A stretch of DNA of 64,000 nt from Eledone cirrhosa (lineage: Eukaryota): NCBI GenBank assembly GCA_964016885.1, contig OZ024745.1, positions 95,356,001 to 95,420,000 on the forward strand. Reading direction: 5' to 3'. The notes beneath the pieces were generated by a model that saw only the letters and a list, made by a program, of their open reading frames with translations, did not search any database and had not been told where the DNA came from. Positions 1 through 64,000 of this stretch are shown in pieces; the first letter of the stretch is position 1; every line of letters starts with the position of its first letter. Made by a program: the position numbers and the translations under genes.

Positions 1-234
1 TGATAGATGATGTAGGCAAATGTCTGGGATTGGATGTGGTTTCCCTTTTTAGAGAATTAATATGCAGGGGGAGGTAATTCAGGGTGGTTGGGTAGGAGAA
101 AGAGAGGAGGGGGGTAATTCATTTATATAAGAAAAGGGATTAGGTAGGGTGTTAGGGAGGTAACTCTTTAGAGAACGCAGGGATTTTGGACTATGGTTCT
201 TTGTTCGTTCCAGTTTTAGTTTAGTCCGAAGTTT

Positions 235-690
235 AGTCCATTAAGTAGAGGTTCGAATTTGTTAATGAAGTACGTTTCCTTATTAGTACGATGATGAAAA
301 AAGCATTGTCTATGAATTTGTAAATGGGGAAATTCTAAAGTTTGGTAGCTGGTTAGGTGCACAATTGACGATATGTTCACTAAAAGCAATCTTTCTGTAT
401 TCCTGTATTTTGATTTCTGATCTATGGACGGTCATACGTTGTCGGAGGCTGTTTTTTTTTTTTGTCTGTCCTATGTAGTGCTTTCAACAACCTGAGCAGG
501 TCAAAACATAGATTAGGTTTTGAGATGCACATGTAAAGTTGTATTTAACTGTGAAATGTTGTCCTTGTTTAAAGTGGAATGTTTAACCTTCTATTAGATT
601 TATGCATATACCACAGTTGGGCTTTCCGCATTTTCTGGGGTTCATTGTGAGGGTTGGTTGGATTTTGGCTTGTGTAAGGATTTTTTATGG
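235..690 (-). mobile_element. Penelope-like element 3' fragment (degenerate GIY-YIG endonuclease)
   Basis: Manual minus-strand translation gives KCGKPNCGIC...FTCASQNLIYVLTCSGC*KHYIGQT...LRQRMTVH...KETYFINKFEPLLN, matching the PLE Cys motif plus GIY-YIG layout. It contains a stop and a frameshift. Confidence 0.8.
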
Positions 691-1856
691 ATTTAGGTTG
701 TCTTTTGTTCTCTATGATGTTTTTTTCTCCCTATATATATATTCCAACTCGTGCACTCCTTCTCCACATTTTATAATTATTATATATATATTTATATATT
801 TATTTATTTTATGATGCGAAATTTAAATTGTGTGTAGGTATATTGGTAAAGAGATTAATAGCAATAGCTAAATTTTCAGATGAACAGAAAATTGACTAAT
901 CATTTAGCATAGATATTGAATATTTACTTTCTTCTCAACTGTCTCTCCTTAACAAGCAATACAAATTCTATCAATGGAATTTCAACCACTTCACCTTTAG
1001 AATTAACATTTACAACCACTCCTCTGTATATGGAGAGAGTTCAATTTGTAGGCCTGCTTTCCCGTATCATAAATAGCAAATACAGTTATTCCACCCGCAT
1101 TCTAAATTTCTCTAATCAGTTAATGAACACCAGAATGTATAAATGAAAACAGACATGATTAATATGTTCTTCAAAAATCAAAATACTATTATGCATAACA
1201 TATCTTACTCAGCAGACTTTCCGAATATAAAAATCAAATAAAATTAAAAACTATTCCACCTAGTGCTTTTGTGTACGTACATGTGCGCATATATATATGT
1301 ACAGCAACACTCATCTTTTTCCATTTCTCCGAGGGTTATAAACCCCACTATCAGGCTAGAAATGTCTTTAGTGTAAAATACGGTGAAAGCTTATAATTTC
1401 TAATTTCTAATTTCAAACTCGCGCGCCGTTTCAAAAACATACTTACATGTTTACGTTTATAATTTGCTTGTTTATATATATATATATATATATCGGCGAA
1501 GGGTAACCTGGAAAGCAGGGCATGCAGTCCAATCGCCATGGCGGAAAGTGGGGCTGTGCAGCCTTACCCCCCCCCCCCCCCAATTCCCTCTAAATGATCC
1601 TCCCGGTCAAAGCCGCATGTAGTGTTATCTTGTGTGTGTTATCTTTTTATGTGTCTACGATTTAGTAAGCAGTCAAAATTCTGCTTGCCCCAAAGCTGTC
1701 GTGTGTTTGTGTGTATGTGTGTGTGTTATCTTTTTGTGTGTCTACGATTTAGTAAGCAGTCAAAATTCTGCTTGCTTCAACCGACGCAATTGATCAACTC
1801 AAGATTGTATAACGCATGCACGGACTCTTCGCCCCTGATATATATGTATGTATGTA

Positions 1857-1947
<91 letters not shown>

Positions 1948-2040
1948 ATAATAATAAATTTGAAGACTAAAATCCAAAGAGGGCTCGATAAGAATAAATA
2001 TATATCAAATATATAAGAACCGTATCTGTTATTTTAATAA

Positions 2041-2109
<69 letters not shown>

Positions 2110-2118
2110 CGTGCGCGC

Positions 2119-2163
<45 letters not shown>

Positions 2164-2187
2164 TGTGTGTGTGTGTGTGTGTGTGTG

Positions 2188-2541
2188 TAAAAGGTAAACA
2201 GAAATAACAACACAATCGGTACAGTATATGGAAGGTATATATTAGGTTAACGCTTGATATAGCAGGAAGGGGGTCTTAACATTTCGGACGCTAGTCCTTC
2301 ATCAGAAGAAAGAATGAGAAATAAAATAGATTAATGGGACGGGCGGGATGGAATTGGAAAAAATGTCTTTAGATAAAAATAATAGGTCCATTCATGTTGA
2401 CATCTCTTCCAAAACTGTTGGTGCTGGCGTTTTGTGTATGATTTGTTTTTTAGAAAAGTGGATGATGGCGCGCGTCTACCTGAAATGGAAAAAAAAAACC
2501 TTTTGCAAAAAGAGCTATACTTGACCACGTGCGAAAGCATG

Positions 2542-2600
<59 letters not shown>

Positions 2601-3790
2601 GTGCGTGTGTGTGTTATTATAGGTCCGTACGAAGCTCAGGAGAAATATGTGTGTATATGTGAGTAAAAGAGTGTGTGTGCATCTAAGTACGAAGCTATGA
2701 GCAAAGAGAAAGCGATAGGAATCTAGGGGTGTGTTAATGGACGGGGTATTAGAGAAATTGGGGAGGTCAGTTGAGACCAAGAGGGGAATAGGACCCAAGA
2801 TGGTGAATCAGACTTTGTTCGGTCCTGGTGCGCGAGGCCTGTGATCCATGATGTAAAAGGACATCAAGGACTGAAACATGTAGGGAAGAATGACCAGGAG
2901 AACAGAAATGACGGGCGACAGGAGTATCCAAACCGAGTCGTATGTCCCTCAAATGTTCGGCAAAACGGTCCGCCATATGGTGTCCCGTTTGTCCGATATA
3001 TAAAGACCCGCAAAGGGAACAACGGAGCGCATAGACAACGTGGGTAGATGTGCAGGTGAAGGAATGGCGGATACGGAAAGACCCGTTAGGGCCTGTAAGA
3101 GTGATGAGGGGGGAAATAAAGGGGAAAGTGTTGCAGCGGGAACGGGAACAAGAATGAGAGCCGGGTGGAGCCATGGGAGAGGACGAAAAAGAACTGCGAA
3201 CTAGGAGGTTGCGGGGGTTTCGGGTGCGCTTAAAATAAATAATGGGTGGGTTTGGAAAAAAGCGAAAGGTGACGGGGTCAGAAGAGAGGATACGGAAAAA
3301 ACGGAGGATAAGTCGCCGGAGTGGTAGGGTGATGGGGTGGTAGGTGAGAGGGAAAGGAACACGGGTGTTGGGAGAGCGGAGGATGAGGTGAGAGGGCTGT
3401 GGTGCGGTCTGTTTCACGGGCGCGGGTGAGCGCAGCTTGGATCAAGGTGGTGGGATATTCACGCTGGATGAAGCAGGAAGCCATGCGAAGGGGATGGGTT
3501 TCGAAATCGTCGTCCTGGCTACAGAGTCGACAAAGATGGAGGAATTGGGAATAGGGTATGGAGTGTTTGGTGTGGGTTGGATGGGAGGAGGTGAAGTCGA
3601 AATAAGATTGGGAGTCTGTTGGTTTAATGTAGATGGAAGTAGAGAGGGTGTGGTGAGAGTGATTAATAGATAGAGAGATATCTAGAAAAGCGACAGAAGA
3701 ATCAGAGACAGAGGCGGGGAAATTGAGAGCAGGATGGAAAGATTGGACGAAAGAAAGAAAACAGTCGAGTTTTTCTCGCGATAGAGAGGT
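2188..3790 (-). mobile_element. Penelope-like retroelement (Neptune-like): 5'-truncated RT C-terminus, GIY-YIG and 3' pLTR region
   Basis: ORF 3278-3886 has FLDISLS...YIKPTDSQSY...SSHPTHTKHSIPYSQF (PLE RT thumb). ORF 2767-3417 has FTCTSTHVVYALRCSLCGSLYIGQT...RFAEH (GIY-YIG). The two are frameshifted. Downstream 2188-2540 is homologous to 15540-15870 and holds a hammerhead motif. Confidence 0.85.
2272..2312 (-). ncRNA. Candidate minimal type-I hammerhead ribozyme (PLE pLTR)
   Basis: Minus strand reads tctt-CTGATGA-a-GGAC-tagc-GTCC-GAAA-tg-TT-aaga: conserved core, 4-bp stem II and stem I tctt/aaga. Confidence 0.65.
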
Positions 3791-3851
3791 GCCGATATAT
3801 ATGTATGTATATATATATATATGTATATATATATATACAGTATATATATAT

Positions 3852-3979
3852 ATAGGAACGAGTAGGACCCCGACGGCTGAGCTCAAGCCGTTTCGACAGC
3901 TAATTCTGGACTATTTTTAGTCCAGAATTAGCCGTCGAAACGGCTTGAGCTCAGCCGTCGGGGTCCTACTCGTTCCTAT
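3852..3979. repeat. Near-perfect palindrome (62-bp arms, 4-nt loop, 1 mismatch)
   Basis: 3852-3913 is the reverse complement of 3918-3979 except for one position. Confidence 0.95.
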
Positions 3980-4054
3980 TACCCACTCTATTACCCTAAG
4001 TATTGAGTACTTTGGTGCGTTATGGTCCACCTGGTTTTTACCACATTTCCTTCG

Positions 4055-4105
<51 letters not shown>

Positions 4106-4122
4106 AATATATGTATGTATGG

Positions 4123-4154
<32 letters not shown>

Positions 4155-4174
4155 TAATATATATATATATATAT

Positions 4175-4266
4175 AAGACCCTCTTCCTGCTATTTCAATT
4201 TCAAACGTTAAACTAATATATTCCTTCCATATACTGTACCGTTTGTGTTATTTCTGTTAACCTTTT
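4175..4266 (+). repeat. Partial pLTR copy, inverted relative to 2188-2277
   Basis: aagaccctcttcctgctat...ccttccatatactgtaccgtttgtgttatttctgtt matches the reverse complement of 2188-2277 and the plus strand at 15790-15868. Confidence 0.85.
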
Positions 4267-4283
4267 ACACACACACACACACT

Positions 4284-4382
<99 letters not shown>

Positions 4383-5499
4383 AGAAATGTAAGCTATCGC
4401 CGTATTTTGACTAAAGAAATTAAAGAAATTATTTAGCCTGATAGTGGGGTTAAGAACCCTCGGAGGAATGGAAAAAGATGAGTATCAGTTAGACGCCAGC
4501 CATCTTGTAACTGCAATGAAAATATTACAAGGAAACAAATCATAAAAAGTCTGTTCTTACCTTTATAGCAGTTCACTTAACTTAAACCAGTCTGACAACA
4601 TAAGCAACATTCTGTCTAATTAGTGAAAATACTTCTCTAATGCCGTGGTAGACTAGTAGAGAATTAAATTAAAGCGAAATTAAATAACATTTAAAAGAAA
4701 GAATTCTTCAGTTCATTAGAATAGTAAAAATTAGGAGCTTTATTAGTAGAGAAACTTGCTGAATTAATAACGTTTGCCGAGAAATCTCATAGATAATGGA
4801 GTCAGAAGTGTTGCTTATTTAATTTGGGTTATGACTAGTCAGAAATTTAATTATATTAAGTATCTGATTATATATAATTTGAACAATATTGAGCTTTTAT
4901 TTTTAGATATTGTGGTGCGTGCATAAAAAAAAGACTGTACCCATGGGCCTCTCGGACCTTCAAAGACCGATAAGATTGATGTTATTAACCTTTCATTGGC
5001 ACTGTTTTTACGTCAAAGGCTGAGGGAGAAATATGTACAAATAGGGAATTCCAGACGATATTCAATGGCGGATGACCTTGCTTTGTTTTGAAACTTGAAG
5101 GTAGACATGATATAGTTGGTGAAAGGAGATAATGTCTTCAATTTCATTATATAATTATAATTGTTTACTCTTTGACGTAACTAATAACTTTTAAGGTGAA
5201 AGATTTAACAAGTGTTTAACAAAGAATATAGTTTTTCAAAGATATTTTTTCTTGATATTGTATCTTCAGTTCTACATGTATGTGGATTTTACTCCATTTC
5301 AAGAATCAAACACTTCAAAAAATGCAATAAAAAACATGTATTCCATACGGTGTTTAGGATCTAAAAACAAACAGCGGGAGATAATTCAATAAGATCAGTT
5401 ATTTGAAATTTAGGGTAAATATAAGCATGTATTTATAATCACTGACTTACACTTTTTATGAGAGAGAGAGGAGGAGAGAGAGAGGGGGGAGGAGACGCT

Positions 5500-6245
5500 A
5501 TTTCAGGATAATGGTCTCGACGTTTGGCAGATAGGCCCGCTGAAGCACATGAGGATGAAGCGCAAACACTGTTGGTGAAAATTGTTCAAAGCGCTGGATA
5601 TGCCTGCAGTATGTTGTCTATGTCTCACATCCATGCAACAAAGCTGTAAGCTCACAAGCTTAATACACCTCCGCTTTCGAACCCACACTGATATCTGACT
5701 GTGACCACAGATGTTTCTCCAGATTACCAAAAACATCGGAAACTTTAGACAGTCAATAGCTGACCTTCTTCAAAGGTGGTAGCTCTGGAGATAGTAATAC
5801 TCAGGAAGACGAACTTATCCACAACCTTCAATATTTTCCCTTCAATAGATATAAATGGTGGAATATATGGCTTTCTGGGTGCATGTTGTTGACACATCAG
5901 CACTGTCTCTTTCAGACTACTTGTCAGCCCGAACTATCACACACTGCCAAGAAGCAGCCCATCAGACGGCTTCTGTGTGGCTAATAAGATCACAGTGATC
6001 TGCATAAAGAGGATCACGTTGATACGTGTTTTTGAAGCAGCAATGAATCGTCGGATCTTAAAGAGCATTTCTGTTGTTCGATAATGTATATAAATGCCAA
6101 TAGCGGTGTTGGCGAATGCTTTGAACAAAACAACTGCAAGTAAGATGGCAAATAAAATGAGCGGGCAGGTTATCCTGTTTCACGCCTCTCTCAACTGAGA
6201 GAGGTTCTAGGAGCTCACTATTGACGCAAACCCATGCACTCATGT
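5500..6245 (-). mobile_element. Degenerate RTE-clade LINE reverse transcriptase fragment
   Basis: Broken frames give VCVNSELLEPLSVERGVKQ, GIYIHYRT...LFKIRRF and a LKVVDKFVFL-like segment, typical of RTE/BovB-type RT. Confidence 0.7.
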
Positions 6246-6253
6246 CATCATAC

Positions 6254-6344
<91 letters not shown>

Positions 6345-7438
6345 GAGAGAGAGACACACAGAGAGAGAGAGAGAGGGGGGTCTAGAAATGTAGAACATCC
6401 ACTATTATTTCGATCATGTCGCTCACGAAAATTACTCAATAATAATAATTGTGAAGATTTGAATTAGAATTATTTCATTGTGATACAGTCGTGAAGCAAC
6501 TATACCCAAATAGAACATAATAAGGCGAATAAGAAATGAAAGAAATTCAACACTAAAAATGTTAAAAATCTTACATCTCAAACACCCGAACTGTACGGTT
6601 TCGATTCTGCCAAAACATTGCTAATTACACATATAAAAATGACTAATTAACAATTAGGACTTTGCGCAATTTAATTGAAGCAATCTCATTAAACTATATT
6701 ATATCACCTAGAATTAATGCGACAAAATAATCTGAATTTTACAGTTCGATTTCAATTCCATGTTGGAATTGGATTTTCTTGTTTTGGTAATATTACTGAA
6801 AAGGAATTGAGGTGGCTAAGTGAAAGATAGACACAAAATAATTTTCTGTCAAAAATATCCGTTTTTAAAATGAATTCTTCAGTTTATTTTATGCTCAGAT
6901 TATATATTTCTGTTTGAATGTATTTTAGTCTTTATCCGACTAAAAGTGCGAAAAATGCTAAACAACAACAACATCAAAATGAATGCCAAAGTTAACAATC
7001 ACAAAAGATAAATATATAAATTTCTCAACTTACCGAGTTACTACGACAGTAAAGGAAAGACATTTAATGTAAATAAAACTGGAAGGTGATGGCACCAGAT
7101 AAATTCTGAATGCATTTATCCTAAGTTACAATAACAATGTAGACGCTTTATCTAGACATATTGGCAGAGACTTGAGTTAGTTCGTTCTTCTTTAGCCAAA
7201 AGTTCTGATTATGATTTTTACTTTAAACAGTCATTGATTTTCGTTTCTTGCTCTAAGTAAATATTTGTCAAAATAAACTTTTAAGTTATGACCTAAAAGA
7301 AAACAAAATATGTTGTCTTGGTGATTCAGCCTTTTTGGAATATCTAATATGGAATGAATATGTATGGCTTCTTTCATTCATTCACTCGTTCTTCCAGTCA
7401 TTTGTACTTCTGTCAATTCATTCTTGTATTAGTATATT

Positions 7439-7992
7439 CCTGGTTAGAAAATCTTTTTTGGAGGAGGAGATATATGAGCCAAGATACTTGTAATCTTCCA
7501 CCTGCTTAAGGGTGGTACCATTAAGGGTTCTGATGGGGTAGTTTGGGCTGTTTGCGCATCTGTTCACATACTCAGTCTTGGATTCGTTGAGGTACAGTCC
7601 AACACAGTTGGACGCTTGCTCTAATGACTTCAAAAGACTCTCAGCATTTTCCAGTGACTCTTAATGAGAGTGCAAAACCTATCCTGGAAACGACATCCCA
7701 CCTTGTCTAAAATCTATGGCAAACTCCCTCGAGCCTCTGCCCTTCTAAAATCCCGGAGAGCTCAATTTGCTGGCCACTGTCACCGTGCCAGCAATGAAAT
7801 CATATCCGCTCTCTTGCTCTGGAACCCTGACTCCAGCCTGACTAGGATTAGGAGGCTGTCATTCCCTGACGTTATCTCTAGGGATACGGGAATCAGTAGA
7901 CAGGACCTGGGGGCGGCGATGGGGGACAGGGAATTCTGGGGCATGAGAGTGAGATCCATCATCTCGACAATAGTCGACGAATGATGATGATG
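7439..7992. mobile_element. 5'-inverted LINE insertion (RTE-like) with 11-bp target-site duplication
   Basis: 7439-7662 encodes RT on minus (VGLYLNESKTEY...VEDYKYLGS). 7664-7984 encodes the C-terminus on plus (RRAQFAGHCHR) and ends in a (GAT)n tail. attagtatatt flanks at 7428-7438 and 7993-8003. Confidence 0.8.
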
Positions 7993-8379
7993 ATTAGTAT
8001 ATTTAAATTAGCTTTTATGTAAGAGTGATATTATATGTTCAATGACATTCCAGCCATTGCTATGGGGGCGTAGAACCAAAATTGTCTGTGTTCTTCTTTT
8101 CTTACTAAATAGTCAGGGTAGAAATACTAGTGCTTATCACTCTTTTCAGGGTCTCGGGGGCCAGTAGGAGGAAAGTATCTCCAAACTCGACACCTTTACC
8201 CAAACGCCTTCCGGTTTTTATTCATCAAAAATTAGATTAGAGGGTTTTCAGAAGCGCATTACATAATGTGTCCTTCATGTTTTCAAATAGTAATATGTGG
8301 TTTTGGGGGTGGTTTGGCTGCTATCATCTCGGTATTCGAACAAATACGTAGATTCACTCTCGTTACCTTACATTATTTA

Positions 8380-8570
8380 CGCGGTGGATTGGCAGTATCG
8401 GTAGAGAGTCGGACACCATGCTTTGCAGTATAGTTACGGCCCTTTACGGTCTAAGTTCAAATCCCGCCGAGGTTAACTTTGCCTTTCATCCTTACGGGAT
8501 CGATAAAATAAAGTACCAGTAATGTACTGGGATAATTGCTGGCCTTGTGCCAAAAGTAGAAACAATTATT
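8380..8570 (+). mobile_element. tRNA-derived SINE with Nin/Deu-like core
   Basis: A-box-like tggcagtatcggtag, B-box gttcaaatccc, core gcctttcatccttacgggatcgataaaataaagtaccag. Several near-identical copies occur in the window. Confidence 0.85.
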
Positions 8571-8744
8571 TAATATAAAAATGTACGTGGAAAATGTATA
8601 TATTCATCTTTTACTAATGTTAAATAAAGTGCTCTTAATTAATTTTTAAAACATCGAATATTACTGATCTGTAGTTGTATGTATGTGGAGGATGGTGCTC
8701 CGAGAACATAATAACTAGAATAAGGATAGGATAGAAGTTTAGGG

Positions 8745-9195
8745 AACCACTACCTCTGTTAACAACAAAAGGTTTCTCCCTCCGGATGAAATGTCGTGTG
8801 CTATGCTGAATGGCTCTGAAACAAAGGCAGTAACTGCAGAGGATATACGCAGATTAGAATGAAATGAAGCAAATATTCTTCGATGGATGTCATATGTTAA
8901 TGTAAGAGCTTGGATGAAATGAGAGAAAAACTTAAAATAAGAGGAATCAGAAGTAGTATGCAAGAGAGAAGACTGCGTTGGTATGGACATATGATGCTCA
9001 TAGATGGTGGTGGCAGGGTGAAAAAGTGCCAAGAAATTCTGGACAGAAGTAATGAGAGCTGATCTCAAATCGCTGAAACTCACAGTGGAGAAAATGAAGG
9101 ATCGCGACAAGTGGAGGTACGTTGTGCTGAAAAGGACTCGTCCAACCCATGCAATCGTGGAAAAACGGACGTAAAAAACGATGATGACGATGATG
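8745..9195 (+). mobile_element. Degenerate RTE LINE 3' fragment
   Basis: Homologous to the RTE at 54500-55083 (AVTAEDIRRLE-like segment, gtccaaccc..gcaa 3' UTR, (GAT)n tail). Confidence 0.8.
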
Positions 9196-9244
9196 AAGAG
9201 AAAAAGAGAAAAAACTGAGAAAGTGATACCGAGGAAGAATCTAC

Positions 9245-9345
9245 CTCAGTACTGGACTGATACTTTTTTATCGACCTCGAAAGGATTAAAAGGAATGTTG
9301 AGCACTGGGTTTTGAACTAAGAGCGCAGACAGCCGGAACGAATGC
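9245..9345 (-). mobile_element. Diverged SINE core fragment
   Basis: tttttatcgacctcgaaaggat...tttgaact is the reverse complement of a diverged SINE core and B-box. Confidence 0.55.
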
Positions 9346-10198
9346 CAATTCATGGTTAGTAAAGAATTTTGTGAAGGTAATGTCTTCGTCAGTCCTATCC
9401 ACAATCAGGGTTTTTTAATTCCCTTCAAGAGTTATTTCCTTTCATTTGGAATGAATATTATATTTCTGAATATTATATTTCTCTATTTCCTCTTCTGTAA
9501 ACAAAGGCAGTGAAAACTTAAGATATCTGTAAGGAATGATTATACATATTTTTTTAGAAATTTTTCTTGTGAGTATAAGGAAAGTTTTACATCCCACGAC
9601 ATTTATTGAATCAATTTACTTTATTGCCGGTAATTATTGAATTTATAAAATAACCTTGCTACTTCAGAAGTTATTGATTTACATCAGCTTCAAACCTTCC
9701 CAGAAAATACATATAACTGGTTTGGAAATTCTTTATAGAATTATTGATAGTTTCATACCTCAAAGTTAATTACAAAGTACGAAACGAATTTGCTTTACTT
9801 ATAACATCAATGAATTTATGCATTATATTATATGACAAAGTTAAATTGTAAAAGAACAGCCAAAACTAGTTTAGAACAGAATGTGTGTGGTGTGTGTGGT
9901 GGGGGTCATATACTTATGGCTGTGGCTTAGCAAGGTATCGCAGCACCTGAGGCAAATATACATTTTATGCGACTCCAGCCTTTATACATGATGCTGAAGT
10001 GATTGCCCCTCATACACCACCCCACTTTGTTAAGCCTCTACCTGGACACCATGGAAACGAATCAGCTGAAAGATTTTTCCAGGATTGAATACACAAAGTT
10101 ATGTTCCTCTTATACTCTTGAAACAAACAAAACTTCACTTGAGCATTGCATGGTGTGGTTATTTTCTTTAAAACTGTTAACTATATATTTTCTTTATA

Positions 10199-10295
10199 CA
10201 GAGTGTCCCAAAAAATGTATACACACTTCAACAGCATTTAATAAATATTGCCTGTACATGTAATCAAATTCTGTATACATTTTTGGGACACCCTG
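10199..10295. mobile_element. Tiny Tc1/mariner-type MITE
   Basis: TIRs cagagtgtcccaaaaaatgtataca / tgtatacatttttgggacaccctg, flanked by TA on both sides. Confidence 0.8.
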
Positions 10296-10612
10296 TAGTT
10301 ATTCTATAGCTATCTCGGATCCTAATAATAGGGAGATTAAAATAAATAGTGGGGATCGCTAATTTTTCTAGGTTGTCCCCGTTGATTTATTTTTTTAACC
10401 AGAATGATGTTATAATCCGAAAGATGCAGATTTTTATTCCTTGGAAGAAACGAACTACTACAGTGGGTTTGTCCTTATGGATAAAAGAATACACTGCAAC
10501 AGTGTAATAACAATATAATTGATACAAACGGCAATAACCACACGTAACGGAACAACAATATTTTAAGAACCAACAATCCAACAGGAACTGTGAACTTGAA
10601 CTCCAGCTTTCA

Positions 10613-11551
10613 CCTTCTACCTTCGACTATCAACACACGAACTGTGGAACTTCTATCTTCGACTATCAACACACGAACTGTGGAACTTCTATCTTCGACT
10701 ATCAACACACGAACTGTGGAACTTCTATCTTCGACTATCAACACACGAACTGTGGAACTTCTACCTTCGACTATCAACACACGAACTGTGAAACTTCTAC
10801 CTTCGACTATCAACACACGAACTGTGAAACATCTATCTTCGACTATCAACACACGAACTGTGAAACTTCTACCTTCGACTATCAACACACGAACTGTGAA
10901 ACATCTATCTTCGACTATCAACACACGAACTGTGGAACTTCTACCTTCGACTATGAACACACGAACTGTGGTACTTCTACCTTCGACTATCAACACACGA
11001 ACTGTGGAACTTCTACCTTCGACTATCAACACACGAACTATGGAACTAGTACCTTCGACTATCAACACACGAACTGTGGAACTTCTACCTTCGACTATCA
11101 ACACACGAACTGTGGAACTTCTACCTTCGACTATCAACACACGAACTGTGGAACTTCTATCTTCGACTATCAACACACGAACTGTGGTACTTCTACCTTC
11201 GACTATCAACACACGAACTGTGAAACTTCTACCTTCGACTATCAACACACGAACTGTGAAACATCTATCTTCGACTATCAACACACGAACTGTGGAACTT
11301 CTATCTTCGACTATCAACACACGAACTGTGGTACTTCTACCTTCGACTATCAACACACGAACTGTGGAACTTCTACTTTCGACTATCAACACACGAACTG
11401 TGGTACTTCTACCTTCGACTATCAACACACGAACTGTGAAATATCTATCTTCGACTATCAACAAACGAACTGTGGAACTTCTACCTTCGACTATCAACAC
11501 ACGAACTGTGGTACTTCTACCTTCGACTATCAACACACGAACTGTGGAACT
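10613..11551. repeat. 36-bp minisatellite, ~26 tandem copies
   Basis: Unit actgtggaacttctaccttcgactatcaacacacga, head-to-tail with no spacers. It translates as (TVELLPSTINTR)n. Confidence 0.95.
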
Positions 11552-11667
11552 ATTACCAATTTTTCCACTTACTCAGGCCGCTACTATTTATAAGTAGTCG
11601 TCCACCCCATTCTCTCCGGAGGGGCGTCGTACTTTCGCACAAGGTTTTTTTTTTTGTTTTTGCGTTG

Positions 11668-12021
11668 ATTCGAAACGTAAAATATACGGATAAGGCATGC
11701 TCTTGGGTCCCAAAATAAAAGGTGTGTGTAAGGGTGAGAGGGGGGGGGGGAATCGGTAATATCTCTAGGCTGTCTCCGTTGATTAAAAAAACAATAAAAT
11801 AAAATTAGCCGTTTATTTTACATATTGAGATTCCAACACATCCTATTTATTTTACTTTTTTTTTGTCATGTATGGTTTTTAATGTGTAACGAAAATATTT
11901 GCCGGAGATAGATTAGCAAAATTTAATAAGTGGGGGGCTGGAATAAGAGCGGCGAGGGGTGGAAAAAATCTAAAAAAATTAATAAGTGGTGGGTAGAGAC
12001 GATTATTCGAGAACCGAGAGT
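11668..12021 (-). mobile_element. Non-autonomous DNA transposon (MITE-like), same family as 62092-62480
   Basis: Ends resemble ctcttgggtcccaaaataa / ttattcgagaaccgagagta. Internal ggctgtctccgttgatt and flank attcgaaacgtaaaatatacgga are shared in reverse with 62092-62480. Confidence 0.7.
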
Positions 12022-12099
12022 AAGTCTCATTGTAGTTATGCTATAGCTAAGTGTACTGCATAAGTATGAATTTGTTTGATTATGGATATAGTGTAGTAC

Positions 12100-12640
12100 T
12101 AGCAATAAGGACCCACGGTTGGATATTTAACAGCCTTCTCTAGCTCTACAATGTGCACCCCATTGTCCTGAATATTCCAACTTACAGTTTGGGAAGCAGA
12201 CAGATCGAGTTTTTGACACTTCTTGCTCTGACACACTAAGAAAATTACCAAGCCTGCATTATCTACTACACCAACACTCCTCCACGCCAAATCCTGTTAC
12301 TGGTCATAATATCATCCGACCTGTCCCACCGCTTTGGATATTTCCACAATACTATTACTCGTCAAAGATGTTTAGTGATTTATTTATTGATCGCAGAAAA
12401 TTATATATTTAGTCTAATTATACAAATATTTATAAAACTGTGATCCTTTAAGGTTTGGCAATGCGCCCCAGTGAGATCCACACCATAACCGACTACAGAC
12501 CTGCCCACCTCTAGAAACACAAATGGGAACTACCATAAAAAAGTGACCCAAAACGGAGAGAAATGAGGCCAAATGGGGAGATTTTACATAATGAAAGCTA
12601 TACCCATTTTCACAAGAGAAGACATCTCTCACCCACCCCA
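12100..12640 (+). pseudogene. Possible very degenerate Gypsy-type integrase C-terminal remnant
   Basis: Broken frames give KDPRL...LALQCAP...QFGKQ...KRRHL, loosely like KDPxLALLxLRxTP...LFGR...RNRRHL. Weak resemblance only. Confidence 0.25.
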
Positions 12641-12739
12641 TAGTGGGGGAGAGATCTTCCAGTCGGACGGGAAGAGTTGACAAGTCTGTGACTACTTAGT
12701 TAGTCTAAAAGTAGCGCCGATTTTTGTGTTATATTTGTT

Positions 12740-12850
12740 CAAATCCTGCCGAGGTTAACTTTGCCTTTCATCCTTACGAGGTCGATAAAATAAAGTACCA
12801 GTAATGCACTGGCATAATTGCTGGCCTTGTGCCAAAAGTAGAAATAATTA
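12740..12850 (+). mobile_element. 5'-truncated SINE copy
   Basis: gttcaaatcctgccgaggttaactttgcctttcatcc...aaaagtagaaa matches the 8380 SINE. Confidence 0.85.
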
Positions 12851-13188
12851 TATTGTATATTTGTGTTATATTACTGTGTTATATTTGATATAGCTATTCC
12901 GCACTTAACGACCATTTCCTTTAACAAACACTCACATTTTCAACTGTAATTTTTTTGTATACACATATTTATATATTTATATTATGTTTTTTTTTTATTT
13001 TATGTAATTTTGTTTGTTATGTATTTTTGTTTGCTATGTATTCAAGAAATCCTTATTTTTTATGTTTCAATTATTTGTATATTTGTCAGAGGTTTACAAA
13101 TTAAAACAGATTTACTATAGTGTTAACTGTCTTACTTTCTCCTTTTATCTCTCTCTATATCTATCTATTTATATCTGTATACATACAT

Positions 13189-13236
<48 letters not shown>

Positions 13237-13239
<3 letters not shown>

Positions 13240-15336
13240 CAAATGGAAACTATATTTATAAGACCATATATTTCAAGGGCCACCAAGGCAAATTATGGTG
13301 CGCTTTCATCAGATAAAATACAATACAGATTAGCTTTATAAATAAATATTGACATACCCTGAAAAAAAGACAACCTTAACGGTTGGAGCTTCCTGGATAG
13401 TGGAGATATTACATTTATTGAGGGTGATAGAAAGTTATGATTGAGTATGCAAATGAGTTTCCGAAAGGTTGAAAAGATAACGGTTTATTTAAATTAAACT
13501 GTTAGAAGAAGGTGATATTGTGAGGGAGAGAGAAAAAAGAAAGAAAGAGAAAAAGAAGGAATGATTATATATATTTTTGACAGTGAAAATATTGTGAAGA
13601 GAGGAGAGCGTGATTATATTTTTAAGTGGGAGAAAATATTAGTTACAAAGGACAAATACAGCGTAAGTATATTTACGTGAGAGGAAAGAAGAAGAAATAA
13701 AGAAATGAGGATAGCGTGGAGGAATAATATTTATATTGCAGGATTCGTTATGTTTTGATTATAATATTTATAATGATAGGTTGAAAAAATGTGATTAAAG
13801 GTTTTATTAATAATTTAATAATTAGTTTAAATGTGTATGTTAAGGATTATAAATTATTAAAAAATATATATTATATATTATAGTTTATTTTATTAAAAGT
13901 TGTAAGTCAAAATTTAAAATATCCAAATAATTCTAAATTAATGGTATTCTGGTTAGGTTTTAAGTTTCTGTTATTAATTCTATTAATATTCTGCGCTAAA
14001 TTCATAGTGGTGGAATATGATAGTTTAATAGTATGTCTATTAAATATTGAGTAATACCTGTGTGTTCTAGGAAAGCATTTATCTAGAGCTTTAAAGAATA
14101 ATTTCGCAATAGAAGTTTTAATACTTAATGAGAAAGGGGGGAGCGAACCATAATATATTTCTAGTTCTATTTTTCTTTTGGTTTTCGAGTTATTGTAAGG
14201 TTTTCTATTATAATATTTATAGTTATGGTTAGTTGGCACATCCTTATTATCAATGTATTTAATTTTATTACTATAACCTGCTCTACCTAACGCTTCGTTA
14301 TAATATTGTGCCTTATCTTCAAATATATTCTTATTAGCTGAAATTCTAGAAATACGTTGCTGCACAGAATTTACAATAGTGTTTATAACGGATCTGGGGT
14401 GATTGGAATTAAAGTTAACATAGTTTAGATTCTCATTTATTTTATGAAATGGATAATAAAGACCAGTGTTAAGGTTTAAAGTTACATCTAAAAAATTAAC
14501 TATTTTATAATTATTCTCTACTTCTACTTTAAGATTAAGGCGATTAAAAAATTGTATAATTTCTTTTCTTTTCCTATTTATTTCACAATTATTATTATTT
14601 TCTATAAGTAATAGCATATCGTCATGATATAAACCACCGGTCATCTCCGGTATTTTCCTATGTAAAGTATTGTTAATAAAAATCCCCACAAGATCCGTTA
14701 TTTGTGCCGAGTCGGATGATCCCATAGTAATATCAAAATTATTATCTCTGTCTGCTCTAGTCCAGAGGTGGTTGTTAAATTTAATTAATGTTTTACGTGC
14801 AGTTAAGATAATGTGAATTTCATTACTAGTTAAATCTGTATATTTAAATGCATATGTAAGGGCTTTATTAAGTAGATTAGGAGTGATAGATGAGTAATAA
14901 TTAGCAATATCCAATTGAATAAATTTATTGTTATACTTATATTTAATGTCCTTAAACCAGTCGATAACTTCGTTAGTCCCTTTCCATAATTTTAAATAAG
15001 ATAATTCCTTAAGTTGTGGTATGATTCTATCTAAGATATTCTTGCTAAGTATGCCAAGGTCCGATTTAGATGGTTCAATCAATCTAACTGGTAATTCAAT
15101 TTCAAAATTTCTTTTATGGTCCTTCATATTAATTTTTGGTTTCCTAGGTATGAAGGGTTGAGTCCTATTTTCGATGCCTAATTCCTGCATTATATAAGAA
15201 GCTTCCGTATTTAGTTTTTCAAGGTCATCACTGGTTGCTCTTTTGTAATTCTTCCTTAATTCCTTCAATATCTTCCTTAATTCCTTCAACATCTTTAAGC
15301 TTGTTGAATCCCAACAAATTAAATATAACCTCTGCA
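13237..15336 (-). mobile_element. Penelope-like element, RT ORF 13907-15337, no endonuclease visible
   Basis: MKDHK...VRLIEPSKSDLG, QLDIANYYSSI, FDITMGSSDSAQITDLVG, GGLYHDD, VNFLDVTLNL and SNHP are PLE RT motifs. A hammerhead-like motif lies downstream. Confidence 0.9.
13250..13322 (-). ncRNA. Candidate hammerhead ribozyme in PLE 3' region
   Basis: Minus strand reads CTGATGA-aagcgcacca...tggtggccctt-GAAA-tatatg-GTC. Stem II is imperfect and stem I is AT-rich and imperfect. Confidence 0.55.
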
Positions 15337-15539
15337 TATATATATATATATATATATATTATCATGATGATGAGATGATGGCTGCAACTCGATTTCGAGT
15401 AATGCCATCGATTGATACTTAGCATGAGCATGACGGACGTGGAATTTTAGTCATGCATGCAAACGAAGTCGCATGTTTTAAATCAGAGTGACCTTCTCCT
15501 AGAGAGATGTCTTAATGAAGACAAGGAGTCTCTCGCTCC

Positions 15540-15870
15540 ACGCATACGCATGCGCACAAGTATAGCTTTTTATACAAAATTTCAGATAAACGCTCTCCGT
15601 CATCCACTTTTCTAAAAAAATATCTCATACACAAAATTCCAGCATCAACAGTTTTCCAAGAGATGGCGACATGAATCGACCTGTTATTTTTCTCTAAAGA
15701 CATTTTTTTCCAATTCTACCCCGCCCGCCCCTTCAATCTTTCTAATTTCTCATTCTTTCTTCTGATGAAGGACCAGCGTCCGAAACGGTAAGGCCCTCTT
15801 CCTGCTATATCAAGCGTTAACCTAATATATTCCTCCATATACTGTACCGATTGTGTTATTTCTGTTTAGA
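15540..15870 (+). mobile_element. Solo PLE pLTR-like repeat with hammerhead motif (15758-15793)
   Basis: Homologous to the reverse of 2188-2540. Contains tctt-CTGATGA-a-GGAC-cagc-GTCC-GAAA-cg-gt-aagg. Confidence 0.75.
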
Positions 15871-15889
15871 GTTTACATACATACATGTG

Positions 15890-15994
<105 letters not shown>

Positions 15995-16789
15995 ATACAA
16001 ATCTCAATATTACTTATTCTGTCTGTAAAACTATGAGTTATGTACCGGTATATTTTAATATTGTATTATTCTAATGCTTCATTAGTAGAGTGACTAGCTC
16101 GAAGATTAGAGAGTCACTCTTTGTAGAACCGTTGTTTTTCCGAATTGAGAGATCACAGCTCCGATACAACGGACCTGAGGTTAGAATGTCTCAGGAAATA
16201 ATAGTTCGTTAAATGTTAGAGGCAAAACCAACTGAATCGATTGGAAACGGCTGATTCTGACAGAACCAACTGGAAGGCATGCTTGGAGACTTTTCCCCTC
16301 ACGAACATCCCAGAGGAGGAGGAGGAGGAGGAGGAGAAGAAGAAGAAGAAGAATATTCTAATGAATCAGAGTGTGAAGATTTCAGATTAGCTCCACTAAG
16401 TGTTTCCTATATAGTACTTTGCAAGATATTAATACAAAATGATTTGAAAGAAAATCATTAAAAATTATTTAATTTAAAATCTAATTACAAATTTTTAGTG
16501 TATTAGTTCATTAAGCACAATTAATTGGCTTTATTTTTTTTGTACTATTCCCCCATTATTGAAAATTTTATTTTCAAAACATAAATAAATATGAGAAAGA
16601 AAGATAAAAACAAAATTAAGTAATGGGGGGCGAGTTAGGAAGGGCAGATCTGACTGTATGGGAAAGTAGAAGAAAGAACTATGAAAGCCATAAATGAGAG
16701 GAAAAGGAGGCGACGGGGGGAAACAAGGACTCTATCGCCACAGAAAAAAGGGAGTGAGAAAGGGCGAAGGTGATGGGCTCTGGGCCTAG

Positions 16790-17020
16790 GGCGCGGCGGT
16801 GTTGGGTCTGCGCCCCACGAACGACACCGCAAAAGCATTTCCGCGGACAATTGCCATCGACGCCCGCTGCAACAGCCACCCCACCTCGCGGGGTTATTTC
16901 CTCAGACGGGCTGCTGAAGTTCCGATCTTGCTGAGGAGCTGGGCAGTACGGGTTCCGAGTACGCCTGTGGTCTCTACGACATGTGCGAATAGAAAGCGGC
17001 TGGACAATCGCCGATATTAG
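16790..17020 (-). mobile_element. CRE-like non-LTR retrotransposon 3' fragment (restriction-like endonuclease C-terminus)
   Basis: Translation YRRLSSRFLFAHVVETTGVLG...PREVGWLLQRASMAIVRGNA matches the CRE-type KY...vETxG...LxQRxSxAIxRGNA ending. Confidence 0.7.
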
Positions 17021-17150
17021 TTTTGGCTAACACTTTGGCTACTGAACTTATTAACTACGGTATATGTAATTCAAAGTTAGAACATATTACGTCAAAGTGA
17101 GAATGACGATTTCGAAGTGAGGAACAGCGTGGCGTTAAACAATGTTTTTA

Positions 17151-17560
17151 TCTATATTATAAAGCTTTCGCCAAGCGGCTGGACCAAACAGCACCAAATT
17201 TGCGCCATAGATGTAACTTTTTCCTAGTAAGAATGTGACGGTATTTTTGTCTTCTAAATTTCGTTAAAAGATTAAAGATATTTTATCGTTTATTTAAATA
17301 TACACTTCTTTAAAATGTTCAAATGACAACACTTCCGGTTATACGACATCGCTCACTCTTTCTTAGTCTGTCTTTTTAGATAGATACATAGCTATAACGT
17401 TGCGCCCCTATAATATGTCTATGTGTGTCTGGTTGACTGCATTAGATACATAGCTATAACGAAATATTTGCTTCTGCGTTCACAGATCGAATTTTTTTAG
17501 TTTCAGAAGATCCCGTTAAGGCTGTAAGAAGCGATTCTTTGCTTAAATTTTAATCTGTTA

Positions 17561-17603
<43 letters not shown>

Positions 17604-17985
17604 GTGTACAGATATTTTTGCATCACGAAAGCACAGGCGGCTTATCGTCATTGTTACTGCCGATATGCCACCGAAAATGTCCCAGCCTGGCCGCAAGATC
17701 AGATTTTCCAGAAGAAAAAATGTTACTAGAGCAACAGAGAGACTAAGCTTCGCGATTACCATCAACAAAGCTCACGGTAAAACCCTAAAAGTGGCTGGCC
17801 TTCATGTGGGAAAACCATGCTTTTCCCATGGTCAATTGTATGTAGGATGCTCTAGGGTGAGCTCGCCAAACAATCTCCTCATCTTTGCACCGGAGGGCCG
17901 AACAAAAAATATTGTATACTCTGAGGCTCTAAAAATGTAATTTATGAATTTTCTGTTATTTGGAATTTCCATTATGGTTGTACAA
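17151..17985 (+). mobile_element. Non-autonomous Helitron fragment carrying Pif1 helicase C-terminus
   Basis: 5' tctatattataaag. ORF 17665-17940 has SFAITINKAHGKTL...FSHGQLYVGCSRV...TKNIVY (Pif1 motifs V-VI). A second copy lies at 42620-43990. Confidence 0.8.
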
Positions 17986-18129
17986 ATCTGGCTGATCAGT
18001 AGATCTGCTTATATGAAGATCTGACAGATCAGCCAGTCTGCTAATATGCAAATCGGGCCGATCAGTCACTGTATATTTTAGAAAATATCATATATTTTCA
18101 CTAGCTCTGACAGTTGGCAGGTGAACAGT

Positions 18130-18179
18130 GAACTGTACTGATGAAGGGTGATACCCAGAAACATTAGTCTCTGCAGTTC
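18130..18179 (+). ncRNA. Candidate type-I hammerhead ribozyme
   Basis: gaactgta-CTGATGA-a-GGGT-gat-ACCC-a-GAAA-c-atta-GTC-tc-tgcagttc. Stem I is gaactgta/tgcagttc. The following 110 bp is related to 47620-47741. Confidence 0.6.
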
Positions 18180-18322
18180 TGTTTATATGCCAACACAAGA
18201 TCAAGAATGAGGGGCTCATTCTACCGGCATGGCTTTAAAAATGAGGCTGTTTTCATAATCTTATTATTAATATTCAAAAAACTCAGATTACATTTATTGT
18301 ATTTAGCCATGTAGAGCGAAAA

Positions 18323-18324
<2 letters not shown>

Positions 18325-18353
<29 letters not shown>

Positions 18354-18779
18354 GTTGTTATTACTCTTTGAGTCTCAGTCATTGATGTTAGTTAACTGGA
18401 AAGTTTGTTGAAATGAATATCAAGCCACTACCTGCAGCCTCAGATATTCAGGACGTATCACATCATGTCTCCAGCCCTTATAGTGAGTCTGGGCTAGGTG
18501 CTTACACTCGGATACAATGTGAGCCACAGTCTCCTCTCTCTCTCTCCACAGATCCAGCACAGTGGGCTAGCCTCCTCCTTGTAAATATGGTGTTTCAACC
18601 ACTTCATTTTGAGGGCCTGCTCCTGCGCAGCCATTAACATTCCTTCTATAGCCTTTTTAAGGTCTCCTCTTTTCAACCAGTTCCATGTCTGTGGATCTCT
18701 AAATTCAGTTTTCTCAAAGAAGGTATTATGAAGGGATTTTTCCTGAAGGCTGCTCTTTCTCCTTGATGTTATTTCCTCC

Positions 18780-18813
<34 letters not shown>

Positions 18814-19675
18814 GTTGTTGTTATTCCTTGAATCTCAGTCATTGATGTTGGTTAACTGGAAAGTCCGTTGGAATGAATATCAAGCCACTACCTGCAGCCT
18901 CAGATATTCAGGACGTATCGGAGGGTTCTTGCTGTTCCCAGCAAGCATGCCTTTTGAAGCGTTCCAAAAAGCGTGAAGGGGCCAATTTTCTTTAACCATC
19001 CCTGGAAACTTTTTGAAATAGTTCATAGTGCGCCTATGACTTCATGGCAGTTCCAAATCCTTTTTACCTCCCACTTTAAGTCCTGGTATCGGTTAATTTT
19101 CTCCCTCTCCTTCTCTTGCACTCTCGTGTCGAATGGGCAGGCCACATCCACAATCAGGCACGATCTTTTTCTTTGTCCACAACCACCAGGTCAGGTCTAT
19201 TGTGTTCCAGTTTCTTGTCCGTCTGTATCCTAAAATCCCACAGCACCTTCACCTGATCGTTTTCTATCACCGCTTCTGGCTTATGCTCCTACCACTTCTC
19301 AGAATGTGGTAAATTGTTTACTTTGCATAGGTGCCAGTGGATCACCCTGCCTATCACATCATGTCTCCAGCCCTTATAGTGAGTCTGGGCTAGGTGCTTA
19401 CACTCGGACACAATGTGAGCCACAGTCTCCTCTCTCTCTCTCCACAGATCCAGCACAGTGGGCTAGCCTCCTCCTTGTAAATATGGTGTTTCAACCACTT
19501 CGTTTTGAGGGCCTGCTCCTGCGCAGCCATTAACATTCCTTCTGTAGCCTTTTTAAGGTCTCCTCTTTTCAACCAGTTCCATGTCTGTGGATCTCTAAAT
19601 TCAGTTTTCTCAAAGAAGGTATTATGAAGGGATTTTTCCTGAAGGCTGCTCTTTCTCCTTGATGTTATTTCCTCC

Positions 19676-19712
<37 letters not shown>

Positions 19713-20138
19713 GTTGTTGTTATTCCTTGAATCTCAGTCATTGATGTTGGTTAACTGGAAAGTCCGTTGGAATGAATATCAAGCCACTACCTGCAGCCTC
19801 AGATATTCAGGACGTATCACATCATGTCTCCAGCCCTTATAGTGAGTCTGGGCTAGGTGCTTACACTCGGATACAATGTGAGCCACAGTCTCCTCTCTCT
19901 CTCTCCACAGATCCAGCACAGTGGGCTAGCCTCCTCCTTGTAAATATGGTGTTTCAACCACTTCATTTTGAGGGCCTGCTCCTGCGCAGCCATTAACATT
20001 CCTTCTATAGCCTTTTTAAGGTCTCCTCTTTTCAACCAGTTCCATGTCTGTGGATCTCTAAATTCAGTTTTCTCAAAGAAGGTATTATGAAGGGATTTTT
20101 CCTGAAGGCTGCTCTTTCTCCTTGATGTTATTTCCTCC

Positions 20139-20172
<34 letters not shown>

Positions 20173-21034
20173 GTTGTTGTTATTCCTTGAATCTCAGTCA
20201 TTGATGTTGGTTAACTGGAAAGTCCGTTGGAATGAATATCAAGCCACTACCTGCAGCCTCAGATATTCAGGACGTATCGGAGGGTTCTTGCTGTTCCCAG
20301 CAAGCATGCCTTTTGAAGCGTTCCAAAAAGCGTGAAGGGGCCAATTTTCTTTAACCATCCCTGGAAACTTTTTGAAATAGTTCATAGTGCGCCTATGACT
20401 TCATGGCAGTTCCAAATCCTTTTTACCTCCCACTTTAAGTCCTGGTATCGGTTAATTTTCTCCCTCTCCTTCTCTTGCACTCTCGTGTCGAATGGGCAGG
20501 CCACATCCACAATCAGGCACGATCTTTTTCTTTGTCCACAACCACCAGGTCAGGTCTATTGTGTTCCAGTTTCTTGTCCGTCTGTATCCTAAAATCCCAC
20601 AGCACCTTCACCTGATCGTTTTCTATCACCGCTTCTGGCTTATGCTCCTACCACTTCTCAGAATGTGGTAAATTGTTTACTTTGCATAGGTGCCAGTGGA
20701 TCACCCTGCCTATCACATCATGTCTCCAGCCCTTATAGTGAGTCTGGGCTAGGTGCTTACACTCGGACACAATGTGAGCCACAGTCTCCTCTCTCTCTCT
20801 CCACAGATCCAGCACAGTGGGCTAGCCTCCTCCTTGTAAATATGGTGTTTCAACCACTTCGTTTTGAGGGCCTGCTCCTGCGCAGCCATTAACATTCCTT
20901 CTGTAGCCTTTTTAAGGTCTCCTCTTTTCAACCAGTTCCATGTCTGTGGATCTCTAAATTCAGTTTTCTCAAAGAAGGTATTATGAAGGGATTTTTCCTG
21001 AAGGCTGCTCTTTCTCCTTGATGTTATTTCCTCC

Positions 21035-21035
<1 letters not shown>
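18325..21035 (-). repeat. Tandem array of four truncated R4/Dong-like 3' ends (short-long-short-long, period 1359 bp)
   Basis: Identical ORFs recur at +1359 (18413/19772, 18973/20332, 19306/20665). Each unit ends at ...ttatttcctcct followed by (ATT)n. Confidence 0.92.
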
Positions 21036-21071
<36 letters not shown>

Positions 21072-24000
21072 GTTGTTGTTATTCCTTGAATCTCAGTCAT
21101 TGATGTTGGTTAACTGGAAAGTCCGTTGGAATGAATATCAAGCCACTACCTGCAGCCTCAGATATTCAGGACGTATCGGAGGGTTCTTGCTGTTCCAAGC
21201 AAGCATGCCTTTTGAAGCGTTCAAAAAAGCGTGAAGGGGCCGATTTTCTTTAACCATCCCTGGAAACTTTTAGAGATAGTCCCCAGTGCGCCTATGACAA
21301 TCGGGATCACGTTGACTTCATGGCAGTTCCAAATCCTTTTCACCTCCCACTTTAGGTCCTGGTATCGGTTAATTTTCTCCCTCTCCTTCTCTTGCACTCT
21401 CGTGTCGAAAGGGCAGGCCACATCCACAATCAGACACGATCTTTTTTCTTTGTCCACAACCACCAGGTCAGGTCTATTGTGTTCCAGTTTTTTGTCCGTC
21501 TGTATCCTAAAATCCCACAGCACCTTCACCTGATTGTTCTCCATCACCGCCTCTGGCCTATGCTCATACCATTTCTCAGAATGTGGTAAATTGTTTACTT
21601 TGCACAGGTGCCAGTGGATCACCCTGCCCATCACATCGTGTCTCCAGCCCTTATAGTGGGTCTGGGCTAGGTGTTTACACTCGGACACAATGTGAGCCAC
21701 AGTCTCCTCTCTCTCTCCACAGATCCTGCACAGTGGGCTAGCCTCCTCCTTGTAAATATGGTGCTTCAACCACTTCGTTTTGAGGGCCTGCTCCTGCGCA
21801 GCCATTAGCATTCCTTCTGTAGCCTTTTTGAGGTCTCCTCTTCTCAACCAGTTCCATGTCTGTGGATCTCTAAATTCAGTTTTCTCAAAGAAGGTACTAT
21901 GAAGGGATTTTCCCTTAAGGCTGCTCTTCCTCCTTGATGTTATTTCCTCCTTGGACATCCCCTGGCCTACTGTCCCCTCCTTCAGTACAGTTTTGAGCAT
22001 TGGCTCCTTACTATAGGTCACGTATTTGTATAGGTTGTTTTTCTCCATCTGAACACAGTCCTCTATGCTGATAAGACCTCTTCCACCCTCAGATCTCCTT
22101 AGGTAGAGTCTATCGACATCACTCCTCTTGTGGAACATGTTGTAGATAGTCAATAGCTTCCTAGTCTTCCTATCCATTTCTTTTTGTTCAGAAACATTCC
22201 ATCTCAGAATTCCCGCACTGTACCTAATAATAGACAAAGCTCGGGAATTTACTGCGCTTATGGCATTTCTGCTGTTCAGATGTGACTTCAATACGCTCCT
22301 TACTCTCCGAATGTATTCAGTTCTTAAAAATTCCTTCATTTTTTTGTTCTTTATGCCATCAGCCTCCAGAACGCCCAAATACTTGTATCCTTCCTCAGAG
22401 TCAATTTCCTTTATCATCTCACCTGTTGGTATCTGGATCCTGCTACTTCTGCTCAACCTACCCCTCCTCATCACAATGACTCCACATTTACCAATACCAA
22501 ACTGCATACATATATCACTGCTGAAAATACGGACAGTGTCAACAAGCACATCCAACTCCTTCTCACTTTTCCCGAAGAGCTTAAGATCGTCCATGAAGAG
22601 GAGGTGATTGATGGTAAGCTCTCCCCTTCCCAAATTGTATCCTGCTCTCACTTTTCGCAGCATAATGGTCAAGGGCATTAGGGCAAGGACAAACAACAGA
22701 GGGGACAGGCTATCTCCCTGGAAGATACCTCTCTTGATCTTCACGCTTCCCAAGGATACTCCAGTTGATGTCAACTCTGTCTCCCAGGACCCCATACTCC
22801 TGCCCAGCAACTGTCTGATGTTATCTGCCACCCTGAAGATCTCCAGGCTTTTGGTGATCCAAGAATGAGGCACCATGTCAAATGCCTTTCTGTAGTCTAT
22901 CCATCCCATGGCAAGATCAGTGTGTCTCCTCCTGCAATTCCCCATTACCATCTTATCAATAAGTAACTGGTCCTTTGTACCACGTGACTTCTTTCGGCAT
23001 CCTTTCTGTTCGTCCGGTAACAAGTTGTTTGTGTGGAGGTGATGGTAGATTTCCTCAGACACAATGCTCGTCAACAGTTTCCACATTACGGACAGACATG
23101 TGATAGGTCTATAGTTGGTAACATCATTACCCTTGATTCGGTCTTTCATTATCAGAACTGTGGTACCTTTTGTCAACCACTCTGGCACCTCACCCGACAC
23201 CAAGCAGTCATTGAACATGGCCGTCAGCTTCGGGTGGATGGATGTTAAATGTTTAATCCAATACCCCTGCACACCATCTGGGCCTGGTGATTTCCAGTTG
23301 GTTAGTTTTTTGGCCTGCCCCTTAAGAGTTTCAATTGTGATACTCAAATCAGTTTGTTGTTGTGCCTGCTCACCGATCTCCCTCTGTACTGTCTCAATCC
23401 ACCCTGCCTGGGCATTATGTCTAACATCCTGCTCCCATATTCCTCTCCAGAATGTTTTAGTTTGTTCCGCCCCAGGGATCAAGTCGTTGCCTCTTTCTTT
23501 CCTCTCAAGCTGTCCAAACAGCATCTTCTGGCTGTTGTCGAACATGCGGTTCTGTTTATACTGACTGACTCTGTTCTCGTATCGCCTGATTTTTGCACTC
23601 TTTGCTACAATGCGTTGCTTCAATTCCTCTATGATAATATTTAGCTTTTTACTCCTAGTTTTGTATTTTATTTCCAGTCTATTTTTAGTGCCTATGTTTT
23701 TTAGTGTCCCATTCAGTAGTGACTCAAGCTTTCCTATGTCATTTCTCATTTCCCCGATTTGCCCACTCAGTCGCTTCTTCCACCACGGCTCTGCTCTTTC
23801 TTGTCTGTTGTTTCCTCTCGCTTTTATACCAAGTAGTTTCCTCACCGTATTTGCTGTTGCTTTGAGGATATTGTTGCACTGGTGAAGGCTCCTTGCCTCA
23901 AGGTATGGGATGACTTTGTTTACCTTAGCTGTTGTTTCTTTTAACTTTTTCCTGTCTACAAATCTTAGGTTCATATGTCTCCCACTATCATTGTTCAATT

Positions 24001-25628
24001 CATCTACCACTAAATTTAGGATGTCAACCGAATCTTGTCCTAGCCCGTCAGCATTCATCTCCTCAGTGGCCGTATCTCTGTTCCAGGTATTATTTATCTC
24101 AGTATTCAGATCATTGTCTGCTTCGGGTGGTTCCTCCGTTCTCAGGACCTCTTCACCTTCATTTCCCACTGGCTCGCTTGTCTGGCATACTACACCCGCC
24201 ATCTCCAAGCCATTCTCTCTGCTCAGTTCCTCCAGTTCCAGCTCGCTTATCCACCCATTAGTTCTTATTACCCGAGCCTGCCCGGCCAATTTTTGTTCAT
24301 CTAATTTAAATAAACCAATCTCGTTCCAGATGTTATGCATCCGTCTCCTGTAGCCCCTCTCCTTGGGGTTACTTTTCAGGTAGCATTGCATAACAGTTCT
24401 ATTCAATTCTTTCGTCCAGTTGGTTCTGGCCCTTTTCCTTTTTCTTCTTCCTCCAACATCAGCAGTATTTGGTTGACAGTCAGGTTCCTGCTGCTGAGCC
24501 AGGGGCACCTGTTGGGTGAGAGTCTGTCACATGACGTTCTAGTCTCCATTTCACCGTTATTCGAACTGTTTATGTTCGATATTTAAACACTCTTATCGAG
24601 GATTGGCGAATGTATGGTTACATAGCCATCTGTGGATCCGCCATCCCACTTGGCCCTTGTGTGGCATTATCACCACGCTGTATACGAACACACATAAACA
24701 AACAAACACACAGGCAGAAAGGGCCCCAAAAATGAATAAGCATAAGTTTCATTGTAATGTAGTGTTCGAATGTCTGACTTAGTTTTTGTTTTTTAAGTTT
24801 TAGTTTTTCCCCCCTCTTCTCTGTCCGTCCGCCTGCTTCTCTCTTCATTCTTATTTTCTTTACGTTTTGGGGGTTTCTTTTTTTGTTTTTGTTTTTCTCT
24901 GTTTGTTTTTCTCGTTTTTGCTGTTGTTGCTGTGCTGCTTTGGTTTTGTTGTTTGTTTTTTCTTTTTCTTTTGAGTCTATCTATATATTTTGATGCCTTC
25001 CTCTTTGTTAGTAGTAGCAATTCTATAATGTGGAAGTAGCAGCCAGCAGGGAGAAGTGGGAGACTGGCGGCGGTAGCGATACTGAGACAGTGGTGGTGGT
25101 GATGTCGATACCGAGGCAGTGGTGGCGGTGATGTGACCGTATTACTGTAGTGATGGTGCTGTAGCGGTGGCAGCAGTGAAGGAGTGAAGGGGTGGTGGCG
25201 GCGGTGATGGGATAGTGGTGGTAATGATGGCCGTAGTGAGCGGTGGTGGTGAAGGTGAAAATGCCGTTATCTGGCTGTTGTGTTTAGTGTACACAGATGA
25301 TGGGGTGGGTGGTGTATCTAGTTTCCGGTGTTGGTGAGTTTGGCTGTCCTATATAGTGTAGACAGAGGAGAGGAGTGGGGGGGGTTCTTCTTCCATTTAT
25401 AGCCATTTTCTTTTTTGGATATACAGTGTACAATACAAAGTTGAATATTTGAATATTTGAGCCTTATAACAATATATTTTGGGTCCGAATTTTTTGGGGC
25501 TAAAGCCGGGTGCTTTACGTAGCATTTGTACTAAGAGTTGTTATTTCACAAATGATTTAAATATGTTAAAAATTCAAAACTTACGGGAGCGATTTCATGA
25601 CCTCCGTCACCTCGTGCGTCTTCTTCCC

Positions 25629-25629
<1 letters not shown>
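21036..25629 (-). mobile_element. Full-length R4/Dong-like non-LTR retrotransposon (copy 1)
   Basis: Bounded by (ATT)n on both sides, with a single RT+CCHC+RLE ORF. Its 3' UTR and 1.1-kb leader are shared with copy 2. Confidence 0.9.
21221..24508 (-). CDS. R4/Dong-like polyprotein: RT, CCHC zinc knuckle, restriction-like endonuclease (1095 aa)
   Basis: KSPGPDG, YRPITCL, IDYRKAFD, RGIFQGDSLSP, LLFMDD, YKYLG, CRICGEREETVAHIVSEC, RHD, RPDLVVVD...IVDV, EKINRY. Compared with copy 2 it has a 1-nt deletion near the start and GGA>TGA about 21 codons before the normal stop (21158). Confidence 0.92.
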   Translation of the reverse strand: MPLAQQQEPDCQPNTADVGGRRKRKRARTNWTKELNRTVMQCYLKSNPKERGYRRRMHNIWNEIGLFKLDEQKLAGQARVIRTNGWISELELEELSRENGLEMAGVVCQTSEPVGNEGEEVLRTEEPPEADNDLNTEINNTWNRDTATEEMNADGLGQDSVDILNLVVDELNNDSGRHMNLRFVDRKKLKETTAKVNKVIPYLEARSLHQCNNILKATANTVRKLLGIKARGNNRQERAEPWWKKRLSGQIGEMRNDIGKLESLLNGTLKNIGTKNRLEIKYKTRSKKLNIIIEELKQRIVAKSAKIRRYENRVSQYKQNRMFDNSQKMLFGQLERKERGNDLIPGAEQTKTFWRGIWEQDVRHNAQAGWIETVQREIGEQAQQQTDLSITIETLKGQAKKLTNWKSPGPDGVQGYWIKHLTSIHPKLTAMFNDCLVSGEVPEWLTKGTTVLIMKDRIKGNDVTNYRPITCLSVMWKLLTSIVSEEIYHHLHTNNLLPDEQKGCRKKSRGTKDQLLIDKMVMGNCRRRHTDLAMGWIDYRKAFDMVPHSWITKSLEIFRVADNIRQLLGRSMGSWETELTSTGVSLGSVKIKRGIFQGDSLSPLLFVLALMPLTIMLRKVRAGYNLGRGELTINHLLFMDDLKLFGKSEKELDVLVDTVRIFSSDICMQFGIGKCGVIVMRRGRLSRSSRIQIPTGEMIKEIDSEEGYKYLGVLEADGIKNKKMKEFLRTEYIRRVRSVLKSHLNSRNAISAVNSRALSIIRYSAGILRWNVSEQKEMDRKTRKLLTIYNMFHKRSDVDRLYLRRSEGGRGLISIEDCVQMEKNNLYKYVTYSKEPMLKTVLKEGTVGQGMSKEEITSRRKSSLKGKSLHSTFFEKTEFRDPQTWNWLRRGDLKKATEGMLMAAQEQALKTKWLKHHIYKEEASPLCRICGEREETVAHIVSECKHLAQTHYKGWRHDVMGRVIHWHLCKVNNLPHSEKWYEHRPEAVMENNQVKVLWDFRIQTDKKLEHNRPDLVVVDKEKRSCLIVDVACPFDTRVQEKEREKINRYQDLKWEVKRIWNCHEVNVIPIVIGALGTISKSFQGWLKKIGPFTLF

Positions 25630-25669
<40 letters not shown>

Positions 25670-28600
25670 TCTATTATTGTTATTCCTTGAATCTCAGTCA
25701 TTGATGTTGGTTAACTGGAAAGTCCGTTGGAATGAATATCAAGCCACTACCTGCAGCCTCAGATATTCAGGACGTATCGGAGGGTTCTTGCTGTTCCCAG
25801 CAAGCATGCCTTTTGAAGCGTTCCGAAAAGCGTGAAGGGGCCGATTTTCTTTAACCATCCCTGGAAACTTTGGGAGATAGTCCCCAGTGCGCCTATGACA
25901 ATCGGGATCACTTTGACTTCATGGCATTTCCAAATCCTTTTTACTTCCCACTTTAAGTCCTGGTATCGGTTAATTTTCTCCCCCTCCTTCTCTTGCACTC
26001 TCGTGTCGAATGGGCAGGCCACATCCACAATCAAACACGATCTTTTTTCTTTGTCCACAACCACCAGGTCAGGTCTATTGTGTTCCAGTTTCTTGTCCGT
26101 CTGTATCCTAAAATCCCACAGCACCTTCACCTGATCGTTTTCCATAACCGCCTCTGGCCTATGCTCATACCATTTCTCAGAATGTGGTAAATTGTTTACT
26201 TTGCACAGGTGCCAGTGGATCACCCTGCCCATCACATCATGTCTCCAGCCCTTATAGTGGGTCTGGGCTAGGTGTTTACACTCGGATACAATGTGAGCCA
26301 CAGTCTCCTCTCTCTCTCCACAGATCCTGCACAGTGGGCTAGCCTCCTCCTTGTAAATATGGTGTTTCAACCACTTCGTGTTGAGGGCCAGCTCCTGCGC
26401 AGCCATTAACATTCCTTCTGTAGCCTTTTTATGGTCTCCTCTTCTCAACCAGTTCCATGTCTGTGGATCTCTAAATTCAGTTTTCTCAAAGAAGGTAATA
26501 TGAAGGGATATTCCCTGAAGGCTGCTCTTTCTCCTTGATGTTATTTCCTCCTTGGACATCCCCTGGCCTATTGTCCCCTCCTTCACCGATCTCCCTCTGT
26601 ACTGTCTCAATCCACCCTGCCTGGTCATTATGTCTAACATCCTGCTCCCATATTCCTCTCCAGAATGTTTTAGTTTGTTCCGCCCCAGGCATCAAGTCGT
26701 TGCCTCTTTCTTTCCCCTCAAGCTGTCCAAACAACATCTTCTGGTTGTTGTCGAACATGCGGTTCTGTTTATACTGACTGACTCTGTTCTCGTATCGCCT
26801 GATTTTTGCACTCTTTGCTACAATGCGTTGCTTCAGTTCCTCTATGATAATATTTAGCTTTTTCCTCCTAGTTTTGTACTTTATTTCCAGTCTATTTTTA
26901 GTGCCTATTTAGTGTCCCATTCAGTAGTGACTCAAGCTTTCCTATGTCATTTCTCATTTCCTTGATTTGACCACTCAGTCGTTTCTTCCACCACGGCTCT
27001 GCTCTTTCTTGTCTGTTGTTTCCTCTCGCTTTTATACCAAGTAGTTTCCTCACCGTATTTGCTGTTGCTTTGAGGATATTGTTGCACTGGTGAAGGCTCC
27101 TTGCCTCAAGGTATGGGATGACTTTGTTTACCTTAGCTGTTGTTTCTTTTAACTTTTTCTTGTCTACAAATCTTAGGTTCATAGGTCTCCCACTATCATT
27201 GTTCAATTCATCTACCACTAAATTTAGGATGTCAACCTAATCTTGTCCTAGCCCGTCAGCATTCATCTCCTCAGTGGCCGTATCTCTGTTCCAGGTATTA
27301 TTTATCTCAGTATTCAGATCATTGTCTGCTTCGGGTGGTTCCTCCGTTCTCTCGACCTCTTCACCTTCGTTTCCCTCTGGCTCGTTTGTCTGGCATACTA
27401 CACCCTCCATCTCCAAGCTATTCTCTCTGCTCAGTTCCTCCAGTTCCAGCTCGCTTATCCACCCATTAGTTCTTATTACCCGAGCCTGCCCGGCCAATTT
27501 TTGTTCATCTAATTTAAATAGACCAATCTCGTTCCAGATGTTATGCATTCCCTCCTATAGCCCCTCTCCTTGGGGTTACTTTTCAGGTAACATTGCATAA
27601 CAGTTCTATTCAATTCTTTCGTCCAGTTGGTTCTGGCCCCTTTCCTTCTTCTTCTTCCTCCAACATCAGCAGTATTTGGTTGACAGTCAGGTTCCTGCTG
27701 CTGAGCCAGGGAGCACCTGTTGGGTGAGAGTCTGTCACATGACGTTCTAGTCTCCATTTCACCGTTATTCGAACTGTTTAGGTTCGATATTTAAACACAC
27801 TTATTGAGGATTGGCGAATGTATGGTTACATAGCCATCTGTGGATTCACCGTCTCCGGTGGTTGCGCCGCTCCACTTGGCTCTTGTGTGGCATTATCACC
27901 ACGCTGTAGACGAACACAAATAAACAAACAAACACACAGGCAGAAAAAACCCCAAAAATGAATAAGCATAAGTTTCATTGTAATGTAGTGTTCGAATGTC
28001 TGACTTAGATTTTCCCTTCTCTTCTCTGTCCGTCCGCTTGTTTCTCTCTTCATTCTTATTTTCTTTACGTTTTTTTTTGTTTTTTTTGTTTGGTTTTTTT
28101 TTTGTTTGGTTTTTTTGTTTTTTGTTTTTGTTTTTCTCTGTTTGTTTTTCTCGTTTTTTGCTGTTGTTGCTGTGCTGCTTTGGTTTTGATGTTTGTTTTT
28201 TCTTTTTTCTTTTAAGTCTATCTATATATTTTGATGCCTTCCTCTTTTTTAGTAGGAATTTTATAATGTGGTGGCAGCAACTAGCAGGAAGCAATGGGAG
28301 AGAATAGCGGCGGTAGCGATACTGAGACAGTGGTGGTAGTGATGTCGATACCGAGGCAGTGGTGGTGGTGATGTGATCGTATTACTGTAGTGATGGTGTT
28401 GTAGCGGTGGTAGCAATGAAGGAGTGGTGGCGGCGGTGATGGGATAGTGGTAGTAATGATGGCAGTAGTGATGGTGTTGTAGCGGTGGTAGCAATGAAGG
28501 ACTGATGTCCGTTCGCTGAATCTATGGGGTTAGTCGCGTATATGTGTTGACCTAAATTCCCTTAATGTTGGGATTAAACATTTTGTTAAGACTTGGGACA

Positions 28601-29037
28601 ATAATAATAGTATTTATTATTATCCTTATTATGTTGAGATTTGTTGTGGTGGTGGTGAAATTGCCGTTATCTGGCTGTTGTGTTTAGTGTACACAGAGAG
28701 GTGATGGGGTAGGTGGTGTATCTAGTTTCTGGTGTTGGTGAGATTGGTGTTGTTTGGCTGTTCTATATAGTGTAGACAGAGGAGGGGGTGTTCTTCTTCC
28801 ATTTATAGCCATTTTCTTTTTTGAATATACAATGTACAATACAAAGTTGAATATTTGAATATTTGAGCCTTATAACAATATATTTTGGGTCCGAATTTTT
28901 TTGGGGCTCAAGCCGGATGCTTTACGTAGCATTTGTACTAAGAGTTGTTATTTCACAAATGATTTAAATATGTTAAAAATTCAAAACTTACGGGAGCGAT
29001 TTCATGACCTTCTACCACCTCGTGCGTCTTCTTCCCT
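25630..29037 (-). mobile_element. R4/Dong-like copy 2, internally deleted (RT domain lost)
   Basis: Colinear with copy 1. The junction at ~26584 joins copy-1 equivalents ~21984 and ~23372. It keeps the N-terminus, CCHC and RLE (ORF 25759-26640). Confidence 0.9.
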
Positions 29038-29067
29038 AATTATTATTATTATTATTATTATTATTAT

Positions 29068-29755
29068 AGTTGCATTTATCTTGCTTTATGTTCATACGAG
29101 TTATCACCAAGTCACAACCAGTGACCTTAAGAGACAACAAGGTCCGCTATGTTCAAGAAAGAACATACATACTCACACATGCATCTTTAGTGTTTAGACT
29201 TGTGATGTACTTATATTGACAGAATCTTCCTTAGTATATGGGCAGTTCCCATTAGTACTATCTTTTGTATTTCTCCTATACGCGGGTTTCCTGGGATTTG
29301 CGATAAGTAATCATTAGACCCCTTAGGTATCATTCCCAGAGCGCCTACAACCACTGGTATTGTTTTAGTTCTCAACTTCCACATTTTTCCAATTTCTATC
29401 TCCAGGTCCTTATACTTGCTCAATTTTTCAAATGTTTTTATAGATACATTCTTGTCTATTGGAACGGACATATGAATTAGCAGACATACCCTGTTTTTAA
29501 AGTCCTTCAGCATTATATCAGGTCTATTTGCATCTATTTTTCGGTCTGTTTGGATGCAAAAGTTCCACAAGATTGAGATGTGATCTTTTTCAAGTATGGG
29601 AGGTGGTTGATGCTCCCACCAATTCTTTTGATAGGGCAGGTCAAAATGCTTACACATTATGAAATGTATGTATTGTGCAGCTTTGTCATGCCTGTTTAGT
29701 TATTTGGTTGGAGCTTTAGGACTGCACATCGAAATTATATGATCAATGGTCTCTT
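29068..29755 (-). mobile_element. 5'-truncated R4/Dong-like element of a second family
   Basis: ORF 29211-29657 has ILWNFCIQTDRKIDANRPDI...KLSKYKDL...IPVVVGALG. ETIDHIIS.C and RHD lie upstream. Flanked by (ATT)n. Confidence 0.88.
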
Positions 29756-29982
29756 ATTATTATTATTATTATTATAGGTCTAAGCGGACGTATTTTGCTC
29801 GCTCACAGTAAGTCGCTTTATTTGCCTGTTAAAATTATTTGTTGTTAAATATTTCTTGTTGTGTAAGGGATATAAGCCCTTAGACTTTGCCCCGTGAAGG
29901 GGAAAGTATAATATTTGGGCCTTTTGGCCCAAATATTTGAACTTTTTTTTACATGTTAAAAAATTTACGAAGAAACAAAAAC

Positions 29983-31956
29983 ATGGCTGAGCCACGCCCC
30001 CCAGCGATATGTCGGCTGTCGTGCGACAACGACGTAGAAGTTGAGAGGAGCGCTACAGCGAAATTAACACACATTGATAACACAAACACCACCACATCCA
30101 AGGTAAACAAAGACACCAATGATACCAATAAGAACTCTAATTTTTTAAAAAATGACAGTAACAGCGACAACGAAAATGCAGATAACAAAAAAAATAACAA
30201 ATACAACAATAACATCAACACCACTAACATGAAAACAAATAGCGACAAGACCAACAGCAACAATACCAACTGCACCGAGAACAACGGTGGCAACAAAGAC
30301 AACAATGATAACAGCGACAGTGCTAACAACAACAAGAACAACGACAACAGTACCCCCAACGAAAACAAGAAGAACACTTTCGCTGCGGCAGCAGCAAAAA
30401 AGAGGCCATGCTTCAAAATGGACCTCTCAAACAAAGATGAAAAGTTGGCCCAGGCATGGAAGCTCATCAAGCAAGAGCAAACTTGGGCCAACTTAACTGT
30501 CCCGGTAGAAGCTATTGAGGCAGTGGAGCGCAGAACGGTGCATTATAGATGCATCTCAGCACAAACCAAAAGGGCAGCTTTAATCCCACAAGAAGATGTC
30601 GAAGTCGCGCTGAGGTGCATCAGAGAAGACACCCAGTACATAGAGAGGGGCAGACAGTACGGCACCATTTCGGTGTTGTTCAAGTCAGAAGCTCTCGCTA
30701 TGAAACACGCTATGACTCCTTGCAAAACCAGCAAGGTCATAATGTACCCCTCCCACATGGGACAAAAAGAACAGCCCGTCTCCGCATTCCCAGAATCCCA
30801 CCAGGACTTGACATGTGGTGGCTTCTGGAATGTGTGATTGTGGAGGGGACGGATACAGTCCCTATAGAAGTGACCAGAACGGCCAGAGAGGACTGGTCCG
30901 GGGTTGACCTGGAGATCCTTCTCCAGATCAGGCCCGAGAATGTGAAGATAATCCCGGACCACATCCGCCTTCAGAATGGGACGGTCATTCACATTATGAC
31001 CGAAGGCAAATGGCCACAGTGTTTTGTTTGTGGGGAAAAAACCCATTTGCGAGCCTTCTGCCCTCAACTGCTGAAAAAGGCAAGGGGTCGAAAGGCTCCA
31101 CTGCTGCCGACGCCGGGGCGAGGACCACAACAAACACCAGCACCGGCAAAACCACCAACAACACCAATAGAAAGACCACCACCAACATTGACCACCCAGG
31201 GGGGAAACGAGGAAAGCTGTCAAATTCCTCCTCCCCCCCCAAAATACACACACCAATAAAACCATAAACATACATACAGACACACTTACAGACACAGACC
31301 CCTCATCTACCAGTAGTGAAAATGAGGGAAATCCCAAATCCCCCAAAATACAAAAAAGGAAACACAAAAAGGAAAAGAAAACTCAACGATGCACAAAAGC
31401 ACCCACAATAAAAAAAAACGCAGACACCACCCACGCAAACATCTCTCCAATAACACCAACATCAACACCACCATCACCATCACCAGAATCCCCCAAACGC
31501 AAACAACCGAAACAGACGCAAGAACAAATATACACACAAACATCTGAAACCACAGACACCGCACTCACAACAAACACAGATACAACCGAAACAACACCAC
31601 CAAAGCCATCACCACCACAACCACGGAAACAAATAAAATCACACCAACAAAACATACAAAACTTTGTGCTCGTCAGGAGAGCCAACAAGGAACTGATGTC
31701 CCTCGTAGCACGAAGTGAAAATATACAAAAAGACGGGGAAATTTTTAAATCGAGCACATTTCGCGTGCCGGAAGATTTGGTTCTGGTGCGAATGTCGCTC
31801 GACATATTCAAAGAAATACGAGACAGCTTTCCTCGGGACGTGGGAACCCCGAACGTAAAACCCACTTCAAGACTTTTAAAGAGGTTCCCAAAAGAAACCC
31901 TACTAACTATGGAGGTCAAACAACCCGACCTTCAAAAGAGCCCGGAAGGTAAGTAA
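29983..31956 (+). pseudogene. Tx1 ORF1 (gag-like, CCHC knuckle), frameshifted
   Basis: TFAAAAAK, IERGRQYGTISVLF and CFVCGEKTHLRAFC, with N/T- and P/T/K-rich tracts. Split over several frames. Confidence 0.8.
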
Positions 31957-31989
31957 ACCTTCCTCTCTCTCTCTTTTTAACCTGCCAAC

Positions 31990-34900
31990 ATGGCCGTATT
32001 AAGAATAGGATGTTTAAATGTTAGAGGCCTGGGATCGTCCTGGAAGCAGGGTCACCTGCTCAACGAACTCAGGTCTATAGAAATAGATGTAATTGCAGTC
32101 AGCGAGACCAGGATTTCCGACACGCGCGCACTAGCCCCCATTTTCGACGACTATCAGATCTTTGCATCTGTTAGTCGGCCGGGAATGGGAGGTGTGGGGG
32201 GGCAGTGCTGTTTAGGAAAGGCCTGGATATCGAGGTAAGGTCGATCTTTCGGGACACGGACGGGAAGTTGGTGGTCCTGGACGTGAACAATAACGAAGGT
32301 GGTGCCTTTAGACTGTTGGCCGTCTATGCTCCTACTGGAGCAGGACGACCGGACTTCTTTAGACGCCTGGAAGACTTTCTGGGTACGTCTCGCCCTTTAC
32401 TGTTAGCGGGGGACTGGAACGGCATCTTAGATGCACGCTGGGACTGTGTGGGAGTATCCGATAGGAGCGGGGTGTGCAAAAGCCTCAAGAACCTGATCAG
32501 TCAGTTCCAACTGTCTGACAGGTACCGACTATATTTCCCTAATGCGCCAGTGTGGACCTGGGCTAACCGCATAGGATCATCTAGATCGTATATAGACTGG
32601 ATATTCATTAGGAAAATAGACAGAAATAGTGCAAGCTGTCCACGTTTTGAAACGGTCGCCTATTCAGATCACAAGTTTGTGATCTGTATGGTCGACCTAG
32701 ATAAGACGCGTAGGTTAGGACCTGGTTACTGGAAGCTAAACATGTCATTTCCGGCACGTAAGGCTTACAGGGACCAGGTCAACAATTTAGTTAAGAAAAA
32801 GTTGACAAGGGGAATCGTCAACAATAGATGGTGGGGCGCTCTCAAAAGAGAGATTATAGTAATGTCGATAGAGTTTAGCATTAGAAGTAGCATTAGAGAA
32901 AAATAGAAAGAAGGGGGAGTTGGAAGATAAGTTAGACGAGGCTATTGGTAGTGGCATTGCAACTGATGTGCTAGCGGCGAGAATGGCATTAGACCATTTC
33001 TTCAATGCGAAACACGAAGGTTGCATTGTCAGAGATAAGGTGCGTGCTCTGAGAAACGAGGGAACCAAAGCTGTTCGATGGGCCCGCGTGGCAGAGGCGC
33101 AGCATGGTAATAAAACAACGATTCGGTCTTTGACGGACCGAGACGGGCACGAGCTGAGCGATTCCAAGAGGATGTGTGAGGCCTTTCGCCAACATTTTGC
33201 TCGGTTGTTCGGGGGAAGTGGCGGGTCAGAGATGGTGGCGGACTTCAGGCCCTACCTAGATGGTTTGCCGCAACTCTCGACGGCTGATGCTGGGCGCTGC
33301 GAAAGGTCAATTACTTCAGGATGCCCTTGTCGGCTGCATGAGGCGCAAGTCACCCGGTTTGGATGGTCTGCCCTACGAGCTTTACGTAAATATGCCAGAC
33401 TTGTTCTCCAATCTCCTCGAAGCCCTCTACTGCAACTGGCAGCAAAACGGGAGTATTCCCAGTTCTGAGAGCCGGGGCGTAGTGACGCTGATAAGGAAAG
33501 ACGAGAACAAGAGGGACACATTAGACAATTTCAGGCCCATAACTCTGCTCAACACAGAGTTTAAGATTTTGGCCAGGGTGTTAGCGAAGAGGTTGGCGCT
33601 TGTCGTCGGGGGTTTGGTTGGGGAGACGCAAACTTGCGCAATCCCAACCAGGTCCATACACGACAACCTCCACCTAATGCGATACATCATAGAGAGAGTA
33701 GGGTGTAAACCTGGCTTCGGTGGGGCTCTGATCAATTTAGATCAATCGAAAGCATTCGATAGGGTCGAACATCGGTACCTGGAGGCTGTCCTCAAGGCCG
33801 CTGGCTTCGGCCCCGTCTTCAGAAGCTGGATCGCTGCAATGCACAGCGGCACCTGCTCGATGGTCAAAATTAATGGCCACCTCACGGAACCGTTTCAGGT
33901 CTCCCGATCGGTCCGTCAAGGTTGCCCTCTCTCCTCCCTTATGTACGTGTTGACTCTCGAGCCTTTACTGCGGAAGCTAGAGCTGTTGCAGGGCATCCCG
34001 CTCGAATCGGGACGCGGAGAGGCTGTTTCGGCTTATACGGACGACATCACGGTGATGGTGTCGGACACCTCAGAAATCGAGGTGGTCTGCAACTTATTGG
34101 AGGAATATGAAAGGTTAACGGGAGCAAAACTTAACCCGGAAAAGTCAGTGGGCTTGCAACTCGGCACCTGGAGAGGCAAGTCCATGCCGTCCAACAGCGT
34201 CGTTAGGCGCTGGACGGACGGACCGGTAAAGTTGCTAAGGGTTTGGTTCGGGCCAGACCTCCAGGTGGATAAGAATTGAGACGAGGTGACGGGCAGGGTA
34301 GTCAGTCTCACCCAGAAATGGGCTGGGATGAAGCTATCACTGATAGGTCGGGCGGAGGTGGCGAACGCGTACATCGCGTCCGTCATCTACTACCGTCTGA
34401 CTGTCGTCCTTTGCGCCCGTTCTCGCCTCGCCATCTTGGAGCGGCTCCTCTTCAAATTCTTGTGGAGGGGTCAGGTTCCGCTGGTGAGGCGGTCCATCTG
34501 CTGCCAGCACCCTCTACGTGGAGGGCTGGGCATTCCGTGGCTAATGATGCGCAGGCACGCGCTGAGGCTGCGGCACCTCCAGATATTCTGCCTAAACGGT
34601 GAACAGGTGTGGTCGCCGTTTGTCAGACTGGCCTTTCCGCAACTCGTTTCTTTGACTGAGTTGCAGTCCTGGGTCAAGAAGAGACCGAGACTGGGTGACT
34701 GGCATCTGGAATGTTGCCAGGCACACACTGCCCACTACCAGGCGGGCAATGCGGTCAGTGGAACTTCCACTCTCGAGTTCTATAGACCATTAGTGGTGGG
34801 CAAATGCGACGACGCATTCGGAGAGGCTCTGGGAGTCAACCAAGTCAAACTAACCAGTCTGTACCGGAGGACTTTCGAGCCGGGGACGATGGATAATTAC

Positions 34901-35406
34901 CAAAAATCCCTCGCTTGGCAGTGCTACCGGGGGGCACTGCCGGTTCGAGATAAACTCTACAGGCACGGAAGTGCTGTCAGACGAACCTTCCCGAGATGCG
35001 CGCAGAGTGACGAAACTGTTCCGCACGCACTCGTCCATTGTCCGTGCATTACTGACTTGTGGAGTTATGTTGAACAGCTGTTGTCGCGTGTAGAACGGAT
35101 CCGGCTATCGGCCGAGTCCATAGTGAAGATCGACCCGCCACCTTCTTTTGGCCAGGAAGGGCAGGCAATTTTCCTCTGTCTGGTGGCAGTAGCGAAAGAG
35201 GTTGTATGGTGGACGAGGTTGAAAGGACTGAAGACAGACACTTTTCTCTTCGGCCAATCCCTCATCAACTTTTTCAAGTTTCACTTGGAAAGGAAGGTGA
35301 GGGTGGAGTGAGAAGTGCTGCCCCCCCCAGTACATTTGCTGAAAGGTGGATGAAAGTGGCGAGAATGGCCCGTGTGAGTGGGCCTACTCTGGTCATGCGG
35401 CTGTAG
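31990..35406 (+). pseudogene. Tx1 ORF2 (apurinic endonuclease + RT), frameshifts and stops
   Basis: CLNVRGL, VSETR, VYAP, GDWN, SDH, YWKLN, KSPGLDGLPYE, FRPITLLN, LDQSKAFDRV, VRQGCPLS, YTDD, GGLG and C-terminal ETVPHALVHC. Confidence 0.92.
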
Positions 35407-35907
35407 GTAGGTAAATTTGAAGAGGAGAGGGGTGCCCTTCCATGGTGCTCTCGAAGCGTCGGGTCGTTCAGGACTGGTGGGGTACCTGAGCGAACCCTAG
35501 GTGGTCATCCCCCCTATTGGGGAATTTTTTCTTGTTGTAATTTTATTGCTACTTTATTGTTACTTTGTTATTGTTACTTTGTTATTGTTATTCATTTTGT
35601 TTACTCGATTTTTCTGTAAAACCCCACTGTCCCAGTCTTTTGTATTGTCCCCTATATGTCGGCCCTTGTGGCCAAATGAAATCATTATTATTATTATTAT
35701 TGGCGACATACGTAGTAAATCGTATTATTGTGAGCTCCGCAAAGGTTTAAGTTGTTTAAATTGCCATTTATGGAAAACTTTTATTGTTAACTGTATATAA
35801 GTGCACATACATTGTTTTCTGAAAAGGACACTCAAAAAGATTGGGGCCTTGAGCCCAAAATTTAAACTTTTATAATTATCAAACAAAAATTTTTCTTTGA
35901 AAAAATC

Positions 35908-38010
35908 ATGGACGACTCAGAGTCACACCTTCCTCACAAACTAACACCTCACACCGACACCACCATTGTAAATATTACTACGTTTGCCAACACTAAAATT
36001 ATAAGCAGTAGCAATATTTTAAATTTGTCTCAGGCAGACATTTATTTCCCGCCATTACCAATGACTGCAGGTGTTGAAGCCGCCACCTCCACCACCACCA
36101 CACCGACAACAGAAACAAAAGAAAAAAATAAATTATCTCGTGATATCGAAATGAACTCTTCCACACCGAACACCACTAACGCCACCAACACCACAACTGA
36201 AACTAAAATTAACAATAACAAAAATAACGATAACAACAACAGCAACAATGAAATTAAGAAAACCACCCTGTCTTTTGCAAGAGTAGCAAAAACGTGCGAA
36301 GCGATCCAGGTGACTCAGGAGGAATTAGAAGAAGCCAAAAGAATGGTAAAGAAAGATGGGTACAGGGTCAGCCTCACCCACCCACCCCCACACACACCTA
36401 ATAAAATGGAGCATCGGCGCCTATGCACCGTGTCTTATCGGACGATTAACATAAAATCGGGCCGAGAGGAATGGGCATCCGAGTCCCAAATCCTAAAAGC
36501 TTTGGGACATGTGTGGGCAAAAAAAACCCACATCAGACGTGGGCAGAAATATGGAACCGTGGACGTGTTCTTTGAAACACCACAGGAGGCCAGAGAACAC
36601 TCCATGGCCCCATTAAGAAGTGACGACTTCACACTCGTCCCAAGCTATTGTGGCCAGAGACTCGTGAAGATCAGGGTGACCCACGTTCCACCGGCCATCG
36701 AAATTCCCTGGCTAATGGCAGCCGTCCTCGCCGGCATCGGGGCCAACACCAAGATAATCGAAATAGCGAAAGAAAAGCAGAACTGGTCCGGATCTGGGAT
36801 GGAGCTCCTGATCCAAGCGGACCATAAAAGCATTGAGGAGATCCCAGAGGTAATAGACCTCACTGACGGCAGCCACCTCACCGTAATCGTCGAGGGCAGA
36901 AGGCCTAGGTGTGTCGTTTGTGGTGAAGGAACCCACCTAAGGGCTTTCTGCCCTCGGGCTAAAAGGTTGAGGCCACCTTTCTTACCCACCCAGTGACTCA
37001 ACCATCAACACCACCAGCAGCAGAGATGGCAGCAACAAATGTAGCAGCAACAACAGAAGCAACTGTAACAGCAACAACCCCAGCAACAGTAGCAAGACCA
37101 ACACCACCACCACCCAACGCACCAGAACTAGCACCAGCGCCTACACCATCCACCACGCCACAACCAAAACCAACGCCTGTGGGGGATTTTCCACTCCCCG
37201 GCTTATCGCAACTGGAGACAGATTGTGACGACGACGAGTGGGAAACGGTATCAGGAAAAAAGAAAAAAAGAAACCAAAAAAGAAAAAATTCTCTTCCTTC
37301 CTCCTCCAAAAACAAAATACAGAGGGAAACAAATAAACTATCAAACAAAAAAGTTAGGACAGATATGCCACCATCCACACCTGCATCACCAACACCATCA
37401 CCATCATTAACCTCAAAACCACCATCACCAACACCACAAAGGTCACCAAAAAGCGAAACAGAAACAAACCCACAACAAACGCAAACAAAACAAAACAACC
37501 AAAACGATACACACTACACAGCATTAAATTTGAACAACAAATAGGCGGTGGATTGGCAGTATCGGTAGAGGGTCGGACGCCATGCTTTCCAGCATAGTTA
37601 CGTCCCTTTACGATCTGAGTTCAAATCCCGCCGAGGTTGACTTTGCCTTTCATCCTTACGGGGTCGATAAAATAAAGTACCAGTAATGCACTGGATAATT
37701 GCTGGCCTTGTGCCTAAAGTAGAAACAATTAAATTTGAACAACAACCAATTATTACACTACATCCAACACAACACCAGCATCACAGAAAAAGACTACACA
37801 ACAACCCAAAAGTTCACACCACCTCCACACATACAAATCACTCGCATCACTCAGAAAACGTACACGACACCTGAAACAAAAATTCCCCAAATACATCGGA
37901 GACTTCCGATAAGCACTCTCCAGGAGGATTTATAAGGACATCCTTCCTGAGGAGGCCACAAGCAGTGATAAGGATGGAGAAACCATCCTTCCTCTACGAG
38001 AAGTAAGGTA
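35908..38010 (+). pseudogene. Tx1 ORF1, interrupted by frameshift and SINE
   Basis: LSFARVAK, IRRGQKYGTVDVFF, CVVCGEGTHLRAFC and WETVSGKKKKR. Confidence 0.8.
37541..37727 (+). mobile_element. Full-length SINE inserted in Tx1 ORF1, 18-bp TSD
   Basis: SINE consensus flanked by attaaatttgaacaacaa at 37523-37540 and 37728-37745. Confidence 0.92.
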
Positions 38011-38045
38011 AGTGGTCTTTCCCATCTTTTCCACTCCATTTCAAC

Positions 38046-41000
38046 ATGACCTCACTCAGAATAGGCAGCATAAATGCGCGTGGCTTGGGGTCGTCATGGA
38101 AGCAGGGCCACCTGCTCAACGACCTCAGGTCACTAAACATAGATGTAGTGGCCAACAGCGAGACCAGAATCTCCGAAGCACAGGCCTTCGCAACGATCTT
38201 CGGCAGCTACGATGTGTACGCATCTCCCAGCCGTCCGGGATCGGGGGGTGGGGAGATGCTCTGCTTTTTCGGAGAGGTTTGGATCTCGCCATACGGGCCA
38301 TCTTCCTGGACCCAGAAACTACGTTGGTGGTGCTAGACGTGACCAGCGGAGACGGGCAAGCTATCAGGCTAGTGGCCGTCTATGCCCCGACAGGAGCAGG
38401 GCGGCCTGATTTCTTCCGGCGTCTGGAGACCTTTCTTGGAACGTCCCGCTCTTTAGTGTTAGTGGGCGACTGGAACGGGATCTTAGATGCACGCTGGGAC
38501 TGTGTGGGATTAGCAGATAGGGGAGGAGGGTGCAAGAGCCTCACCAACCTGCTCAGGCGTTTTGAACTGCCTGACAGGTACCGATTGAATTTCCCGAATG
38601 TGCCAATGTGAACTTGGACAAATCGCATAGGGTCATCCAGATCATATCTAGATAGAGTATTTTGTAGGGAAATAGATAGGTCTAGCATAGGCTGTCCATA
38701 ATTCAAGATAGTCAGCTACACGGACCACACATTCGTGATCTGTGTGCTTGACTTAGATAGGCTTCATAAACGAGGACCCGACTACTGGAAGCTAAACGCG
38801 TCCTTACCAGCGCGCAAGGCCTACAGAGACCGGATTAGCGAACTAGTTAAGCAGGCGTTGACGGGGGCCATCGTCAACAACAAGTGGTGGTTTGCTCTGA
38901 AAGGATCAATTAGATTAGAGTCCATTAGGTTTAGTAAGGCTTTAGCAATAGAGAGAAATAGAGCAGAGGGAGAACTAGTTAGAAAATTAGACGAGGCGCT
39001 TAGCAAAGGCATCGCGACCGATGTACTTGCGGCTAAATTGGCCCTTGACCAATTCTTCAATGCAAAGCACGAAGGCTGCGTTGTCAGAGCTAGGGTGCGT
39101 GCTCTCAGACACGAAGGAACGAAAGCCGTCCAATGGGCCCGAGTGTTGGAGGCGCGTCGTGGCAACAAAGCCACGATCCGGTCTTTGGTGGACCACGACG
39201 AGCGCATGCTACTCGATCCCGGGCAAATGTGTGAAGCTTTCCAGCGACACTTCGCCCAGCTGTTCGGGGGCAGCGGCGGGCCGGATCGATGATGGACTTT
39301 AGTGTCTACCTCGACGGACTGCCGCGGCTCTCGGCCACTGAGGCGGAGTGTTGCGAAAAGCCGATAACAGCCGCTGAAGTAGGGGAGGCAATGACTGACT
39401 GCACAAGTTGTAAATCGCCTGGTTTTGATGGTCTGCCCTATGAACTTTACCTACAGATGCCAGACTTGTTCGAAGGCCTCTTGGCGGACGTCTACTGTAA
39501 CTGGCAACAGAACGGGAGAATTCCCAGCTCTGTGAGCCGAGGAGCTGTGGCGTTGCGAATAAGGATCCGAACAAGGGGGGATAACATAGATAATTCAGGC
39601 CCATAACTCTGCTAAACACAGAGTTCAAGATTTTGGCCAAGGTGCTAGCAAAGAGCTTGGCGCTTGTCATTATGGTCTGGTGAGAGAGGCGCAGACGTGC
39701 GCCATTCCCGACAGATCCATCCACTACAACCTCCACCTCATGCGATACTTCGTAGAGAGGGTAGCTAGGGAACCTGGCACGGGTGGGCCCTTGATCAATT
39801 TAGATCAGTCGAAAGCTTTCGATAGGGTCGACCATCGTTACCTAGCGGCAGTCCTGAGGGCTGTTGGCTTTGGGCCCGTCTTCAGAGGCTGGATCGCTGC
39901 CATGCACAGCGACATCTGTTCTGTGGTGAAAGTGAACGGTCACCTTTCGGAACCGTTCAAAATCATGCGCTCGGTCCGCTAAGGATGTCCCCTCTCGTCC
40001 CTCTTGTACGTATTGACTCTCGAGCCATTACTGCACAAACTGGAGACGTTGAGGGGCGTCCCGCGCGAACTAGGATGCGGAAGATCCGTGTCAGCATATG
40101 CGGACGATATCACCGTAGTGGTGTCGAACGCCAAACACATCGAGGCGATCAGCACTACGCTAAGAGAATACGAAGCGGCGACAGGAGCAATGATCAACCA
40201 GGATGAGTCAGTGGGCCTGCATCTCGGCACCTGGAGAGGCAGGTCCATGCCGTCCAACAGCGTAGTCGGGCGCTGGACGGATAGACCGGTTAAATTGCAA
40301 GGGGTCTGGTTCGGTCCGGATCTCCAGACAGACAAACCTGGGACGAGGTGACGAGCAGGGTGGCTTCTGTCACCCAGAAATGGGCGGAGAGGAAGCTATC
40401 TCTGAAAGGTCGAGCGGAGGTGGCTAACGCGTACATCGCGTCCGTCATCTACTACCGCCTGACCGTCGTACCTTGTCCTAAGCCCCGCCTGACTGCACTG
40501 GAGCGTTTGCTCTTTCGCTTTTTGTGGAAGGGACGCGCTCCGATGGTCAGGCAGTCCATCTGCTGTCAACACCCGCTACGTGGAGGGCTGGGCATGCCGT
40601 GGCTGATGATTCGCAGACACGCGCTCAGGCTACGACATCTCCACCTCTTCCTCGACGGTGATCAGGTGTGGTCGCCGTTTGCTAGACGCGTCTTTCCCCA
40701 GCTCGTCTCCTGGACGGAGCTGCAGTTTTAGTCAAGCGAAGACCGAGAGGGAGCGCTTGTAGACTGGAATGTCTTCAGGCGCTCACAGCCATCGACCAAT
40801 CGGGTAATGTGATCGGTGCAAACTCTACCTTGGCGTTCTATAGAGGATTAGTGGAGGGGAAGAGCGACGACGTACTTGGAGAAACTCTAGGCGTCGACGA
40901 AAATCAACTAGCCAATCTCTTCGGAAGAACCTTCGGGCCGGGGCCTATGCACAACTTCCAGAAATCCCTGGCCTGGCAGTGCTACCGAGGAGATTTACCA

Positions 41001-41461
41001 GTTCGGGATAAACTCTACAGGCATGGAGGTGCCGCCATTCGGGCATGTCTGAGATGCGCGCAGGCGACGAAGCCGTCCTGCACGCACTCGTCCAGTGTCC
41101 GAGCATTGCTGACTTGTGGGTTTATGTCGAACACCTGATATCACGTGTAGGGCGGATCCAGCTATCAGCTGAGTCCATCGTGAGGATTGCCCCGCCCTCT
41201 TCCTTTAGCCGGGAAGGGTAGGCAGTCTTTATCTGCCTGGTGGACATGGCGAAAGAGATAGTATGGTGGACACGTTTGAAAGGGCTGAAGACGAGCACTC
41301 ACCTCTTCGGTGATGCCCTGATTAACTTTTTCAAATTTCATTTGAAAAGGAAAATCAGGGGAGAGAGGGACGTGCTCTCTTCCCAGCATTTTGTTGAAAG
41401 ATGGGTGAGAGAAGCAAGTATGGCCCGAGTGAATTGGCCTACTCTGAGTATGTGTCTGTAA
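38046..41461 (+). pseudogene. Tx1 ORF2 (APE + RT), fragmented
   Basis: SINARGL, VYAP, GDWN, YWKLN, KSPGFDGLPYE, LDQSKAFDRV, YADD and GGLGMP across the listed ORF pieces. Confidence 0.92.
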
Positions 41462-41753
41462 ATTAAAGGTGGAAAACTGGGAGAGGGTACTTCCCTGATG
41501 GTCAGGGTCACTGTGGCCTTTTAATGGGCTTTCTCCACAAATGTCCCTCGGAAGTCTCCCCCCTATTGGGGAATTTTTCTTTGTTATTTTATTTCATCCT
41601 CTGTTTTTTTTTACACGCAGAAATGCCCATTTGTACCGTCCTGTATTGTCCTGTATTGTCCTGTACTGTCCTTAATGTCTACTTTATGTAAACCCTTGTG
41701 GTTAATAAAGAAAACATTATTATTTTTATTATTATTATTATTATTATTATATA

Positions 41754-41940
41754 AGGCGGGGAATTGGCAGTATCGGTAGAGGCTCGGACATGATTTCCAG
41801 CATAGTTACGTCCCTTTATGATGTGAGTTCAAATCCCGCCGAGCTAAACTTTGCCTTTCATCCATAAGGGGTCGATAAAATAAAGTACCAGTAATGTACT
41901 GGGTAATTGCTGGCCTTGTGCCAAAAGTAGAAACAATTAT
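41754..41940 (+). mobile_element. Full-length SINE between (ATT)n tracts
   Basis: Matches the 8380 and 37541 copies and ends in an (ATT)n tail. Confidence 0.88.
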
Positions 41941-41969
41941 TATTATTATTATTATTATATATATATATG

Positions 41970-42021
<52 letters not shown>

Positions 42022-42025
<4 letters not shown>

Positions 42026-42619
42026 TATCCCCTGTGATTGTTCCATATGTTTATTTTATATATATATATGTCAATCTATTTCTAGTTGATAAGAAATGCT
42101 CGGATCTATTCATTGGAATCTTTGAGCTTATTCTACAGTGGGTATGGCGCATGTCTCTCAGACATGACAACCCTTAATTTAATTTTGGATATATATACGG
42201 CCCCTTAATTGTAGAGCTAACTCAGTTGAATGGACTCGGCTGCTATTTCTAGCTGTCGATAATCCTATTCACGCCACTGGGATGACGCTGTGCGATGTGT
42301 GTATTTTTAAAAAATGCAACACGTGCTTCGAGTCATTCACAGATTTGCATTTGCTTTGTAAACGCAGATAGTTATTTCTTCTCCTTTGGTGAACATCCAG
42401 GATTTGACAACTGTGATTTATTGATTAATTGGTTAAATATATTTTTTATTTAAAGAAATATATACAACGGAGATTAATCATTTTAAGTTCTAGTTAAACT
42501 TTAATTGGTTACCTACCTAGCTATGTGCGCTTACATACTTTACAAATTATCCCCCGTGATTGTTCCATATGTTTATTTTATATATATATATATATATGTC
42601 AATCTATTTCTAGTTGATA
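42022..42619. repeat. ~70-bp direct repeats (42022-42091, 42546-42619) bracketing ~450 bp
   Basis: attatccc(t/c)gtgattgttccatatgtttatttta(ta)n tgtcaatctatttctagttgata occurs twice. Confidence 0.8.
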
Positions 42620-43057
42620 TATATATATATTATAAAGCTGACGGCCGTATGTATGTAACAAACCTTTCGCTAAACGGCTGGACCAAACAGCACCAAATTT
42701 GCACCATAGATGTAACTTTTCCAAGTAAAAAAGTGAGCGTATTTTTGTGTACTGAATTTTGTTAAATGATTAAAGACATTATTTAAATATTCACTTCTTT
42801 AAAATGTTCAAATGTCGACACTTCCGGTTATACGACATTCCTCTCTATTTCTTAGTCTGTCTTTTTAGATAGATACATAGCTATAACGTCACGCCCTTAT
42901 AATATGTCTCTGTATGTCTGGCTGTCTGCATTAGATACATAGCTGTAACTTCGCACGCTCTTAATATCTGTCTGTCTGGCTGCCTGTCTGCATTGACTTC
43001 GCTTCTAACCAACTTTTAATTAATTCAGTGCAAAGATACCACACGCCCTCTCAATAA

Positions 43058-43102
<45 letters not shown>

Positions 43103-43990
43103 GTAATAATAATAAATGTGAAGACTAAAATTCAAAGAGGCTCGATAAGGATAAATATATATCAAATATATAAGAATCCTAGAGCAAATATTGTTCTCAT
43201 TGCTGACGTATTATCTTCGCTTTTTTCCGTTCATTGCCCGGGAACGTCTCCACGAACCAAAGTATCGTCTTCCTGTTTTCCTTTGGTTGCAACGTTTTTC
43301 GAAATATTTACTTCTGCGTTCACAGATTGATTTTTTTAGTTTCAGAAGATCCCGTTAAGGGTGAAAGCAGCGATTCTTTGCTTAAACTTTAATCTGTTGT
43401 TTTAATATATATATATATAGAGAGAGAAATTATATATTAGTGTACAGATATTTTTGCATACACAAAAACAAAATATAAACAAACGTATTTATTTCACGAA
43501 AGTACAGACGGCTTATCGTCATTGTTACTGCCGATATGCCACCCAAAAAGTCCCAGCCTGGTCGCAAGATCAGATTTTCCAGAAGGAAAAATGTTACTAG
43601 AGCAACAGAGAGACTAAGCTTCGCGATTACCATCAACAAAGCTCAGGGTCAAACCGTAAAAGTGGCTGGGCTTCATCTGGGAAAACCGTGATTCTCCCAT
43701 GGTCAATTGTATGCAAGATGCTCTAGGGTGAGCTCGCCAAACAATCTCTTCATCTTTTCTCCCTAGGGCCGAACAAAAGATATTTTATACTCTGAGGCTC
43801 TAACAATGTAATTTATGTAGTTTCTGTTACTTGGAATTTCCATTATGGTTGTAAAAATTATTGTAAAGTTTGTTAAAAAATGGGTTCTCTGTTCGGCCTT
43901 TATTGTTGTAACTATCAATTTTCTTTAACGGATTGGCTGCTGAACTGGGGAATCCTAAAATCTATTCAAACCCAACATCAGAGCACATCA
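42620..43990 (+). mobile_element. Non-autonomous Helitron copy with Pif1 C-terminal remnant
   Basis: Colinear with 17151-17985. 43100-43176 also matches 1942-2019, and 43890-43985 matches 47040-47135. Confidence 0.8.
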
Positions 43991-44313
43991 ACACTCCTTC
44001 ACCCCCACACTCATTAACACCTCACCCCACACCCAGACACATCCAAATCTCTCTTATATATATAGTCACACATCACAACACAACCTGTTCTCAGTTTCAC
44101 AATTACCACCGATGAATGTGAGAAAGGTCTCCAAGAAAGTTAACCAGCAATCTTTAAAATTCTTCCCACCGAAGTTAACAAAGAACTTACTAGATCTACC
44201 AACTCATAATATTATAATATTATAAAATCAAATCAAATTATTTAGAACTACAAGTGAAGTCATTCTTTTCCTTTTTTTCAAATATACCTAACTGTACCAA
44301 GGATCTCCCACAT

Positions 44314-44413
<100 letters not shown>

Positions 44414-44595
44414 GGGGGGGCGTAAAATACCGACCGCAGCGCCAAGTGGGTTCGACGTGTGTGAGACACAAGTCGAACCGCCGCTTCGCTCCGTGATTGG
44501 GATTTTACATATCTCTATACCCACTCTGCATCTCCCCATGCATCGAGTACTCCCATGATCAGTGGAGTCCCTCCCTCTCTCTTTCTCTCTCTCTC

Positions 44596-44679
<84 letters not shown>

Positions 44680-44919
44680 TGTGTGTGTGTGTGTATGTGT
44701 GCATATATATATATATATTGTCGAGACTAGTAGCATCAAACGGACGTGGAACAAAAATAAAAGTATCCAACGTTGATCGCAGTCAGCTCATATTGTTATG
44801 ATAGTTTATTATAGGAAATGAATGGATTCGAGAAAGCACTCAATACATGTTTGAAAGTGACGCCGAACTATCAACTAACTTACCCTACGTCACTGGGTCC
44901 CTGTCGACAGGATGGAGAA

Positions 44920-45300
44920 TACATTACCCTGCAAGATAGTGATGGAGACGCGCTGTATCAGCCACTCCACCTCGCGGGGCTCATACCTGTGAGCGGCCAA
45001 CTCCGCTCTGATAGCAATGAGTGTGGATGTGGTCCGGGGGCCGAGAACGCAGGAAGTCTCCACTGCTACAGACTATCAGAGAGCGACCGGTACTTGGACA
45101 GTTTGCCCTTTTCAACATGGCTGGCAGCAGAGCCAGGGCTGGTAGTCGAACGTACCAAGTTGCCACGTGAGTAGGTGTCACAGCATTTGGCACCCCAGAT
45201 GACGGGAAGGTTGTCATGTCATCATGTCGACAGGCGTTTGTCGTCCCCTCGGTCCAGCCCTGCTGGCTCGGGCTAGGAAAGGAGACCTGTGCCGGTGTAA
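44920..45300 (-). mobile_element. CRE-like retrotransposon RLE-domain fragment
   Basis: EPAGLDRGDDKR...VIWGAKCCDTY...KLSKYRSL...VAVETSCVLG...EPREVEWLIQRVSITILQGN. Related to 16790-17020. Confidence 0.75.
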
Positions 45301-45642
45301 TAGCTGTAGTTACCTCTTACAAAACGAACCAGAAGATATCAAAACCATATAATAAGTTTTTTTCATTATTTAGGTTGATAAAAAAAAACTTGTTATTACC
45401 CAGATAAGTTCACATTCGTGACGTTATAAATGATATTATGATGTTTTGATATGTTTTCCATTAAATAAAAGTTGTCATACACTTACTCCTCATAATACCT
45501 TATATCGTGATCTATGTTTGTCTTTCAGAATATCTAAGTCAATTTATTCTGTGTTAATCTCACTTTCAAGTAGTGCAGTCTCATTTTGAAATAGTTAGAA
45601 CTCTCTTTGAACTGGTAAGATCGACACTTGAACTGATATATA

Positions 45643-46496
45643 CAGGTGTGTCAGAAAAGTTCCAGGACTGATGTCACAAAAGATTTATTTCAAACCCAAA
45701 CTTCACATTAAGAGTTTTCTCCTTCAAAGTAATCCCCCTGGAGTCTAATGCACTTTTCCATCCTTTTCTGCCACGCTTGCATGCACTCCTGGAAGGATTT
45801 TTCTGGGATCCTCCGCAGTTCTGTCGTCACGGCCTTTTTGATGTAGTCCACATCTTCAAAACGGGTCCCCTCCAGGTCTTACTCGAAGATCCATGACTCA
45901 TCACCGGTGATGACTGTCTCTAGCAAGTCTGGTTCGGTTTCAAGACGCTCGAGGATGTCCTGGCACACTTGCATGCGTCGACCCTTCTGGTCATCGTCCA
46001 GCAGTTTTGGCATCATCTTCACGCAGATTTTCCGCATGTCCAAACCTGATTCATGCCCAGCTCATTTGCCATCAGTCGAACAGTCAGCCGACGATCGCTA
46101 CGCACCATCTGCCTGACGCGCTCAACGTTGACCTCAGTCCTGGTTGTTGAGGGCCTTCCGCTCCTGGGGTCATCTTCCACGTCCTCGCGTCCTTCTTTAA
46201 ACCTCTTGCACCACTCAAAAGCACGTGAGCGTGACATTGTCTCATCTCTGACGGTTTCGCCAACCGTACCAGAAACTTCAAGTTTGTTCGTTGCTCTGTG
46301 CTCATTGCTTGACGACCTGAAACAGAGGACATGTACATAAAATTATGAAGAAAAAAGTTTGATCGCTGCAGAGAGCTAAGATTACAGTTACATACTCCAG
46401 GGGGATTACTTTGAAGGAGAAAACTCTTAGTCTGAAGTTTGGGTTTGAAATAAATCTTTTGTGACATCAGTCCTGTAACTTTTCTGACACACCTCC
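45643..46496 (-). mobile_element. Internally deleted mariner transposon with ~105-bp terminal inverted repeats
   Basis: TA-flanked. TIRs at 45643-45745 and 46393-46496. Remnants are EQRTNLKF, MSRSRAFEWCKRFKEGREDVEDDPRSGRP, VITGDE and C-terminal GDYFEG. Confidence 0.9.
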
Positions 46497-46699
46497 TATA
46501 TACTTAATCAGAATCTAGGTGATCACTTGACCTGATAGGAATAGCGATCAAATACATTCGAATCCCACCCTAGCGTCTTAAAATGGAAAGATACAACAAC
46601 AGCAAATAATCTAAACTATAATAAAGTAAGGAGTGCGTGACTGCGTCCAGAACATAGTCTTTTATCCCGTTTGTAAAATAAGTTGGATTACTTTGAATA

Positions 46700-46812
46700 A
46701 ATAATTGTTTCTACTTTTGGCACAAGGCCAGCAAATATCAGTGCATTACTGGTACTTTATTTTATCGACCCCGTAAGGATGAAAGGCAAAGTTAACCTCG
46801 GCGGGATTTGAA
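46700..46812 (-). mobile_element. 5'-truncated SINE copy
   Basis: Reverse complement of the SINE B-box, core and tail. Confidence 0.85.
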
Positions 46813-46939
46813 TGAATGAATATTACATAATGTATCTACTAAATTTCGTAACACATGATTAAACATATATTAAAAATATTATTGCATAGTTCAAGATTCA
46901 CTTCTTTTAAAAGATTCAAATTTCAATATTTCCGGTATA

Positions 46940-47269
46940 TCTATACTATATATATATAGAGAGAGAGCGAAAGAGAAAGATGAAGCGATTTGGATTTCTT
47001 TTTCAACACGCTGATGTGTGTGCGTGTGCGTGTGTATGTTGTTCAGCCTTTATTGTTGCAACTATCAATTTTCTTTAACGCACTGGCTGCTGAACTGTGG
47101 AATCCTAAAAACTATTCAAACTCAACATCAGAGAACGTTAACCCACACCAACCCCAACCTCACAGACTTGAGAGAGAGTGCGGTATCTTTGCACTGGAGT
47201 GGAGTGGGGATACCTGAAAAGATAAAATGCCGGTATACATAGCCGAGCGCCAGCCGGACGGGCCAGTTA

Positions 47270-47271
<2 letters not shown>
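46940..47271 (+). mobile_element. Short non-autonomous Helitron-like element
   Basis: 5' tctatactata, internal match to 43890-43985, 3' GC-rich subterminal segment then ttagt (CTAG-like). Confidence 0.55.
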
Positions 47272-47337
<66 letters not shown>

Positions 47338-47736
47338 CTTACGCGTTTTGCTGCTACCACTGTTGTTATGGCTACCTCATAGTAGTCTTTCTCATACAGA
47401 TAGAGTAACGGTGACAGAGAAAGAGATTGTGTGTGAGTATATGAAGAGAGAGATACAGATAGATAGAATATTGTTTTGATACGCGTTTTGCTGCTACCAA
47501 TGTTGTTATGACTACCTCATACTACTCTATATATATATATATATATCTGGTGTATGGAATAGCAGATGATAATAGATATTTCAAACATACATTTATTTCA
47601 AAGATTTCTTTTCTCCGTGTCAGCTATGAGAGCAAGGATAAAGGGTTCATTCTACTGACATGGCTTTAAAAATAAGGCTTGTTTGCATAATTGCAAACGA
47701 ATCGAATGTTATTATTAATATTAGAAAAACTCAGAT

Positions 47737-47814
<78 letters not shown>

Positions 47815-47816
<2 letters not shown>

Positions 47817-50800
47817 AGATAACAAGTTATCGTTATAGGTAATCCAGTTAAAGGTTGTGAATACTCCGTACTGTGGATAGTTTTAGCGTACGGCGTTGTT
47901 TGACTCAACAAGAGGTTTCCTTGGGTAGCGAGTATATAAGTTCTCGGGAGTTCCTATGTAAATTAATCTTGGAGTAATAATAGTGAAAGAGTGAGGAATA
48001 ACATGGTCAACAGTACAAAAAGAGTTTTATTTACAGTATTAACAATTGTTTCATTGGTTAAGTTGTCTTAAAATTGCTAATCACTTGAAGTTGTATGACT
48101 CAATTTTAAATACGATGTATGCTTAACCAAATCATCAGAAGAACTGTTTCAAATTATACACACCGCTTGCAAATTCAAATTACAACATCATTAATAAAGA
48201 AAGAAAAAGAAAAAGAAAAAGAAAAAGAAAAAGAAAAACGAAAGATATAAAGAGAAAAAGAGAAAGAAAGACAGAAAGAAAGAATTAAAAAAAAGAAGAA
48301 AGAAAAAGATAAAGAAAAAGTAAAATAGAGAGAAAAAATAAAAGTATTGATATTAAATGAATAATAATAAATAGGTTATGGCGAAGATGAGAGAAAATAA
48401 ATTAAAAAAATGTTGTGTGCGAAGAAAATGAACATAATATGATTGTTGAAAATAGTGGTGTTGGTGGTTAAAATATAAATATATGATGGTATTGGTGGTT
48501 AAAATAGTTGTGGTGTTGGTGGCTAAAATATAAAGATATAATGGTATAAACATGAAAGTATTAAATATATTCATATATGTATTATTTAAATTAATAAATT
48601 AATAAATTGGAAGTTATATTAGATGTGAAGATAATACGATAGGTTATAATGTAAGAGATGAAATATATTTAGGGAAAGAAATTAAAAGATAGAAAATGAA
48701 AGAGAGAAAATATAATAGGTTATGATGTTGATTCATTGACAGTTAATAACAATAATAACAACAATGATGATAATGGGTTATTATAATAGACTCATGTGGT
48801 ATGATTTGAATTATGATAATGGATTATTATAATAGACTCAGGTGGTATAATTTGAATTATGGAATTGTTGGGTCGAATCAAGTTGGTTTGAAATTATCAA
48901 ATTTATTTGCTGTTTTATGTCTACGGAAAATTGACCGTTCAATTTTGCTCTTAACCAGCATTTTGTCATATTTTAAAATATGGAATTATTCCATATTACA
49001 AAGTCTACAGTGGGACATACCGATCTTGTAAGCCCCTGACAATTTAGACCATTTAGACCAGTTAATCCTGTATTCTTGATTTGTATCTTTGAGCTGCCAG
49101 ATTTTATTGGCAAGCGTTGTTGTATTCATTAGTTTATGGTTTTTTATAGAATGTCTGTGGACGTACCAACGTTTTTTTAACTCCCCCGCCGTAGAACCTA
49201 TGTAGTGCCATGTTAAGTTGCCAGAATTTATAGTACATAGGTACACTATATTAGATTCAAGGCATCTATTTTGTAGTGGCCACTTATCCGGTAAGAAACA
49301 GTTACATTTTGAGGCCTTCCTATATGCCGTTTCAGCGATGCGGTTTTGTATGTGATTATGTATGGGCTGAGATTTGGGTTTGTTGATGTATTGTTGTGAT
49401 GTGTTCTGGCGTGTGTGTGGTTGTGATGTTGTTATGTGTATGTGTTTTTTATTTGGTGTTATGGTGCTTGTTTGTAGGCTATTTGTATTAGAGATTCTTT
49501 TATAGTTAATTTTATGTATGTGTGATTCTATGTTGATTGCAGTAGAGTAAGATAGTTTGATAGTATTTCTATAAAAATTGTATGGTATTTGTGAAGTTTA
49601 GGGAAGTGCTTGTCAATTAATTTAAAGAATATAGAAGGTAGTTTGGTTTTTATAGAGGAGTTAAATATTGGATTGAACCATAAGTATTTTCTATCTCTGC
49701 ATCTTCTATAGTTTTTAGTGGTCCTTATTAGTATTCGGTTCAATTATTTCTGGTGCTTGTTGCCAATTTCTAAGTTTAGTCCTAGATTTGTTATTTCTAT
49801 AGGTGTGGGTGGTCTTATTGCTGTTAAGTGAGTTGTTATTGTTTCTATCTGGTATGTATTTGAGCCTCTCTTTGTGGCCTGCCTTAAGTAAAGCTATGTT
49901 GTAGTACTTAGCGTGTTCATTAAACATTTCTAGGTTAGAAGATAAGCGTGAAATTCTAAGGGATATACTATGTGCTATGGAGTTAATTATGGAGCGAGGG
50001 TGGTTTGAGTCATAACTAATGTAAGCTATATTTTCGTTATTTTTATGGAAGGGCTCTATTAGTCCTGTGTTTAGGCTGAGTGATACATCTAAGAAGTTAG
50101 CTTTTTTAGAGTTGAGTTCGAAAGTGATGTTTAGGCCTAATATTTTGAAGACGGTTCTAATCTTTTTACGTAATCTTTCCAAGTTTTGATTATTTAAGGT
50201 TTTAGCTAAAAGTAATGTATCGTCTCTATTAATTCCTCCCTGGAGGTCACCAACTTCCTTATGTAAGATATGTGCTATATAAATTCCGACCATGTCCGTT
50301 ATTTGAGCTGAATCGTTAGATCCCATATTCATATAAAGTTATTTTGTCTATTTTTTCTTTCCCAATAACTATTGTTGAACCTAATGATTGTTCTTCTAGC
50401 AGCTAGTATTATTTTAATTTCATCGGATGAGAGGTCCGAGTTTTTTTGTGCAAAGGTTAGTGCCTTATTTAGGGTTACTGGGGAAATAGAAGAGTAGTAG
50501 TCATTGATGTCAAATTGTATAAAGTCAGAAGTTTTCCTATTGTCTAATTTGCTAAACCAATCTATTACCTCAGTGTTACCCCCAAAGCTTAATTATTAGT
50601 TTGTCTTTAATTTGTGGTATTATTCTATCTAGTATATATTTACTAATTCTATCTATATCCGACTTTGATGGGCATATTAATCTAATAATAGAGTCCGTTT
50701 CGAAGTTGCATTTATGATCTTTCAGATTAAAATAGGGTTTACAAGGGGTCAGAGGCTCGGTTCTATCAGATATTTTGAGTCTTTTTACTATGTTAAGACC

Positions 50801-51690
50801 TTCCTTGTTAATGCTATTGAGTGTAGACTCTGTAGTTTTCTTGTATTTTTTTGTGTAATTCCCGGCGTATAAAGTTATTGTATGTATTAAGACTCATGGT
50901 GTATACGTTTGATGTTTTGTCTGCTTTTACTATAATACCGTTGGTGTTACGCAATTTTTTTAGTAGTGCATTCGTGTTATTTTGCAGTTTGTTGTAATGC
51001 GTCGGTTTTTTTAATTTGGTTCCTTTTATCATATTCATGAGGTCAAGTTCAAAGGCGTCAATTTGGTGGTTGTTCGGTGGATTTTTGCAGGATTTGAACC
51101 CATATTTTTCACTGGTAAATTCATCATTCTTATCATTACTATTACTACCACTATTATTAGTAGTATGTCCTTTATCGTAATGATATGCTTTCCATCGGAT
51201 TCGACGGATGAATTCATTAGTTCTTTGTATCATACCGAGTATGTATTCTACGGCGGAGGAGTTCAAAAAACGTTGGTACGTCCACAGACATTCTATAAAA
51301 AACCGTAAACTAATGAATACAACAACGTTCGCCAATAAAATCTGGCAACTCAAAGATACAAATCAAGAATACAGGATTAACTGGTCTAAATTGTCAGGGG
51401 CAATGGCTTACAAGATTGGTATGTCCCACTGTAGACTTTGTAATATGGAATTATTCATATTTTAAAATATGACAAAATGCTGCTTAACAGCAAAATTGAA
51501 CGGTCAATTTTCTGTCGACATATAACAGCAAATAAATTTGATAATTTCAAACCAATTTGATTTGACCCAACAATTCCATAATTCAAATTATACCACCTGA
51601 GTCTATTATAATAACCCATTATCATAATTCAAATTATACCACCTGAGTCTATTATAATAACCCATTATCATCATTGTTGTTGTTATTTTT
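47815..51690 (-). mobile_element. Penelope-like element (RT + GIY-YIG, frameshifted) with inverted 3'-end copy at its 5' side
   Basis: FIRRIRWKA, IIVKADKT, MGSNDSAQITDMVG, INRDD, NFLDVSL and YLCTI...HYIGST...KKRWYVH. 51245-51690 is an inverted copy of ~48745-49195. Confidence 0.9.
48033..48147 (-). ncRNA. Candidate hammerhead ribozyme with long stem-II loop
   Basis: Minus strand reads acagttctt-CTGATGA-t-TTGGTTAAG-(~60 nt)-CTTAACCAA-t-GAAAC-AATT-GTT-aatactgt. Stem III lies in the palindrome AACAATTGTT. Confidence 0.65.
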
Positions 51691-52467
51691 ATTAGCTCGA
51701 CGCTGCTTTTCCTTAACCACACCGGTCGACAATCTGCTGAGGCAACTTTTTTTTTCCATGAGGCATCGAAACGAAATGTGTAAAGTAGTCACGATATAAC
51801 ACAATCGAATATAAAAATAAAGATTAATTGTAAAATGTATTTGAAGTACATGTAGCGGTAGAACGTTCGAAATGTAAAGGGTATGTAAGTTAATAACTAA
51901 ATTATGTGTCAGAAACGTAGTCTAATCAATGCGAAAAAATAGAATAATTTTATTTTAAGTCTTAGATGTATAAACCATCCTTTAGATTAATTTAAGCATA
52001 ATATTGTAAAAGTTATGACATCACTTAATGATGAACATCAAGCTTGAAACGATAAATTATACAATGTCAAATCTATAACTTAACTTAGTAATCTGTTAGA
52101 AATTGCTGGTTGTGAAATATACAAAATGATATTGTTAGTCTCTTTGTTTCAAGTACAAAGAGTAAATTAAAATCCGAATAAACTGAATTACAAAAGATAA
52201 CTCTTGTCTTACTTAATCACGAAAATTCACACAAATAACCGAAACATTTTTAATGTCTCCAATGGCCCTCAATATCGATTTTTGAAAGCCTTTGTAGGTC
52301 ATGTACAGGTTTTGTGCAGGGAGAAGCTCTTTAAAAAATGTCAAAGAAATCGCATGAATTGTTTAGAATATATGAGCCCTCATTAGAAATTGTCAACACA
52401 CACATACACACGCATACAGAAAACTAGATGTTTATATATATACAGATATATACACGCCCACACACAC

Positions 52468-52574
<107 letters not shown>

Positions 52575-52639
52575 TTTTTTTTTTTTGTTTTAACATATAT
52601 TTATTTCTAAGATTTCACCGTAGAGATAACATATATTTA

Positions 52640-55600
52640 TACATACATGACAGAAAGTGAACATGGGATGCAGAAAACATTTCTCATCTAAATCCCAACG
52701 CATGGCAGCAGACGCACAATGACAAAGAGAGATGAGGGCAAATCAATCAAGCAATAATCGCCCTACATCATCCCAACAACTTTCTACAAATGTAATCAGT
52801 TAACACACCAACAACAACTTGCAACAAATACACCAAACGTTCAGAGAGGAAGGAACAGGTCTGGAAAAGAATCCTACAGATGAACCTTTCCAAGAGCAAA
52901 CTGTTCTTTCCATAATGCCACAACATAATGCAGGGAGTCACTTTGCCTCTGTTTGTCCGCACTGCAAAGCTTATCGCTGGCCACACAAGTTTGCACAGCT
53001 TTACTTCTATGATACAGATCATGAGCTTCATCATGCTAATTTAGATGCTGCTGTCCTGCAGGACCTGCAAGAAGACTTGCACTACTGCAACACCTATATA
53101 AGAAGCTTCAAGGCAGTCATTGAAATGCCAGTCTTTGAAAATGTGAATATTTTCCTATATGCTGACAAAGTAAAACACAATGATTTTCATTGTCGCACAT
53201 ATAATCTTTCCATAGCATCTGAGATTGCTGTTATTCAACCTGACACAGCATTAGGTCTTTTGGATGTCATTCATAAAGAGATGGTGGTCTTCAGAGGATT
53301 CATCAGTTGCACCGTTCTTATGATCCTCTGCATTATATGCTACTGTTTCCTTGGGGGAATGATGGGTTTCAGGTTGGTTTGAAAAGGATTGACAACAACC
53401 ATACACTCACACCCACTGATTTCTACTGTTATCAGTGTCATGTTAGGCAAGATGACTGTAACATTATCATGAAGAGCAGGCGGCTGATGCAGCAATATGC
53501 TGTAGATGCCCAGGCAAAAATAGAACATTGTCGCCTCAAATGGGCCTCCAACAATCAAACCATGATACGAACTGAAAAGTATAAGGGTTTGTATGATGCT
53601 GTGGCTGAAGGAGATTCAGTAAATGCAGGCCGGAGAATTGTTCTTCCTCCTTCAATCTATGGTTCCCCTCGCTTCTACAGTGAGTGCTTTCAGAATTCGA
53701 TGACTGTGATTCGACACATGGGAAAGCCATCTTATTTCATCACGGTAACAACTAACCCCAACTGGGATGTAATAAAAAATAGTTTACACCCTGGTGAAGA
53801 ACCTAGAGACCGTCCTGATATTTGTGCAATAGTCTTCAAGATCAAGTATGACAGCCTCATGGATGACATACTGAAACGAAATGTCCTAGGAAAAGTTGTG
53901 GCTCATTCTGCTACAATAGAGTGGCAGAAACGAGGCCTCACTCATGCTCATATTCTGCTGATAAGCCCAAAACTGCTGATGCCATTGATCAGGTAGTGTA
54001 CTGTGAGATTCATGGCCCATGTGGACAAGCTAATATGATGTGCTCATGTATGGAAAGGTTAGGACAACAACGCCATTGTTCAAAAGGTTATCCCAAGGCA
54101 TTAAGACAAACCACATTTGTTGCAGAAAATTCCTTTCCGGAGTATAGAAGAAGGGATAGAGAGCATGGTGATCACACCCATACAATTCAACTTAAAGGTC
54201 AAGAATTTACTGTTGATAATCGTTGGATTGTTCCATACAACCCGTTCCTCTCACTGAGATATCAGTGCCACATCAATTGTGAGGTTGTCCACAGTGTCAA
54301 GGCTGTTACGTACTTATATATGTACATCACAAAAGTATCAGACAAGATCACTTTCACTATTAAGGATGATCAAGGAAATTGTGTCCATGCCCAAAATGAG
54401 ATTGAGACACATATCAATGCACGGTACATCTCAGCCAGTGAAGCATTCTGGAGAATCTAAAAATGTCCATTACATCATCGAAAACCGCCAGTTGCCATTT
54501 ATGAGCGAGGGCAGAAAGAAAGTATTTAGAATAAGGACGGGTTGGAAGAAGTTTAGGGAGCTGCTTCCTCTGTTGACAAAGAATGGTTTCTCCCTGCGTA
54601 CGAAAGGACGGTTATATGATGCCTGTGTGAGATACCCGATGCTCCATGGTAGTGAGACATGGGCAGCAACTGCAGAAGATATGCGACGGCTGGAGAGAAA
54701 TGAAGCAAGTATGCTCCGTTGAATGTGCAATGTCAATGTGCGTGAACGACCAAGCATAGACGAGTTGAGAAAGAAACTGGGTATAAGAAGGATAGGTTGC
54801 GGTGTGCAGGAGAGAAGGCTGAAATGGTATGGACATGTGATGCGCATGGAGGATGATCGATGGGTAAAGAAGTGCCAAGAAATGCCAGTTGAAGGAAGAC
54901 GCAGTAGAGGTAGACCACAAAAAACATGGGCGGAGGTGGTAAGAGCAGACCTCAGATTGCTGAAACTCACGGAGGAGATGACGAGGGTCCGTGACAAGTG
55001 GAGAGATGTTGTGCAGAATAGGACCGGTCCAACCCTTGCAAGCAGGGAAAAGCAGACATAAAATGATGATGATGATGATGATTAGAGACTCACTGGCACA
55101 AAACATATTGTATAATGATATTCCTAAATATTTCACTTGGACAAACAAAAAGTGACAAAAAAGAAAAAAGGGACATCTGGATGGTGATCAGCAATTTGTA
55201 AGTGAATCTCTTAGACGCATTCCAACAGTATCTCTCAGTAGACATCAATCTGAATTATATTATCTTAGGATGATCCTACATTACAAGGCTGGGTCAACTT
55301 CATACAAAGATTTGAGGACAATTGAAGGAGTTGGATTTCCAACATTCCAAGAAGCATGAAGGAAACTTGGTCTGTTGGATGAAGATGGAGAAAAGGACAA
55401 AGCTATGGAAGAGGCCTCATCCATTACGGTTGGTCCTCATCTGCGAGAGATCTTCTGCACCATTTTATTGTATAGTTCTGGGAGAAATGGAAGAATTGTC
55501 TTGCAGAGGATATCATGCATGAACGTCATGAGCAAGTCATGCCCATGCAAACCGTGCAGATTGTTCTGCAGAAGATCCAACAAAGACTTCAACATGATGG

Positions 55601-56990
55601 CTTGGACATTCATGCCAACTATGGACTTCCTCGGCCAGACCCAACTATTGTTGCCATACCAGAAATCAACAGGGTTCTTATGGCAGAAACTGATTTCAAT
55701 ACACACCAACTGTAAGCAGACATAAATGAACTTCTGCCAACATTGAATCCTGAGCAACTGGTTATTTTTCACAAAGTAATCACTTCTGTAAATGAAAATG
55801 AAGGCAGAATTTTCTGCTTGAATACAAGTGCAGGCATAGGAAAGACCTATGTCATAAACATCCTATTGGATTACCTCCGATCTAAAAACAAAATTGCACT
55901 TGTCACTGCCATATCTGGAATAGCAGCAACTTAGCTTCACAAAGGTAGAACTCTTCATTCCAAGTGCAAGATTCCTCTCAATGTGACTGCTGAATCAACT
56001 TGCTTCTTCACAAAGAGGGGTTACACAGGTAAAGGTATGCAGCAAGCTGACCTGCTAATCATTGATGAGATAGGTATGAGACATAAGCATATCTTTGAAT
56101 GCCTTGACAGGAGCTTCAAAAATGTTCGAGATTGCAAAAAGCCATTTGGTGGTCTAACAGTATTACTATCTGGTGACTGGAAGCAAATTCTTCCAGTTGT
56201 ACGTCATGGTGCTAGACCACAAATAGTTGAGGCAACCATCAAGAGATCCTATCTCTGGGACTATGTGGAAACCATGGAGATGACAACCAATCAGCGGTTA
56301 ATTAATGTAGAGGATTCTGATGAAAGACAGTTTGCAAACTACCTTCTTGATGTTGGAAATGTAACATTCCAACTGTTCCAACTGTAGGTGCATTCACAAT
56401 TCTTCTGCCAAATGAACTTTGTCTGGAATATGGTAATGTGTCTGGACTGTGTGATTTTGTGTATACAAATCTTCCAGGAAACTACACAAACCCACTATGG
56501 CTAGCAAATAGAGCCATTATCACTCCAACAAAGGATGCAGTAAAATTGGTAATTGGGTTCATGGTCAACAAGTTCCCTGGTCATGAAATAATCTACAGAA
56601 GCTCTGATACAGTATATAATGAACTACAATATCCAATTGAGTTCATCAACAAATTTACCCCATCAGGCTTCCCAACACACATACTTAAACAGAAGAAAGG
56701 CAGTTGCATCATGTTTCTGAGAAATCTGGATCCTCTAAACAGGCATTGCAATGGTACACGCTACATCATCATCAGTTTACATAATCATGTAATTGAAGCT
56801 GAAGTGGCATTGGGTCCCAATGCTGGAACAAGGTTGCTAATCCCAAGGATACCACATGTATCTCAAGAGCTTGAGTTCCCTTTCACCTTTACTCGCAAGC
56901 AATTTTGTGTCAAGCCAGCCTTTGCCCTTTTAGTTGAAATGCATTTCAGTTTCTTTTTAACTGCTAGAAAAGGGACTCTACAAAAACTTT
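52640..56990 (+). mobile_element. Decayed autonomous-type Helitron (Rep HUH + Pif1 helicase)
   Basis: YDPLHYMLLFPWG, FITVTTNPNW, IEWQKRGLTHAHIL, DNRWIVPYNP, YLYMYITK, AGIGKT, LIIDEIG, FGG...GDWKQILPV and LRNL...CNGTR. Many frameshifts and stops. Confidence 0.92.
54500..55083 (+). mobile_element. 5'-truncated RTE LINE nested in the Helitron
   Basis: RIRTGWKKFREL...KGRLYDACVR..MLHGSETW...RRLKWYGHVMRM...RGRPQKTW followed by a (GAT)n tail. Confidence 0.9.
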
Positions 56991-57447
56991 AGAAGTCTAT
57001 ATGTGAATACAGTAAAACAACAATATATCGAAGGTCAACTCTTCATATTGGTAAATGTAATTCATTCATTCATACCAGCAGCATCTATTTTCAAATTCAC
57101 TGCTTGAAGCTTCCTATCGACATTCTCAAGTGAAGATTCATGAACATTTTCCGTCAACAGTTTCGTCGCTTTTCTATCTCCATTATCGCCTTTTTTTGTA
57201 TCATGGATTACTTTACTGATTACAGAAGTAAGTGTATATTTGCATATATCAATATGCACACTATACATACTAGCAATATATACTAGTAATAATAATAATT
57301 ATTATTATTATGTGTTTAGTTAATTCTCATTGAAATATTTATATGAATTTCGGCGCAATCTAGAGACTACCTTGACCTCTGATTGCTACTTAAGCCAACC
57401 CGCTTTGTAATATTCTTTTATCCGGCCCCAGCAGGGCGAAACACGGC

Positions 57448-57620
57448 CTACTTTGAATATTAAGTTTATATCTGATAGGAATAACAGTGATCCTACTTCG
57501 AGCATTACGTTTATATCTGATAGGAATAACATTGATCTTACTTTGAACATTAAGTTTATATCTAATATGAATAACACTGACCCTACTTTGAGCATTAAGT
57601 TTATATCTGATAACATTGAC
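57448..57620. repeat. 45-bp minisatellite, ~4 copies
   Basis: Unit approximately ctactttgaacattaagtttatatctgataggaataacattgatc. Confidence 0.85.
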
Positions 57621-58438
57621 CCTTTTTCTGGGTATACTGTATTTGAAGATCATCAACAATGGATTGCGACTTAATGAAAACAAAACGTGTTTTAATTTTA
57701 AGACGTATGTAAGGAATCGTGATTTTATAACAGAATCGAAAAATTAAAACATTAGTAATCGATATTGTTTATCCTTACTTCACGGTTAAATATGCTCTCT
57801 TCATTTTTTCTTTACTTCCAATTCTGTAAACGTAGTTTGCTTTTTTCTTCTTTTTTTTTTTTCTTTTTTTGTAATGTTTAGAACCAAACAACATTTTATG
57901 ACTCAATAAATTTTCCTTCCCTTGTGACGAAATGTCATCATTGACGTCGTTACAATTCAACAATTATTCAGTTGAACAAGCCGATAAAATATTTCATTTT
58001 CTATGACTTCCGACTACAGCTTCGTGTATCCTTTTCGTAAAAGTTTGCGCCCGCTCGGAATAAACGTTTAATCAGATAACTAACAGTGGAATGGTCAACG
58101 GAATTTATCTGTTTTAAATATATACATAAATAACGTTACAAATTGCTCACAATTCTTTTAGAATGAAAATATAACCACAAATATAAACACTAATTCATAA
58201 CTATACAGAAATAGCAACTTATACTTATGAAGTTCATAAAAACGGAGTTGAGCATCTTTCTAGTTATATTAGATTTTAAGCTGCTATTATTACTGATATC
58301 ATCACTATCTTCTTTTCATTTTCCCTCCGTCTTTTCCTCTTAACCTTCATTATCAGAATTATCATCACCATTATAAATCTGTACCACTATCATCATTAGC
58401 TTCATCTTAATTACAATCTATTCTTTAAGTGTCGTATT

Positions 58439-58957
58439 ATGAGTGTTTTAATAAACCCTGTTAGCGGCCAAAGGGTTAGTCTCAGTTATAATAAAAAGGC
58501 CATTATAGAAGGAACGTTTCGAATTGCAACAAAAAACGTTGACCAGGTTGATGACATAGATGGACCTTATTACTGCGATCTCAGGAAAAATGTCCTACAA
58601 GTGAGACAAATTCAATTCGGTTCATCTAAATTAGATGAATTCATAAGTTTACTACAAGCAGAAGTAATTAATGTGACCTGTGATAATAACAATTGTATTT
58701 CAAAAAATTACACTGAAAATATCGTGTGGGAGATGAATTCTATAAAAGCCTATTTACGAATCCTGAACAGTATTTACAACAGCTTGATAGAAATGAATTA
58801 TCCAATCGAAAAACTATATAAAATAATTTTTAATATCAATGGAAAATGGAACATGCTCGAGGCGTGTCTACACAGGCATTTCAATTTAGAAAAGGGGGAA
58901 CGTTTCAAAGAGATTTTTTCATGCGTGTCCACTAAATCTCTGTTTTCAACCCACTGA
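58439..58957 (+). CDS. Orphan 172-aa ORF, function unknown
   Basis: ATG-to-TGA, non-repetitive composition, unusually long for AT-rich DNA. No family recognised. Confidence 0.35.
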   Translation: MSVLINPVSGQRVSLSYNKKAIIEGTFRIATKNVDQVDDIDGPYYCDLRKNVLQVRQIQFGSSKLDEFISLLQAEVINVTCDNNNCISKNYTENIVWEMNSIKAYLRILNSIYNSLIEMNYPIEKLYKIIFNINGKWNMLEACLHRHFNLEKGERFKEIFSCVSTKSLFSTH

Positions 58958-61564
58958 GGAATAACTCTATTTATAGCATTAATAATTGCGCAAGTCTATA
59001 CTGAGAATGTGCTACGAATAAACCTTGTCACTGTTTTTTTTTAATCGGCATTCGTTTTTTGGGGGGAGATTTTTTTCCTTTTTTCAATATTTGTAACATA
59101 ACATACTGTCTCCTAAATCACTGATATCTTCGTATTTTAGAAACCAATGACCAACTTTAACAAAGTATAATGCAGAACAATATATGTTTTATTATTTGCA
59201 GTACACCACTGCAGCATGACTTATTTTCCAACTAAACACGGTAGGAATATTGAATTTCAATAGCTATTTCAAATTTTTGCCTGTGTTCTATACAACATAT
59301 AATGTTGAAATCCCCATGAAAATTATACTTTAAATTCATCTCGCTACCAATTTCTAACTATGGAAACTAAAATTCTATATTACATGAATATATTGGAATC
59401 TTTTGGGAACGTCTTCTCCTCATCTTCGTATTCCTTGTGCCACAACGTCCATCAAGACTCTTCGATGACTTCCCTGACAATCTCAACATTATGATTTGTG
59501 ATTGGAAGTTCTCAGGAAGTGGTAATATCGTCAACATTACATTGTGACTAGATAATAAAAACTATCATATTCTGACTTTTAGAGATGTGTGAGAAATCGT
59601 GCTTCTCTAACAAAATTGACTGATGATGTAAAAGAATGATTGTCAATCTATTTCTATTTTTTTTTACATCATCAATCGATTTTATTGATTAGACAGAGAT
59701 AGGAGACTAATTAAATATTATTGGCATCATGCTTTCTTCACAACTCTGAGGTACGTTATTGATGTGTTGTAAGAAGAGCTATTCTCAGAAATCAGACTTA
59801 GGTTTTGCCTATGAAAATATTCATGTTGAATAATACCGATGTAGCACATAATACATTTATCGTGGGGAATTTTATATGAAGCACGTGAAAACTCAATTCG
59901 AATCAAGCAACGAGTAGAAGAATAACTTTTTATACCGGTAGTTAAATTGAACATATATGCATGCGGCCAAAATTTTAATCGTTTCTTGAAATAATAATCG
60001 AAATTATAAAATGTCGAAAAATTCGAAATTCTGGAATAAATACTGTTAAACTAATTTAGTCTTTTACCAATGAAATGTCTTTTATGAGACGCTGCCAAAC
60101 ATGATCGGCCCGATGAAGAGATGTTCTAAAATGTTGAAATTGTTTAACCGTCTTTTGTACCTTATTCAAATCTTATTCATAACGGTAGAATAAATGAATC
60201 GTATATTTTAATTCAGTGTTGGCTCTTTCTAATTTGATGTTTTAGTGGCGTATCAAGCTAATCTTATTTATTCCATTTAGCATCTGGCTCGTGGCTATTA
60301 TTCATTTTCTTCATTTCTGTCTTTTAAATCTTTTAGTGGGACACTCTTTTATCTCTATTTCTCCTTTTTATCTCTACTATCTCATTTTCTATTCTTTTAT
60401 CTTTCTCTTTTGCCTCTCCTTTGTCTCTTAGATATAATCTTTCAACAAGATTAGGATTTGCGTGCGCATTAATCATGCTGTGGGGTTCTAAGAGGTGCAT
60501 CAAACAGACGTGGGTGGAAATTAACTGTGATGATAGACTAAGAGTATACATAAGACAATCAAACAAATACAGAAAGTGGCAGCTAAAGAATTTACATAGC
60601 AGTCAATACAAGCGTACATAATATTAAGTCATATCATTAATGGTACTAGTATCAATTCACCAAACTACACCTACGTAATTCAGATAAATTATGGTGAAGA
60701 TCTACAAAATATAGCCACCTAGTACTCTCGCCTGTAGCCAACTACACCAACCCGCGAAATTCAACAAAATATCAAGCCACTCGTTACTTTCACTTAGGCA
60801 TTCACCGATCATGTCCCCTAGTTCACTTGGCAACATATTTGATTTATAGGCACTCGGCAAACATACAACCATATTGCTTTTAGTATGCATATTCGATTGT
60901 GGGGAGATTCATTTGACTTCACCTTTTCTTTTACGCTCAATAGTCGTGTGTTGCTGTTTTGCAGTATATTTCGGGCAAATACAGCCAGACAAAACCTATC
61001 CTTCTCCGGGTTTGAGTACGAGCGGTATCCTCCTATTAGGTGGTTTACTCTCATCATGGAAAAGTGGCCATTGAGTCTCTTTTAGGAAACACGCCTGCCC
61101 TGGCTGTTGATTCCAAGGAGAGAAAAATTAATCCACCCACTTTTTCGTATCAATATCACCTAGTTACGTCATTTAGCCTGTCATCTGAAGCAGTCTATGT
61201 GTGCATTAGGAGTCAAACGTGGCATTAGGAGAACTTTAGAGTATGAATGAAGACTCGTAAACTTGTTCACTCCCTGTATAGACAACAGATATTAAAGGTA
61301 CTACTTCTATCCAGTGCCCCTACATCGCGATATTGAAATAACGGTTTCTTTTTTTATACTTTTCTATATTTTCAAAGCAACAATAAATATTGTTATGTCC
61401 AGTGTTAAAATAACGTTTCTTTGAATCGTTTCACTCTTTTTGAAATATATCTTTAAATACTGCATAACGTGAGATGGAAGGCAGGAGGCAGAATTATATC
61501 TAACAATTGCTGGAGCTTCAGCTTCATCAGCCGGAGGGAAGTAAGTGTAAAAACCAAATCTTCT

Positions 61565-61775
61565 TTAACAGAATGGGTAGAGCGTCGAACACTCTGCTTT
61601 GCGGCAGGGAATTACGACCCTTTACGTTCTGAGTTCAAATCCCGTCGAGGTTAGCTATGCCTTTCATACTTACATGGTCGATAAAATAAAGCACTAGTAA
61701 TTTACTGGGGGGCGATTTAATCGACTTTCCCCTCTCCCCAAATTACTGCCCTCGTAGCTTAAGTAGAAACCATTA
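61565..61775 (+). mobile_element. Diverged SINE (related subfamily)
   Basis: gagttcaaatcccgtcgaggtta...gcctttcatac...gtcgataaaataaag with a longer tail. Confidence 0.75.
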
Positions 61776-61957
61776 TCACCATCAACATCATTGGCGTTGT
61801 ATTGGCTGTATCCGTGGAGCGCCGTTCTGCAGACAGAATGGCGAAGGCATTGCCAAAGAGAATGGCAAGTGACACCTGGTGCAACAACCACCCCACCTCA
61901 TGGGGCTCCTTCAACTCGTTTGCATATACGGCTTAGTCTGCACAAATATCTTGCCTA

Positions 61958-62037
<80 letters not shown>

Positions 62038-62091
62038 AGTATTTTAGTTCCTCTTTGTATAAAATAGTCCACTTGACATGCAATGGTCACA

Positions 62092-62480
62092 TACTCTCGG
62101 GTCTCAAATAACCGCCCCACACCCTGCTTATTAACTTTTCAGATTTTTCAACCCCAACGCTTCGCTTATTAAAGTTTATTAATTTATCTCCGGCGAAATT
62201 TGTCTTTATACATTTAAAAACATTATACATGACAAAAAAATACATCACTAGAAATCCCATACGTTATAAAATCAATAGGATCTGTTAGGGTCTCAATATG
62301 TAAACTAAACGACTAATTGTTTTGTTGTTTTATTAAATCAACGGAGACAGCCTAAAGAAATTACCAATTTTCCACCCCACCCCGCTTATTGCAACCACTC
62401 CCACCCCCTCCTTATTTAACGCCCCGCCATTATTTGGTACCCGAGAATATACCTTTTCCGTATATTTTACGTTTCGAATG
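62092..62480 (+). mobile_element. MITE-like DNA element
   Basis: TA-ctctcgggtctcaaataa ... ttatttggtacccgagaa-TA imperfect TIRs. Homologous to 11668-12021 and 63831-63906. Confidence 0.75.
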
Positions 62481-62869
62481 TTGGTTGAAACAAAAAAAAA
62501 ATTTGCTCAAGTAATTCGTTTCTTCAAGAAATAAAACTCCGCTTCTTTCATTTTATGACATCAGTTCTGTTAGTTCTAAGGGCGATCAGAAACAGACCAG
62601 GACTGCTAAACGACTTGCGGCCAATCTGCACCCTCTATTTGTAACTGCTTTGATTTAACGCCCAAGGTTTCACAAAGAAGCAACAAGATAGAGGAGAGAG
62701 ATGAAGGTCCTTCGATCATGACTAGCTATTACATTGCACCTGGAAAGTTCCTCTCCAAGGACAAGATGTGTTGTGGAAGACTAGCAGTTACACACGCATT
62801 CTAGTCTCCACTCTCCTCACCAAGGAAAAGGGCCAGGTCTGATACAGTGTCGTCACAACTTTCTTTTCG

Positions 62870-62990
62870 GCTGAATGATTATGAAATAAAGTGTTTTGCT
62901 CAAATATACAACGTGCCGTTCAGCCCAAGAATCGAACTCATGACCTTACGATTATGAGCCCAACACCTTAAGCACTAGTCACACACAACT
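62870..62990 (-). mobile_element. tRNA-head SINE of a different family (5' part)
   Basis: Minus strand gactagtgcttaaggtgttgggctcataatcgtaaggtcatgagttcgattc (A/B boxes), then tttgagcaaaacacttta. Confidence 0.6.
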
Positions 62991-63475
62991 AGAAATGTCT
63001 CATAAAGACAGCATCTGCTTTCCGTCCAACGTGGGATTGCACATTTAATTGTACGGTATCGTTGTAATTTGAGCTGGCATCAAACTAACCTTCTAGCTAA
63101 CAATATATCTATTTTACAAGAGGTGAAAGTGAAGATTGTCCAGTCAGGTCAGATATTTCTCGGGCGTTATACACGGCGGTCTGGCAATATTATGTCAGCA
63201 AAACGATAAAATATGACTGCGAAATAGCAAAGATAACAGCCAAATTTCCCTCAAATCATATTATACTCTCTTAAGAAAGTGGAAGAATACATTGGATAAT
63301 ATAGTTCTATAAAGAAAAGACAAGATGAATTCAGCTGGAACATTTTTTCATCATAGATTTGTTCGATAAGATCTGGCCGAGAAAGAGTATAAACATAAAT
63401 TACGTTTTTTAGACTCTTGTGTTTACAATAAATCCTTTTCAAGGGAAATAAACGCTTTATTCAGGGGAAATAACT

Positions 63476-63603
63476 GTTTCTACTTTTGGCACAAGGCCAG
63501 CAATTACCCAGTGCATTACTGGTACTTTATTTTATCGACCCCGTAAGGATGAAAGGCAAAGTCAACCTCGGCGGGATTTAAACTCAGATCGTAAAGGGAC
63601 GTA
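63476..63603 (-). mobile_element. 5'-truncated SINE with 17-bp TSD
   Basis: SINE core flanked by attcaggggaaataact at 63459-63475 and 63604-63620. Confidence 0.9.
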
Positions 63604-64000
63604 ATTCAGGGGAAATAACTCAATGTAAATATGAATATAAAGTACAATCGCGGAAAACCTATACGATCGTTCGGTGTGCTAGAAATGACAGCCAAATTCC
63701 CATTAAATCGTATCCCAAAGAGTTATCATTAGATAATGTCATCGTAGTTACACTACACCTGAAAACAAAGAACATGATAATTGACGCTTTAACTATTGTG
63801 ATCATGTCCTTCTCAATGAGAGTTCACCAATACGGAAAAGGTATATTCTCGGGTACCAAATAATGGCGGGGCGTTAAATAAGGAGGGTGTGGGAGTGGTT
63901 GCAATATTGTTTAATTATAAATTGTTTACTCTGCAGATAAGTCAAAGTGAATTTTAACTGTTTGATATTTGGTTTGGTACTTTGTGAGACCCCTTATAGT

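Follow-up and report, generated by a model that had tools for sequence, protein, structure and literature searches.

R2, R4, and silkworm Dong are described as being cut from host transcripts by ribozymes, and L1-group elements bring their own promoter; an internal promoter in the 5' UTR is established for mammalian L1. Elements of the R4 clade have a single-ORF RLE layout.

Several systems related to the locus under study have been described. Dong and R4 have an HDV-like ribozyme at the 5' end, where the Bombyx mori Dong self-cleaves (PMC3774820), and TAA repeats are the target of the Dong/R4 clade (PMC3812793). Exchange of a 5' end is documented in mouse L1, with 11 replacements of the 5' UTR (promoter) and template switching as the proposed route (PMC3600994). 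In Drosophila, snRNA and tRNA have been added to R2 5' ends, and the R2/R1 hybrid SIDEs, which are RLE/APE hybrids of elements sharing a target locus, propagate as a family (PMC3414825). Octopus vulgaris contains active Dong-R4 and L1-Tx1 families, which are among its most recently active LINE groups (PMC13282606); the terms “promoter”, “UTR”, and “chimer” have 0 occurrences in the main text of that article, and the accessible portions of PMC8967140 and PMC7140322 contain nothing on 5' ends. No description of a Tx1-type front on a Dong/R4 element was found in the literature searched, a body of text without supplements, Repbase Reports, and most subscription journals. Replacement of 5' ends is known; RLE families with a front of putative Tx1 (APE) type appear to be new. 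The elements described below constitute a real, family-wide cross-clade 5' chimera.

The window, by which we mean the whole 64-kb stretch of DNA that was analysed, contains a pile of LINEs between 18.3 and 41.7 kb, with (TAA/TTA)n tracts at the joints. The minus strand of the pile carries two copies of the RLE family D1 and several D1 3' fragments, after which comes a 3' fragment from another RLE family, D2; the plus strand carries two APE elements, TxA and TxB (Table 1). The two D1 copies have the same leader, as initially annotated: both leaders start at a microsatellite edge and align in blocks that are 90% and 84% identical, the leader of copy 2 having an additional ~180-nt segment relative to copy 1 that it has in common with the D2 leader. 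In D1 copy 1, the ATG frame stops after 48 codons, and 1101 aa are open from position 24526; the N-terminus of the D1 ORF is presumably Myb-like. The ancestral start codon site, 24582–24580, reads ATA in window copy 1 and ATG in D1b.

Table 1. Features of the LINE pile, in window coordinates.
Feature	Position	Strand	Remarks
(TTA)n tract	25629..25684	.	TRF; (TAA)n on the element sense strand; Dong target; separates copy 2 (3' end) from copy 1 (5' end)
D1 copy 1 leader	25629 -> 24550	-	Starts at the (TTA)n edge; ORF ATG at 24549-24547
First ~37 nt of leader, purine-rich	25593..25629	-	Found in D1a, D1b, and D2 alike; poor alignment to Tx1 starts
Tx1-like module	25401..25592	-	GCTC..GTAAGT block; T-rich run; Tx1 AATATT-GGGCC palindrome (right arm); A-rich ATGG in Tx1 ORF1-start register
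Low-complexity spacer	24781..25400	-	ACC/CAC-rich, then A-rich; non-coding; differs among copies
D1-specific block	24678..24780	-	Ends in U-rich tract + TACAG, a 3' splice site look-alike, at the acquired/ancestral border
Ancestral Dong 5' UTR remnant	24550..24677	-	BLASTN match to metagenome relative L159
D1 single ORF, copy 1	21221..24549	-	RT, CCHC finger, PD-D-type nuclease motif; motifs read from sequence
D1 copy 2	25685..29037	-	Internal deletion (copy-1 positions ~2259-3645); 1279-nt leader variant at 29037-27758
Tx1-like module of D1 copy 2	28807-28999	-	
D2 3' fragment	29068..29750	-	Full-length D2 copies elsewhere bear the same front as D1
TxA 5' UTR	29777..29982	+	Element reaches ~35681
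TxB 5' UTR	35702..35907	+	Element reaches ~41715
Head-to-tail stack of D1 3' fragments	18325..21084	-	(TAA)n tracts in between

The D1 ORF matches RVT_1 (E = 3e-23) without an Exo_endo_phos match, and its best PDB matches are R2 proteins. Its translation contains a CCHC finger and a PD-D nuclease motif after the RT within one ORF and lacks an APE, the layout of R4/Dong RLE elements, and (AAT)n precedes 59 of 67 leader starts, in keeping with the sense-strand (TAA)n insertion of R4/Dong. D1 resembles the Bombyx mori Dong and the R4 clade in its TAA-repeat target (PMC3812793). They also have in common a single ORF that unites the RT with a C-terminal CCHC finger and PD-D-type nuclease. TxA has Exo_endo_phos (APE), RVT_1, and zf-RVT matches, with L1 ORF2 as its best PDB match (E = 1e-28), and matches to ORF1, EN, or RT are present at the loci of TxC–TxG. 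TxA–TxG show the layout of the Tx1/L1 group, an ORF1 followed by an ORF2 with APE, RT, and zinc finger, the RT being closest to L1. An ESM Atlas query with a Tx-type element returned generic names only. The clade labels Dong/R4 and Tx1 are putative assignments from structure and target, the relatives in the RT trees carrying no clade names; the Tx1 label is consistent with microsatellite targeting.

D1 is a young R4/Dong-type family, and its elements normally begin with the 1.08-kb leader. Of the 30 loci that best match the first 301 nt of the leader, the window's own among them, 29 continue for 600 nt or more into the D1 ORF, and the remaining locus has an internal deletion immediately after the ATG. 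Nearly all of these 30 loci, which were selected by that same query, start at +1. The complete 1141-aa frame is present in about 49 (counted by eye) of the best 150 D1 N-terminal matches. A 19-nt word from the leader occurs 1,994 times (985 + 1009) in the 3.0-Gb genome, where a control word occurs 0 times. The first 60 places of the leader word were sampled, picked by position and not by similarity: 58 run into an RLE body (D1a, 23; D1b, 21; D2, 14), two are stumps, and none continues into a same-strand Tx1 element or Tx1 ORF1. Leader and Dong ORF move as a unit, as had been suggested, and local duplication as the source of their junction is refuted by the ~2,000 dispersed copies and the 58 RLE-joined copies in the position-based sample. 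Contigs from four sequencing runs cover both leader and ORF in organism A; organisms B and C, with thin coverage, were left out of account.

The initial annotation had also remarked, by eye, that the leader looks like a Tx1 5' end, and each of the motifs that it listed is present. The sense-strand motif TCGCTCCCGTAAGT near the leader start is found at 25592–25579, which is +38 to +51 of the leader (about 45 as first noted), the CAAATATTCAACTTT block lies within 25463–25437 of the copy 1 leader, and the A-rich ATGGCT places its ATG at +224, compared with +207 in both Tx1 elements of the window. The pairwise signal is weak. The D1 leader and TxA reach z 4.2–5.7 with gapped 5/−4 scoring, with 0–1 of 500 shuffles attaining the score, but only z 1.3–1.5 with the more stringent 2/−3 scoring, such that the signal depends on scoring; reverse-complement controls give z ≤1.9, and TxA against TxB gives z 5–11. 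Plain BLASTN of the leader against the window Tx1 5' UTRs gave no match among the matches listed.

With profiles, the resemblance becomes clear. A Tx1-only profile, composed of eight Tx1-like 5' UTRs taken from flanks and no D leaders, scores D1b highest, at 22.3 bits, window copy 2 at 20.1 bits, and D1a at 15.3 bits, with D1 leaders overall at 15–32 bits; none of 8,000 shuffles exceeds 7.3 bits, and left-out Tx1 families score 3–85 bits. In 565,872 bases, this profile has 179 matches of at least 3 bits, comprising 95 Tx1 sequences, 71 D leaders, and 13 others, each of which was assigned by eye to a Tx1 5' UTR or a D leader, with 0 unrelated matches. A D-only profile gives 17–41 bits for TxF copies and 9–19 bits for TxA copies, and at 22 bits it finds a Tx1-like start, L273, that is absent from all models; its matches on Tx1 start mostly at profile position 37–46. 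The D2 leader alone does not score on the Tx1-only profile (−0.7 bits); its tie to Tx1 runs through D1, with which it has 82% identity. D3, a third local RLE family, served as the negative control: it has a different long leader that stays below 3 bits on the Tx1 profile at 30 of 30 loci. Close to the start of the D3 leader there is nevertheless a GTAAGT word, and its A-rich ATG precedes C/A-rich sequence.

The alignment with Tx1 is colinear over ~190 nt, from +38 to +229, with few gaps and with the ATG in register, and follows the order GCTC..GTAAGT block, T-rich run, right palindrome arm, and A-rich ATGG; the left arm of the palindrome is lost in D1. The D leaders are closest to particular Tx1 families, TxF and TxG, and the identity between D and TxF falls inside the 35–61% range that Tx1 families show among themselves. 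The first ~230 nt of the leader are very probably homologous to Tx1-like 5' UTRs. Separate evolution of similar AT-rich internal promoters by Dong and Tx1, under the same host factors, would account for an identity of only about 50% (49–56% between D and TxF) in sequences that are AT-rich throughout, D leaders and Tx1 5' UTRs alike, and the GTAAGT word and A-rich ATG of the unrelated D3 leader fit such convergence. It is, however, very improbable given the long colinear alignment with its ATG in register, the family-specific closeness to TxF and TxG, the score of D3 below 3 bits at all 30 loci, and the complete lack of unrelated matches in 566 kb.

Dong relatives from outside the genome bear on whether this front is ancestral. 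Of 25 outside relatives with the N-terminus on the contig, drawn from 80 loci and including some whose contigs may end early, none matches the Tx1-only or the D-only profile. Where a 5' end is visible in outside relatives, the start lies a few hundred bases past (AAT)n. tRNA-like heads were seen on outside Dong relatives. The last ~130 nt of the D1 leader match the metagenome relative L159 (BLASTN E = 8e-10 for D1a and 5e-12 for D1b), and at +1006 D2 retains a longer motif of ancestral origin, which in another relative, L146, begins directly after (AAT)n. On account of the L159 match and the position of the motif in L146, D1 and D2 carry an older Dong 5' UTR behind a new front; this ancestral 5' UTR is shortened in D1 and complete in D2. 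The front on D1 and D2 is an acquired one.

The direction of transfer is likely from Tx1 to Dong. In the leader tree, the D clade has no resolved place among the Tx1 UTRs and no single donor family stands out, and a search for a closer Tx1 donor via TxF relatives found none; these results would be compatible with a Tx1 5' UTR derived from Dong, or with derivation of both from another element or host gene. Such an origin has very little chance of being correct, as at least nine Tx1-like starts share a common layout and their divergence (35–61% identity among Tx1 families) is deeper than that of the D leaders (64–96%), and as the front is absent in outside Dong relatives and has an older 5' UTR behind it in D1 and D2.

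A single family with a captured front had been envisaged, and this view missed D2, a second, divergent RLE family that bears the same front. The D2 protein is 35% identical to that of D1, and in a tree of the RT domain (23 of 49 rows used) D2 falls with outside elements, monophyly of D1 and D2 being rejected (p-AU 1e-54). The D2 front is 77–80% identical to the leader of window copy 2 across 636 nt, and 17 of 30 D2 copies start within its first 13 nt. In a leader tree from which one rearranged row was left out, D1a and D2 are joined with support of 100/100, apart from D1b, and a grouping of D1a with D1b is rejected (p-AU 0.004), despite D1a and D1b bodies that are ~88–90% alike. Mosaics are also present: D1a-type leader pieces occur in 4 of 30 D2 loci, a D2-like front sits on a D1b body in 10 of the 60 sampled copies, and in some subfamilies the front is found in tandem stacks. 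Fronts have been exchanged repeatedly between D1 and D2. Foreign homology, absence in outgroups, and discord with the ORF tree, the features by which replacement of a 5' UTR is recognised, together point to a captured 5' end. Of 101 pairs of D–D neighbours, 100 have the same orientation (loci overlap, so that pairs are partly dependent on one another), and the later exchange between D1 and D2 would be explained by elements stacking head to tail within (TAA)n tracts.

The leader had been interpreted as a captured promoter together with a stub of ORF1. The profiles bear out the first part as 5' UTR homology; the ORF1 stub is not recovered. In 26 sequences no maintained ORF1 was found in the leader, the ATGGCT frame having 18–42 codons and shifting between copies, and the longest ATG frame has 42–84 codons. 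Leader DNA compared with seven Tx1 ORF1 starts is at shuffle level in 20 of 21 comparisons, and the other one, D2 against TxD, has an uncorrected z of 3.3. What is left of the proposed decayed ORF1-like coding sequence is base composition, in which alone the leader middle and Tx1 ORF1 starts are alike (A 0.37–0.39, C 0.30–0.31). A two-ORF chimeric LINE consisting of a Tx1 ORF1 and an RLE ORF was rejected on the same short, shifting frames and lack of ORF1 alignment. The likely donor group is represented by Kibi and Koshi, microsatellite-targeting Tx1 elements that, like the TxA type, are two-ORF APE LINEs in simple repeats; unlike them, the TxA type targets (ATT)n, and on Dong only the 5' UTR is recognisable, with no coding part (PMC4494074).

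Capture through co-residence in the same microsatellite, as first proposed, does not agree with the arrangement of the elements. Tx1 starts follow (ATT)n in 78 of 79 cases, compared with (AAT)n for Dong starts, and adjacent D–Tx1 pairs are antiparallel in 80 of 80 cases (again from overlapping loci, so that counts are not fully independent); co-residence fails as an explanation because D and Tx1 neighbours face opposite ways. The 80 adjacent pairs include 0 same-strand Tx1–Dong junctions, so neither of two conceivable capture routes has a direct example among them. In both, an ancestral Dong would take the front from Tx1 in sense orientation. The RT may have switched to a short Tx1 RNA as template; jumps of this kind are reported in vivo for the RT of an RLE element (PMC3414825). 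Alternatively, a 5'-truncated Dong may have inserted into a Tx1 ORF1, at Asn codons that form (AAY)n repeats, and been transcribed from the Tx1 promoter; the Asn-rich start of Tx1 ORF1 contains short (AAY)n runs.

The position of the front, the sharply defined 5' ends, at which no ribozyme was detected, and the spread and tandem stacking of the front make it likely that its first ~230 bases act as an internal promoter, a function that is assumed by analogy for the Tx1 elements of the window. No ribozyme family was recognised when the leaders and 11 outside relatives were scanned against Rfam. An HDV-like descriptor, run without a positive control, matched neither D1a nor D2; in D1b it picked out a single candidate, which is non-canonical and internal. 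Active self-cleavage at the retained ancestral motif of D2 was considered and is unlikely, as 1 of 30 copies starts there. The fold of this motif was compared in three sequences, too shallow a set for naming a structure.

A front derived from Tx1 could also be a passenger, or an element of translation or stability, with read-through of neighbours or of host introns supplying the transcripts. We consider this unlikely. In its favour, Tx1-conserved columns show no enrichment of conservation, as the differences between D1a and D1b do not avoid them (84/133 versus 54/95, p = 0.34), the palindrome has decayed, and read-through would be easy for elements that lie in stacks; precise starts, both in D2 and in the query-selected D1 loci, and the failure to find an HDV-like fold at the 5' end speak for the promoter, and passage of the front across families and into tandem stacks is what would be expected of a useful piece.

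The leader might instead be mostly a 5' UTR intron, with GTAAGT at +52 as donor and the U-rich TACAG at about +950 as acceptor; spliced RNA would be translated, and RNA that keeps the intron would be copied. D1a and D1b each have the two sites, the acceptor-like site coincides with the border between acquired and ancestral sequence, and splicing would delete several upstream ATGs. The proposal is nonetheless distinctly unlikely: the exact predicted D1a spliced junction, the one junction sought, occurs in 0 genomic copies, no such joint is among the joints listed in contigs, GTAAG is also found in Tx1 UTRs without an obvious acceptor, and D2 lacks the D1 acceptor block. Intron and promoter readings would be mutually compatible.

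The reading that we prefer, at a probability of roughly 60%, is that the leader is an acquired non-coding front, the first ~230 bases of which came from the 5' UTR of a Tx1-type LINE and serve as an internal promoter for an otherwise ordinary single-ORF R4/Dong element. Such a front would free Dong from host read-through and self-cleavage, the route known for silkworm Dong. D1 and D2 combine features of several described systems and differ from each. As in mouse L1, the 5' end of a LINE body is replaced time and again, and families active together exchange their fronts; unlike in mouse, where the exchange is among L1 families, the donor here is of APE type and the recipients are RLE elements with 35% identical proteins (PMC3600994). 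The R2/R1 SIDEs are short and non-autonomous, with an RLE ribozyme front and an APE tail, whereas D1 and D2 are full-length coding RLE elements with an APE 5' UTR and many intact ORFs (PMC3414825). Silkworm Dong begins with a ribozyme (PMC3774820); the 5' ends of D1 and D2, at which no HDV-like fold was found, consist of a 0.9–1.3-kb acquired leader. The cattle L1-BovB chimera likewise unites two LINE clades in one element; unlike D1 and D2, it is a rearranged nested copy with little transcription evidence and not a replicating family (PMC6036668).

If the preferred reading is correct, D1 and D2 would represent a natural switch between two transcription modes, across the deepest split among LINEs, in a coding, high-copy RLE family, and the front would provide a 230-nt candidate promoter for a recently active octopus LINE group. 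It would also be a caution for repeat libraries, in which 5' ends may misclassify LINE families. Tentatively, and with somewhat less than even confidence, we suggest that the Tx1-derived promoter is a mobile cassette of R4/Dong lineages, one that may have turned a ribozyme-dependent read-through RLE element into a self-transcribed one, driven thousands of young copies, and still be handed on and stacked among families with (TAA)n arrays in common. Were this true, then, together with the separate leader of D3 and the tRNA-like heads, promoter capture would be a recurrent escape from host co-transcription in this clade.

The start codon of D1, an R4/Dong-type family among the RLE LINE families D1, D2 and D3, has turned over between its subfamilies: D1a reads ATA at the ancestral ATG site and carries an ATG 11 codons later, and D1b retains the first, ancestral ATG and reads GTG at the second site. 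The leader, the long 5′ piece ahead of the RLE ORF, is itself rearranged in some subfamilies, in which modules are tandemly duplicated or stacked, either as a repeat of D1 positions 159–492 or as a D2-like front placed ahead of the D1b leader. Such duplicated or stacked modules recall the monomer arrays of L1.

Part of the D2 leader is the 3′ tail of a SINE-like repeat. This abundant repeat terminates in ATTATT and also interrupts TxB, one of the window's two Tx1-like APE elements. The leader of D3 was compared with Tx1 by profile and is not Tx1-like. It is composed in part of two related units of ~200 nt, each opening with GAAGAA, with a GTAAGT word in the first; the ATTATT between them is a frequent SINE insertion site.

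Features and their locations (L numbers, sequences collected for comparison)
Feature	Location	Remarks
Start-codon turnover, D1	window 24547-24582	
Tandem or stacked leader modules	L345, L356, L370, L375, L380, L397, L400; L344, L350, L351, L359, L388, L393, L394	copies of these subfamilies
SINE-like repeat, ~190 nt	window 37542-37731, 8372-8575, 41746-41957; D2 leader +855 to +905 (L102)	
D3, third RLE family	L314-L343, e.g. L315:1190-2350	element sense strand; own long leader
Tandem repeat, 36 bp	window 10614-11557	26 copies, 94% matches
Other repeat remains	window 13907-15358, 48741-51697, 52804-56992	by eye from ORF list
Conserved 5′ motif, ~110 nt	L102:2025-2145 (minus), L144:244-365, L146:95-215, L159:1-75	Dong relatives
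Second conserved 5′-terminal motif	5′ regions of L147, L148, L151, L156-L158, L166, L171, L178	another group of Dong relatives
tRNA-like heads, directly at 5′ end	L191:84-168, L164:10-90, L169:105-185	outside Dong relatives; metagenome contigs

Several reading frames run open through the 36-bp tandem repeat. The other remains presumably comprise Penelope-like RT/GIY-YIG and Helitron-like Rep/helicase pieces, and inverted repeats of ~456 bp flank the copy at 48.7–51.7 kb, which we take to be Penelope-like.

Among Dong relatives, the ~110-nt 5′ motif contains stems with apparent covariation and had no match in an Rfam scan; it may be an ancestral ribozyme or an RNA element of another kind. The second motif, ordered GCGCCAGT ... 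GGCTTGGTGCC ... CACTGG, had no Rfam match in the three relatives scanned, and pseudoknot pairing within it is likely.

The head of L191 was classed by ARAGORN as tRNA-Gly, and A/B-box-like words were read by eye in those of L164 and L169. These tRNA-like heads possibly represent independent promoter captures.
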